In this document: positions 1 to 64,000 of the stretch, one piece after another | Layout: every line of letters begins with the position of its first letter | Numbering within the stretch: the stretch's first letter is position 1 | DNA from: Bispira polyomma | Lineage: Eukaryota | Assembly (NCBI GenBank): GCA_965649765.1 | Contig: OZ287755.1 | Coordinates: 36,456,001-36,520,000, forward strand | Length of the DNA: 64,000 nucleotides | Direction of reading: 5' to 3' | The notes under the pieces: model-generated | What the model saw: the letters and a program-made list of their open reading frames with translations, nothing else | Told to the model about the DNA's origin: nothing | Databases searched by the model: none | Program-made: the position numbers and the translations under genes

Positions 1-132
1 TACCTATGCAAGGTTACTTTTCGCCTAAGTTGTTGCACAGACGTCACTCTTTGCCTCAAAAAATACACTGCCCATTCACTCTTGTATTTTGTTCAAGATT
101 TATGTTACCACTTTTACCAAGTCTGAATAAAA

Positions 133-333
133 AATGAAATGAAATAGTACATTTGTTATAGCGCACTTACGGAACACAGCGTCCTTTCAAATGAGCTTCC
201 TCATGGGCAGCCACTATGGGTGCCGAGGTGCTTGAAGATGACCATATATCAATGTCCCCAAGGATCTTTAATCTGCCACTGGAGATATTACTCAGAGACA
301 GAGGACCGCCATATAAAGTGGTCATCCGAGCCA
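133..333 (-). mobile_element. SINE fragment (Deu/Nin-domain-like core, (ATTTC)n tail)
   Basis: The reverse complement (CTCGGATGACC...GGCGGTCC...TTAAAGATCCTTGGGG...GCGCTATAACAAATGTACTATTTCATTTC) aligns with a second copy at about 39731-39933. The domain label is from recall. Confidence 0.7.
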
Positions 334-1475
334 ATCAAAAATGAAATTCCTCTATTAAAGAAAGGTTAAAATCACACTTTTGAACATAGTGATAAGGTTT
401 TGCTGTTATTACTAGAAAACAGTAATAACCTGCAAGCAAGATATCATGGACCATATCAAGTTTAAAAAGGATGGTTGATGTTGTTTGCTTCACATTTTTT
501 TTCTGTGAATTTACAATTTCCTGTAGGATAACTATTTAAACCTTTCATGTAATTTATTGTATTTTCTGATATAACTAAATAGCACAAAAATAAAATGTTG
601 CAACCTCACTCCATAACCTTATTTTAATTATTAATAATAACAAATCTTTATTTACTCTAGGTGTATGAACAGGAGTTATGTGATAACCAAGTTAGATAAT
701 ATACATTATAATTACAAGAATTATAATACACACAACAGGCTGGAAGTTATTAACATGTGCAAACAAAATTTAGCATAAAATTAATTTAATTTTTCTGACA
801 ATGAGAATATTCTCTATCTCTGATGAACAAAAGTTCCATTATATTTCCAATATTTTAATAGTCAGATGGTGAATATTCAAAATTTCAATTTTCTATACTA
901 TGCATTTGGAGCATTATTTTTACAAATCGAGAACTGACTACATCTTAAGACTTCTTGAATTAAGTTTAAATTACCACAACTGACAGAGCTACTATCATTA
1001 TTAATCTACCACAAAAGCTTACATTGAAAAAATTTGACAAAGCGTTTATATTTGACGAATAGTTCTAAAGTACACATCCTTGTATAGACATGCAAAAAGT
1101 TTTTAATAGCTTGTACTTACATTGACATATGCATCATTTAAAAACATATTAAGACCATTGGTAGCCCTTACAAATGAATCAATACATTTCTGCATAAATC
1201 ACTCAGACTCAGACTCTGGTCCAATGAAGTGACCCAAGTGAGAAGCATATTTAGCTATTAAAATGCACTAATTGTTTCTTATTGTTATTAAATAGAACAT
1301 TACCATCATTTCCACAATGTTCACATATAGAGAGCACAAATTTGAAGGCCTGAATACTAGGAGCCAGGATAGCAATATCATCTGCATAAGATAATGAACC
1401 ATGATAAAGATTAACAATGCAACATCCAACTCCCGAAAGTTTTTGACTTGCCTTTTATGTCTCTCTCTATATATA

Positions 1476-3339
1476 TGTTACAGTCAATCTTTGAAACCAG
1501 TCATTACACGTAATGACTAAAACTTTCAGTCATTTCACGTAATGACTGAAATCACCAGTCATTATGCGTAATGACTAAAATTTCCAGTCATTTCGCATAA
1601 TGACTGAAATTGATGGTTCATTTTTGCACAGATTGACTAATCAGGATAATTTGATTTCAGTCAATCTGTGTTACGGTGTTGATAATAGTTTACTATGAAA
1701 AGATGTAGTAAGCCAATATAGTATGTCTTTGAATATTTTAATGCAAAACCCTCTATCTGTAACTTTTTTTATTTCTTTTCAACAATGTGGACTTAAATTC
1801 TATGAAGGATTGTTTAAATTCATAATTATTTCATGCAATAGAAGTATTTCAGATGGGAATTATATTGTGTGAATTACTATTATTTTATGCATTATAAGTA
1901 TCTCAAGTGAGGTTTTAAATTGTCTTAATTGCAAGATAAAATTTAGAAATATTTCTTTGTCTCCTAAAAGTAAATTCTAAATGTAACTTCTTTAATTTTT
2001 TTTAAAAAAGGCCATTTCTCTGATATTTATGTGTTTTTATTTGAAATCATAGTTCAAAGAAACCAGAAATAGTTGATAATACTATGAAGTTAATCTTGCC
2101 CACTGGCATTGCCTTAAGTGCAATTCAGCATATACCTTCTTTTGTAATTAGCTAATTTGTGTTGCTACCTGTGTAAGGATTTAGTTGGATATTTCACACA
2201 AAGATCATCCTAATGAAAGTTAATAGCCCCTTTAATGCTGAACAACAAATTCCATCTTTATGGAATTTCTTAACTGTGTGAAAGCCTGAGTAGGGATTTA
2301 GCTGAATCCCCGAGTACATTTTTTGAGTATAAATAGCCCCTCAATAAGACTTGTCTAATAAAACTGTTTGGAATACTACATCAATTGCACATCATTTGGT
2401 GTTGATTTTTATAATGGCAGAGTCATTTGAAAATAAATTTAAAGCAGAGCTTTACAAAAAGTATGATGAATGTAAAAAAAGTTTTTATTCCTAAAGTTGA
2501 ATTTGAATTTGGATATTTAACGTCCACTCTAGTACCTTTTAGTAGGCTATATTGGGACGGGTAGTTAGAAACACTGGAGGAAACACTGCATACAGTCGGT
2601 CAAGGTTCTGCAGAGAAACCAGCGGCCCACAGTAAGGAACTACCACCTTTCCCACATAGGCATCGGCGGGATTCGAACTCACGCCGCCCAGAGGTGAGAG
2701 ACCAGTGATTGTGAAGCGCAATGCTTGCTAACCACCAGGCCAACGTGGCCCCTTTATTCCTAAAGAACAATACTGCAACTTGATAGCGAATCTGTAATTA
2801 ATTGCAAGCAACAGTCAGACAAAAAGTAGACAAGGATACTACATGTACTTACTCTCAAAGTAAGTTTATAAGAGTTTAAGAAACAGTGTAGCTTTCAGAT
2901 TGTTTTTTTTTAAATTTGTATATGAACTTTAATCAATACATCCAGTATAATTTGGTAATTATCCATACTTTAGTAATGTACATCATAGAGTTAATGAGTA
3001 GACATCTGTTATTGTATGTCTGATGTAAACCTATTGACGGTATTGTATGTCTATGTCAGTGTGTAATAAACAACAGCTTGTATTTATTCAATTTGTTTTA
3101 TTTCTTATCACACATAATTCTTATTACAAGTATGTGATCATAATATATAATATTATTGTCTGCTCAATATACTTTCAGTCATTACGCATAATGATTGGAC
3201 CATAATTTCAGTTGTTACGCGAAATGACTGGAAATTTTAGTCATTACGCGTAATGACTAGTGGTTTTAGTCATTATGCGAAATGACTGAAAGTTTCAGTC
3301 ATTACACGTAATGACTGGTTTCACAGATTGACTGTAACA
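1476..3339. mobile_element. Non-autonomous DNA transposon with long TIRs containing ~30-bp palindromic subrepeats
   Basis: TGTTACAGTCAATCT at the left end and AGATTGACTGTAACA at the right. About 150-bp inverted ends are built of CAGTCATTACNNGTAATGACTG units. Both ends abut (TA)n. Confidence 0.8.
2497..2752 (-). mobile_element. Full-length tRNA-derived SINE with 13-bp TSD
   Basis: Head GGGGCCACGTTGGCCTGGTGG (A box), GAGTTCGAATCC (B box), tail GGACGTTAAATATCC(AAATTC)n. TSD TTTATTCCTAAAG at 2484-2496 and 2753-2765. Related copy at about 17653. Confidence 0.9.
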
Positions 3340-3433
3340 TATATATATACATATATTTATATATATATATATAACGGGTGATAAAATTCATTGTAATATT
3401 TCAGAAGCATTGCCTTAATTTAATCATTTTCAG

Positions 3434-4610
3434 TGAATGGTGAAAGTAATCAAGTGTCTATAAAAGAAGTCATGTCTGCCAAAGATGACGTTCTTGATGT
3501 GTTGGAAGATTCCTACAGAAGATACAAGCACACTTCAAAAATGGGTAAAACAATGTCCACCACTGCACGTGTTCTTGTTATTCTTTATTGAGTATAGAGC
3601 AATATTCAAAACTGCTACCTTAATCTGTAAATATCTCAATTCAGGTCCTCCTTGGTATTTCAGTCCTTACTTGTCTCCTCATACATGTCAACACAACACA
3701 AGGTGTAGTAGGCCTGAAAATAATTTATTAAGTGTTCCTACTTTTGTATGATCAGTTCATAAGTCCAAAAGTCATTTAAACAATGGTTTCCCATGTGATG
3801 CTCCTAAGCTGTGTAATGATCTGCCTCACGATATTCTCACTGCCTCCTTACTAGCCGGTTTTAGAAAAAAGCTCAAAACCTGCTTATTCAGCTAGGCTTT
3901 TCCACTTTTGCCTCCCTTGTCATTTCCGGTGTCTCCATGTTCACAACCCTGTATGTCCAATGGCTATATGAAATTGTAAACATGATTTTCTGCCTCATGC
4001 ACCGTACAATCTGCTAGCACAGATAGAAGTACTGTAAAGATTAGATTAGATTAAAAGGGGCGCACGGTGCCTTAGTGCTTTTAAGTATGTGCTTTTAAAT
4101 AGCTGGCCTCTGGGGATTGAATCCCACAGATTCATTCCTTATATGGGGAAAGTCTGTCATAAACAAACTAATTACAATATGTGACGAGTCCTGTATTGCT
4201 AGAGGTCGTTATTGAATGCCAGCAGTATATTTAATCTGTGGTGTGTGTTTTAGGACTTCAGCTAACTGTAAACCCTATTATACTGAAAAATTTCCTTCAG
4301 TTCCGTATGATAGTTTTCTGTTGGGATCAAAAGGGTTAAATATCCAAGTGTTGCACTCTTATAGACAACAGTAATTAAACTTCTGTATTTTTACAGATAT
4401 AACCTCCAGACATGAGGGGTGCATTTTTCAAGGGCGTTACGTCGAGTTTGACCCCAGGCATATCAAGAGAGGAGATCACGTAGCTTGGTAGAGGAACCTC
4501 TACTATCACCATGCCATTGTGGTCAGCGAATCCCTTAAATGTGGAGCCTATGTGATACACTACAGCCAGATCGAAAGATGAGGTCATGCTAAACTGTGCC
4601 TAGAATTCAT
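3434..4610 (+). pseudogene. LRAT/NC-domain (permuted NlpC/P60, PLAAT-like) gene remnant; exons 3434-3544 and 4397-~4610
   Basis: AG/GT-bounded phase-1 exons join in frame. Exon 2 reads IKRGDHVAW*RNLYYHHAIVV...AYVIHYS with stops at 4489 and 4579, then is cut by a LINE relic. Confidence 0.65.
3556..4052 (+). mobile_element. L2/CR1-type LINE 3' fragment
   Basis: IEYRAIFKT...APKL.NDLP...FRKKLKT-like C-terminus and (TTAGA)n tail. Homologous to 17020-17936. Confidence 0.8.
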
Positions 4611-4612
4611 GT

Positions 4613-5700
4613 TCACGAGTATTTTTCTATAATATGCAATAATTGTTTTGTAAGATGTAGAGCTTTATTCTTATAAATAGAAGACAAAGGCTCTTTACCA
4701 AAGAACTTTACATATTTAACCCTATCGAAAGTTTTACTACAATCTAGTAGCATTACAAATACATCGGAGTTACAATTTATATAATACAGCACAACTTTAT
4801 TTAGGACATACATACATTGAATATCGTAGTTTGTTAAATACACTTCTGTTAGCTATTACTCTGTAGTTATCAGAATCATTGGGAGATTTCTGCCTATTTT
4901 TAACAATTTGTACTATTTTTGCCATGCATAATTTTTGGGGAGCAGAACCATAAATAATCATTGTAAACATTGTAAATCGGACTTAGACAGACATATAATC
5001 TAGGACAAATTTATAATAATACTTGTGTATAGATCTGAATTGTCATCACTTTTACTAGCTTTTAACCGCTTCACCGATTCAGTAACATTGACTATAGTAA
5101 TTGAGTGTAAAGAGTAAAACTTGTTCTTTCAACAGTTTAACTTAATATCTGACTGTATTCTGTCAGAAGAACTTGTCTTTACTGTATGCAACCCTATTGT
5201 ACAATTATTTATACTTTTTTGTAAATACCTTGCTGATATTTTCACTGTTAGCAACATTATCAACGGAAGATTTAACCTGTTTTACATCTTTCCAAATTGT
5301 ATCAATAATACTTTGTAACAAATTGTATTAGCAATTATTATATATTTTTTTCATATGGCGAATAGGATAATGATACATTGCTTTACTAAAGCATCTCATA
5401 CTTGCAATATACCCACACAGAGGGGAACCACTATTTTTCCGCAGGTTGTACCAATGAAGTGCCTTTTTTATGAAATTTCACATGTTCTTTCCATCTAGGC
5501 ACATCACAATACAGCTTTTTTAAGGAATCTATATGACCAACATTTGAACATAGAAAGTCTTTACACTGTAAAAGAGAACTGGGCATATTTATAATAGAGA
5601 AGTACTTATCAAAAACTATTTCATATACCTCAATGTCTTCCTTTTTTACCATGTCCTAATAGAACTTACAATTACTATGTATATCAGTTTTTGATACAAC
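4613..5700 (-). mobile_element. Degenerate non-LTR retrotransposon (LINE) ORF2 fragment
   Basis: VFVMLLDCSKTFDRV (RT LDxSKAFD motif) plus upstream linker fragments, with many stops. Confidence 0.65.
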
Positions 5701-5779
5701 ATATAGTAATCAGTCCACTTGATAGTTAAGATATAAAGTCATTGATCCAAGTTGTTAATGGAAGTCAATAATCAAATTT

Positions 5780-8700
5780 CTGTTTGAGCGCTTTATTTTT
5801 GATATACATGTTAGTATATGTATATACAGGTTAACAATTTGTAAAATAAATGTTTAAAATTTTATAATTTTTTAAGCCCCAAGCCCAACTAGAAAGAAGA
5901 AGGAATGGCTGATGCGCAAAAGTAATAGGCACTAAAGATACATTGTGATTAAATGCAAAAGTTGCACCAGATCTTCTGAAAGTATGGAATCCATGTGATA
6001 AATATTGAATGACAATGTGTGTTAAAACTTTCTCTAGTGCGGTTCGCACATGTGTTTCTACTACAGTTTGATATTAAATTGTGCTAACTGCAAACAGTGG
6101 TGCAGTAGGAGGTAGGGTTCTAGAAGCTAATAATTTTTATAATGCCAAAACAGGACAGAACCTTGTTCTGCAATTGTGGTATCTGTATGATGTGTGTGTC
6201 CCTTGTTTTGCAAATTTTTGACCTACTTCAGAATGATGTGAGCCCCAGGGTGTCCAAAAATTATGGCTTGTCTGAGTAAATGTCTGCTGCTATCAAATAA
6301 AGCCCTCGAATGTGGGGCAATATTGGACAGTCTTAGGAAAGCAATGTAAGCCAGTAAAAATAAACCCCTATATAGTACGGGATCATCCAGGATGTCACAA
6401 GCCATGGAAATTTTAGCTAACTGAAATTTAACTTAAAACTAATTTAGATTAATGTCTTATGTTTAGGACGACATGTAGAGTTTATTGTTATACTCCTGAT
6501 GAATAATGCGACAGCATTGTGGGTAAAGAGGGCTAAATCCCAATTTAACTTTTTTGCAATAAATTTGAGAGATGAAATATAATTTGCTACCACAGCTGGC
6601 GAAGTATTGTTTTGAATGAGATATTCCATGAAAGCCAACACTGAATGAACTGAGATATTAGTAATACATGCAAACTGATTGAATGCCAGGAAAGTTTTAA
6701 ACTGATTGTTATAACTAATAGTTGTCTTTGGTCATAAAGCTGTGTCAGTTCTACTGCATGCTGAGCTCATGAAGTGTTGACTGATGAAAGTAGAACCTGA
6801 AATTATATAGATAGATTTAGGTTAAAATGTTTAATTGGCACTACTTCCCAGTTAAAATTATTATATAAATTATACAGTGTCTCCCTATTGGGTGGTGTTT
6901 CACAATAAAATATGGATAATGCATCAGCTGTCACATTATGTCTGATATTAATAGTGATATCATGTGTAGCTGTTATTAGCCATATATTTTTTAGCAAAGT
7001 GCCAGGAAACTGTCTTTTGTTTTTTGGCTTTCAACAACCAGTACAACGGCCATGTTGTCACAGTAAACAGTCAGTCTACTGCGAGCCCATTTTTCCGCCC
7101 AAATTTTTAAAGCAATAACTATATTGAGCATTTCTAGATGCACAATAGTAAGCTCCTTACCATATACATTATACTATGGTATTGAACATACTTGTTTGTT
7201 CCAAACGCCTCCTAAACCAGATAAGCAAGCGTCCAGATGTAACTCATCCACATTCAGAATTTCCTTTGGATCAATGTAAGTGATACCATTATATTGAGGT
7301 AAAAATTTCTGAAACCATAGTAAATCTCCCTGCATCTCACCAGTAATCTTAAATTTGTTTGAATTCTGGTTATGTCTAAATGTAAATAATAGCCTATTAA
7401 TAAAAGTACGTGCAGGTTGTATACACTTATGAACATAAAGTAGTTTACCTAATAGCGATTGGAATTTTGTATGTGAGATATGACATTTATTTGAGATGTT
7501 ATTTACCATTTCTAAAATTTCTGGTATTTTCTAATGCTGTATACTGTTAGTACCTGCTACTATATCAAAATCTATGCCTAAGCCAAGTTCATGGGAAAAC
7601 TTCATGGTCTAGCAATAATTTACTTAAAATGTTGAAGCCTTTATCCGCTTCCTGCTTATTGCAAATGCAAATGTAGCCATCGAGATAGCAAAATAGATTG
7701 TAGCCACATTTCTTCATATGTGCCGCTATTGTGGTGGAACAACACTTCCGTGTACCCAGCCGAATGCTACCGCAGGAGCCACGTCTTGCCCTTCAGCAAA
7801 TTGTATAGCTAGTTTTAAAGCATCTACTGGATCTACCCTGAGATTACGAAATGCTCTGGCCACATCAATTTTGAATAATACTGGATCTGTTGTTGCCCAA
7901 ATCGCTTCCGTAATATCGTCAATCATGGGAAATTTTAGTAAGAATTTGACCCTATCAAACTGTGTTTTGTTAACATTTCATTCAAGAAACGAAAACCCCG
8001 GAGGGTATAACAAGTTAAGTATAACTCTGCCTTTGTCAACGTCCTTTGGTCTCGTGAGAAGGGGCAAACAATAGTAATATGGTGAATTCACCTTTGCTAC
8101 TGGGCACAACATGATTTCCTTCAACTTTTCTTTAACTAGATATTACCCAACTTCCTCAGAAAATTGTGAAGCAGAAGAGTGAGTTATAACCTTAGCATTA
8201 TTTGAAACAGAATTGTAAAAATGCGCAATATCAAATGCAATATGTTATGTTAGTATTTAATTGTTGAGAGTCAGTCAGTGAGTGATAAAGGAAATTCAAA
8301 TATTATGTATTGTAATAATAATTGGCCTGGATAATCTTTCAACATTTCTTTCCATGCTTTATGGTGAAGGCCTGAAATCAAAGGACTTCTTGCCTGCTTA
8401 TAGTTAGGGAGTCTTGTGCCTCTAATTATAGCAATTTTATCAATTGAATCAATGTTTCTAGGTTTTTGTTCAGGACCTATGAATTCGAATTTTGTTGAAG
8501 ATAATGCCATAAAACATACTTTCTTATCATTTATGGTAATATTTTTAACATTTTCACCAGTTTCAGCCAAGCTAGTTTTGCAGAAGAAATCTTGGATCGG
8601 ACATATGTATATTTTATCTCTAGGCACTCTGTCCAAAGTATGTTGCCTATTCACAGTACTTACTGTTACATTGGTTATGTTAGCCAATGAAGTCTCAGCT

Positions 8701-10660
8701 TTACTGTTGTCTGCTTCTGATTCCACATTACACATTTTATCAATGATATTTGACAAATATTTTGACCATATTTTTTATAACACATGATATCTCTATTATA
8801 CAAATAGTGATCATTCCATGATTGTTGCCTTTCCTGGAGATCTGCCTGATACACCTGTCGATTGGGAATTAAATTTCTAATTTCTCTGGGTACATGAATT
8901 ACTGTGTTATATACATTAATAATCAGTAGCTTATCATGGGGCAAATCAGTCACATGACTGCTGCTCTGTGTGTAAAACTTGTCCGGAAACTGTGACACAT
9001 TATTTCATAAAATGCCCTGCTTATGCTGCTCATAAGTACTTGAATTAATCCACTTGGAAGACCAAGCAAGTTATCACATATTTTAATGTATGGCCCTGGT
9101 CTTTTTAAAATTGATAGAACACTATTCTATATAGTACAGTTGTTTATTTCACACACCAATAGGTTCACTATCAATTAGATTTTAATGTCAAACATATTAC
9201 AAGTCATCCTATTATTCATCTTTTGTACTATGCAATAACTTCTTGTTTTGCCAAATTATCACTCAATAGTGTATAGTATTTCTTTTTGTACCATATCTTG
9301 TTGTTTAACTGTAAAATGTGTTGTTGTGTTTTTTGGACAAGAACCCAAAGTGGCTTGTAGCTGTGGGTAATGGTCGTTAAATAAATGATGTTTAAATAAA
9401 ACATTTAAAAAATCAGTCTCAGATTCATACTTGATTTGATCATCCTGTCCGTGATGATACATATAATAGAAACCACGAATATTTCCTTCTCTACTTTTTA
9501 AGTACACTATGGAAGCCCTAATGAACTAATGCTCACAAAATTGGTTCCAGTTTTTAACACTTACTGTTATCCCATAAGCAATAATGCAGATCTTTCTCTT
9601 GGAAATCAACACAGCCTGAATAATGACTATCTTTAGCCAAGTTATGAGAGATTACGCTGTCGACTTGATTGTCATTTTGTACCTACTGTGAAAACTGTAA
9701 GAGGTCATTATGACTGGTTTGAAAATTCAATTCAGAACAAACATTAATATCAGATTTTTGACTGCTTTCAGATCTGACGGGGATCTTCACAACGTCCTCC
9801 TCTACTACTGCAGGTACATATCTTAACAAGATGAAGTAACATTGGTGACAACATTATTACTAATAACATTTTCTTCATCATGCACATCAAAACTGTAAAA
9901 TACTTCGTTATTTACACAATCTTTACCATTTGTTACATTATGACTACTGTGAGTATTTTCATTACTATTTCTAAGCTCATTATATTCTCCTTATTCTGCT
10001 ATTACACTCAGTTCTAATTGTTCGTTCAACTGGTTATTGAAAAATTTCACTTAAATTCCGGATGATTGGAATCTTTTCCTAAGGTACGGCTGCAATGCCA
10101 ACAAATGTGTCTATAGTTACGGTGATCTGTTTTATGACTACACTTTCAATTGTTATATACTTTACATATAATTTTTGCTTCACTACTACTAGTTACACTG
10201 CTGGAAGAGGTACCATTCAACATGGCCATCTGTAAGGCACTTAGCCCGTTAAGTGCCCATTGAGTGTCGTTCTGCAACGAAAGCTTCCTTAAAGGCAGAG
10301 ATTACCTGTCGGATCATGTGCCTCATCTTGTTGGGATCTGTTATAAGGAGCGAGTTCGCTAGCTGCCCTGCCATCCACTGAGGCATCGACAAATCGTCAA
10401 ATGCCAGCTCCTTCTTAGCTGAACCTTCTACCCAGCCCTCATTTGGCCACCGAAATCTAGCTGTAGTCGGCTGTAGTTACATCAGTGCTATTAAATCTAC
10501 CTGACTTGTGTTTTAATGAGATAAATTATGTTGAGCCATAGTCGTGTACTGGGCTAACTGTCTGGTCACTTCCGACTGGATGTGTGGCAGCGAACTCAGC
10601 GCGTCTAAATTAGGCTCAATGCCATCTTGTCGAAATTCGGCCCCTGTATGAGCAGAGTGT
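5780..10660 (-). mobile_element. Degenerate Ngaro-like YR retrotransposon (gag, RT/RNase H, YR relics)
   Basis: Fragments are colinear with the 29273-36018 element: FHTFRRSGATFAF (YR), LHLDACLSGLGG (RNase H), FKIDVARAFRNL (RT), and the gag DDLSMPQWMAGQLANS region at about 10350-10400. Confidence 0.9.
8995..9255 (+). mobile_element. Short LINE 3'-end fragment inserted in the YR relic
   Basis: Reads HYFIKCPAYAAH...ILMYG...FISHTNRF, typical of LINE ORF2 C-termini. It interrupts colinearity of the host relic. Confidence 0.5.
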
Positions 10661-12904
10661 ATATTTGTTGAAACCTTACACTATTTCTTATTCTTAGAAA
10701 TTTTCCAAGAATGATCATTGATTCTAAGCTAAGATTGCTAAGAAAAAGACTTGACATTCTTATGTATTTGATGAATGTTTGTGTGACCTTCTCCAGGAAG
10801 ATATGGGACCTATTTTAATAACATTCTTACTCTTAAAATTCCTGTTATTCTTAGATTTCTAAGAATAATTCTAAGTATAAGAAATTTGGTATTCACTAAA
10901 ATCTTATTCGCCACATTTGAAGATGGGAGTATTGTAAACAGTGGTCACACAATTATCAGAAAACACATATGCCTACACTTCTATGCACAATTTATCGCTA
11001 AAAAATTATTACTATAATAATTAATTGTTAACTGAGATTTGACTTGTAAATACGATTTCATTTTGAGAATAAAAAAATTCTTAGTATTAAAATTTTGTAA
11101 TTTCAAGAAGTCTAAGCCCTTGCGAGTCCCTTGGAGATACTTCCCCCCCCCCTCCAAAAAAAAGGTGCCACATTTAAATATTAGTGATGAATATATGTTT
11201 TCATTTCTGCTGATAACCTGCCGAGTGTTGTCCATTCTGTCCACATTTCCAGGCATTATCCATATCTTTGCTTTCAATGGCCTGTATGTCGCGGTACATA
11301 TCAACTATGTAGCAACTTGCATTACAACACATCTGGCTTATGTAGCGTTCACACCTTTACATTATCCAGAGTAATTGACTCCCAATCTCAAGAACTTGTA
11401 TGAACTGAAGTAAACGTCTGTCATCTAGGCATAAACTGGGCATGAACTGGAAAGAATAGGAAGCAGAGACGGAGATTTTGAACATGTTCAAAACTTCCGT
11501 GGGTGGTCAGCTCTAACAGCACATCTGGAGAAAACTGGAAACAAGGGGTGTGGTCGGGGAATAAACAGGGCACAAACAGGTATAAATTGCTTAGAACTTG
11601 TGTGATATGGACAGGACTGCTGTAATCTGGAGCCAAAGTTGCATAAATGTGTGATGATATGCTTAGATATAATATGGTCCGAGCATAAACTGGTCACAAA
11701 CTTGTAAGATCTATTTAAAACTGGGCATATCATGTGGATAACCTGGGCTTAAAAGGGGCAAAATCCTTTATATAAATTAGGCATATCCCGGGAATGATCT
11801 GGTGAATGATATGCAAAGGATCATTGTCACCAAGTCCCTCCAGATCATTCATTTTCTATTGATTGGGTTTAAACTGCTAACAAAGTGGCAGAGAACTTGA
11901 TAGTGTGAAAGCTATATTAAATACAACCGAAGATGTCAAACTTTTCTGAGCAACAGTAAAACCAATTGCTTTAAAAGTAGTAGTCTGCTATTAATGATAA
12001 ATTTTGATCATTGTATTCTAGTTCTGTGTTTTTCTTAAATTTTGCTCCAACTGTTTCATTCTAATTTATTTACAATATGCCATTAAATTATTATAATTAC
12101 TATTCATCAATAGCCTTTTTTCATGAAATCACTTTTTTTAATTGAAAGAAAATTGGAATAAAACTTTGACAAAAAAAAATGATATAATCCACACTATGTC
12201 ATGGTAGAAGTCCAGTTTGCTAAAATTTAGGTAGAAAGTGCAATTGGACATGTATATCCTATCATATTTGTCATATTGTTTCAGTCGAGCTACACCCTGT
12301 ACTATATCACAATGATTTTTTAAGACGAGTGGCATATATCCTAAATTCTGATTAGTTGTGAGTGCATTATATTATTGCTAAGGCTGCGAGGTAGAGTGTG
12401 TGAAGTGCATCAATTATAGCCCCACACAGACACACTCGATACATCAAAAAACCCATTCCAACTAAATAAAGTACTAATACAAACCTAAACTCTACTATTT
12501 ATTATATTTTCCACAATATAACTTCAAATTTAGGTGTAAATAAGCATAAAGTTACATTTCATGTATCTACTATTTATATCTTTTCCTAGGCAACAATGTG
12601 CTTTTGGACGCACACTAAAATTTGGCCAATAGGGAGTGGAATAAAATATTAAAGTAAAATCGATGCATCGGTATGTTTACCACAGTCGATTAATGCATCA
12701 ACAAAACAACTAATCGCCAAAGCCTTAATTATTACTTCCGCTGATTTCTTCATTTATAAACTACCCATTGTAAAGTTGATGGAAATGTAAATTTTATATG
12801 GCAAAGGCTCACAAATAAACATACAACAATAAATACAAGCTATCTATAATTACATTTTAGAACAGTAATATTATTTTGTTAAGCTTTGAATTTAGTTAAG
12901 TTTT

Positions 12905-13110
12905 ACATTGTTTTCAACAGCTCAGGTAAAATCTCGATGGCTAAATTTAATGGTGGAAAAAACCCAGTACTCCAGTACTGTAAACTACCAACCTTGGAAA
13001 ATGACCTGATAAACTGTCCCACTCGAAGAAACTAATAGGATTTGAACCCACATTGGTGAGAGACCACTTATTCAGGAATAGGCGCTTCTAACTAATAGGC
13101 CGCTGTGACT
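12905..13110 (-). mobile_element. Diverged tRNA-derived SINE
   Basis: Minus strand contains GGTCTCTCACC...GGGTTCAAATCC (B box) and a GCTGTTGAAAA tail, resembling the 2497-2752 SINE. Confidence 0.55.
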
Positions 13111-16100
13111 ATAAAGTCATACCTCTGAAAATGGGCTCAAATTTTCTAATATATCAGAAGTAAATAGATATATTCAGCTGTGCTTTTGGTCCACAGTCCA
13201 CAGGGTAACCTAAGAAAAGGGCAAAAGGTAATGATGAGAAAATAAAAAATAGCATAACCACATTTGGGCATTTTTATTATCTACACATACTCTAACATTC
13301 AATACTAAAAGATTAGTTTTGTTAAGACATTTATTAATATATACATCATAAGGGGACCATGGAAGTTAGGGTCACCTTGTGCACTTAAGTTAACCTTTAA
13401 CTTTGTTTTAAGAGAGTGACTTAAGGTCACCATAATTTTTACAAGTTTAAATTTACTAGTGTGATATTGGTGACTTAAGGGTCACCATAATATTTTCAGA
13501 GTTTAAGGTGATTTTAGCGGTGAGTTGCAGTTGTATAAATATTATGTCAATGTTATTAATCTCTTTTTATGACATAGTATATATCAAATGCAGATCCATG
13601 AAGTGTCAGACTCTGCATCAAACATGAGTCTAACAACCAAATTTTAACATTTATGTTCACATTATATCCATCATAGCCTGTTGCTTTCTACAAATCTTCT
13701 CGTACATATTGACACTACTACTGGTCGCTTGTGATGTGTTACCTGTGCCAGCACTTTGACGATCACTAATATCGTGTACTTCTTCTTCTGCTACCACGGT
13801 TTATAAAACTTTAATCCTAACACAACATATACCTACTGGTGGCTCATGTTTAATTCTACACTTTTGAGCAATCAGCAACTTCTAATTGGGCTTGCCAGGT
13901 TTTATCCCTTCCCATTGTACAAACCCCACGTTTCCTTGTAAGTATGATATATTTCACCATTACCTTAAAATTCCGTTTACATAAATAAGTTAAAAAGCAC
14001 TAACTTTGATAGAAACTTGTAAAATAAAATTCAAATATTTCGCTTTTTTTCAATATAAAAACTATAATTTTCCACTTGTTGAAGCTTTATCTATTTTAAC
14101 ACTTTATAAGAAAAGCGGCAAAACCTTCTTCCAGGGATTTCTGATGAGAGTTAGGGGGAACTCTAGTACTTTTATCAGAGGACTGTAATGTACAACTGAT
14201 TTGAATGTAACATGTGCAATTAATGATTAATATCTGCATACTTATGTTCATATGCAATTTTGAAGTGAACTACATCAAATACACATTCATTCCATATTAA
14301 GTTTCATACATTTAATCTAAAATATAGGCTAAATTTGAAAATCTCCTTTGAAAGTCCTATTTGGTTTACGACTTCCAGAAAACTCAAAACCTATAAATTA
14401 ACTGCTGAACATATTTGTTACATTTGGAAAGATGTATATAAACTAGCGCAGGATAAATGATAGAAACTTAATTTTTGCAGGATTTATAAATGTGACTAAA
14501 AGTTAGCTCGATGCAGGTTTATATATTTATACATAGCAAAGCAGTTTGAGGGGTTGACTTTGTTTGAGAGTTATCTTTATTACTAAGTAGTATAGCTTGG
14601 GATGAATCCTGACATTTATTATCCTCATAATCTATACTCCAATAATCGTTTAAAAGTTGAATTAAACTTTGTCATGAATGTGTAGCTGGGTGATATTTGA
14701 TATTTAATATGATCTATACTCCACTAATCATTAAATGGTAAACTTAGAAATATGTACGCTTTGTCTCTTTGATTATTGTTAACTGTAGTGGTTACAAGTC
14801 TGATACAGAAACAAGCATTGCCAAGTTAAAGTAGACTAAAATGTTTTTTCTTGTCCATTGCAATGATGTCTAGTAACAATGCTATATGAAAACATTATAT
14901 GACAAGCAGGTATCACTATTGTGTGTATATAAGTTGCCTACTGTTTCATGATTAGATTTTTGGAGTCAACTGCCTTTCTGGAAAAAACTTGCAAGACATG
15001 TCTTTATTTGCGTGTGCCTAGTAACATGATTGACAGTTTTGGGGCAATCTTTTTTCGCTGCTAAGCAAATAACGTCATTATTGGATTTTCCTATCTCCGG
15101 AGATCTCTTCAGCAAGTGTCAATATCTATTTTATCTTGCTTAAAGTGTAAATTAGCTAGTCTTTTTTTTGTTTTAGCTAGCAGATCCCTTATTTATTTAT
15201 TAGGGTTAAAGTGTAAGTCATCTGGTGTGGCCAATCGATTTTTATAACACAAATATATTTCTAAAAATAGAAGTATCAAATTTAATAAAAAAAAATAAAT
15301 ATAACCCCCAAAAACAAAAAAAAAAACAAAAAAAAAAAAAAGACTACAGAAAAAAAAACTAAAGCAGAAAATCAGTAGTATGTAAAGCTATCGATAAGAC
15401 ATTGTCAGTGAACTACTAAATTACTTAAAAATATGGGTATATTTTCATGGCTTCAGTATACATTAATCCGGCTTTGAAATAACAATTTGCCATCTTAATA
15501 TATTAATAACAAGTTTGTTTGCCTATTTATACTATCGAGCGATATACTTCAACTCTGGTATAACATGTTACGGTTCATGGTTGTGCTGACAACGGTCCCT
15601 CCAACGATATAAAAAACAGCACGGTCACTGGCCACACTGTGTGAAAAGAAGAAAAAACAAAAATGTGTAACACTATGGGGCCATACAGCATGACAAATCA
15701 GTCGAAAAAGTTAGGGGTTTACTGTAAAATATCTTTTGTTTTTGTTTACTAACCTGACGATCCATTGCATATCAGAACGTTACAAATGGCTTTAGGTAAA
15801 GAGGGTTTAGATGAAGACAACTACCAGTGTTGACAATTAAGTCATAATTGGAACTGTTCACTGTAGCACCTTTGCGTATTGTCTTGCTTGCAACGTCCTC
15901 CACCCATGCATACCAATCCGTGATACTTTCTTGGGTTGTTGCTCAGCAGCCCTGATTGATCAAACAATGAACTTCATACCCAAAATTTTGAAGAAACAAT
16001 CTCTTGGTGACGCAGAAAAAAGGTGCTAGCCCCGGCATTATGGGCAGTGCTGGGATAGCCAGAATAAAAAAGGCAGTTCACCTGGTGGCATGGGTGTGGA

Positions 16101-17272
16101 TGTATGCATCATATCACCAATAGGGAATGGAGTGGGTGGTTATGAACTGCCAGGTGGGGCATGAATAGCAGCCTTCAACATTTCATGTTGCTCCATGGAT
16201 AACACTGCAATGATTTTTAGAATATCAGCTATTGGTGAAGACTCGGTAGTTAACATCTACATCAGAAAAATCCCTGGCAGACAAGCTTGTCCTTTTTTAA
16301 TACAAATTATGAAAATGTTTTCTGCCAGGCTTCCCCCGTTTCATCTGCTTCATCTAAATGCCGATGGACTAAAGCAATCTGCCTACAAGTGTGGTCAGTC
16401 CACAGAAACAGCTTCTTTTTATATAGAGAATGATATAAACATTTCTTTATCTTAAGGTACACCCATGGCATTAGTGCTGCTTTCTCTGTCGGCTGCCTTT
16501 GATACAATTCATCAGATTACACTTCTTGACTGTTTGTCATTATGGTTTGGTTTCCAAGGCACTGTCTTAAAATGGGTACTGCATATCTCTCAAATCTATT
16601 CCAAGCAGTTAAAATAGGTTCTGCTCTGTCAGACTTACTTAAGTTAGAGTTTGGTGTAACTCAGGGCTCAGTTTTGGTCCAATTCTATTTTCCTTATATA
16701 CAGCACCCCTCAGTCATGTTATTGAGAAGTACAGATGAATCAAGTATTCGTTTTTATGCTGATGATACGCAACTTTATCTTCATTTATCAAATAGAAATG
16801 CAACTTCTACATTTCATAGTTGAGAGATCTGTAATGGTACCTCTCTACCAGCAATGTAACCATTGTGGCAAATGTCCTGGTCAGCAGTCGCCTTGATTAC
16901 CATTACTTTCTTTACAGAGCCCTCGCTGGGACTGACCTACACAAATTGCAGTGTGTCCAAAACAGTTTGGCTTGGATAGTCCCAAGTTTACTCACATTAC
17001 TCCTGTTTTGAAACCCCCAACTGGCTGTTTATTGAGTATAGAGCTATATTCAAAACTGCTACCTTAGTCTATAAATATCTCAATTCAAGTCTTCCTCAGT
17101 CCTTACTTGTCCTATACAGGCAAACGCAATACAGGGCATAGTAGGCCTGAAAATGCTTTTTAAGTGCCCTACCTTTGTACGATCAGTTCACAGGTCAAAA
17201 AGACATTTTAACAATAGTTTCTCATATGATGCTCCTAACCTGTGGGATAATTGGCCTCATGATCTTCGTACT

Positions 17273-17530
17273 CTGCTTAAAAGTGGAATGTTTTATTTAC
17301 ATGGTATATATTAACTGTACATAAAAATTTAAAAGTATAACAATTTTTATAACTTTGACGCTTTGCTTTTAAATCAATTATGATGGTAAGCAAGTAAGCA
17401 AGGAAAGGTGTCAAAACCTTCTTTTGGGCGACTTCTGATTGGTCGCTAAGCTAGTAATCAAATGATAGTTTACTTTAAAACCCTAACTTTTGTCGACTGA
17501 CTTGCCATGCTGTGTGGCCCCGCAGTCACT
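17273..17530 (-). mobile_element. Short terminal-repeat relic (B-like plus A-like) of a YR retrotransposon family
   Basis: Absent from the homologous L2 site at about 3835-3860. The left half matches 18661-18810 and the right half matches 36340-36478. Confidence 0.6.
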
Positions 17531-17652
17531 TACACTTCTCTGTTTTAGGGAAAAGCTCAAAACCTCCCTATTTAGCAAGGCTTTTCCACCATAGCCTTAC
17601 TACCTTTTTCCGGCGTCTCCATGGTCAGAACCCCTGTACCTCCAATGGCTAT

Positions 17653-17853
17653 CTTGGATCGGCGGGCGTTGGTTCGACTCCCATCGATACCTATGTGGGA
17701 AAGGTGGTAGTTCCTTATTGTGAGCCGCTGGTTTCAGTGCAGAACCTTGATCAACTGTATGCAGTGTTTCCTTCAACGTTTCCCACTACCCATCCTAATA
17801 TAACCTAAACAGATACTAGAGTGGACGTTAAATATCCCAATTAAAAAGAAAAA
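17653..17853 (+). mobile_element. 5'-truncated SINE (same family as 2497-2752)
   Basis: GGTTCGACTCC...CTATGTGGGAAAGGTGGTAGTTCCTTA...GTGGACGTTAAATATCC. Near-perfect TSD TCCAA(T/G)GGCTAT. The empty site is seen at about 3956-3967. Confidence 0.85.
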
Positions 17854-18489
17854 TCCAAGGGCTATATAAAATTGTCATAATGATATTCTGTCTCATGCAA
17901 CTTAGAGATAAGTGCCATAAGAGTTAGATTAGATTATATCAGCCTCTCGAGATGAAAAGCCGAAAAAGAAAATTTTAACATCAACTCCAAACAGACAAAA
18001 GAGGTAGTGCGTAAACAAGACAAAAACTATTTATTTACACATGAAAAGAGACAGCGGTTTCTACTGAGATGAATCTCCAAGAAGACAACTTGGACATGTC
18101 TTGGCAGAATGACAGTTTGGCGTCAAAAGGTAACATGTCTACTGAAGAGAAGAGCGCACCAAAGAGATTCCTTGATAAAACAGCAGAGAAAAGTATGTTG
18201 CGTGAAAACAACAACAAAAGCTAGTCCAGTAAAGTCTTTACAAGAGTGGCTCAGATACTGGTGACATGATGCACGACTCCTTTGCGACTCCTGTACAACT
18301 CATCTGGCAAAACCTTAAAAAGAGACCTGCAAACATTTATAAATATAGGATTTATATTGACTTTCCTACATATATATTCGGGTAGTCCATCACAACTCGG
18401 GGATTTATTATTAGATAAACTATGCAAGGCTTCAATACATTCATCTATAGTGATGTCAAGGTCACAGAAGTGTTGCATGGTCATCAAGT

Positions 18490-18656
18490 GGCCCAGTTCT
18501 TCATATGAGAAAATTGTCAGGTACTTGCCAATGTCAGTGGGGTTTTCAGTGCTTCAGCACTAGTTCCCCCTCCCCCACCACCATCACCACTAATCATGGC
18601 TGTTGCAATATGAAAACAGCTGTTGAAATTGACGTAAAATTCAAATATTATTATTA
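18490..18656 (+). mobile_element. Diverged SINE 3' part
   Basis: GCTGTTGAAATTGACGTAAAATTCAAA(TAT)n tail. A reverse copy of the same tail occurs at about 41020-41125. Confidence 0.5.
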
Positions 18657-18660
18657 AGTC

Positions 18661-19290
18661 GCTTAAAAGTTTCTGTGGTTCAAAGCAAGGACAAGACCTA
18701 ATTAAGACCTAATTAAAAGACCTAATTAAAACGAGTTTGGGGTATTTTATTTACATCTTATATGACATCTGTACATAAAAATTTAACAGTATACAAAATT
18801 TTATAACTGCCAGTAGGGATACACAGGTTAATTAAAATCTCGTAAAACATAATGTAACAATCAAATTGTATCACTTGTATATAATACGAATGGGTACATA
18901 TTAGTTGACCCGTTGTACACATATAGCGTTAAATATATCCTTTAAAAGGTTAAATTATTCCATAATCATTGAAAAGCACATCATTAAAAAAGATACATTT
19001 ATATACAACTTTGAAAGTAATTATAAAATTAACAAGAAAACCCTTTAATTAGGTGGAGAGTGGGTAATTAACAAACATACATAACAAATTAACAGTATAC
19101 AAATTTTATAACTGCAAAAGCCAGCAGAGAAAAGTTAAGCAGAGGAGATGATAGCAGCAAAAGTTTGAGGGATTATGGAAGCAGCATGTGAAGTCCATTC
19201 TACATAATGCCAAATTTTAGTTCAAATCCTGGTAGTACCCATACTATTATCGCTGGCATACTTATTAAAACTTTTCTCCTTGTTTTCAAT
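18661..19290 (-). mobile_element. 3' end relic of another YR retrotransposon (duplicated B-like repeat plus YR C-terminus)
   Basis: TTAACAGTATACAAA(A)TTTTATAACTGC occurs twice (about 18783 and 19089). The adjacent sequence is similar to the YR C-terminus at 30690-30770. Confidence 0.6.
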
Positions 19291-19499
19291 CATGTTGAAA
19301 ATACTGTTGCCATGCTTCATTCTAGTCATCACTAGGATCCTTTCCTGGAACTCGTTCAAATTATCACCATCAATATCCATCTCAAATCACAATCTGCCGT
19401 TCTTTTCTACCACAATTAGACAACACGAACACAGCCTTTCTCTGTTTTAAACTACACATCTTTCGCCGTCCAAACCCACAAGTTAAAAACCTATGGATT

Positions 19500-21621
19500 C
19501 CATTACTTACTGCTCTCTGTGACGATGTTCAAATAAACCCTGGGCCTTTCCAATCAAATCTAAAAATTGGTGCCTTTAATGCCAGAACTATCAGCAATAA
19601 GGTGCCTTCAGTCACTGCCCTTATTGAAACCCAAGACCTTGATGTGGTCTGCCTGTCTGAGACCTGGCTCAGCTCAACGGATACTTCTGCATTCCTCTCC
19701 GAAATCACGCCGTCAGGTTATAGATTGTACAACTCCACTAGGCCTGTCAAGCGCGGGGGGTGGGGGGGGCATTGCTATCTTTGTCAAAAGTACTCTTTCA
19801 AGCAAAATTCTCAATATTGATTACCCTCCATCTTTCGAATGTATTACATGCAAAATTTCAAATGGATCTCAATTATTTTTAGTCTCCTCCTTCTATCGTC
19901 CACCTAACCCTTCTATATCTGCCTTCCATCAAGACTTTTCTGGTTTCCTTGAATCTATTACCCTCCTCCCGCTGGAATCAATTGTACTTGGTGACTTCAA
20001 CATCAACATCAAAGTCAACATCAATAACAACCAAAGATTTTTACAGCCTCTTGAATATCTTTAAATTCAAACAGTTTATTTCCTGTCTGACCCATCTCCA
20101 TAACCACATTTTTGACCTGATCATCGCTCGACCTGATACAGGATGTATGGGTTACTGACGGGGTGTCTGACCATCTTGCCACTTTTGCACACCTCGTGCT
20201 GCCCAAACCACTCTCACACAAACCGAAGGTAATTAAATTCCGCATCATCAGGAAAATTAATATTCTAAAATTTCGGGATGACATACTTGCTTCTCGCCTT
20301 ATTAAACACCCTTGTAAAATGCAGAAACTCTCAGTCTACAATATAACCACACTTTGTTCTCGATCCTTAACAGTCATGCTCCTTGGGTTTCTAAAACCCT
20401 CCCACTTTCTGACCCCCAAGAGTGACAAACCCAGAAATCAAGGAAGCTAAAAGGCATAAATGTCAACTTGAGTGGCTATGGTGGCGCACTAAATCATCAC
20501 TTGACAGGAAGTGCTACAGAATCGCCACAAACCACTTCAATGCACTAATGACCAGAGCCAAAAAAGAGCACTATGATTCAATCATCAATGAGAATTAAAA
20601 CTTACCAAAAAAGTTATAGAGCTCTATAAATAAGATTCTCCATCGCACAGCTGAAAAAGTTTTGCCTGAAAATCACTGCCTCACATTTCTTGCAGAAAAA
20701 TTTGGAAATTTTTTTATTGTAAAAATAACTAAAATTCGAGGTTTTTCAACAATGCTACAGTTGTCTCCACCATCCCCTGGCTATAAAGTCTCATTTTAAG
20801 AGAACGATGTTCTCAAACTCATAAAATCCAACTCCATCAAATGCTGTGAACTAGATCCTATCCCTGCCACGGTTCTCACAGAATGTCTAGACATTCTCAT
20901 AACTCCTATTACCAACATCATAAATTTTTCGCTTAGAGATGGTATTTTTCCCTCATTTCAAAACTGCATATGTCGCCCCCTTGCTGAAGAAACCAGCCCT
21001 TGACAAAAACGGGCTAAAAAATTATAGACCAGTCTCTATCCTCAGCTTTGTATCTAAACTTATCGAGAAAGCTGTTGCTAAAGAAATTCATGACCACCTT
21101 AATAAACAAAATCTGGCTAACTGCCACCAATCTGCCTACAGAAAATTTAACTCCACAGAGAGTGCTTTCCTTTCACACTCAAATCTATCTCTCTCTTAAC
21201 ACTCAGAATGCCAGACACAACCTGGATTTCCTTGCCGACTGTCTCTCCTCAGTTCAGGCTTGGATGAACTACTCCAAACTGAAACTAAACCCTGACAAAA
21301 CTGAATTCATCCCAATTAGAAATAAGAAACACAGTGAATACTTCAGATCACTTTTCCTAATCACACTGCTGGGTAATGAGATTCAACCTTCAAACCAGGT
21401 CACAAACTTAGGTGTCACTATCGACCCTGCTTTTTCATTTCTTCCTCACATTAACAGCATCCAACGCTCCTGTTATTATCATATTCGGGACCTTAAAAGA
21501 ATCAGAAATTATTTGTCAGTAAATACTGCTATCACTGTGGCGCACGCTCTTGTAAGTAGCCGCCTTGACTACTGTAATTTTCTTCTGTATGGAGCCAATA
21601 AGTCCCACATTGACAAGTTGC
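19500..21621 (+). mobile_element. L2/CR1-type LINE ORF2, 5' part (APE plus partial RT), degenerate
   Basis: NARTISNK, CLSETWL, FYRPP, LGDFN, SDH, CELDPIP, NYRPVS, KLKLNPDKTE. RT core is deleted near 21170. Interrupted by the Nimb LINE. Confidence 0.9.
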
Positions 21622-21911
21622 TTAGTTAAGTTAAAATTTTAGTGCAAAAACACCTTAGTGTTATACTGCACTATTAAAATTAATAAATACACTAACTAAA
21701 TATATACAAACAACATTAACATTAAACAAACGAAACAATGACTAGATCAGAGAATAAAATGCCAAAAATATAAAATATAACAAATAAATACAAAATATAA
21801 AGATAACAATACTACAAACAAGACTAGACTATAAAAAAACAAAGAAATCATAGAAAACACAATAAATTAACTCTTATTAACAGAATAAATTACTTAACTA
21901 TAGCTTAAAAC

Positions 21912-24900
21912 TTATAAAAACAAACCTATTTCCTTTAAATAATTAAAAACACTATTTACATTTGTATGTAACAATTCTTTCAAATTATTACTATTAAAAT
22001 GTTTTATTTGAACATCATGTAGGTCGATACAGTCTAATAATATATACCTGACTGTATCGGGACAATGACATGGAATGCACCAGGGTTTATCCTCACCTTT
22101 CAACAGATAACTATGTGTAAAATAGGTGTGTCCTATACGGGCTCGAGTAATAACTATTTCTTCCCTACGAGATAAACCCATCCAAAAATTAAAATCTCCA
22201 ACTGTAGGGTTTATTTGAAATAGTTTGTTATCAGGACACGCATTACATTGGGCTTGCCACTTTTGTTTAAAAACACTATTTACATTAACTTTAAAGTCTG
22301 TATAGGGGACTTTCAAGTCTAAAATGTTAAAATTCAATGCTTGTTTGGCAAGCTTGTCTGCCACTTCATTGCCCTTAATACCTACACGACTAGGAACCCA
22401 TGCTAAAACTACTTTTTTGTTCACTGATAAACACTGATTAAAAACCTTTAAAATATCCTGTAAATAGGGATGATCACAGTTATTGCCATCAATGGCTTTC
22501 AGACTAGATAGAGAGTCAGTGAATACAATAAACTTTAACCCCTCACAATGTCTAATAATGTTAAATGCCATTTTCAGAGCCTGCAATTCAGCTGTAAATA
22601 TGCTGGCATTGCCAGGTAATCTAACTTGGGCACTGAGGCCATTTGATGTTGCTGCTGCAGCTACTTTGTTTTTATCTTTAGAACCATCAGTATATATTGC
22701 CCTGTGATCAGAATAACAATTGATCAACTGGCTAAAGAGACTTTGAAATAAATAATCGTCTCCTATATGTTTTTTATTTTGTGCCAAGTAGTAATCAATG
22801 TGTGTTTTTTGTATAGTCCAGGGTGGGTCTTCTGGCAATGACACAGTCTGAATTAAATCCAACCGAGGACAGACAGCAGCTAAGTCTGCCTTAATACGAT
22901 GCCCAAATGATTTTATAGCAGATGGTTTATTTTCATACTTATCAATGTACTGAGGGTTATATACTACTTCATAGGTTGGATTTTGAGGGTTACTTCTCAA
23001 CTTTATTGCATACTGAACACACAGTTTATGTAATCTCAGGTATAATGGTGGTTCATTAGCTTCTACATATAAGCTTTGCATTGGAGAAGTCCTGAAGGCT
23101 CCTAGGCATATTCTTAAGCCCTGGTTTTGAATGGGTTCCAATTTTCTCAAATAAGACTTACGGGCAGAGCTAAAAACTGCACAACCATATTCCATCCTTG
23201 ATCTAACAAAAGATCGATACATCCTTAGTAGTACACTTCTGTCTGCACCCCAATCCATTGTTGAGACTACTTTTAATAAATTCATTGCTTTGTCACATTT
23301 CTTACGCACATAGTCAATATGTGCTTTAAAATTCAACTTGTTATCAAGTATAATGCCAAGAAACTTTGTTTGTGTTACTACAGGTATCTGAGTGCCATAT
23401 AATGTCAATGTAGGATCTAGATGGAGTTTTCTTTGGTTACAGAAGTGCATGCATACTGTTTTAGTTTTAGAAAATTTAAATCCATTTTCATCAGCCCATT
23501 TTTCAATTTTATTCAGGCATAGCTGTAATTGTCTCTCTATAGAGGCCATATTACTTGAGCTATATGTTATTGAGAGGTCATCAACAAAGAGAGACTTTTC
23601 AAAGTTGGATGGAATAATATCACTTATGCTATTGATTTTTAAAATAAACAAAGTAACAGCAAGGATACTTCCTTGAGGAACAACCATTTCTTGATTGTGC
23701 ATATCTGAATAAACTGATCCTAGACGAACTTTAAAAACTCTATTGGATAAAAAATTCTGAATAAAAACAGGCATTCTACCACGAAGCCCTGCCTTATACA
23801 AATCTCTGGCAACACCTTATTTCCAAGCAGTATCATATGCTTTTTCTAGATCAAAAAATACTGAAACTACATGGTTACCTTTTAAAAATGAATCTCTAAT
23901 TAAAGATTCCAGCATTCAGGGATTTCACCAGTTATCCATATTTCATTAAATATGTCTTATAGTACCACAAGTGAATCCCTTGGCAAATGTTTAAGTAATT
24001 GATAATGTACTTCATCAGGCCCTGTGGCTGTATCATGAGACTTTTTTAATGCATCTATCAATTCTGATATATTGAACTCCATATTATAATTTTCTTGGTT
24101 TCTTGATGCAAAATTAAGCTTTTCTTTTCCAGCCTTTTCCTGATATTTCTGAAACTTAACAGAGTAATTTTTACTGCTGGAATTTTTGCTTATTTCTTCT
24201 GCCAACATATTTGCTATATCTCCTCTTTCTGTTATTTTACTTCCATCAGTATTTACCAGATGTCTTACTGTTGTATTATTTTGCCTCCCATTTATTTTCC
24301 TAAGCATTTCCCATACCTTTTTGGCTGAAGTATTTGTATTCAGTTTCGATATATATTCCTGCCAGGAGTTTCTTTTAGCTGCTTTAATTACACTCCGAGC
24401 CTTAGCCTTGCAGTTTCTATATTCATTTATATTTGCCGATGTTGGATTTATTCGGCATTTATCTAGGGCTTTCTGACGAGCTTTTTGGACCCTTTTACAT
24501 TGATCATTAAACCATGGTTTAAAACTACCAGTGGACTGTCCTGAGGATTTAGGTATACTTTTTGTGGCTGTGTCATTCAATTTACTCATAAAAACAGGAA
24601 ACTTGTCACTCAAATTTTGAAATGTATGTCTATTAATTTCAAGTGAGCAATGTAGCTGATATTTTACCCAATCAGCCTTTTTAATGTTCCAACGGGGTGC
24701 ACTGTCTCTTGGTATATTTTTAACTATATCGATTAGAATTGGGAAATGATCACTACCACATTGGTCACTGTGAACTTGCCAAGTAAAGTCAAGGAATATT
24801 GAACTGGAACATAATGATAAATCTATTGCAGTTAAAGATCCTGTAGCTGGATGTAGATATGTAGGAGAATAGTCATTGAGTAAACAAACACCAGATGAAT

Positions 24901-25387
24901 CTAATATATGCTCAATCTTTTCTCCTCTACTATCACAGTGATTTGAACCTTACAACTCATTATGGGCATTAAAGTCACCTATTAATAAAAATGGTTGTGG
25001 CAGTTCATTGACTAGATTATCTAAGTTTTTCTGTGTAACTGTACAACTAGGTGGAATATATATACAACATATAGTTATGGTTTTGTGTAGGGATACTTTA
25101 ACTGCTACGGCTTGTAACTGTGTAGTTAAGGAGATTACTTCATGTGGCACACCTTTTTTAACAAATAATGAGCAACCTCCAAATACTCTTCCATTAACTT
25201 CTGAAACACTAGTTTTGTAATAGTGATCAAAGCCTCTCAACTTGTAATTATCATTGTCTTTAAAATATGTTTCCTGCAAAGCTAAAATGTATGGACTAAA
25301 ATCAGAAATTAAATGTTTAATTTCTTCAAAATTTGGCTTATAGCCATGACAGTTCCACTGGATAATGTGTTTTTGGTTTGGTTTCAT
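21912..25387 (-). pseudogene. Nimb LINE ORF2 (endonuclease-RT-RNase H), broken into 24950-25387, 23957-24613 and 21912-23801
   Basis: ORF-track pieces are colinear, with stops/frameshifts and a deletion near 23910-23955. Confidence 0.9.
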
Positions 25388-25396
25388 TATTTAATT

Positions 25397-26624
25397 TTAT
25401 TTACAATTTTGACTCCGGGGTCTTCCTCTATTATTTTGTGGTGGTAGGTCAACCATCATTTCATGATCATCCTCAACATTTGAGTAAAGAGTATCTTGTT
25501 TATTATATTGTTCAATAAGAGCATTTGACCCTTTTGAATTTCTATTTCTATTGAGAATTACCTTACTCTGGTTATTTGTCACTTTGACTGATTCATTTTG
25601 TGATTTGGTTGCTTCAGTTTGACATGAAGATGTAACTTTGGTTAAAATTACTTTTGAATCCTTTTCATTTGTTGCTTGTGGTAATTTTTTGGGACTTTTT
25701 AATGTTTCTGGCCAAGTCATATCAGTTTTTTTGGAGCAAAGTGTCACAGATTTTGTTACTTTGGCATATGAAGTTTTTACATTATTAAATATTGATATTT
25801 GTTTCTTGGCTTCTGTATAAGATATACCTCTTTCAGTTTTGATTTTTTTTATTTCTTTTTCTTCTTTCCATTTTGGGCAAGTTTTGTCGGTAGCTGAATG
25901 ATTTCCCTCACAATTAATACACTTGGCATCATTTTCGCATTCATGTATATCTGTATGATTCTCACTACCACATTTTGGGCACACTTCTTTTCTTCTACAT
26001 GTATATTTTGTATGACCAAATTTTTGGCATCTGAAGCACCTCATTGGATTTGGAACAAACACTGACACAGGCACTCGCAAATAACCCACCCTGATGTATT
26101 TTGGTAGCACTTGGCATGCAAAAGTCAATATGAAAGTCCCAGTACGCCTTCTTTCGCCCTCTCGAAAAAATCGTTATTCGGTCCAACTTTACAACACCCT
26201 CAGATTGTAAACCTTCTAATATTTCATCATCTGCACATTCTTTAATATATGGACATCTTATCACTCCTTTCTTTTTATTCAAAGTATTGTGAGGGGTTAC
26301 GCTGATTGGTATAGAGTAGTCCATTGTCAAGTCCAATTTTGTTGTTTTCAAAAGTTTGTCACTTTGCTTTTCTTTATCAACCTCAACTAAAATATCTCCT
26401 GATCTTAGTTTTTTTATGTTGATAGGTTCAGTGCCCATTACAGATAAAATGGCCTTATTAACAGCAAAAGGTGAAAGTTTCAGTAGAGAATTTTCTGTAT
26501 CAGAACCTTGCAAAAGTAAAAATCGAGGCCAAGAACAAGCAATACCAGTTTCCAAAGTCATAAATCCTGGGTCATTCGTGGGTCGAGTCCTTTTTCTTCC
26601 ATCCGTTTGATTTTGTGATGCCAT
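25397..26624 (-). pseudogene. Nimb LINE ORF1 (nucleic-acid-binding gag-like protein), one frameshift near 26130-26170
   Basis: MASQNQ...KKLRSGDILVE...PHNTLN followed by CFRCQKFGH, CPKCGSENH and CINCEGNH knuckles. Confidence 0.88.
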
Positions 26625-27152
26625 GGTTAAATAGTTAATATTCACTGCCAATGCTCTCCACCCACACTTCGAGCCCAACAAGGGGATACCGAATTGTGTG
26701 GGGCTATGCCCAGCACACAGGTACCAGAGATACATTGGCAGTATACTCAAAGCACACTAAAAATGAACCTCAATTGACCTGTTAAGCAGCCGCCTTCTAG
26801 ATACTTCAAACAAAAGCACAAACCAGATACCAGCAGAATAAAACTAACAAAACAACGATATAAACATTCACCAACAACAAACCATCACTTAATTTGGAGC
26901 ACTAGGGCTTGGCACTACCAGCCGATTGGTTAAGCCAGGCCATCTTAACCATCCGTCTAAGTGAAATTGAGGCCAAAGCTATGTATTGCCTCCTCAATGC
27001 CGCAGCAAGGTATCGACTCAACAACCAGGACCCTCTCTTCCACTGACATGGACCGCAACCCACGGCAAACAGGTTGCCCCCAATTAGTCGCCTCTTACGA
27101 CACGCTGGAGGATACGTTGGGCCTATTCTACTTCCCCGGACTCACAGGGGGA

Positions 27153-27692
27153 ATTGACAAGTTGCAGTCCATTCAAAACTTTCTTTATAGAGTCATCTTT
27201 CGTCTGGAAATCCGTACTGATGTCACTCCATACCTCAAGAAACTTCACTGGCTTCCTATTCACTATCGATTCCTGTTTAAAATGGACGTAACTATTTTTA
27301 AAGCTGTAGTCTCTCAACAGCCTCACTACCTCACTACCAAACTCTCCCTCAGCAACCTTACAAGGGAAAAAAGACTGTGTTTCCATTAAAAAAAACCACC
27401 AAGAGGGTTAGAACTAGAGCCTTCTTGGTGGCCGCACCTAGTGTATGGAACAGTCTTCCAGCTGAACTTAGACTGATTGAAACACTTTCAGGTTTTAGGA
27501 AAAAGCTCAAAACCCATCTCTTCCGACTCGCCTATCCCCCGTAGTACTCTTCCTGGGCACTGACACATCCATCCTTACGACCTGGCTATGTTTTTCATTT
27601 TTCTATTGGCAGTTTGATTCTGATGTTGTGCCTTAGAAGATGCCTAGCATCAATAAGGTGCTTTAAAAATGCACAATACAATACAATACAAA
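27153..27692 (+). mobile_element. L2/CR1-type LINE 3' part (continuation of 19500-21621)
   Basis: IDKLQSIQN...LKKLHWLPI...APSVWNSLP...FRKKLKTHLF and a (CAATA)n tail. Confidence 0.9.
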
Positions 27693-27899
27693 ATGGCATT
27701 GGATTTCCAGCAACCATGTTTCTGAATGTATTGCAGTTTGACATTAGCGTTAAAAGCAAGGGAGGCACCAGACCTTCTGAAACAGTGAAAACTGTTGCCT
27801 TGAGTGGAGATTCCCAATTTTATAACAAGACATCTAAGAGCTTCTCATTGTTTACTATCCGAAATACATTTACCCCATAGCCTGGGTGAGCAAGTAATG

Positions 27900-29272
27900 G
27901 TGCCTGATAGCTGCTATGTAATTATTTCTGACCTTGTATGATATACCTGGTGGAGGTACCATATTAAAGCAAGCAAAGATGACATAGTGAAATGCTCCTC
28001 AATATTATAGTAAACGATAAAAGCCAGGTAAAGTCTAAATTCTCTGTCATACTGTTGTTGAGTCCTGGGTCGTTGGCTGTCTCTGATCTTAACCATGGTA
28101 TCAGAAATCATAGTTCTAACAGCTGATGAAGTTCTTGAAATTATATGTCATTATTCATTAAGAAGTAGTCAACCTTAATTTCTCTTATTATAAAATTATC
28201 TATGATTTCTTATTTAGTGTCCCTAAGTTTTGCTATCTCGATAGCATGTCAGCCACTACATTCTTTTTCCCTTCTATGTGCTTAATTTTTATAGTTAAAT
28301 TTAGTTTTGCACAACAGCTGCATTATCAGATTTAATTTTCTAATAATTTTATCTTTAAATTTGTCTTTCCACAATCTTATTGCTACTAGAAGGCTCAACA
28401 TTTAAAAATGTACTATGGACAAAGCCTGCTTAATACAAAGCGGAAGCAATGATGCAGTAAATACTTCATTGCCTGAAACACCTCCTTTCCCTTCTAGACA
28501 AGCATCTACCTGTAAAGATGTTTCTTGGTTTATATCATCACTATTATATTTGGTGGTCCCGTTGTAATCAAATAAGAAGTTGAAGAACCAATTAAGATCT
28601 CGTTTACAACAGGCAGATAACTTTATTGATTTTTCGTCAGTCGCGCTTCTCAGTAATGTTTTAAAGCTTGCCCAGCAAGGACTGATATTTACTTTTTGTA
28701 ACTCTAATAAACGTAGTGAATTCAACACGTTCCATAGATTGCTTTCAACTTGTCATCGTCAATGCTGAGGGTTTTTCATTCGCGTCTATTGTAATGCCCA
28801 TACACGTAACGCGAGTACTGGGGGCTACTAATTTATTCCTATTTATGGGCAAACCTAAATAACCTTATATTTTTGCAGAAATTCATAAGCTAAGGTCACC
28901 CTATCTTCAGTATATACAATTACAAAATCGTCTGTGATGTTATGTTCTCTCATGATGTACGTCACTGCGTCGGAAGTACGCATAAAGACTGCCGTGCCGT
29001 GGCATAATCCGAATGCGAGGGTTAAATGTACATATACTTTTTATTACCAGTTATAACCCAGTTTTAGGCAATTAAAAGGGTCCACCCGCAAATTTCAAAA
29101 GGCGTGAGCCAAGTCCACCTTTGCTAATTTCACTGATGGTCTTATGTGTTTTATTCTGTCAACAATCTTGACAATGGTAGGCAATTTTAACTCAAAGTTA
29201 TTTCCATCATAAATCCTCTTCAGTGTACAGTCGTTTACTGGAGCCCCACTTGGGTGCGACAGATTTAAAATT
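27900..29272 (-). mobile_element. Older degenerate YR retrotransposon (RT-RNase H-YR N-terminus), left part
   Basis: ILNLSHP, KVDLAHAF, LQVDACLEG, RPRTQQQYDREFRLYLAF. It continues at 36019. Confidence 0.85.
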
Positions 29273-29426
29273 CAGTCCAATGGTGGTGTGAAAAGTTATA
29301 AGTTAATAAGTAAGTTTATTATAAGACAGTAAAAGATTGCATTTGAGGTTTTTATTTACATGTTAGCTTATGTACAGGTTGACAATCAAAGTCAGTTAAA
29401 ATTTCAGGATGGAATTTTAAGCCCCA
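29273..29426 (-). repeat. Split direct repeat B2 (154 bp)
   Basis: Identical by eye to B1 at 30526-30679. Contains AATAAA on the minus strand. Confidence 0.95.
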
Positions 29427-30302
29427 TCACGGCTACCATAAAATACAGCCGGGTCAAAAATAAAAACCCATAACAAAGCTAATAATAAGCTAAGAGACAA
29501 TCACAAATATAAAGAATAGTGTAAACCCCTCAGTCACACCAGACTTTGGATTAGAAACAATAAAATAACCTCAAAAGAGGAAAATACATTTAAATACATT
29601 GATTACTATAAACATGACTATCATTAACATCACCTTCAACTAGTTCATTGTGTGAATAATGTACTGTAATATACAACAAAGTTACTTTTGGTGACTAAGA
29701 TACTAAGAACAATTTCAGGGGATAAACTTCCCTGTTTACTGTAAATTCTGACATGTATTTGTGATACATGGATACTAATTGACGCTAGGTGATCGTGTAC
29801 AAAAAGGTGCCCTTGGGGGGACCACACGTGTACCCAAGTTATCGTCATTGTGTCTAAATTGGTACGTTGTGTTACTTATTCAACAAGTGGTATTAACTAG
29901 CTCAGTAAGCGTCCCTTGGATCGTTAACTTGAGTCATATGAAGCTGACCACTCTAATGTCGCATATGTTATAACCCCATATGAGTCAATGTTCAACTATG
30001 CTTATAAATTGAAAATAAGTCCATGCAAGAGAGAACATGCAACGTAGTAACAGCAGGACCCCGGGCCTTGGACACCAACCGCCTAGCAGGGTGAAGTCCA
30101 ACCTCTCAGAGCCCCTTATTCCACTCTGGAACCCCAGTGGTGAACTCAGAGGAGGGAGTAAGAAGGAAGGACCCCAGACCCACACGGCCCGGAGCCCGGC
30201 CGCCACGTTGCCGTCAAACCTGCCTGGATAACCTTATGCATCAGAGAACCTTAAAAATTTCTATAAATCCTTAATAACGCTGTGGTAAGGGGAGGTGGTG
30301 GG

Positions 30303-30679
30303 TTTCAATTTTCTAAATAGCCTGTTCACAGGTGAAAACACAAATTCAATATGGAGGATAGCTATCCTAGCTTAGGGGTCACTAATAGCTAATGCTGTGA
30401 TTGGACAAGGCCCAGATGGACAGACAGTTGGATAATGCTATTGCATTCGCTAGGGATTAAGGTAGTGTGATAGAAAAAAGAGGTTGGACTGATCTAGCAG
30501 TCCCCTGGGGTGGACTTGCTATGCACAGTCCAATGGTGGTGTGAAAAGTTATAAGTTAATAAGTAAGTTTATTATAAGACAGTAAAAGATTGCATTTGAG
30601 GTTTTTATTTACATGTTAGCTTATGTACAGGTTGACAATCAAAGTCAGTTAAAATTTCAGGATGGAATTTTAAGCCCCA
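30303..30679 (-). repeat. Internal B1-A2 junction repeat
   Basis: A2 (223 bp) differs from A1 at 2 positions and directly abuts B1 at ATGCA|CAGTC. Confidence 0.95.
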
Positions 30680-30686
30680 AGCCCAA

Positions 30687-31660
30687 CTAAGAAGGAGGGA
30701 TAGCCGCAGCAAAGGTGAGAGGCACCACTGAAGCAGCTTGGGAGGTCTTCTGTAGGTAGGTCCATACAGCTGAAGACCTCCACAGGCCATGGGACATAAT
30801 ATTCTGCAGTGATACGTTTTTATTGAAAGCAAATGTGGCCCCCTACCTCCTAAATGTGTGGAACCCGTGTGAATGGTATGGAATGCCTATGTGTTCTAAG
30901 ACTCTCTGTAATGCGACTCTCACATGTGTCTCTATGACTGGGTAAAATGGTGGTGAGTTAACTGCAAACAGTGGTGCAGATGGAGGGAGAGGCCTAGACA
31001 AGATAAGCTGCTGTATAGCCCTTACTGGACATAAAATTTGGTTTTGAAGTGAAGGAATTTGTATAATGTGGGAGTCTGATTTGTTTTGAAGGTTCTTAGT
31101 CCATTTCAAGATGACATGGGCCCCAGGAGGGACAAAGATAATATCCTGTCTAAGAAAGTGCCTAGATGGGTCAAATGCTGCCCTAGAGTGAGAAGCCAGA
31201 TTGGAAAGTCTCAAGAAGCCGAAAAAGGCTAGAAGGAAAATAGCCCTAAAAAGTACTGGATCCTGCAATATCTGACAAGCTTGGGATATCTGTGTTAACT
31301 GATGTATATCAAACAATCCCTTAGGTCTAGGCCTGAAAGTAGAGTTGATGGTAATGCTTCTCGTAAATAAAGAAACAGAGTTGTGTGTAAAAGGAGCCAT
31401 ACTCCACTGTAATTTGTTAGCCATAAATTTAAGTGATGAGAGGTAATTGGCAATGACAGCCGGTGAAAGGCTATTCTGTGCTAAGTATTCTAAGAAAGCC
31501 AAAACTGATGAAACATTAATGTGTTTAATGCCAGCAACATGTAAGAAAGCTAAAAATGTCTTGAATTGGTTACTGTAAGCTGTAGTGGTCTTTGGTCGCA
31601 GTGCCAAGTCTATTCTGTTGCAGGCTGATTGAACAAGTGTATGAGTGGAACTGGCAGAAC
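30687..31660 (-). pseudogene. Tyrosine recombinase with one in-frame nonsense codon (30843-30845)
   Basis: AFFGFLRLSN, KWTK, CPV, HTFRR*GATFAF...HGLWRSSAVWTY. No ATG; begins at a TTTCAG acceptor. Confidence 0.92.
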
Positions 31661-31666
31661 CTGAAA

Positions 31667-34414
31667 TTACACAGATAAGGCCAGGTCAAAGTACCTTATA
31701 GGGACCTCATTCCATTTATAACAATTTTGTAATTTAACAGTTAGCTCTGCAGTAGGAGGTTTATCTGAAAATAGTCTAGAAAACGCATCTGCAATCACAT
31801 TATTTTTCCCTGAAATGTGTTGTATGTCAATTGTGATGTCATGTGTGGCTGCAAGCAGCCAGATATTCCTCAAACATGAGGGCAGAAAGTCATCCTTAGT
31901 TTTTTGTGAATTCACAACCAGTACTACGGCCATGTTGTCACAGTGAAACAAAACCCGTTGATGCGCCCACTTTAATGCCCATACACGCAACGCGAGAATG
32001 ATATTCAGCATCTCTAAGTGAACTATTGTCAACTCTCTGCCAAAAACATTGAAATATGGTGTAGCGTACACCTCATCTTTCCACACGCCTCCTAAACCGG
32101 TAAGGCAAGCGTCTAAATGTAACTCACTCATGTTTTGAATCATAGGATGGTCAATGAAAGTTACTCCGTTAAATGCCTGTAAGAACTGCTTGAACCACGC
32201 TAAGTCGTTCCGCATGTCTTGAGAAATAGCAAATTTCTTCTTACCCTCGTTGTTTCTAAATGCGTGAAGCAGTCTATTAATAAAAGTGCGTGCCGGCTTG
32301 ACGCATTTGTGCACATACAGAAGTTTCCCTAAGAGGGACTGAAACCGACTGCGCGTTATGAAGCGCCTGTTAAACACGTCGCACACACATTCAAGAATCT
32401 CTTCTATTTTCCCATGCTGGATGCTAATAGTACCAGCGACAGTGTCAATGTTAATACCCAAACAAGTAATGCTAGTACTAGGTGGGGTGCGTTTGTTGGC
32501 ATTCATGGGGAGACCTAAATAGTCTAGCAGTTTGGTCAAAATCTGAAAACCCCTGTGAGCCTCTACTCTATTGGAGACGCAAATGTAATCGTCGATGTAG
32601 CAGAACATATTGAAACCGTTTTTGCGCATGTATGACGCTATTGCGTCAGAGCAGCGTTGAAATGCCGCGCTGCCATGAATCCAGCCAAACGCCACCGCAG
32701 GATCTATGTAACTACCCTCTTTAAACTGGATTCCTAATTTTACAGCGTCGACAGGATCTACATGCAAATTACGGAAAGCACGAGCTACGTCGATTTTAAA
32801 CAATACCGGATCATCTGTGACTTTGACCGCACTAGTAATATCATCGATTGTAGGAAATTTCAGAATAAATTTTTTCCCATCAAACATATTCTTATCAACA
32901 TTCTCATTAAGCGAATTGCCTTGTGGGTATGAGAGGTTAAGAATTACCCTACGACTAGTAATGTCCTTGGGACGTGTGAGAAGTGGTGAACAATGGTAAT
33001 GTGAGGAGCTAACCTCCTTCACTGGGCCCAACATGGCACCCTTATTACTTTCTTTAACCAGATATTCTCTCACACTACTTGTGTGTTGGAGGGCAGAATA
33101 ATGATTGGTAACAGAGGCATTGTTAAGCATTTCTGGATTGGTGAGAGAAAGAGGAAAGCCGAATCTAATGTACTGACACAGCAACTGGTCAGGATAATCT
33201 TGGAAAACTTCATCCCATGCATCTGGATTAAGTCCTGACACCAGGGGAACCCTTGCTTGTCTATAATTGGGAAGTGCAGTGTCTCTGATAACAGAAGCCA
33301 CTTGCAGCATGTCTTCTACTGTTTCAATTCTCTTAACAGGTTTGTCAGGACCTATGAATGTGAATGCTGTTGAGGAAAGTGCCAAGAAACCCATGGTTTT
33401 CTCGGGGTCATTAAAGTCCTTAATTTCTTTGTACAAATCCTTGTTTGCTCGAACACTATCAACCATTTGAGTGAATTCATTGCTCGACGAGTTCATGTAT
33501 ATTTTATCACAAATCAGACTGTTTACAGTCTCACTTGGTTTTTGTGTACTTACATTTGACAAGTCTGCACAATTGTCTGACTTATGGCAATTGTCAGGTG
33601 TTTCATCTTCACTGTCACTAATAAGTGCATCTACTAACCTGGTCATGTATTCAGTATAATCGAAACCCAACTGTTTGAAACAGGCATTATCTCTTTCGAA
33701 ATAATAAAATGTATCAGCAGCTTGCTTGATCACAGCCTGGTGATGAGTTTCCACATTAGTATTACTGGTAGTATTTGAAGAAACAGCCTGAACCTGGATT
33801 ATGGTTTGAAAGGTTTGAATAATACAAAGGTTTTGGCTAGGTGGAAATTCAACACGAGCATATAGACACTTGGCAGCAGTCATGTCATAAAACATGTGGA
33901 AATAACCTGAGAATTTTCCATCCCTATCCCTAATGTAAACAATTGGGGCCAAATTTTGAATTTCCCCACAAAAAGTTTTCCAATTGGTAACTGATACCTG
34001 ACACGTGTGTGCCTCTTTGTTCCAAGCTGGTGAATTAGCATAGTGACTGCTCCCATTTGAAATGCAGGCCTCAGTGCTCCTGTCCCATCTATGGTGACCC
34101 GACTGGGTCCTGCTCTGAAATTGAATACATTCATTTACATTCTTGGTTTCATACTGGTAGTTGTCGCCAGCATCTACTGAAACTGCAAAATTATTAAAGA
34201 CATCATTATCAACAAAGTTCACCTTTATATCAGTGTTGAATACATTATTGACAAACCTTGTACTATCTGACATTATCATCTGCTGATAATCATTACTATT
34301 GGAACTTTGCACAATTGTATTAATTTCAGACATGCTTCTGTCGCAATAACCTAATTCCCTGTTTTTGTCCTTTATATTAAACTCTTTTACAAATTTACTG
34401 TTACCGTTCATCAT
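31667..34414 (-). CDS. Reverse transcriptase-RNase H polyprotein with long N-terminal extension
   Basis: Intact 915-aa ORF with KIDVARAFR, FGW, CYIDDY, HLDACLTGLGG, HLEML, CDN and NVIADAFSR. Confidence 0.93.
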   Translation of the reverse strand: MMNGNSKFVKEFNIKDKNRELGYCDRSMSEINTIVQSSNSNDYQQMIMSDSTRFVNNVFNTDIKVNFVDNDVFNNFAVSVDAGDNYQYETKNVNECIQFQSRTQSGHHRWDRSTEACISNGSSHYANSPAWNKEAHTCQVSVTNWKTFCGEIQNLAPIVYIRDRDGKFSGYFHMFYDMTAAKCLYARVEFPPSQNLCIIQTFQTIIQVQAVSSNTTSNTNVETHHQAVIKQAADTFYYFERDNACFKQLGFDYTEYMTRLVDALISDSEDETPDNCHKSDNCADLSNVSTQKPSETVNSLICDKIYMNSSSNEFTQMVDSVRANKDLYKEIKDFNDPEKTMGFLALSSTAFTFIGPDKPVKRIETVEDMLQVASVIRDTALPNYRQARVPLVSGLNPDAWDEVFQDYPDQLLCQYIRFGFPLSLTNPEMLNNASVTNHYSALQHTSSVREYLVKESNKGAMLGPVKEVSSSHYHCSPLLTRPKDITSRRVILNLSYPQGNSLNENVDKNMFDGKKFILKFPTIDDITSAVKVTDDPVLFKIDVARAFRNLHVDPVDAVKLGIQFKEGSYIDPAVAFGWIHGSAAFQRCSDAIASYMRKNGFNMFCYIDDYICVSNRVEAHRGFQILTKLLDYLGLPMNANKRTPPSTSITCLGINIDTVAGTISIQHGKIEEILECVCDVFNRRFITRSRFQSLLGKLLYVHKCVKPARTFINRLLHAFRNNEGKKKFAISQDMRNDLAWFKQFLQAFNGVTFIDHPMIQNMSELHLDACLTGLGGVWKDEVYATPYFNVFGRELTIVHLEMLNIILALRVWALKWAHQRVLFHCDNMAVVLVVNSQKTKDDFLPSCLRNIWLLAATHDITIDIQHISGKNNVIADAFSRLFSDKPPTAELTVKLQNCYKWNEVPIRYFDLALSV

Positions 34415-34468
34415 TGAATTACCCTTATCACTACCTAATGTTCGTCCAACTGGTTGTGAATCGTGGCC

Positions 34469-35701
34469 CTAGATGTTACCTTGTTGTTTGTCTGGCTGTT
34501 TACTTACATTCGCTTTAAAGCATTTGAACTCTGGGTGCGACGCGTCCTTTCCTAATGTCTTATTACAATACCAACATACATGACGATAATTGCCATGATC
34601 CGCCTTGTGAGTACACTTGCCATTATTAAACAGCTTACAGATGGATTTACTATCTGAAGAAGCCCCATTAGCCAAGTTACTGCCATTGTTGCCTACCATA
34701 GCCATCTGGGAGGCACTGATGCGATTCAGTGCCCACTGAGTGTTGTCCTGCCAGGACAGCCTGCCTTCCTCGATCTCATGCATACTGACAGCCCAGGCTG
34801 TCCTGACAGCAGGCCACGGAAGTGTGGCTGCATCCCGTAGTGCGTGTACCACTTGGTTCACCATAGCTTTCATTGTTGCCGGATCACTTACTTGTAGCGA
34901 GTTGGCCAGCTGGCCAGCCGCCCACTGCGGCAACGTGAGGTCGTCAAAGACTGGCCTTCGGCGAGTCGATCCCCCACCCCAACCTTCGTTAGACCATCTG
35001 AGTTGGGGATCAGCTAAAGTAATATCTGTGGAGTTATAACGACCAGACTCCTGCCTGATTGAGTGCTTACCCTGGACTAGACCCCTCTGGGCCAAGGCTT
35101 CGTAGTCAGCCAGCTGCCTGGTAACGGCCGCCTGCACGTTTGGAAAAGATCTTAATGCATCGAGACTGGGGACAATGCCATCTGTGTTGTAACCCTGACC
35201 TGTTGGTGGTTGCATCATAGGTTGAGCCAGCGGCTGCGCGACCCCGTTGTACCTGGGAGGGGGAAGAAGTAACGAATAACCCTCGTGTCTCTGTTCGACC
35301 ACCGTACCATCCCTCATGGTGTGTAATGGAGAATTAGCGGGTGTAACTGTCTGTTTGTCCTCTACGAGTTGCAATCGCCGGGTTATGTTAGCGTTGGAGG
35401 TCTCCAGACCACGCAGGATGGAAAGAACCTCGGACATGCTTTGTGACTCGACTTGTGACTGGGGTACGGCCTGAGATGAGAGCCCGGCTTGGCTAGATGA
35501 TCCATTTGAACTGGTCAATAACTGAGAATCAATAAGAGGACACGCAGTGTCGGCAATGACTGTTCTATGTATTTCTGATTGATCGTGAGTATTAGTAGTA
35601 GTTACCTGACCAGTACCCCTTTTCTTGGCTGTACTAGTTGAAGTTGTCTTTGTGGTCTGTTTCTTGCTGCTTAACACAGGAGTTGCTTTTGTTTTCCCCA
35701 T
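34469..35701 (-). CDS. Gag-like ORF1 with C-terminal Cys/His finger
   Basis: First ATG at 35701 (MGKTK). C-terminal CKLFNNGKC...H...HVCWYC...H...C finger as seen in YR-element gag proteins. Confidence 0.85.
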   Translation of the reverse strand: MGKTKATPVLSSKKQTTKTTSTSTAKKRGTGQVTTTNTHDQSEIHRTVIADTACPLIDSQLLTSSNGSSSQAGLSSQAVPQSQVESQSMSEVLSILRGLETSNANITRRLQLVEDKQTVTPANSPLHTMRDGTVVEQRHEGYSLLLPPPRYNGVAQPLAQPMMQPPTGQGYNTDGIVPSLDALRSFPNVQAAVTRQLADYEALAQRGLVQGKHSIRQESGRYNSTDITLADPQLRWSNEGWGGGSTRRRPVFDDLTLPQWAAGQLANSLQVSDPATMKAMVNQVVHALRDAATLPWPAVRTAWAVSMHEIEEGRLSWQDNTQWALNRISASQMAMVGNNGSNLANGASSDSKSICKLFNNGKCTHKADHGNYRHVCWYCNKTLGKDASHPEFKCFKANVSKQPDKQQGNI

Positions 35702-35795
35702 TGCACACAACAATCACTAGTTCCAGTACCACGTCAGTTAATAAAAAGAAGTAAAATATAAATAAAACCAATTCAGTGTAAATACGTGGTTAAAA

Positions 35796-36018
35796 TTTCA
35801 ATTTTCTAAATATCCTGTTCACAGGTGAAAACACAAATTCAATATGGAGGATAGCTATCCTAGCTTAGGGGTCACTAATAGCTAATGCTGTGATTGGACA
35901 AGGCCCAGATGGACAGACAGTTGGATAATGCTATTGCATTCGCTAGGGATTAAGGTAGTGTGATAGAAAAAGGAGGTTGGACTGATCTAGCAGTCCCCTG
36001 GGGTGGACTTGCTATGCA
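35796..36018 (-). repeat. Split direct repeat A1 (5' terminal; contains CCAAT box)
   Basis: Near-identical to A2. GTCCAATCACAGC on the sense strand. Confidence 0.93.
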
Positions 36019-36480
36019 AATTGTCTACTGCCATTGTCTTTTGGCCTGGTTAAAACCAAAATTAAAAGGATTCTAGCACTCTTATAATTTGACTGACCCA
36101 TCTGCTTAATAACGTTGGCTATTTCTATGAGAGTCTTGCGATTTATAATATCAACTGGTTGTCTGCAGGTTATTGATGTCGAGATCCTCTTCCTCAGCTA
36201 CCACAGTTTCCAATACTTTAAACTTCTCAGAACTTGTAAATATAAAATCATAAATTTCCGTTTTAGCAACAAGGCGTCCTATCATGATATTTTCTACTTG
36301 TTGATGCCTTGCTTGTTAACTTAAAAGTTAGGGTGCTTAAGGTAAGGCGGCAAAACCTTCTTCTAGGGGACCTGTGATTGGTCGATATGCTAGTAAACAA
36401 AATTTAAGGTTATTTTACTGTAAACACCTAACTTTTGATGACTGACTTGTCATGCTGTCTGACCCCACAGTGACTTACAA
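36019..36480 (-). mobile_element. Right part of the older YR element, with A-like terminal repeat at about 36320-36480
   Basis: Minus strand reads VLTRPKDNGSRQ up to the insertion point. The terminal repeat is homologous to 17400-17530. Confidence 0.7.
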
Positions 36481-37882
36481 AGCTCAATTGTTACACACTC
36501 CAGTTCTTCAAGAAATTTTAACCTGGATCTTATTAATGAAACTTTTGCTTTCATCAAATGACTTTCACTTAAGTTGTTTTTTTTAATCTTCCTACTTTTC
36601 TATTACATCTATAGTGTGGGCTACACCTATTTTTTCCTAAATTTCATTAAGCAGGTGTAGCAAATTTTGCTCCTATTTTCTTCTTTCCTTAACTCTAAAT
36701 GATGAATTAGAAATAGACAACCCTTTAATTTCACATTTTACAAAATCCCTTAAGAGAGACTTATCATTAAAAACATCCCTTTCAAGTCACCAAAATTTTT
36801 GTTGACCTTTTTAACAAGTTGTCTATCTCTATGTAACATGTAACTAATTCGTGTTAGACTATGATTCTATTTAATACTTGTTTAAAATTGCCTGTCAATA
36901 CAAACAAGAAACATGTCTGATCTTGACTGGACCTATCCTCCTCCACCTCTTCATGAGATATTTTATCAATAGTGTTATAATCGTAAGAATTGGGAATTAA
37001 TATACAAACTCCCCTGGTGTTACTAGCTCCATGGCTTTAAAATTGTTTGGTATAATTGCAAAGTTTTTTTTTTATAAATGCTCACAATCTTTAGTTGAAT
37101 GGACATCTTGAAGAAGAGTTATTGCATTACAGTTCATACCTTGTAAAGAGGTAGACTGAAAGATTCTGCGAGGCAACCATTTTGATGGGAACAGTTATAC
37201 TTGTGATTCAAATGAGCTGAACATCAGTGCGATCCTTCAACAGAGAAATGAGAATTGGGTCAAGCTCACATGGTTAGGATGCTGATGAGGGCATAATGTT
37301 TGGGAATTCATCTTTGGGAATTCATCTGATGAATCTGAAATTATTTAAGGACAAAGGTTTTAACAGCGGAGTTACTATGGGCTAATAGCTCTAAAAATAT
37401 TTTTTCTTTGATTTAGTATGACGACATGCTTGCCCATAGCTTCACCAAGAACAGTATGATAGTGGTCACAAAACTAAGCAGAATTTGCCTTAATAGTTTG
37501 GGAGGATAATTGATGAGACCAACAAAATGAACTGAAATTTTGCAATAAATGAATCCATAACGATGTATGACATAAAAACATTTCAGAAAACTATACTAGA
37601 AAATATACTCTTTAGTGAAAACTGAACATAAGATTGAATATTAAACTTTTATTTTAAGCAAACAAATTGGGGTTATTTACTTTTTTAGTTAATGGCAGCA
37701 ATGTTTAACTTTTTTGATCGAAAGAAAAAACTATCTCTAAAAACTGAAATAAATATGTGGGTTACAGATAGATGGAGTCACTAAAACACACACAAAACAC
37801 AAAATAAGTTATATGCCCTAAAGGTGGTAACATGTAGATCACCAAAGAGATCTATTCTAGGAAAAACAGACATAGACCATTA

Positions 37883-40219
37883 TTACAAAACACACACTAT
37901 AAATACAATCAAATAGGGCAGAATTGTTATGTAATCTATCTGGGTTTCTGGCACCTTAGCTACGATCCGACAGGGCCCCCCACTTCCATCTTGAATCTTC
38001 ATGGGAAATACATAGACCTGGCTTCCGACTGGGGGCAGTCTCCCCAGGTTGTTAACATTTTCCATACCATAGATGTTGTGCTTACTAAGTATTCTATGAA
38101 CCATCATGTTGGAGGTCTGACCGAAATCAACGGACGGTGTGTCTACTCCAACAGCAGTAAGGTTTCTGTACCTTACCAACCATACCACCAGGTCTGGATG
38201 TAAGCCTGGAAAGTGAAGTTCAGAAGAATTATCTTTGTTGCCAAGGACCATTTCTTCATTAGGCCAATGTCGATCCCATCCAGAATACATGAAAAGCATG
38301 GCCCCTTTGGTTATTTTTCCGTGAACTTGTTCAAATTTGGTAATGTCGGACAAGTCCAACCGGGCATCCAAATCACTCTTGGCTTTTCTGCTGATGTCAA
38401 TAACAACAGCATCCCCATGGAAACTCTCCACCGGAATTTCATGCATCTTCATCTTGCCTTTTGCAAAATGAACTGGTGCATCACAGTGAGTTCCTCCATG
38501 TTCACCCAGTGCTATTCTGTTGGTCTCATACCTGTAAAGTTTTGAAGATATTTTTATTTAGACAAATACCAGTGAGTGGTAATAGAGGTTTTTAAAAACA
38601 ACAATAATTTCACAGGTGCATGGATCAGTATATATTCCATAATAGAATGCTACCTGTAAAATACAGATACAATAGTAGACAATTTATATGTCCAGTAATC
38701 TCAAGTGTTAGTATGTTAAGTATGACAGTTTAAATGTCCAGTAATCTCAAGTGTTAGTATGTTAACATACTTCAGCAAATGGGTTGTGGCATAAATTTAT
38801 TAATATCACTAATCGAAAAATGATTTACAGTATCATATAACTGTACAAATTTATTACAATATCACCGTCAGTAAAAAGTCCATAAAGTAACCATCAATTA
38901 ATGAATTATCAAAAGATCGAGTACAACACTAAGTCTGCGCTTCCTTTCAGCATGTTTTTTCAGCAGATTTGCATCAGATCCGATCAGACGTCGGCCGACG
39001 TCTGTTTGGCCAACAGTTTTTATCTGTCAGGGAGGGAAAAAATCAGGAGGACTGGCCGATTTTGAAACAAAAATGTCTGCAAAAATGCTATCATAGGTAT
39101 AGTTTCCATCCTTTATATACTCAATATTCGTCAGATGTTTACGTTGAAAATGGCATGAGAAAGGTTATTTTATTGTCATTACTGTGTTTTTTCCCCACCA
39201 AGATCCGTTAGGAAACGGCTCAGATATTTAAGTTTATAGATGGGTACCCCATTCAACTTTCCCTTCTACAGTGAATAATACATCACAGTGACGTCATAAT
39301 GACGTCAGTTTTGTAGCTACGTCATAGCTTACACACCAGGAAGTGAAAATGGGTACCCTTACTTAACTGTTTATATCTTAGCCGTTTCACAACGAATTTT
39401 GATGGGAAGAGAAGCACAACATTTACAATAAAATAGGCTTTCTTCTGCGATTTCTCAAGTCACCATCTGACGAATTTTGAGTGTATATCTGTTGAAAGGA
39501 AGCACAACATCAGCCGACGTCGGATCGGATCGGACACCTTCAAATCGGCCGACATCGGAATGTGCTGAAAGGAAGTGTAGACTCAGATCACCATAAACAT
39601 TATTTTAAATGTCCATAAGATGAACATTACTTAGTTAGCAAAATATCTGATATCTGGTCCCGGTATCCGTCGCTAGTTTCATTTAGTAGGATAACTTCCT
39701 TGGGCAAGATGTGAACACAAGTTTGCCTAGTAGCTCGAATGACCTCTTAAAATGGCAGTGCTCTGTCACTGAGTAATACCTCTCGTGGCAGAATAAAGAT
39801 CCTTGGGGGCGTTGATAAATGGTCATTTTCAAGCAAGCCTCAACGCCCATAGTGGCTACCCATTACAAAAAAGAGCATTTGAAATAACCCTGTGTTGTAT
39901 AAATGCGCCACAGTAAATGTCCTATTTCATTTCGTGTCATATATATATATATATATATATGAATGTTTTGTTTATTTTATTTTCTTATTCATGAATTCAT
40001 TATATTTTGCCATATATCTATGGAAGTTGTTTCTTTTTTGGAATCATTTTTGTTTCATGTGCTCTTTAAAACAAACAGAATAATTAAAAAAACATTACAA
40101 ACTACATCAATTAATTCCAATTTCGGATGTGAACAGCAGGGATATACAATCAGTACAACACATGGTACTCCACATAAACAATGATACATCAGCTAATATT
40201 ACACACATCGGACAAACGT

Positions 40220-40280
<61 letters not shown>

Positions 40281-42338
40281 TGATAAATCTGCAGTTCTCA
40301 TCAATCTAAAACACATGCTTCTCCAGGTTGAGATGGATTCAAGATACACTAATGTAATCAATTTTAACCTGACTCTTTAAGTGTAAACTTTTATGTTTCA
40401 AGCAGATATGGGTTGGAATATCAATTGTCATTAGTTTCAAAATACATTGCACTAGCTTTGATTTACCCTTTTTTCATGTCAATTGTATCACCTTTATGCT
40501 GTTTTATATTTGATGGGGCAATTTCTCGAGAATTATTCCTTCGATTTTCATGAAAGGCTGGGCACAGGCAAAGGAAACTATGGGGGGGAGGGGGGGTGTG
40601 ATGAAAAGTTGCCACAGGGGCTAAAACTTGAAACACTTTCCTGCGGGAGTATGTGGAACCATTTAAACCAATTTTGACCAAACTTTAGGGAATGCTATGG
40701 CATGAGCATCTGCAAAAATAGCAGTGTATATTCCTTATAAAATTGAAGTCAATATTCTAGTATATTTAAGTACTTATTATAAGTGGTAGCTTGAAAAACG
40801 AATACAAACGTTTGAATTGCTGTGTCTCGTTTATCTGATTGAAAATTGAATTAATGATCATTCAATATAATCCTGTGCCTGTTTGCAGGTTAAATTATCG
40901 TTGCAGGAACAGTATATCATAATCATAGGCTATAATTTTTGAGTATTTATCTTGTAATGCCATTTTTATTGCATTGATTATGGATCATTATGGTCCTCAT
41001 TTTAATTTGTATTAGTTTAATGTTGGTGGTGTTTACGTCACTTTCAATAGCTTAGGTCACAACGGGCAAATGCAGGGGTGGGACCCAGTGCTGAAGCAAC
41101 GTAAACCACCTACCTAAGGCATTAATTCATGGATTTAGCTAATGTGTGAAGGGGTAACAATTTGAATATGATTGTACCCTATCAAATAATTTACCTTATT
41201 GCATCAGGACAGCTTTTATGTTACATTCCTTCCACTGTGGATTCAAAAAACATATTTAGTTTACCGATAAGTTCCATATCTGTCTCCCAGGTTTATGCCG
41301 ATATGTTTTAATGTTGATTTCTTTCTTGTCATCCAATTATAATTTTTGGATTCTGATTACACCCCCTGGACATTGAATCTGTCAGACTCTGTCTTTAGTC
41401 GTTGAACATTGGGTTTTAACACTAGTGGCTTTTTAAATAGTACACATTTCTATCTGTCGGGTATTTATATCAGAATGCCTTGTTTATGATAATTTCTTCC
41501 GTTTTAGTTAAAACTCTGACTGATGAAAGTAAATCACTCCGAATTTTACCCAAAGAAACAGTGTTTATTTATTGGAAACTATATTTAGTGCTGTTATATT
41601 TCAGGAAACACCATCACTGGGACCTTGTTTAAATGGTTATATAAATACATTAATAATTTACCAGTATCCAGCTTTCTCTCCTCTGTACAGGATGTCGAGG
41701 GTAAAGTTGGTCATACCTGGGTAATACACGGTGTCTTTACTAAAGCTGTGAGTCAGGTCCACCCAGGTGTACTGGGAGATCTGCCAATGCTCACTGAAGT
41801 AGAGCAAGGAGGTATACAAAATATACCACCATGAGGCTATTTTCAAATATCCCAAGATTTTTCCACTCCTAAATACGTCCATTTTTTCTCCAGAAAGTTT
41901 TTTCTTGTGTACGTTAAAGTTGAATTGTATTTGCCTGTATTTCTTCAAAAAGTGAAGTTCACTGAATTTGATAATAAACTAAAGTAAATAATAACTATAT
42001 CCCATCTATATATAGTGTGTCACCACACACATTATTGATTGTATTGTTTTACAGTGACGTCTAAGCTTTCTCTGGTGGGCTGAGTGTATTGTATCTGTTT
42101 TACATCTATTGTATGTTGTTTATACACTGTTAAGGTTTATACACATGACACTATAATAAATAAATTAAATTAAATTGAACAATATGGGGTATTTTTGTTT
42201 TAATTTCCTTTTGTATTATAATGGATGATTTCACAACGAAGTACATGTATAGGTAAAATACACTTTCTGCCATAATACCCCCACATTGTACAGAACAAGC
42301 TTTCAGCTGGATTTACCTTTGGTTGTTGATGCTAACAT
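37883..42338 (-). CDS. Metal-dependent cyclase / kynurenine formamidase (isatin hydrolase)-family protein; exons 42338-42317 (tentative), 41836-41662, 38531-37883
   Basis: VDLTHSF, GEHGGTHCDAPVHF, FPGL, VGVDTPSVD, MENV and GGPCR motifs. The phase-2 junction TG|G restores GYWYETN. The first exon is tentative. Confidence 0.9.
38932..39583. mobile_element. MITE containing a nested ~400-bp fold-back element (about 39105-39490)
   Basis: TIRs AGTCTGCGCTTCCTTTCAGCA / TGCTGAAAGGAAGTGTAGACT. Internal imperfect inverted repeat centred near GACGTCATAATGACGTC. Confidence 0.75.
39655..39933 (+). mobile_element. SINE (same family as 133-333)
   Basis: Colinear with the reverse complement of 133-333. ATTTCATTTC tail. 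Confidence 0.7.
40225..40281. repeat. (TA)n(CA)n microsatellite
   Basis: Seen directly in the sequence. Confidence 0.95.
42021..42178 (+). mobile_element. 3' UTR/tail fragment of the RTE-X-like LINE family
   Basis: High identity to 56461-56608, with (TAAAT)n tail. Confidence 0.8.
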
Positions 42339-43822
42339 GGGCACCAGTATGTACAATTACAATTATAAACATGCACAATTGTTATAAACCATTTTATGTC
42401 TTTATGGAACTCACTACCAAGTCAAACATAGCCTCTCTTAGAACCACCTCTGAGGAAATCTAATATATAGTTGACAAACCCAATACTGACTATAACGCTT
42501 GTATATAAACTCAAGTGAACACTAGCCAACATCAACCTTTCTCTTGTTACTGACCCTGGCCGACATAATTTTTAAATTATTGGTATTATTTAAATTATTA
42601 ATCAGCTGAATGCACATTAACACACAGAACACTATCACAAATGATAAGTGAAGATATCCCCAATTTAGCTCCACGGCCAATTGCACGTCTTTTTGTGTAC
42701 TTGAAAAAAGGTAAAGGTCAGATTGACCAATCAAAATGGACCTCCAGCTCCAACTCTACCTTCGGCTTTTAGTATATACCTCAGTCTCCCCCCCCCCCTC
42801 CCTTCACAATAAACCCTTGTCCATTGCTGGCGTGTGTGTATTGGGGACATAAACATTAGTGCTAATTAGGTATCTTTCCGACCCTTCACAATTATTGCAA
42901 CAATGTCTATTGAACTTAATGGTTCAGTTATGGCATCACACCTAAATTTCTCACAAACTATAGGTACTTGTTTACCAAAAATCTAATAGTAAATTTATTT
43001 ACTTATTTGTTAAAACTATCTATGGCGAACAAAAGCTAGTTGCTAAAATTTGCTGAAATTTTTGTTACTCCTACCAGTCGCTTTTGGTGACACCTAATAT
43101 GGTGACCTTTCTTAGGTCAAAGGACAGCTGACCTACTTCGGCACTAGACTTTAAAGAGGAATTATTCAACAGAAATTAGCATTGATTAAAAATTTTGTTA
43201 GACTAAAAAACTGTACAAAAGCTGTAAAAGTGCATTTTTTCTTCCAAATTTTTTTTCTTTTCTTCTGGGTATAAATGTTCTTCTTATGTACATAGCAATA
43301 AAACATTTTACAAATCTGACAATATTATATTTAAATATCGTTATTTGAAATTTTGCTGATGGTAACCTCTCTGTCCCTTGCCGTGCATCCATCAGTAAAA
43401 TCAAAGCATCGGCTATGGGACAGGAACTCGGTCTAACACTGACCTTGCACTGACCTCTAGTATCTGTTATTTCTTGTGACCTATGACATCCCCCACATCA
43501 TTAATAACATCAAATTAATATTCTTCCACTTTAATTACAACTTCCAGAATGACCCCAAGTACTCCTACAATAAAAATCAGTTGTCTTGTCGCATGACTTA
43601 TAATGGTAACATGGTGCAAAACAGTGAAAATAAAAATAGTAAATTAATCTGAAATTAACTTGATATTATATCATGTAAAACTATTATAAAAAATACGGTT
43701 TAATTTGGTCATGTAATATTTAGTAGCTGCAAAATACTGCAAATGTGAAATGTGTCTGTCCTACAACCCAGAAATAGGCAAAACAGTAAAGTGACTTGTA
43801 GGCCCATGAAGGCTGGGCAACC

Positions 43823-43827
<5 letters not shown>

Positions 43828-43881
<54 letters not shown>
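43828..43881. repeat. (TA)n microsatellite
   Basis: Seen directly in the sequence. Confidence 0.95.
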
Positions 43882-43884
<3 letters not shown>

Positions 43885-44389
43885 ATGTATTGGCATACGT
43901 ACGAAGTGTGCATGTCACTATAAGAGAATTAATAAATATACTGCATATCAAAGTATGATCTGATTAGACTGCACATTTCATTATTATAGTCTTTATTTGT
44001 GATATGGTTAAAATAAAAAGACCCCATATATTACACGTATTAAATATATGAATTGATTATCCAATTTAACATCTATACAGAACATACAGATGAGGTTACG
44101 GGCCAGGGGATATATCTTTCCATATCCTCTGGCCCCGTCAAAATGTATATGATAACTGCGGGATTTACTGAGACTCTCAAGATTTTAAACCTGGAGTTAA
44201 GCATTATTTTACACCGACACTGAACCACATGTATAGGATACATATAACAAAACAGTAATTAAACAATATTGTGGTACACAAAACTTGATTTTTACTCCTT
44301 AAGAAGAATGGCTTCAAGGAAAATGATCTAAGGGCATATGTGACATATTATAAGGTACTGGAATAGACTTCTAACTATAACTCCTGATC

Positions 44390-45239
44390 ATTTGACAAAT
44401 ATTAACACAGCAAAATATGTTGTTAACCTCCATAGTCAATCACAAAGATCGCTTATGTCTCAACTGAGGTCAGATATTTTACCATTAAGTATAGAAAGTG
44501 CTCATTATGACAGGAAACGGTTAGCCTGGGCTTCCTTTCAGCAGTCACCAACGTCGGCCAATTTATTAAAATCCAAGTTGAGCTGACATCAGCCGATGTA
44601 GCGCTTACTTTTTATCAAATATGCACTATGTAAAATGGTGTGATAAATTTGTTTTTGTTTTTTTTTAATTTTTGTCTCCCGATTTTTTTACTCCATGACC
44701 GATTAAATATGTTGGTCCAACAGACGTCTGCTGATGTCTGATCTGATCAAGCACTTGGTTATATTCTGTAATGATCGATAAAATCATGCTGAAAGGAAGC
44801 CCAGGCTAGGAGAAATGAGTCTGTGTTCTCTGTAATGCAGAATGTATGGAGGATAAATACCATTGCTTTGTTCCTGTAATACATGTATGAGCGAAACCTA
44901 TATTCAAAGGTATTATTAGTAATTTTGAGCAACTAGTACCAAATGAGTGTTAATGAGGATAATGAAGTATACTATAAAATCACTTGCACAATATGTTGAA
45001 ACTCTATGGAATAAAAGAAAAAGTATTTTAGCTACAAGAAGACAGATAAAATTGGTCAACTTTAAAACTATTTGATTGTTTGTTCAACCATTCATATCTG
45101 ATAAAACTTAGTATTTAAGTGACTTATAAACCCAAATAGGGCTGTGTACAATTAAAGAAATGTTTATTGTTACTTTTTTTATATGTCTATGAACATGCGT
45201 GTACATGTCACTATAAAAAATAAATAAATTAAATTAAAT
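44390..45239 (+). mobile_element. RTE-X-like LINE 3' fragment
   Basis: QRSLMSQLRSDILPLSIESAHY. The tail CATGTCACTATA...(TAAAT)n is shared with 56570-56608. Confidence 0.7.
44522..44808. mobile_element. MITE related to 38932-39583
   Basis: Perfect TIRs TAGCCTGGGCTTCCTTTCAGCA / TGCTGAAAGGAAGCCCAGGCTA. Confidence 0.85.
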
Positions 45240-45399
45240 GTATTATCTAGGTGAGGTAGAAACATTGGTTTAGTGAAATATATCAAACCCTATTTCGTCA
45301 AATATAAGGCTTCTTAAATGTTACCGTTTTAACAAATCATTATTTTAGGGTGTTCTAAATTTCAATTGAAGTTAATTTTTCCAGGCAACGAATCAGCAC

Positions 45400-47190
45400 T
45401 TTCTCTTCACTGTACGTTTTTTTCACATTCGCTTGGTTAATTTCTTCCTTATACTAAACATTATTTTCAAATATTAAATTCTTATCACTCTAGACGACAT
45501 TTACAATTTCTGTTAATACTTTTTTATTCGTACAGCCAGTACTTTTGTTAATATTTTATAATCACAATTAAGTAGTGATATGGGATGCCAACGTTTTAAC
45601 AAATTTCTATTCTTGTTTTGTTTTTCTAGGAGTGTAATAATAGCCTGCCGCTGTGATACTGAAAGCTTTCCTTTGTCAAATGCTTAATTAAAACTATTAG
45701 TTACAATTTTTCCAATATTTTCGGAAAAATTTGTATAAAACTCAATAGGTATACCATCATTTTCAGGGGTTTAATTTACCCCTGAAATGTTTTTAATACC
45801 TCCTCACATTTCTGTTTGGGTAATGTTTTTATCAAATTATGATATATTTCCTATGGCAAGTTTAGGTATATTTGTTTGCCATAGGTAAGACCTATCGAAA
45901 CAACTTAAATCACAACCTTTTGTTGAATAAAAATTTATGTAGAAATTTTTGTATATTCTAAAATTTATTTTCTATCTGTTATAACTTGTCCATCATAATT
46001 TTGCAGTTTTCTTGTATACGTATATAATTATGTTTTTCTAAACTTGAAAAAATATTTGGTGTTTTCTTTCTTCTTGCTTATACTATCTGATCTTTGACCT
46101 CAATATTTATCCCTCAATTTTATATTTTTTCTGCCACCTTTAATAGCTGTTTTGCTGACTAAAATTCAGCTTTGATGTTTGCTTAATCAAGATATTCTTC
46201 TAAATGTTGTAATTATGCCCTTAAATTATTCCCCATTAACCTTTTTCTCTTTTTCTGTACTGTATAATATACTAAATTTTCTAATTTCATATTTTATCAA
46301 CTCCCATACTTGCTGCTTATCATAATGTTTATATTTATCTAGCCATTGTGGCAACTGAGCTATGAATTTTTCTTTATACTGTTCTTCTTCTAAAGAACTT
46401 GTGTTCATTTTGCAGTATCCTTTCCCTCTTTCAGAATTATTATCATGTTGTACCCTGAAACTGATCCGTGAATAATCAGATAGAAATTAAGTTAAAATAT
46501 TTGTATGTGTGACCCAATTTATTAAGTTATAGGATATCATCCAATAATGTAATCTACAATGTATTTGTGGTTTATTTTGTGGCCAATGTGTATCTTTTTG
46601 TTGTTGGGTTTTATAGTCTCCAAATATCTACAAGTTCTAGCTTGTTTATCATATTTTGTACTAATTTGGCAGATCTTTTATTTGATAAAATTCCACCCTT
46701 TTTATCTATATTTAAGTTCTAAACTAAATTCCAGTTCCTCCAATAATTATATTATCATTAGCATTTATGTTTTCATGTTCTATAACACGCAATAAATCTT
46801 CTTAATATGTTAGTTGTTCAATATCAGTATTGGGAGCGTAAATATTTATTAAAGCAAATGTCTTTCCCTCAAGATGTACTTGAATTATAATAAATCGTTC
46901 CAGGCTGTCTATTTTCTTATTTGATGCTTTATGATCTAGAGAGTCTTTTGAAAAAATCATAACACCTTTACTTTGGTTTGTCTCATTTGCACTAATTAAC
47001 GTCCCCCCCCCCCCTTCTCTTTCTGCCAAAGTTGTTTATGTTTCACTGTACAGTATGTCTCTTGAAAAAAAGCAATGTCATAATTTTCTTGTTTAATATA
47101 AGTAAACATAATAGTTTTTTATAAAGTTATTAATACCTCTGGCATGACGTATGTTCAAACGATGAAAAAATGACTGTTTTTGCCAATTTA
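45400..47190 (-). mobile_element. Degenerate L1/Tx1-clade LINE ORF2 (APE to RT start)
   Basis: SKGVMIF, LINIYAPN, WELIKYEIRKFSI, DGIPIEFY and PISLLNCDYKILTK relics. Confidence 0.8.
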
Positions 47191-49842
47191 GTTTATTGTA
47201 GATTTGCAAACTCTGTCCACGTGAAGGATGCTATAGCCCTGAGGAGTAATATCTTTGGCCAGTTATTACGTCTAGCTTATCCTTAATGGTATAATCATGA
47301 ATCACAGGGTGTTTTGTTCCTGATATATCTAGCATGCATTAAACATAAACAACATAATTTATCATGTTTTATCAAGCCAATTTTCTACTAAATTAGATAA
47401 ACTACTTCCACTGACTTGCCTGTATTAGCTTTCCGCACACCTTATCAATTACCCCTAAAATATATCATATTTCTGATTTGAAGAAACCCTGTGCCTAAAA
47501 CCCTAACTGAGTCTGTTCTTTCTAGAATTCAATTTAATCAAATCGTTTCTATCATAGCAAAAGTTTTTCACACCTGGTTTGGCAAAGCACATAAAACGAG
47601 AAAATAAAACAGTGACCACAAGAAATAATTAACTATTTGATTTGTTTACATGAGATCAAACAAGATTAGATATTTGATATTTTCTGGACTTAAAACTTTT
47701 ACTTAAATTTGATCGGATTCTGGGTTAATATTCACTTGGATCAAGATCAGCTGTACTCTTAGCAAGGTGACCTCAGGTGATCATTCGGAATTCACAAAGC
47801 AAGAAAGAACTGAGTCACAATTTGACACAACTGTACCAAGTCTGAATTTAATCTCATCAACAAGAAACTCAAAATACGGTAGTTAACAGTTTAACTGTTA
47901 ACTAGTTTAAAGTCAATGCATGTCAGTGTGCATCTAATTAAGACTGCAATTAAGTTTAAGTATGTCAAAGCTTGAGGCTAATGCAACAAGTCAAGTCAGT
48001 GCAACAAACAGTGAAGCACATGCACCCAATTAGTATATTATCAAAACAACATCAAATCTTACCCGGTGTCAAACACCGGCTGATTAAAAGAACTCATCAG
48101 AAAAAAATGATTACCTTTTAGTTTAAAATTAGTAACTGATCCAGTTACAATTAGAATCATTATTAGTACCATTATTGAATATAAATGACCTGTGCTGCAG
48201 TCATTATTTATTTCTATGGTGCTAATGTTTCTTTAGACACCCTTGATCAGCTTAGAATGATAGGATAAGAAAGGGCTCTCACATTATATGATTAACAACA
48301 TTATCACCATTAGGGCTGCCAGACAATTTTTTCAATTATGTGGTAGCCTCACAGTCATATTGCATTGTATACATATATATAGATTCTTCAATTCCACCAA
48401 AACAGGCAGTGTAACATTTGACATCTTGTGTGTTGGACAAAACAGAAGTGGATAGTTGAAAAAAATATTATTTTTGAAACATTTGTTTCACTTAATAATA
48501 AGCACATCATTTGGGAGTTTTCTTTGTCCGTGGCAAGATATTAAACTTTTGGTAACATGAAATGAATATCTGTTGTGTATAGTTTTCATTTGTGAACACC
48601 CTAAACGCGGGAATGTAACCAAAAGGACTGTTACTATATCTTGGCTTTTCGTTAATTATCCGCTTTTTACAGTCATCGGTTGTGGTTATATTTCAGTCAT
48701 ATTGTACGGTAACAATGTTTGGAGGCATAGTTTACTTATAGGAAAGTAAATATAAAATTAATGTTAACACCTTAAATTTGTTTGCACACGAAAACGACTA
48801 TAAAGTGTAATTATGACAGTACTTTGCTAATTTAAGAACATCTTCACTGCAGCATCCTATTGAATAGCATTTATGACTATACTCGATTCCAATTTTTTTT
48901 AAATTACCAAATATTAAGAAACCTCAAAAGATAACCGCAAAGCGATGATTTAAAGCTATCAAAAGCTACATTTTGAAAAACACACCAAAAAATGCTAGAC
49001 CAAATGACCAATATGGCAAATGTGCATCTTCATATACACGAGAAATAAATAAATAATCTATAAAAAGTAACCAGTCTCTACGAGAATGAGACAACCCTTT
49101 GTCTATCTAATAAATACATGGCATAAGTACGGTCTGTAGTACACTTTATTGCGTAAGCTAGGCTCTCACCCAAAAGAACTACACATGCAACATCTACTCT
49201 TACATTAAATACAGTGGTAACAAAACAGACAATAGTACAGCGCCAAATATGCACACTTTAAATGAAAAAGGGGTGGTAGGGGGAAAGCATTTTAGTATGT
49301 TTATTGTTGGTTGATGACGAACACAATGTTAAACCAATTTGATTTTGGTGCAAACAGGTGGCCAGAATTAATCATTTCAGGTAACTTGGTCACAGTCACA
49401 AAAATACTAGTGAGGAACAGTGCACTTAGCTATATAGCTCTTGGGTGCCATGCCACACACGTGGACATTACTAAATGGTGTCATCCTTAAGCATCTGCCT
49501 CAAATTATGGTAATGATAGATATTAGTGCTGGTTGGCTGGAACTTCCGAGCTTTACGAAAAAAATTCCTTAAAAGGTGCCTTAAATAATGGTAGATAAAT
49601 ATGTTGAGTATAAATTTGAATTCAATACAACAATAATTTGAAACACATATTCACACTAAATTGTTATATTTTAGGAGAAAAAGGAATAGTTGAGGAAACA
49701 ACAAAGTTTGAGGGGAGGTTACCTTTGCCCTGAGAATTGGGATCAGATTAAATGCAATCAGGTATCATTAGCATATAACCTGAGCCTCTGAAAAGAAACC
49801 CCCTAAAACATCACAGAGATAGAAGACATACTGGTGACCAAG

Positions 49843-50814
49843 ATGGCCAACAACAGTACTATATTCCAGACAAATGCGACAGTGCAGCATGCTACCGCCA
49901 GTATATACCAAGATACTCTGACCGAACATATCTGCTATGGTACTGTCATTGTGTTATTTTATTTGTGGATCTATTTGGCCAATTTCCTATTGATAGCAGT
50001 TCTTTTGAAGTACAAACTTACCACCCCGGCAAATGCAGCTATTAGAATTGTCCTTGCCCTGAGTGATATTTTACTCTGTTCCTTAACAGCCTATTCACTC
50101 GTCCCTCTCTGGTTCAAGGAGAGTCTTTTCAATGTAGAAGTTTGCTCCATCATCACTGATATCTGTCAGAGTATCGTATACTCTTCCTTTATGGTCAGTG
50201 CAGCACTTGCTGTGGAAAGGTATACCTACATTGTGTACCCACTGAGGTATCAGTCATTAACCAAACTCAATTTGATTAAAGGTTTTTTTCTGGTCTACTT
50301 TACTGCAGTACTGGTCTACTTTGTGGTCATGGGGCAAATACATGGCCATGCATTCAAGACCTCTCGCTTTTCCTGCCCTGCTAGTGGTATCAGCACTTTG
50401 CACCTAGTCACTCGCGTTGGTCTATTATTCGGAATACCGGGAGCAGGTATCGCCTATGTTTTGAATGAAGTAAAAAAGCTTCAGTCTAGGCAAGTATCTT
50501 CAGAGGCAAAGGAAATCAAAGAAATTGTGGCTAAGTCACTGAGGTTAATATTACTGGTTTCTGGAACATTTATTATTACTGCAGTTCCTACGTGTACCAT
50601 AAAGATCATTCTAGAGTCTATGGAAAAGGGGAATTATATCATCATTGATCACAGCCCAGGCCTTGTCACTCTAATGCGAATAAATGTTCTAATATTTGGG
50701 TTTGTATCTTCAGCAGCAAACCCATTGATCCAGATATTTGTAGAAAGAGATCTATTTACTGGAGTGCTGAAACTATTTGGCAAAACTGTGGATTTCTCTT
50801 GGCAAAAGAAATAA
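49843..50814 (+). CDS. Class A (rhodopsin-like) GPCR with uninterrupted CDS, chemoreceptor-like
   Basis: About seven hydrophobic segments, N-terminal NNS/NAT sequons, LALSD, AVERYTYIVYPLRY and ANPLIQ. Upstream acceptor TTTTAG at about 49674. Confidence 0.88.
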   Translation: MANNSTIFQTNATVQHATASIYQDTLTEHICYGTVIVLFYLWIYLANFLLIAVLLKYKLTTPANAAIRIVLALSDILLCSLTAYSLVPLWFKESLFNVEVCSIITDICQSIVYSSFMVSAALAVERYTYIVYPLRYQSLTKLNLIKGFFLVYFTAVLVYFVVMGQIHGHAFKTSRFSCPASGISTLHLVTRVGLLFGIPGAGIAYVLNEVKKLQSRQVSSEAKEIKEIVAKSLRLILLVSGTFIITAVPTCTIKIILESMEKGNYIIIDHSPGLVTLMRINVLIFGFVSSAANPLIQIFVERDLFTGVLKLFGKTVDFSWQKK

Positions 50815-53800
50815 AACAGGTTTTTAATGCAAAGAAAAAAAAGAATATAAAACAAATTGTTGCTCAAAAAATATGATTGAACATTAGTTACAGTGTATAA
50901 CACAGTGCAGTACTGGATTATAATTACTACAATATTAATAGGGTATAATAAATAGCATATTGACATTACGACAAATTATATAATTTACACTGTGGCCTTA
51001 AAACAGTCGTAGAAAGGTTAGAAATTACAAATGTTTTATTAAATAGTGCATGTAAGTATTCCATTCATATTTGACTGTTAGTTATAAAATGTCCATTTCA
51101 ATGACAGTAAAGTTGACTCTGTGAGAGAATTTCTGGGATGCATTTAAGTGCATGTGGGTATTAGACACAGATAACACTTTATTGTAATTCATTTGTAAAC
51201 TTAAAAATATGTTCTGTTATCTGTACAAGATATTATTTGAGAAGGTTTCTGATGTGATAATTGTAGATTTCATTTATATTTCAACAAAGCATATCATCCA
51301 GACATTCCAACATGGCATATAGCTGAGATAACCTCCAACTTTTATTCTGTAACTTCAGCAGCTGTGCGAGTCCTGTGTACATAGGGAAGCAGCTATTGTA
51401 ATTTACTTGCATGTTAGTGTTTCCACGTCTCTTACTACACATCAAGTTAGTTTTATCAGTATTTAGTGAGTAAAGAGATGACTTTCAATCCAGTAAAGAG
51501 ATGACTTTAGAAAATTCTGTGAAAGATTTTTACATTTTAAGGAACTGTTAAAAGGTCACCAGATCAGCTTTAACGGTCAGCAATAAATATAATGTAAATT
51601 AATAGTGATGGACCACAAAGTTATCCTTAATGTGGTATATTAGGGCTTTGCTTGTATAGATGTAACTCTCTGACCTTCTATCTCTGCAGTCATGGGTTCT
51701 GCCAACTACCCGTCCTGTTTTTGTTCCCCCATCACAAAGTATAATAATAATAGAACACTCAGTTGTGTCATATTAGTGGTATGGAATGCTACAAATACAT
51801 TAACTATATAGAGTGGTGACAAATGCATTATTTGTACTAAGAGCACAGATGGTTGATGCTAAGCAGTGTTGACATGACGTATGATGATGTTTGTATGCAA
51901 GCCAATATATTTTATCAGCTCTGATGTAACAAGAATCTAATGACTTATATTTAAATTGTCCCATACTATCTTGTATACATTGACTAATTTGTTGTTGCAT
52001 ATATAGAGTATAAGCAATATTTGTATGTCTTGTTTCAACATATATCAGTCAAAAAGTAAAAATTAACAGGTAAAAATGAATAGTGTATTACTGGGACTTT
52101 AATTGGAATTAACTTAATTTGTTTTATCAAATGAGTGCAAATTAGCTTCCCAACTGGAAAGTGAAAAATCTAATATTTTAACAAAAACTAACTAACAGTG
52201 ACAATTTATTTCACTGAATTTCACAGAAATCGAAACATGTTCTACTTATAAAGTATATATTTTAACTTGTTTTTTTTTTTTGCTATAGATTAATTGTTAT
52301 TGTAGAAATGTTGTACAAATGTTATCATATAATGTATCAGATTGCATATAGCATTTGGAAAACAAACTGTCCTGTAATTTTAGGAATTACTAGATTACTA
52401 CCCAAAATAGCACTTACAAAGGGATAATAACGGGTTATAATCAGTGATATATAATTAAGTATTGTAGGCGTCGTTTGTCATTATGGACATTACTTTTAAG
52501 AGTAGGCTATGATTTCTGTGTATGTATCAAGGGCCTTATATTTACTAATCTTCTTAGACTGTCATTTATCAGAATTTTCTTAGTGTATTCAGTCTCTTTG
52601 ACTAACCAATCAAAATTTCTTGATACAAAAATGTAACAGTAAGAGTCTTTGTAAAAACCAGCCCAGTTCAGACTACTATTCTATCCCGCTTTTCTACACC
52701 GGTAAAATCTGCCTTCAAATTTTAAAAATATAAAAGCAAGTTCAAATTATTGTTGTGTAAACTTAAAAACATGTCAAATTGTCATCGCCGTTATGTGCAA
52801 CAAGAAGTTATTATAAGGAGTAACATATGGTTAAATATTGTACGTGTTACTTGTGTTATTATGGACCATGATTTATGTGTATTAGTAGTATAAGAATCAG
52901 TATAGTTGTGATGATGATGATGATGATGATGATAACAAGATTACTGGTCAAATGATGGTTCACACTGGTGTTCCATCAAGGTATGATGGTGTTTGTCCAG
53001 GCAGGAAGACCAAATCATCTGTCCCTATTTAGCGAGATTCCTTCCTGGTATTTTGACGGCTGAATCATGAAAAGGGACAAGATGGATACCATTACCAAAA
53101 CGTTTTAAATTTAGTGTGACGTAAAATGGCCGACAGAGTTGTGCCAATGTTTGTTTGTAGTTTTTATGTTATCTTAATTGATATGTACCATGTCAGCATG
53201 AAATAACACAAAATCGGCTACTATATCATATATAAGAAATAAGGTTATGTATTTACTTCAACCAGATTCTGTCTCTATATATGCCGATTTTGATTTAAAA
53301 CGTTTTGCTTATGGTAGCAATTACTATCCATCAGTTTAAAAAGCCGCCCTTGGCAGCAGAAAACTTAGTCTACCAGGCAGGCTAAAACATTCATAGTAAA
53401 CTCTGATGTTGCAAAGAGTTGTAAAGAACTATACTTTCAATTATAAAAAATAGCTTGTAACCAGTGCTATATAGTTTAATATTGTATGTGTTGATGAGAA
53501 AAAGTAATCTACAAGGAATGTACCATATGGAACAGATAAATCAGTGTGTCCTGTTGTAAAACATGTTGTCAGCCAATGGATGAATGATTAAATTAGCACA
53601 AATTTACCATACATCACTCAGTGAATTTAATGTAAAGTATGGAGAATGTAATACAGTAAAAAATATGAGGCCGAAAAGAGATTTTAATGCAATAATTGTT
53701 ATATAAAAATAATGGGCAATTTTGCAGTAACATATTCTCCTCTTCATCCACTTCTTAACGGTTTGGCTTTTAAATTGATAGTTATGTTTTATAATCAATA

Positions 53801-54689
53801 ACATTTTGGCAGTGACAGTGTTCATATCAATATTGAATAAAATTGTTGTACGAGTCAATGTATCTTATATTGCCTAATACAGTTTAGTTTCAGTTGGAGA
53901 ATTGTATTTCCACCCTATTAAAATTGTTGGCTTCTCCAGACAATACATTCAGAAGTGACTTATCGCAAAACAGTGAAACATTGATAAATTTATTATATAC
54001 CACCACTTGAGTCGTCAAGGTGAAAAATACTTACTTGATTGCTTCAACCTTTTTTTCTCAAATTTGATCTAATCATAATATCATCATTATCCTTGATCCT
54101 GAATATGGCCCAAGACTGGATCAACATCAGGTAAACTCTGAGCCGAATTACTCAGCTGATCTTTTAAATCAATTTCACAATGCAATTATGCAACTGGACC
54201 AAGTCTGAATTAAATTTCAAGAACATGAAACTCCACATATAAAAGCAGCTTTTAGTTCAAGTATATTGACTGTAAATTAGTTTAAATTTCATGTTTGTCA
54301 GTATGTTGATATTTTAAATACATATAAATTAACCAGATCCATAAGAGGTTTTATATGTGAGAATGGTGCACATTGAAATTTGATAATAATACTAGATTAT
54401 ATTTACTCTGACCAATTTCCAATGTGTTCGATTCGAGTCTAGTTTGAGCCCTTCAGCACTCAAGTTTACAACCCCAACAAGAGACTTTTTGCAGAATGTT
54501 CTTTCATCATGAACGTAAAAGTTATAAAACATGTAAACAACAGAAACAACTTGGCTCTGCTGTAAACTTCTAAAGAGGCTTGTTACTGCTGGGATTCTAT
54601 CCTTGGTTGTCATTGATCTTGAGATTAACAGTACACTAACAGTTGACCTAAAGGGGAAAACCTGGTAGCTCGAGTGTTTAATGCTCAGA

Positions 54690-56608
54690 TAAACACGGAT
54701 ATTACACCATTAAATTACCGTGGCATAAGTCTTCTTTCATGTATTGCAAAAGTTTATAGTGGTTTTCTTAACAATAGAATTGTTAAGTTTTTGGATGATA
54801 CTAATACTATTGTTGAGGAACAAAATGGGTTTAGGCATGGACGATCATGTGAAGAACACATTTCCACATTAACATCTATAATTAAGAACAGAATGAATGA
54901 TAATACAGACACATTTGTATGTTTTATTGACATGAGTAAAGCCTTTGACTGGGTGGATAGAAATTTATTATTTTATAAACTGCTAAAGTGTAATATCACT
55001 GGAAAAATATACAATGCTGTTAAGTCCTTATACGCCAACACAACATCCTGCATTAAATTAAATAATTATCTATCAAATTGGTTTGTTACTGATAGTGGGG
55101 TTCGACAAGGTGATACCCTATCACCTACACTGTTTGGTATATTTGTAAATGATTTGGCAGTAGAATTAAACAAGCTGAACCTCGGTATTAAAGTAGGAAA
55201 TGTTAATATATCGGTACTTTTATATGCAGATGATATTGCAGTCATAGCAGACAATGAAATATGTCTTCAAGAAATGTTAAACCTTATATATACATGATGT
55301 GATAAATGGAAATTAAGTATAAATACCTCAAAAAACTGAAATTGTTCACTTTAGGAAAACAAGAAAAAGGCCAACAAAGAATAAATTTGTCATAGGTAAA
55401 AATCATATAGAAGTAGTTAACTGTTATAAATACTTAGGTGTTTTACTGGATGACCATCTGAACTTCAAAAAGTGTGAACAAATTATGTCTGAAGCAGCTG
55501 GAAGAGCATTTGGTGGAATTGTGTCTAAGATAAAACAAATTAAATATGTGGGTTTCAATGTATTTGAAAAATTATGCGAGACGTGTTTTCCCAATAACGA
55601 ATTACAACTCAGCAGTGTGGAGTTATTGTGATGATAAATATGGTAACAAGCTACAATTACGTATAATGAGATATTATTTTGGTGTTCATAATAAGGCCCC
55701 AATACCTACTATTATGGGTGAGGCTGCATGGATTCCAATCAAGTATCAAAGATATTTAAGTATCAAAGATATTCAAATATGTGTCGTTTTTGGAATCACT
55801 TAATACAGTTAGATAACAATAGAATTCCAAAACAATTGTTATTATATGAAATGCAATGTGACAAGTCTACCTGTTTCAATTGGGTGTGCAAATTTAGAAA
55901 TATAATGTCTCTATTTGGAATTAATGATATTACTCAAGATACTAAGTTAGATATAAATCATATAAAAGGTCAAATAAAAGACCATATTGAATCTACATGG
56001 AGAGTTAACTTAAGCTGTAAGCCTAAATTAAGAGTTTACAAGAAATTTAAATGCAATTTTGAGATTGAAAATTACGTAAAATGGAATATGTCAAAATATC
56101 AAAGAAGTTTAACTGCCCAATTACGTACCGATATTACCGCTTGCTATTGAAACCGGTAGATATACAAATACTCCTGTTAAAGACAGAAAATGTTTCTCGG
56201 GTAAAGATAAAGTAGAAGATGAATATCATTTTGTTTGTGAATGTGACTTATACTCCATGCAAAGATTACAGTTGTACCAAGTATTGCAAAAAGAAATAAA
56301 TGATTTCAGTTTAATTTCAGAAGAAGAAAGATTTATAAAAATTATGCAACTAAATTCTAGACCTCTACATATCTATATTGAAAAAGCATGGAATATAAGA
56401 AAAGCTGAAGTTTATTCCTAAAAGTAATTAATGATTATATTTACTCTGTGTTATGCATATCACCACACATTATTGATTGTATTAGTTTAAAGTGACTTAT
56501 AAGCTCTCTGGTGGGCTGGGTGTATTGTATCTGTTCTACATTTATTGTATGTTGTTTTGGTTCATACACATGTCACTATAATAAATAAATTGAATTGAAT
56601 TGAATTGA
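54690..56608 (+). mobile_element. 5'-truncated RTE-X-like LINE (RT plus C-terminal Zn motif), degenerate
   Basis: NYRGISLLS, EEQNGFR, DMSKAFD, GVRQGDTLSP, LLYADD, IETGRY...EDEYHF and a (TGAAT)n tail. Confidence 0.9.
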
Positions 56609-57258
56609 TAATAATTTCTCACCACCATAACGTTATAATTAGGCAATCTTTTAAAATCTGTTACCACTAGCACCAACAACATTTTAAGGGAAACCTATGT
56701 ATGGTAATATAATATGTTGTGCACAAATTCTGTATTACATGAATTCAATATCACATGAATGTTATGCCATTTATGGGACAATTATAATAATCTATTAAGA
56801 TAATGGAGTTAAGTAACTGTTCAAGATGTTCATGCAACATTTGATTGTGGTCAATGGGAAATAGGTACGCATCATTTAATCCTTTTGACTCCAAGAAAAA
56901 ACTATCGCCGGGAACTAAAGGAAACTAAATTTTTGCTGGTGAGAGGTTACACATAGCTGGAATCACTACAACACACACTACCGACTACTTCTGGCATTTA
57001 ATAACGACCTCACTTATAATTTTGATAGATGGAAAAGTCTGGCACTAACGATTTCCTAGTCAAAACGGCGCCCCCTCTAGGCGCCTAGTATCGAAAATGG
57101 CGCGTACCACAGCCACTAGAAATTTGTTTGCATTACTGGATCGTTTTTTTTTAAGTTAAATTAGTCTAGCAAAACAAATGGATATTGCAGGTTTCCTAGT
57201 TTTGGTCATTACGTAGACAGTTTTGACAAAATGTGACTGTTGACCCTCAGGAGGTGGG

Positions 57259-57795
57259 TGCAGTATAGCCAAAATAGACTGTGATAGCTTAAGTAAAGAC
57301 AGTCTGTATATGCGCAATGTGCTTCTGACGGAGGCGACCTTCATTAGAAGTTTTGTGAATGTTGCTAAGCTGCTGAAAACTTACGTAAACCTACAAACAA
57401 TCACTTTCACCAACTGCATAGTGATTAATTGCCCAGCTGATGTTGGAGTGAAGATAATTGGCGACTGTAAGCATGATGCTCAGAAAACACCGATAACTGA
57501 TATGGGTATCCAAGTATTTGATGCGCAAGGCGATGGCGGTGATAAGGACAATCATGAAAAATTAGAATTGATTGTATCAATTAGAAATTTGAACAAAGGG
57601 GTGGATAACAATTGGAATTACCCTGACGGGATATGCGGCTGTGGCTGGCTTGTAGATTGTAGTTTTTATTGATAATTACTCTGGATATTTATGTTTTTCA
57701 TGTACAGGTATTTTCTAAAGCTGTATTGTAGTTGTTTTTTACTATTGAGATAGTCGGAGAGTAATTTAAAGTAATTTTAATAAAGTAGAGCTTTG

Positions 57796-57800
<5 letters not shown>
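57259..57800 (+). mobile_element. Possible solo/3' LTR relic
   Basis: Purine-rich AGGAGGTGGG followed by TG, and AATAAA near the end. No partner LTR in the window. Confidence 0.3.

Positions 57801-57841
<41 letters not shown>
57800..57841. repeat. (TA)n microsatellite
   Basis: Seen directly in the sequence. Confidence 0.95.
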
Positions 57842-57843
<2 letters not shown>

Positions 57844-59340
57844 TAGGTTGTAGTTATTATTGATAGTTACATTGTATTTTACACCGTCTTTTTTCATTTT
57901 TTTGTCGTTTATTGTGAGGTTGTTTTGTTTAAATGACATTCCATGTATTAGGTAGCATTATACAATATACTGATCGAATTGAAAGATGTTTTTACAATGA
58001 AGAAGTTTGTTATAGTTAGCTCTTTAGATTTTCTCTCCATCTGTTTTATAACTTCAGGATGTCCATTTACACCCCTCACCAATGCCCATGCTAGGATTAA
58101 ATCCACGTTAGGTTGGGTTTGCAGTTGTTCCTTCTCCAGTGCAGTAAGTGGAGGATAGTTAGAAGCCATATCTGCATTGAAAATCAAATATACTCTTTAC
58201 CAATTGGTTAGCTCAAATATTTAGAGTGGGGTATGTACATAAGGCACTCGTATAAGTCTTTACAAAGTTGCATGAGCCCATTATGGTTCTGTCACTCTGA
58301 TTAATGTCTATTACATGTATTAGGTTTAAATATTTCTTACAATTAGTCCTTTACTATAGCAAGTTATTTCTTATGTGAACACTTGCTTGTTATATATATA
58401 TGTATATATATATATATATAAATATATAACTGTATAGTATCCTAAAACGATAGCTCTAGCAAAGAAACAAGAATCCAGAAAATCTTTAACAGCCATTCCT
58501 TAATGAATACTGCCTTGACTGAAATGTAATTTTATTCCAAAATGAATGTTAATGCTAGTTTGACAGGTGTTCATACAGACATTTTGATTGGTAACTATCA
58601 CAATATTTTCAAGCTTTCTCATTGACCTAAGACTAGGACTACTGCTTCTTATTTCATTCCTTTGAGAAGAAAGCTCATTGGTCTGTGGTTATACTAAGGT
58701 TTATTGATCATTTTAGAGCAAATGGAAATGGCCGATTGAGAGCTTCTATGCTGACCTATTTTCATTAAATTTGTCATAGTAGGGTAGTAACATAGTGGTG
58801 TAGTGACCTGGTTTATACAGGGAACAATCTTGAGCAACTAGTACGCAGTCCACCACCTCGGACACCCCCACCCCCCATACAAAGTGCACTGGTAAGGGAC
58901 TTAACTCAAATCACATGGGTACTGGGTTCTAATGTCATGGGGGTAGTGTTTTAGAGACTAGATTCTTGAGTATCTGGAGTGATTTGTTTTTTCAAGGTCC
59001 ATGTAAATTAGACTTTGGATCAGAACCATTCAAATTAATTAACTACATTGGAAAGTCTTATCAAAAGATCTTGGTAGAGAAACAAAAATAATAGCTGGTT
59101 GGATAATAAAGGTTCTACTGCATATATTAGGTCAAAGTATATTTCCTATTTCTGCGTTATAAGTAGTGTTTTTTATATATAAGCAGAAATTAAAAGTCTT
59201 ACAGCAAATGGTCTTGTTGCTCACCAGGCTCAAGATTGAAAAAATGCCATGCCATTTATTAGGTACCAAACATTTTGGGAGAGAAAGAAAATGTGGTCGG
59301 ATAATAGAGGTTCTACTGTATATGTTAGGTCAAAGTATAG

Positions 59341-60664
59341 TTTGAGGAGCTGAAACAGGAAGTGATTTCCCTAAATCATGATTTACCTTTATCAGGGCAT
59401 ATGGGGATTACTAAAACTATAGCTCGGACTAAACAGTCATTTATGTGGTATAACATGAAGAAAGATGTGGAATTATTTGTCAAGTCTTGTGCAGGGTGTA
59501 ATAAAAATAAGAAAGCTTCAGTAAAAGCTAAACCAAATTTAGGTCAATTTCATGCAGGCTCACCATTAGAGATAGTACACATTGATATATTGGGTCCATT
59601 TACACCGAGTGCAAAGGGAAACCAGTATGCACTGATGATAGTGGATCAATTTACTAAGTGGTTGGAATGTTTTCCTCTCCCACATCAGTCAGCGGAAGAG
59701 GTAGCAAGGTGTGTAATCGATGGATTTATTGCTAGATTGGGATATCCACTAGAGATACACACTGATCAAGGTAGAAACTTTGATGGTAATCTCTTTGCTT
59801 CTGTTTGTGAGTTGTTGCATATCGTCAAGAAAAGGACAACACCATATCGACCGTGCTCGAATGGTTAGGTAGAGAGGTATAACCGGACACTGTTGCAGTT
59901 AATAAGATGTTTCTTGTAAGGTAATCAACAGACCTGGGACGAACACTTGCAGCAGTTGGCTGGGGCAATAAGATCCACAGTTAATAGAAACATTGGTTTT
60001 ACTCCAAACTTGTTGATGTTAGGCTGTGAGGTGATCTTGTCGGTTAATTTAATGCTTGGTAAAATTGATGAATGCAATAAGCAGACCCCCGCAGGGTATG
60101 TTTCCAAGTTAAAATCAATTCTTTGTAATGTAGATACTCTAGCATGAGAAACCCTGGGATCTGCACAAGTTTAACAGAAGAAGGACTACGATTTACGTCT
60201 CAGAGAGAACACTTATGAAGTAGGTGATTTAGTCTACATGCTATATTCAGCCAGAAAAATCGCTCAGAGCAGTAAATTGCAACAAATCTGGAATGGTCCT
60301 TTCATTGTGACAAAGGTGTTAACACCAATCCTTTTTGAAGTGACGGGAAGGAAAAAACCACTTGTACATCATGACAGGATAAAACCCTGTTGTGATCGCA
60401 GCGTACCGATATGGTTGCGAGGTAAGAGAAATCTGGTGTTGAGTAATCAAACTATAGGCTATGAGGACACCGAAAGTTCATGCGAGTATGAAGACTGAAA
60501 TCTTGATCAATTATTTTATTGATCGGCCAAAAGCTGAAATCGAGGTCAACTTGAACCCTGTGGTTTCGAAAGATGAAGGTAAGAGTGAAGCAATTAAGCC
60601 ATCAACTACAAGAGTCGGCCGTGAGAGTAAAAGGCCGAGACATTTGGCAGATTACTATAGTTAA
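59341..60664 (+). pseudogene. Gypsy integrase (stops/frameshift)
   Basis: HDLPLSGH...CAGC, VHIDILGP, HTDQGRNF, NG*VERYN, WNGPF. Confidence 0.92.
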
Positions 60665-60770
60665 GACTGTTAGTTAAGTGCATGCGTTTTGGAAAAAGGT
60701 TTGGAGGCTACTAATCAATTCTAGCTCCTTTGTATTAAACTGATATGGGTTATTTGCTTCTCCTTTGCAG

Positions 60771-63198
60771 ATGGACAGGGGTAGGTCATCCTACCGTGGC
60801 AGGGGATCCCGAGGTAGGGATGAAAATCCGGACAGAAGGTCTGGATACAGAGGCAGTAGAAGTCCTTCAACCGATTTCTACAGGGGTGACCAGTATAGGC
60901 GAGACAAAGATAGAGGTCAGCCAAGGGATTTCTATGGTCGTAGAGACGGGCCATATTACTATGACAGAAGACGAAGGTCTCACCCATGAGCGAAGAAGTC
61001 AAGACACTGATTTCTACGCATGTTATCAATATACAAGAGATTACGACCAAAGTATCACCAGGGATGAGGATGAATCCGTCATCATTACATTGATGGATAT
61101 TTACAGTGAGTTGAGAGTGGAAGTAATTAGGGCCAATGTTGATCACCCTGAGAATAGAAGACGGCCTTTTGATAAGGGAATCCTGCTTCAAAGGTGTTTA
61201 GAGGATCTGAGGGGTCTAACAACCGGCGAAGAACTGAAAGGGCCAGACCCTCTGCTACCGCAGGAATACCTCCACAGGAGTCAGCCTCTAGTGGAGCTAG
61301 TCGCACAGGAGAATCTTCACGGGAGACAACCTGTAGTGGAGTACGTCACACAGGAGAATCTTCACAAGAGATAACCTCTAGTGGAGCTCACCGTTCAGCA
61401 TGTAGACCCTCTGCTACCGCAGGAGCACCTCCGCGTGAGGTCACCTTTAGCGAAGCACAGCACGCATCAGGAGTTGTTACCACCACACGGGTTTCCCTTG
61501 ACAAGGGAAGTAAGGACACCACTCGGAGCGTGAGGGGTAGGTCACCGAAGTTATTCTCTGGTGTTAAAGCTAGCTCGCAAAAGATGACAAAGGAGGCACC
61601 TTAACAGGGAGTCTCGCAGAGTCCGGAAAGGAAAAAGAAGGAACATTATGAGTGTGTGGAGGTTACTTACAAGGCTACGCAGTAAGCGAAGTATATATCC
61701 TCTTGAGACTATGACAAGAGAATCGCGAGGCATTCAGAATCTAGGGAATCTAGGAGTCATGCATTCGCTTCAAGGAGAGAAACAGGAGTGGCACAAACCA
61801 AATCTACTGTTGCTTCTGCTGGGGTAAGTCGTAAACAAAGTCAGGAATCCGGATCTGGACAGAGCACAGCGGTGGTTCGAACCCATGCTGTTCCTGTGAA
61901 GGCAACTGGAAAAGGGAAAAGGGCAACACCTAATACCACCTGTTTCATGAAGGGTTGCCGGGTCATGAACAGACACATGAAGAAGCATGTTGTGAGGAGG
62001 CACGTTCCGACAGAGGCCTATAGCAAGACCGGGGATTTACCACCATGTTGGAAGATTTGCTGATGAGAATCGCAAGTTACCTGGGGTGTAGGAATCTGAA
62101 GGAGTTGCTGCAGAAAGTGATGTTGCTGAACTTTTATCCGTCGCCTCTCAGGACGTACAAGATATCCGAAGCTGATGTTGAGTTGATGAACCAATTCAAC
62201 ATATGGTTACATTCGGAAGGGCTTCAAGAAACACCGACTATAAGACCACCAAATATGATAGCCTCTCTGGTACAGTGGCGTGCGTTAGCGCATCTAATCA
62301 ATTGTACAGGAGAGAACAGGTTCAGCGCAAAGGACATCAAGCCGAAGAAGATAGTTGTTACCTGTGCTGAGGGAGGGAGTGAAAAAGGTGAACCCGAGGT
62401 AGAGATCCAGTTGGCAAGCAGTGAAAACACTCAGAGTCTGAGTGATGAATCCAAACTTGATAGTTCTCCAGAAAGACAGAGCAGTGCCTCGATGTGCAAA
62501 CAGAACTTTAGATCGACATCCGACGTGTTAAAAACATTGAAGTGGATAAAGAAGAGGGTGAGGTTGTGGACAGTTTGTCACCAGAAAGGCAAGAGGTGAT
62601 ATCAAAGAGGGAAGAAGAGGAAATGGAAGTGGAAGTAAGGACGCCCGAGGGAGAGCGAAAGGAAGTAGAGATAAAGACGCCCGAGGAAGAGCCAAAGGAA
62701 ATAGGGGCGCAGGCAGATGAGCCTCAGGAAGTTGTAATGGAAAAGCCATCAGAGGAACAGTCAGAAGAGCCAGCCTTTTCTACTGCTTCCCAGGAAGAGG
62801 CCTCTGGGGAAACGAACTTAACTGAAGTTAGTCAACCACCCAAGACTGAGCCGGTGGTGAAACCCAAAGTGTTAAAACTGAGACCAGCAGCTTTGGGAGT
62901 ACCATACCTTCCGGAAGAGCGTGAAATAAGATTGGTCCGATTGGTGAGAAATTCACAGAAGATATCTTTTGTGGGTTCACATTTCCACCACAATCGTCTT
63001 CAGCAAAAGAATGGGTATGAGGATCTGGATGAAATATTGGCCCAAGGGCCGATACCGCAAACCCCTATGAAGCTGGAAGCTGCAGTGGCCAATTTTATAG
63101 ACGAAGTGCCGGCCAGGAGAGTAAGACAAGCTCTGTCCAAAGATTCAAGACTGTTTTTTACCTTCGGGGTGCATCCCAAACGGGTGCACAGGGGGTGA
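60771..63198 (+). pseudogene. Extra ORF of the Gypsy element: Arg/Ser-rich N-terminus, C2H2-like finger, Glu-rich linker, TatD-like N-terminal half (frameshifted)
   Basis: Polypyrimidine TGCAG|ATG start, CFMKGC...HVVRRH, and FVGSHFH...VANF...FFTFGVHP. Confidence 0.7.
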
Positions 63199-63200
63199 CC

Positions 63201-63310
63201 AGCAGGTTTACCACTTGCTGGGATATTCCGAGGAAGGGGCATTTAAGCAGGTTTACCACTTGCTGGGACACTTCATAGAAAAGAGGTTTTAGCAGGTTCA
63301 CCACTTGCTG
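63201..63310 (+). repeat. Three 20-bp hairpin repeats at 45-bp period
   Basis: AGCAGGTT(T/C)ACCACTTGCTG at 63201, 63246 and 63291. Confidence 0.9.
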
Positions 63311-63421
63311 AAATAGTGTGCTCGAAGGATAAGCAGATTGAAACACCTGCTCCCAGTAATTTGAAGTAAGGGTATTAAACTCCTTTACCATAGGATCGAA
63401 TCCTTTGTTGACAGGGAAGAG

Positions 63422-63742
63422 TGTGGTGATCTTCGGATTACGAGGAACTCGATCTTGACAAGGAAAACTCTCGCTTTGGCTGTAGAAGGTGAAGGTCGCC
63501 GGAAAGCTGCGCAGTACGGCAGATCGTGAATTGACAGCCATGTTGAAGGACATAATTTATAGAACCGGGAGTTTTGAATAGTGAACTGTGAGAGATATCT
63601 AGGCAGATATAAAGACAGTATATTAAGAAGATATATACATTAGTGTGTTGCTGTATCACGAAGATAGTTGGTGTACAGTTACACCGGAAGACCAAAGTGG
63701 ACTGCTGGAGTTCATATAACAGTAAGTTCACTTCAATATACA
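63422..63742 (+). repeat. Putative 3' LTR
   Basis: Starts TGT right after the PPT and ends ATACA. No second LTR is available to confirm. Confidence 0.6.
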
Positions 63743-63747
63743 AGGAC

Positions 63748-64000
63748 TACCTGTGAAATAAATTCCCAAGACTATATGTCAGCTCTAAAGGCAAAAATGT
63801 ATCAGATTGGACCGGTAAAATAAATTCATCTACATATATGCATGGTATTTGCATTGGAAAGATAGATGTTTTAATTGTGGAAAATACAAATTTTACCTGT
63901 AAAATAATTAAGTTCCCCAGAGTATATGTCAGCTCTATAGGTGAAAATGTGTCAAATTTGACCTGTGAAATAAATTCCTCTACATATATGCATGGTGTTT
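63748..64000. repeat. Tandem satellite-like repeat (~147-bp period with internal subrepeat)
   Basis: ACCTGT(G/A)AAATAA...TATATGTCAGCTCTA and TCTACATATATGCATGGT recur. Confidence 0.75.

Follow-up and report, generated by a model that had tools for sequence, protein, structure and literature searches.

The tyrosine recombinase (YR) of a Ngaro-type retrotransposon in Bispira polyomma is most plausibly made from a spliced mRNA that joins the N-terminus of Gag to YR, using a donor at 35070 within gag and an acceptor ending at 31661; on comparative sequence evidence, we give this reading a probability of roughly 0.7. A single transcript would then yield three products: Gag, ending at its own TAG; Gag-RT/RNase H, which needs readthrough of that TAG since gag and RT share a frame; and the recombinase. 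Splicing from 35070 to 31661 would remove the globular C-terminal half of Gag together with the entire RT/RNase H gene. All coordinates refer to the window, that is, the whole stretch of 64,000 nucleotides that was analysed.

A young Ngaro-type YR retrotransposon lies on the minus strand, with its genes in the order gag, one TAG, RT/RNase H, TAA, TTTCAG and the YR frame. Its features, and the matching junctions of two decayed relatives in the window, are listed below (a slash marks the proposed exon-intron boundary).

35796-36018, minus strand: terminal direct repeat, 5' copy, 223 nt, 99% identical to the 3' copy
34469-35701, minus strand: gag ORF, ATG at 35701-35699, TAG at 34471-34469, 410 codons from the ATG
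35071-35701, minus strand: coding portion of the proposed exon 1, comprising Gag residues 1-210 and the first nucleotide of codon 211
35065-35074, minus strand: donor 1, CAGG/GTAAGC, exon ending at 35071 and intron starting at 35070, phase 1
34474-34483, minus strand: donor 2 candidate, CAAG/GTAACA, intron from 34479 (8 nt upstream of the gag stop), phase 1
31667-34468, minus strand: RT/RNase H ORF, the bulk of the proposed intron, in the gag frame, TAA at 31669-31667, Pfam RVT_1 and RVT_3
31661-31666, minus strand: acceptor TTTCAG, AG at 31662-31661, directly after the RT stop, phase 1
30690-31660, minus strand: proposed coding part of exon 2, tyrosine recombinase, 323 codons past the junction codon
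30303-30525, minus strand: terminal direct repeat, 3' copy, 223 nt
28135-28143, minus strand: TAA-TTTCAA junction of a family-C relic (decayed element at about 27692-29271), AG lost
6797-6805, minus strand: TAA-TTTCAG junction of a family-B relic (decayed element at about 5972-10668)

Gag and RT/RNase H lie in one frame with the TAG alone between them. The RT/RNase H ORF encodes 915 amino acids, in which RVT_1 and RVT_3 were the only Pfam matches at E ≤ 0.01, and the YR ORF carries Phage_int_SAM domains and retains the conserved catalytic columns R151, K189, H268, R271, H291 and Y302. The gag ORF gave zero Pfam matches; its product is homologous to ORF1 of 13 other Ngaro lineages. Methyltransferase, protease and DDE integrase domains were not found in the element by Pfam (E ≤ 0.01 for the RT ORF). 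RT and RNase H domains followed by YR, all on the same strand, are a Ngaro arrangement, as is the lack of these three domains. Of the split direct repeats (A1 ... B1 A2 B2) of the group, a 223-nt direct repeat was seen at both ends of the element, with no short B repeat noticed. The natural stop of YR lies at 30689-30687 (minus strand), and the YR of the window copy is interrupted by an in-frame stop at 30845-30843. This copy belongs to family A, of which the 1.04-Gb genome contains over 400 candidate copies (96-99% identity). The junction could be located in 29 of the copies sampled; 16 of these have the 324-codon YR frame, counted from the junction codon, open throughout, and a few further copies have a nearly full-length YR frame. 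Together with a TTTCAG that is intact in 28 of the 29, these numbers indicate that family A is young and probably active.

RT-YR junctions were compared across families A, B and C of the same genome; L083, L089, L091, L092 and L094-L098 from another assembled genome (ENA ERZ22147071); L093 from a second ENA assembly; L084 from a TARA scaffold; L086 and L087 from JGI metagenome contigs; and L088 from a Logan contig. The metagenome scan yielded three loci only. YR identity to family A ranged from about 30% to about 70% across the lineages. In the window copy, the YR frame opens no earlier than 31685, downstream of a TGA at 31688-31686, and holds no ATG before a first methionine deep within the SAM-like domain ('...KFMANKL'), just as the initial annotation had it. 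That annotation had also named an in-frame ATG as an observation that would speak against splicing. None stands ahead of this methionine in family A, and YR likewise has no start of its own in family B, L086, L087, L088, L091, L094 and L097, but an in-frame ATG does stand 2-13 codons past the acceptor in four lineages (family C, L084, L093 and L095). Even so, these four keep the phase-1 acceptor, and L093 and L095 also keep the donor. At the RT stop itself, L089 has an overlapping ATG (ATGA), and L091 and L088 have a GTG (GTGA). A fusion is not strictly needed in L089 or in the four lineages with an ATG near the acceptor, and those four might also start at their own ATG on a spliced RNA.

The RT stop of the window element is followed directly by the acceptor TTTCAG, in phase 1 and in the YR frame, and all coordinates originally given for it proved right. 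Its G occupies the first position of a YR codon and the first base of exon 2, 31660, the second, which makes the intron phase 1. The initial annotation had singled out conservation of this AG as a way to check its reading, and in intact copies of all lineages examined a pyrimidine-rich tract indeed leads to a YAG ending on the first base of a YR codon (phase 1). Most lineages have a TAA or TGA as RT stop and then TTTCAG at once. The same arrangement had been noted in the divergent relic at about 6796-6805, where TAA-TTTCAG is found at 6805-6797, and other family-B copies read ATA TAA TTTCAG GTTCC. For the third element of the window, the junction does lie at 28135-28143 as proposed, but its AG has been lost; better-preserved family-C copies read ATA TAA TTACAG GTAAC. 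Loss of the AG was confined to decayed copies, namely this relic and L055; the decayed copy L085 has an AG in another phase. The distance from the AG to the RPxT motif is 20-21 codons in 10 lineages. In L095 and L093, the RT stop lies about 130 and about 390 nt upstream, respectively, with YR-frame stops in between, and the tract and AG stand directly before YR in phase 1 (ttgttgtag/GTAAC ATG in L095; tacttgcag/GTAATAGC ATG in L093). The acceptor signal is thus a feature of the YR start and not of the RT end.

Donor 1 is present in gag exactly as first described and sits on the Gly211-Lys212 codons of Gag. A rough donor matrix places it in a group of seven top-scoring GT sites, which span all three phases. 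As the donors of a single copy are no better than chance, the question is decided by comparison with other lineages, for which gag from 14 lineages and six sources was used, family A being represented by the window copy. When eight Gag proteins (21-51% identity to family A) are aligned, the donor glycine, G211, falls in one of 24 invariant columns. G/GTAA is found in phase 1 at the homologous glycine in 13 of the 14 lineages. All nine closer lineages (A, B, L083, L089, L091, L092, L096, L097 and L098) read GGT-AAG, which bears out the expectation, raised with the original proposal, that GGTAAG would be conserved at these codons down to their synonymous positions; L093 reads GGT-AAA, and L095, L086 and L087 read GGT-AAT. 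Only L094, a decayed copy, has GGC-AAG. The triplet before the site is AAG, CAG, AGG or GAG in most lineages, and the homologous donor is the top-scoring donor of the whole gag in L086 and L097. Among 52 invariant columns of degenerate residues in six lineages, four keep a single codon, and two of these are Gly211-Lys212; none of the other six invariant glycine columns does so. Given pooled usage of 0.32 for GGT and 0.42 for AAG, GGT-AAG in nine of nine lineages has P of about 1e-7, and GGT in at least 13 of 14 has P of about 3e-6 by codon usage, both values treating the lineages as independent and overstating that independence because the lineages share ancestry. Conservation of the donor at 35070 and of the acceptor, in lineages whose Gag proteins are only 21-51% identical, supports the Gag-YR splicing that the initial annotation had put forward.

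Because donor and acceptor are both phase 1, ribosomes that start at the gag ATG would have to read on in frame into YR. Exon 1 always ends on the G of the glycine codon and exon 2 begins with GT, AT, AA or GG; the junction codon, identical to the one read in the YR frame of the genome, therefore encodes Gly, Asp or Glu and is in no case a stop. Where YR is open, the predicted product would comprise, by simple arithmetic, about 534 residues: Gag 1-210, the junction glycine and 323 residues of YR. We infer use of the sites, production of the fusion and a role for the shared exon from the conserved position, phase and synonymous letters. Splicing may also set the ratio of YR to RT, as the initial annotation had suggested.

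An AlphaFold2 model of Gag, built from the eight-sequence alignment and of low overall confidence (mean pLDDT 59), suggests what the shared exon may encode. It predicts a disordered, basic N-terminus, a long helix (residues 86-117), further helices (180-209), a linker of low confidence (208-217) within which the donor codon falls, and a helical C-terminal domain with pLDDT 80-92 followed by a Cys/His knuckle. With the donor codon inside the linker, splicing would cut at a domain boundary, between the N-terminal helical part and the confidently modelled C-terminal domain. The sequence of the long helix is conserved across lineages in the alignment; this helix may mediate co-assembly with Gag, and through it the shared exon may tether the recombinase to Gag assemblies.

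Other ways of expressing YR have to account for the same observations. One is an RT/RNase H-YR fusion made by programmed -1 frameshifting or other recoding in the overlap before the RT stop, an idea suggested by the YR frame, which is -1 relative to RT in every lineage that could be scored. The initial annotation had listed a frameshift signal among the findings that would count against splicing, and none was seen: the overlap (19, 10 and 4 nt in families A, B and C, respectively) holds no X XXY YYZ heptamer, and folding of the surrounding 121 nt is no more stable than that of shuffled sequences (MFE z +0.71; pseudoknots are outside the scope of this test). The upstream RT stops of L095 and L093, about 130-390 nt away and separated from YR by stops in its own frame, exclude frameshifting as a general mechanism. 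It would also leave unexplained the synonymous conservation of GGTAAG in gag, 3.4 kb upstream, and we regard it as very unlikely. Translation of YR on its own, whether by reinitiation at the RT stop, from a non-AUG codon or from a downstream AUG, and on a full-length or an internally started RNA, is unlikely as well. The ATGA of L089 fits it, perhaps also the GTGA of L091 and L088, as do the ATG codons 2-13 codons past the AG in family C, L084, L093 and L095. Nevertheless, the stop is not accompanied by any start-like codon in A, B, L086, L087, L092 and L098. An AUG adjoining the RT stop occurs only in L089 among the lineages read; A has GTG TAA TTT there (TGT GTA ATT in the YR frame). The length from AG to RPxT is conserved while the position of the ATG wanders, reinitiation with no known signal is improbable once ORFs totalling about 4 kb have been translated, and the conservation of GGTAAG in gag again goes unexplained.

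It is quite unlikely, too, that the splice sites are real while their main product is something other than a fusion (splicing then placing YR close to the 5' end, or deleting RT to give a regulatory or defective RNA), or that the conserved letters have another RNA role such as U1 binding. The ATG just past the acceptor in some lineages would suit this explanation, and so would the lack of a fusion among the database proteins searched: a YR search of 1.84 billion representatives and word searches with YR and the Gag N-terminus returned no fusion protein, the YR relatives being at most 420 aa and the Gag relatives at most 427 aa long. This is a weak negative, since predicted proteins are mostly ORF calls on genomic contigs. 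Speaking against a non-fusion product, the gag ATG is 630 nt upstream of the donor, and every lineage has both sites in phase 1, so that ribosomes starting at that ATG must enter YR; a non-coding role needs no phase kept over 14 lineages. Contigs from runs X1-X3, the only runs found to contain the element, are of unknown kind with a flat, DNA-like depth and showed neither a 35071/31660 nor a 34480/31660 joint, and the main family contigs of these runs had no listed change on donor 1 or the acceptor. The joints that do occur in X1-X3 (for example 31948/34902, with plus-strand ends CA..AG) are low-depth deletion variants and not splice-like.

Retroviral env, Drosophila gypsy env and copia gag RNA are expressed from spliced subgenomic mRNAs, and splicing of this type is probably the closest known mechanism to the one proposed here. 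In both cases one transcript would carry a donor in or close to gag plus an acceptor before a downstream ORF, pol would be removed, and the balance of spliced and unspliced RNA would set the protein ratios. The candidate sites of the Ngaro element match the splice consensus, would make the downstream ORF translatable and are conserved among relatives, as expected of a spliced subgenomic mRNA. What would be new is a spliced recombinase: the downstream gene is not env but an integrating enzyme without a start of its own, and the donor, fixed in phase, is situated 210 codons inside gag, so that a phase-locked fusion to N-terminal Gag would result. Readthrough of UAG, as in MuLV, and frameshifting produce Gag-Pol fusions, which likewise tether an enzyme to a Gag part; the in-frame gag-TAG-RT layout of the element suggests such readthrough for RT. 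In the case of YR, however, the tether would come about by RNA splicing, and only the N-terminal half of Gag would be shared.

Among Ngaro elements, the gene order gag, RT/RNase H, YR, the terminal direct repeats and a YR frame that differs from that of RT and has no obvious start have been described before (PMC4157794, PMC3783388), and the YR ORF has been characterized only as 'overlapping' or 'frameshifted' (PMC3783388, PMC6681497). The present element resembles this group in all these respects, and in the lack of methyltransferase, protease and DDE integrase; the proposed gag-to-YR intron sets it apart from the published descriptions covered. No account of a splice acceptor or subgenomic RNA in YR retrotransposons was found in the searchable literature, the founding 2004 Ngaro paper aside. 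On balance, we favor an ancient phase-locked intron that is general to Ngaro, with the recombinase being an N-terminal Gag-YR fusion translated from spliced mRNA. Such a protease-less element would combine three expression modes, and the shared exon would bring both RT and YR to Gag. If true, this would give a concrete answer to how DIRS/Ngaro recombinases are expressed, a matter so far left at 'overlapping or frameshifted ORFs', and explain why many YR ORFs have no start codon. It would correct transposable element annotation that calls YR from GTG, TTG or an internal methionine, make Ngaro a case of a retroelement without protease that uses splicing, not a polyprotein, to tether its integrating enzyme to Gag, and mark the shared N-terminal exon as a candidate assembly or targeting module.

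Other potential splice sites of the element were considered as well. A 34-nt mini-intron from AAG/GTACTT (31694) to the same AG is out of frame, and an early donor, CAG/GTAACT at 35605, is in phase 0 and runs into a stop. The second donor of the initial annotation, at 34479, exists and is in phase 1, but it matches the consensus weakly, scores below the donor at 35070 and is kept in only about half of the lineages: a phase-1 GT near the gag stop is found in A, B, L089 and L092 and is absent from L091, L083, L093, L094 and L095. This GT is weak in every lineage that has one, with A/G at -1 in family A only and no G at +5. It may serve some families as a minor alternative donor; we do not regard its use as supported.

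In element A, a minus-strand Ngaro-type retrotransposon encoding gag, RT/RNase H and a tyrosine recombinase, the gag and RT/RNase H (34468-31667) ORFs lie in the same frame, with only one stop codon, a TAG (34469-34471, minus strand), between them. The same one-frame gag-TAG-RT/RNase H arrangement was found in other Ngaro lineages (L080, L089, L092, L093 and L096-L098), and across element A and these lineages the base following the gag TAG was nearly always a G. This in-frame layout suggests that a Gag-RT product would be made by stop-codon readthrough. RNA folding of the 100 nt 3' of the TAG was no better than that of shuffled sequences (z = -0.51). In contrast to the in-frame TAG layout of the other lineages, in L095 (positions 2735-6363) the RT lies at -1 relative to gag, which may reflect another route to Gag-RT or an assembly indel. 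Within the RT ORF (31667-34414), the first ~430 residues, ahead of the RVT_1 match, gave no Pfam match, and this long N-terminal stretch aligned poorly between families.

The window copy of element A is probably non-autonomous, since its recombinase reading frame carries an in-frame stop (30843-30845, minus strand) within the H-x-x-R-R-x-G motif, where most other family copies and the run contigs have a sense codon. Placing the contigs of the three runs containing element A (X1-X3) on window positions 30280-36040 revealed low-depth contigs with a joint from 31948 to 34902 and with one from 30314 to 35906. The former is a family derivative with an internal deletion; the latter is a repeat-to-repeat joint, which could stem from a tandem arrangement, from a solo repeat or from the junction of a circle.

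Decayed copies of two further Ngaro families, B and C, lie nearby:

~5972-10668, minus strand, decayed family-B Ngaro
27692-29271, decayed family-C Ngaro, ~1 kb downstream of the element A 3' repeat (30303)

Compared with other genome copies of its family, the family-B element lacks ~59 nt at the gag end, near 10048, and a further ~70 nt upstream of this gap. Both gaps look like small deletions, and neither is located at the proposed splice sites. Because three Ngaro families thus occur within 31 kb, the grouping may represent a nested or clustered insertion site.

Follow-up and report, generated by a model that had tools for sequence, protein, structure and literature searches.

What does a Ty3/Gypsy retrotransposon carry in the place of an envelope gene when the protein encoded there appears to end in a TatD nuclease, and what might such an enzyme do for the element? 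The question is raised by a locus in Bispira polyomma (assembly GCA_965649765.1, contig OZ287755.1, positions 36,456,001 to 36,520,000 of the forward strand; this 64,000-nucleotide stretch is called the window and all coordinates are its own), where a first-pass annotation had proposed a spliced third open reading frame (ORF3) behind a Gypsy integrase. The element, at 59341-63743, belongs to a diverse lineage of animal Ty3/Gypsy elements; it is decayed and truncated at its 5' end, and this copy is dead. As to the identity of ORF3, we hold with high confidence that the N-terminus it encodes is disordered and RNA-binding-like, and is followed by a zinc-finger/helical module specific to the lineage, a linker, and a Group II TatD nuclease. 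The features are as follows.

59341..60664, + strand: 3' end of Gypsy pol, with integrase zinc domain, core, C-terminal part and basic tail (Pfam; interrupted by stops and frame changes)
60740..60770, + strand: predicted splice acceptor, with branch-like CTGAT (60740-60744), pyrimidine tract and TGCAG (60766-60770) before the ATG at 60771 (sequence signals)
60771..63198, + strand: ORF3, broken: its first stop falls at codon 73, the frame changes several times, and the 3' part is lost (tblastn with P0013, P0027 and P0044)
60771..60989, + strand: RG/RS/RD-rich low-complexity N-terminus (same MDRGRSSY start in P0007, P0013 and P0016)
61066..61218, + strand: small conserved block of ~50 aa (45% identity to P0027 117-167, E 2e-8)
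61273..61388, + strand: 45-bp tandem repeats in the first disordered linker (repeat analysis)
61941..62320, + strand: family-defining C-x4-C-x9-H-x4-H zinc-finger-like motif and helical domain (PPN..SLxxWR), with a frame break near 62043
62400..62925, + strand: acidic disordered linker with 36-bp repeats at 62614-62704
62962..63195, + strand: N-terminal quarter of a TatD barrel of Group II (HxH), cut off after GVHP and with a substitution at the first motif position
63201..63310, + strand: 45-bp tandem repeats, lying after the ORF3 break and before the polypurine tract
63410..63421, + strand: polypurine tract (PPT; L002 has a purine tract at the same place)
63422..63743, + strand: 3' LTR, with the same TGTGGTG start as L002 and a right end that is not fixed (sequence comparison)

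Pfam places Integrase_H2C2 (E 5e-18), rve (E 3e-14) and Integrase_p58_C (E 3e-6) within 59341-60495, and this integrase is 47% identical over 396 aa, with 5 stops, to residues 698-1092 of the pol protein of L002, an intact relative on a distant contig. The match to L002 pol begins only at 59347 and is not preceded by any RT or RNaseH match; RT, RNaseH, gag and a 5' LTR were not found in the 64-kb window. A short high-copy repeat, duplicated at 59103-59144 and 59301-59342, abuts the element's 5' break. The basic tail of the integrase runs to a stop at 60664, and in the 106 nt between this stop and the ORF3 ATG the CTGAT, the pyrimidine tract and the TGCAG reported by the first-pass annotation are all present, with the ATG directly following. 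ORF3 ends at 63196-63198, upstream of the PPT and of the TG at 63422, and thus lies inside the element, as had been claimed. The Ty3/Gypsy order of a PPT followed by a TG-starting 3' LTR is seen both in the window (63410-63422) and in L002, and a second LTR copy was not found within the 64-kb window. A 150-bp repeat follows the LTR from about 63756 (63756-64000). Contigs from sequencing runs cover 30 of 30 window bins, with the integrase and ORF3 at several times the depth of the flanks (a depth that is no copy number and carries no weight here, from runs that are possibly the window's own source); no contig bridging integrase and ORF3 was among the pieces listed from these runs.

Broken as it is, the window's ORF3 is collinear with the intact protein P0013 over four segments in three frames (tblastn E 1e-70, 3e-50 and 2e-32), and its landmarks (the RG/RS-rich start at 60771, CFMKGC at 61941, ISFVGSHFH at 62962, GVHP at 63166, and the stop) lie where they had been annotated. 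Some details needed correction: repeats given as 42 bp have a measured period of 45 (61273-61388), and the zinc-finger motif, present at 61941, is spaced C-x4-C-x9-H-x4-H and not CFMKGC-x10-H-x4-H. The ~50-aa block had no informative Pfam match in the 7 fragments and relatives scanned. Its match to P0013 runs to about residue 759, within a TatD domain that spans 685-961, so that about three quarters of the barrel is gone; the decay had been recognised correctly, with the loss put at half. What is left of the TatD domain retains only the two HxH histidines, the other ligands having been lost with the missing part, and is 76% identical to P0007 and 54-57% identical to P0008-P0010. By itself this piece has no Pfam TatD match at E<=1 and reaches E. 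coli YcfH only at E=0.78 in a PDB search, and the TatD identification consequently rests on the relatives. An Atlas search with the window fragment alone ranked a TatD cluster third at 0.91, which is a lead only.

Intact relatives supply what the window has lost. A search with the 90-aa TatD fragment yielded 9 proteins at 54-76% identity, of which P0007 starts with MDRGRSSYRGR, as does the window's ATG frame. The cluster of P0007 (30 members) and a second one (42 members) contain intact proteins of 957-966 aa with a C-terminal PF01026 domain. In almost every case the domain covers the whole profile (positions 1-253, E about 1e-36 to 1e-38, 124-133 bits against a curated cut-off of 27). The TatD assignment of the first-pass annotation is thus borne out by complete domains in full-length relatives, though not by the window fragment taken alone.

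The family extends well beyond these clusters. When 1.84 billion representatives were searched with a profile, 198 matches were obtained at E<=1e-30. The 150 of these that were listed, together with cluster mates, L001 (a second metagenomic locus) and L002, make up 168 rows. A full TatD domain is present in 113/168 rows and, among the matches listed, 91 of these have at least 150 aa before it. The zinc-finger/helical module occurs in 84 of these 91 (cluster mates included; among the matches listed). Of the seven rows without it, one is a named TATDN2, two are mollusc host proteins, two are cluster mates falling in the TATDN2 group, one is a zinc-knuckle form, and one belongs to the element group. 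The module is found in none of 123 host-set rows, and is absent from 120 host TATDN2 rows as well. An Atlas search for the module gave no usable match, and fold searches were filled by the barrel. Sequences are diverse, with 22-44% identity to the first row within alignment A2, and P0013 and P0044 are 71% identical in the TatD domain and 29% in the linker. TatD is the only strong Pfam family in the ORF3 relatives, and no pol domain was fused to ORF3 in the 57 long matches scanned. The viral and prokaryotic collections searched yielded no element-type locus, and the zinc-finger/helical profile had no match in the plus-strand ORFs read in 28 loci from them. A basic cluster precedes the zinc finger in 25/65 element rows (counted without a control).

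Several variants were seen along the way. Two element-type ORF3 proteins (P0125 and P0099) have an additional N-terminal NADAR domain (E 1e-21 and 9e-24) before the zinc-finger module and TatD, and P0064, of 1483 aa, has RS-type repeats, the same small block and the zinc-finger/helical module, with no TatD domain. In 13/82 element rows and 0/120 host rows, the first 60 residues include an acidic motif, F-x-P-D-Y or ELDYD (shuffle mean 0.11; the pattern was picked after seeing the sequences), which is not in the window's family.

The seven metal and catalytic residues of the active site (H-x-H, E, H, H, E and D) are kept in 82/84 element-type domains, the two exceptions being one sequence counted twice. 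Since intact and very diverse relatives keep this active site, the element probably uses its TatD nuclease. Modelling indicates a TIM-barrel amidohydrolase fold for the TatD of the intact relatives: the predicted model of P0081 (pLDDT 94.5, pTM 0.92) has a barrel that superposes on the solved TatD 6l25_A with Z 33.0 and an rmsd of 2.0 A over 253 aligned residues. A single-sequence model of P0016 reached a pLDDT of only 34.6.

Is ORF3 tied to the Gypsy pol in other copies? A metagenome scan covering 27/64 parts gave 6 loci, 4 grouping with bacterial rows and 2 of element type (L001 and L002). In L002, an open pol with RVT_1, RT_RNaseH and integrase (in the order RT-RNaseH-integrase) is followed by 137 nt that end in TTCTAG and then GATG, so that a YAG stands 1 nt before the ATG of a 591-aa ORF3 with the zinc-finger/helical module and a TatD domain (E 6e-41). 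Beyond ORF3 come a purine tract, an LTR starting TGTGGTG (the one LTR seen) and a PBS-like TGGCG. The first-pass annotation had asked that other copies join the TatD segment to this integrase and LTR and hold an open frame with a complete TatD between them, and L002 provides both, intact, between integrase and PPT/LTR. In L001, 14 codons resembling an integrase tail are followed by 73 nt to the ORF3 ATG, with TTTTACAG 7 nt before it. Under a strict acceptor test (YAG within 1 nt of the ATG and at least 10 of 12 upstream pyrimidines), 5/2560 window ATGs pass; the window's ORF3 and that of L002 do so, while the L001 acceptor passes a loose form only (background 220/2560 window ATGs). The layout of pol end, acceptor and ORF3 fits all three element-type loci with DNA, L001 weakly, with only its 14-codon presumed integrase tail. 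The window and L002 share the slot, the acceptor and the LTR start despite 47% integrase and about 27% TatD identity. From these signals we infer that ORF3 is made from a spliced subgenomic RNA, as is reported to be typical of ORF3s (PMC5408684, available text). The frame in L001 (119-1747, equal to P0124) is the only element-type TatD in an open frame with two active-site histidines replaced (by Y and V).

Where did the nuclease come from? We favour the reading that it is most like animal TATDN2, to which tree, profile scores and signature residues all point. In a tree of 58 rows picked from larger sets (29 element, 22 TATDN2-type and 7 bacterial, without TATDN1/3 and non-animal TATDN2), element rows form one group (99/97) and TATDN2-type rows another (100/99), the two joined against the bacterial rows (99/98), and a FastTree of 154 rows agrees. 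With the element profile, each of the 120 TATDN2 rows reaches at least 223 bits, compared with 177 for YcfH, 113 for a solved TATDN3, 94 for TATDN1, and at most 175 for 25 viral-contig TatDs. The first histidine of H-x-H-C-F is found in 72/84 element, 120/120 host and 0/7 bacterial rows, and the cysteine of F/Y-C-x-P in 51/84, 120/120 and 0/7, respectively. Searches of solved structures put the bacterial YcfH at the top, and their matches included no TATDN2 chain. AU tests rejected neither a grouping of the elements with bacterial YcfH-type TatD (p=0.20) nor their nesting with mollusc TATDN2 (p=0.074), and so neither donor nor age is fixed. On balance, capture from TATDN2 is a likely origin, in which we place good but not full confidence. 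Five TATDN2-group proteins (P0303, P0323, P0153, P0190 and P0259) have CCHC zinc knuckles; the cluster of a 345-aa zinc-knuckle form counts 246 members, among them one named from the coral Porites. These proteins could be a second mobile TATDN2 form, and three rows of the host set, which have zinc knuckles, may be mobile as well.

In view of this probable kinship, what could the enzyme be doing? According to the available text of the reports, human TATDN2 is an RNA 3' exonuclease that acts on R-loops, has little DNase activity, also cuts hairpin RNA, shows minimal activity on a plain RNA:DNA duplex, and requires its disordered N-terminus for binding (PMC10711561), and medaka tatdn2 is germ-cell specific, its loss raising R-loops (PMC12709183). 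The term 'DNase', used by the first-pass annotation for the TatD family, may therefore name the wrong activity for ORF3. The RNA specificity need not carry over to ORF3, since the element domains have diverged and TatD paralogues differ in substrate. The reading that we favour is that ORF3, expressed from a spliced subgenomic RNA and copying the TATDN2 plan with a zinc-finger/helical module of its own, would act inside the cell, probably in the nucleus, as a metal-dependent 3'-5' nuclease on structured or hybrid RNA such as R-loops and nascent transcripts at element loci, which would help transcription of the element and, possibly, its escape from RNA-guided silencing. We hold this mechanism, a nuclear accessory RNase on the element's own RNA and RNA:DNA hybrids, only tentatively when it is judged alone, and give element identity and nuclear-RNase mechanism jointly something short of an even chance. 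A more specific scenario is that an old animal Gypsy lineage acquired TATDN2, the germline R-loop RNase, joined it to a zinc-finger targeting module of its own, and would strip nascent RNA or R-loops from its own loci to block piRNA-guided co-transcriptional silencing; taken as a whole, this scenario is unlikely.

ORF3 might instead be a replication cofactor of the particle or pre-integration complex, which as a 3'-5' exonuclease or AP endonuclease on DNA would trim or clean cDNA ends, primers and abasic sites. We consider this somewhat unlikely. TATDN1 and TATDN3 are reported to be AP endonucleases and 3' exonucleases on ssDNA, and E. coli TatD, YcfH and YjjV to have AP-endonuclease activity (PMC10085689, available text), whereas human TATDN2 has the slight activity on DNA and plain RNA:DNA duplex noted above (PMC10711561). 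The RG/RS-rich N-terminus could bind element RNA, and two relatives (P0125 and P0099) have NADAR, yet the L002 pol retains its own RNase H and ORF3 is fused to pol domains in 0/57 long matches. The NADAR domain removes ADP-ribose from DNA. Also counting against a role in cDNA processing, to our knowledge most Gypsy elements replicate without such a gene.

It is unlikely, in our estimate, that ORF3 works in trans in the cytoplasm as a suppressor, breaking down small RNAs, the precursors of these or nucleic acid that triggers immunity, and not hybrids at element loci. LTR elements did take 3'-5' RNA exonucleases into the ORF3 slot before (the DEDDy enzymes of rotifer Juno and Vesta, PMC5408684, available text), and hairpin RNA is a reported substrate of human TATDN2 (PMC10711561); the zinc-finger module and the basic clusters, the latter a weak sign counted without a control, suggest nuclear targeting instead.

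The TatD gene might also do nothing for the element, being either a passenger or a host TATDN2 retrocopy next to it; this idea is largely refuted and, to us, very improbable. The window copy is dead, DNA context comes from three element-type loci only, and rotifer ORF3s are reported to vary neutrally within a genome (PMC5408684, available text), but slot, acceptor and LTR start persist at 47% integrase and about 27% TatD identity, the active site is kept in 82/84 domains, none of the 123 host-set rows has the fused module, and P0013 and P0044 differ far less in TatD (71% identity) than in the linker (29%). An env-like entry protein has a negligible probability, for in spite of the env position behind a predicted splice acceptor no 19-residue window exceeds a hydrophobicity of 1.43 in six full-length relatives, 1.9 is reached in 3/82 element rows, and TatD is the only strong Pfam family. 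As a candidate, an errantivirus-type env was rejected, there being no transmembrane anchor and no fusion-protein homology.

We draw a distinction between the element nuclease and its nearest known counterparts. In errantiviruses and gypsy, the env ORF3 lies between pol and the PPT with an acceptor directly before its start. The ORF3 described here shares that position and acceptor, but has no envelope features and supplies its own ATG after the acceptor. Like host TATDN2, it has a C-terminal Group II (HxH) TatD behind a long disordered N-terminus, with all metal ligands and the H-x-H-C-F and F/Y-C-x-P signatures; it differs in residing in an LTR element as a single open frame, in evolving faster, and in its extra module absent from host rows. 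Within the literature covered, the closest published case is the DEDDy 3'-5' exonuclease ORF3 of the bdelloid rotifer LTR retrotransposons Juno and Vesta, the activity of which is untested there (PMC5408684, available text). As far as that text goes, both cases put a non-env enzyme with intact catalytic residues and no transmembrane domain in the post-pol ORF3 slot, with a role at RNA 3' ends or in silencing being proposed; here, however, the fold is a TatD TIM-barrel and not an RNase D-like DEDDy fold, and the barrel is joined to long disordered regions and a zinc-finger/helical module in a large and very diverse family. A literature search of listings and abstract starts, with subscription journals, Repbase reports and supplements outside its scope, found no report of TatD in a retrotransposon, and 'TatD' occurs 0 times in PMC6338049.

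In animal LTR retrotransposons, an enzyme can be assigned to few of the accessory genes other than env, and among the 3'-5' nucleases in the ORF3 slot TatD would be the second fold after the DEDDy exonucleases. TatD is intact across dozens of clusters below 50% identity, which points to selection on some stage in the life of the element. For the closest host enzyme the substrate and the catalytic residues have been published, so that the stage served by ORF3 is directly testable with purified natural protein, and the family supplies many natural TATDN2-like domains for structure work. Should the reading of TATDN2 capture and piRNA evasion be true, it would mean that an animal LTR retrotransposon encodes an enzyme with which it counters host defence.

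The window holds other features, assigned by eye. Long ORFs like gag, RT/RNase H and a tyrosine recombinase at 30303-36018 (- strand) look DIRS/Ngaro-like; direct repeats of 223 nt bound this element, and a 154-nt repeat occurs in identical form at 29273 and 30526. LINE-like fragments on both strands (endonuclease, RT and RNase H-like ORFs) occupy 19326-26756 and 54647-56421. A 335-aa open frame at 49807-50814 (+ strand) resembles a seven-transmembrane receptor, and a 224-aa frame at 37883-38557 (- strand) resembles a cyclase/kynurenine formamidase-type enzyme.
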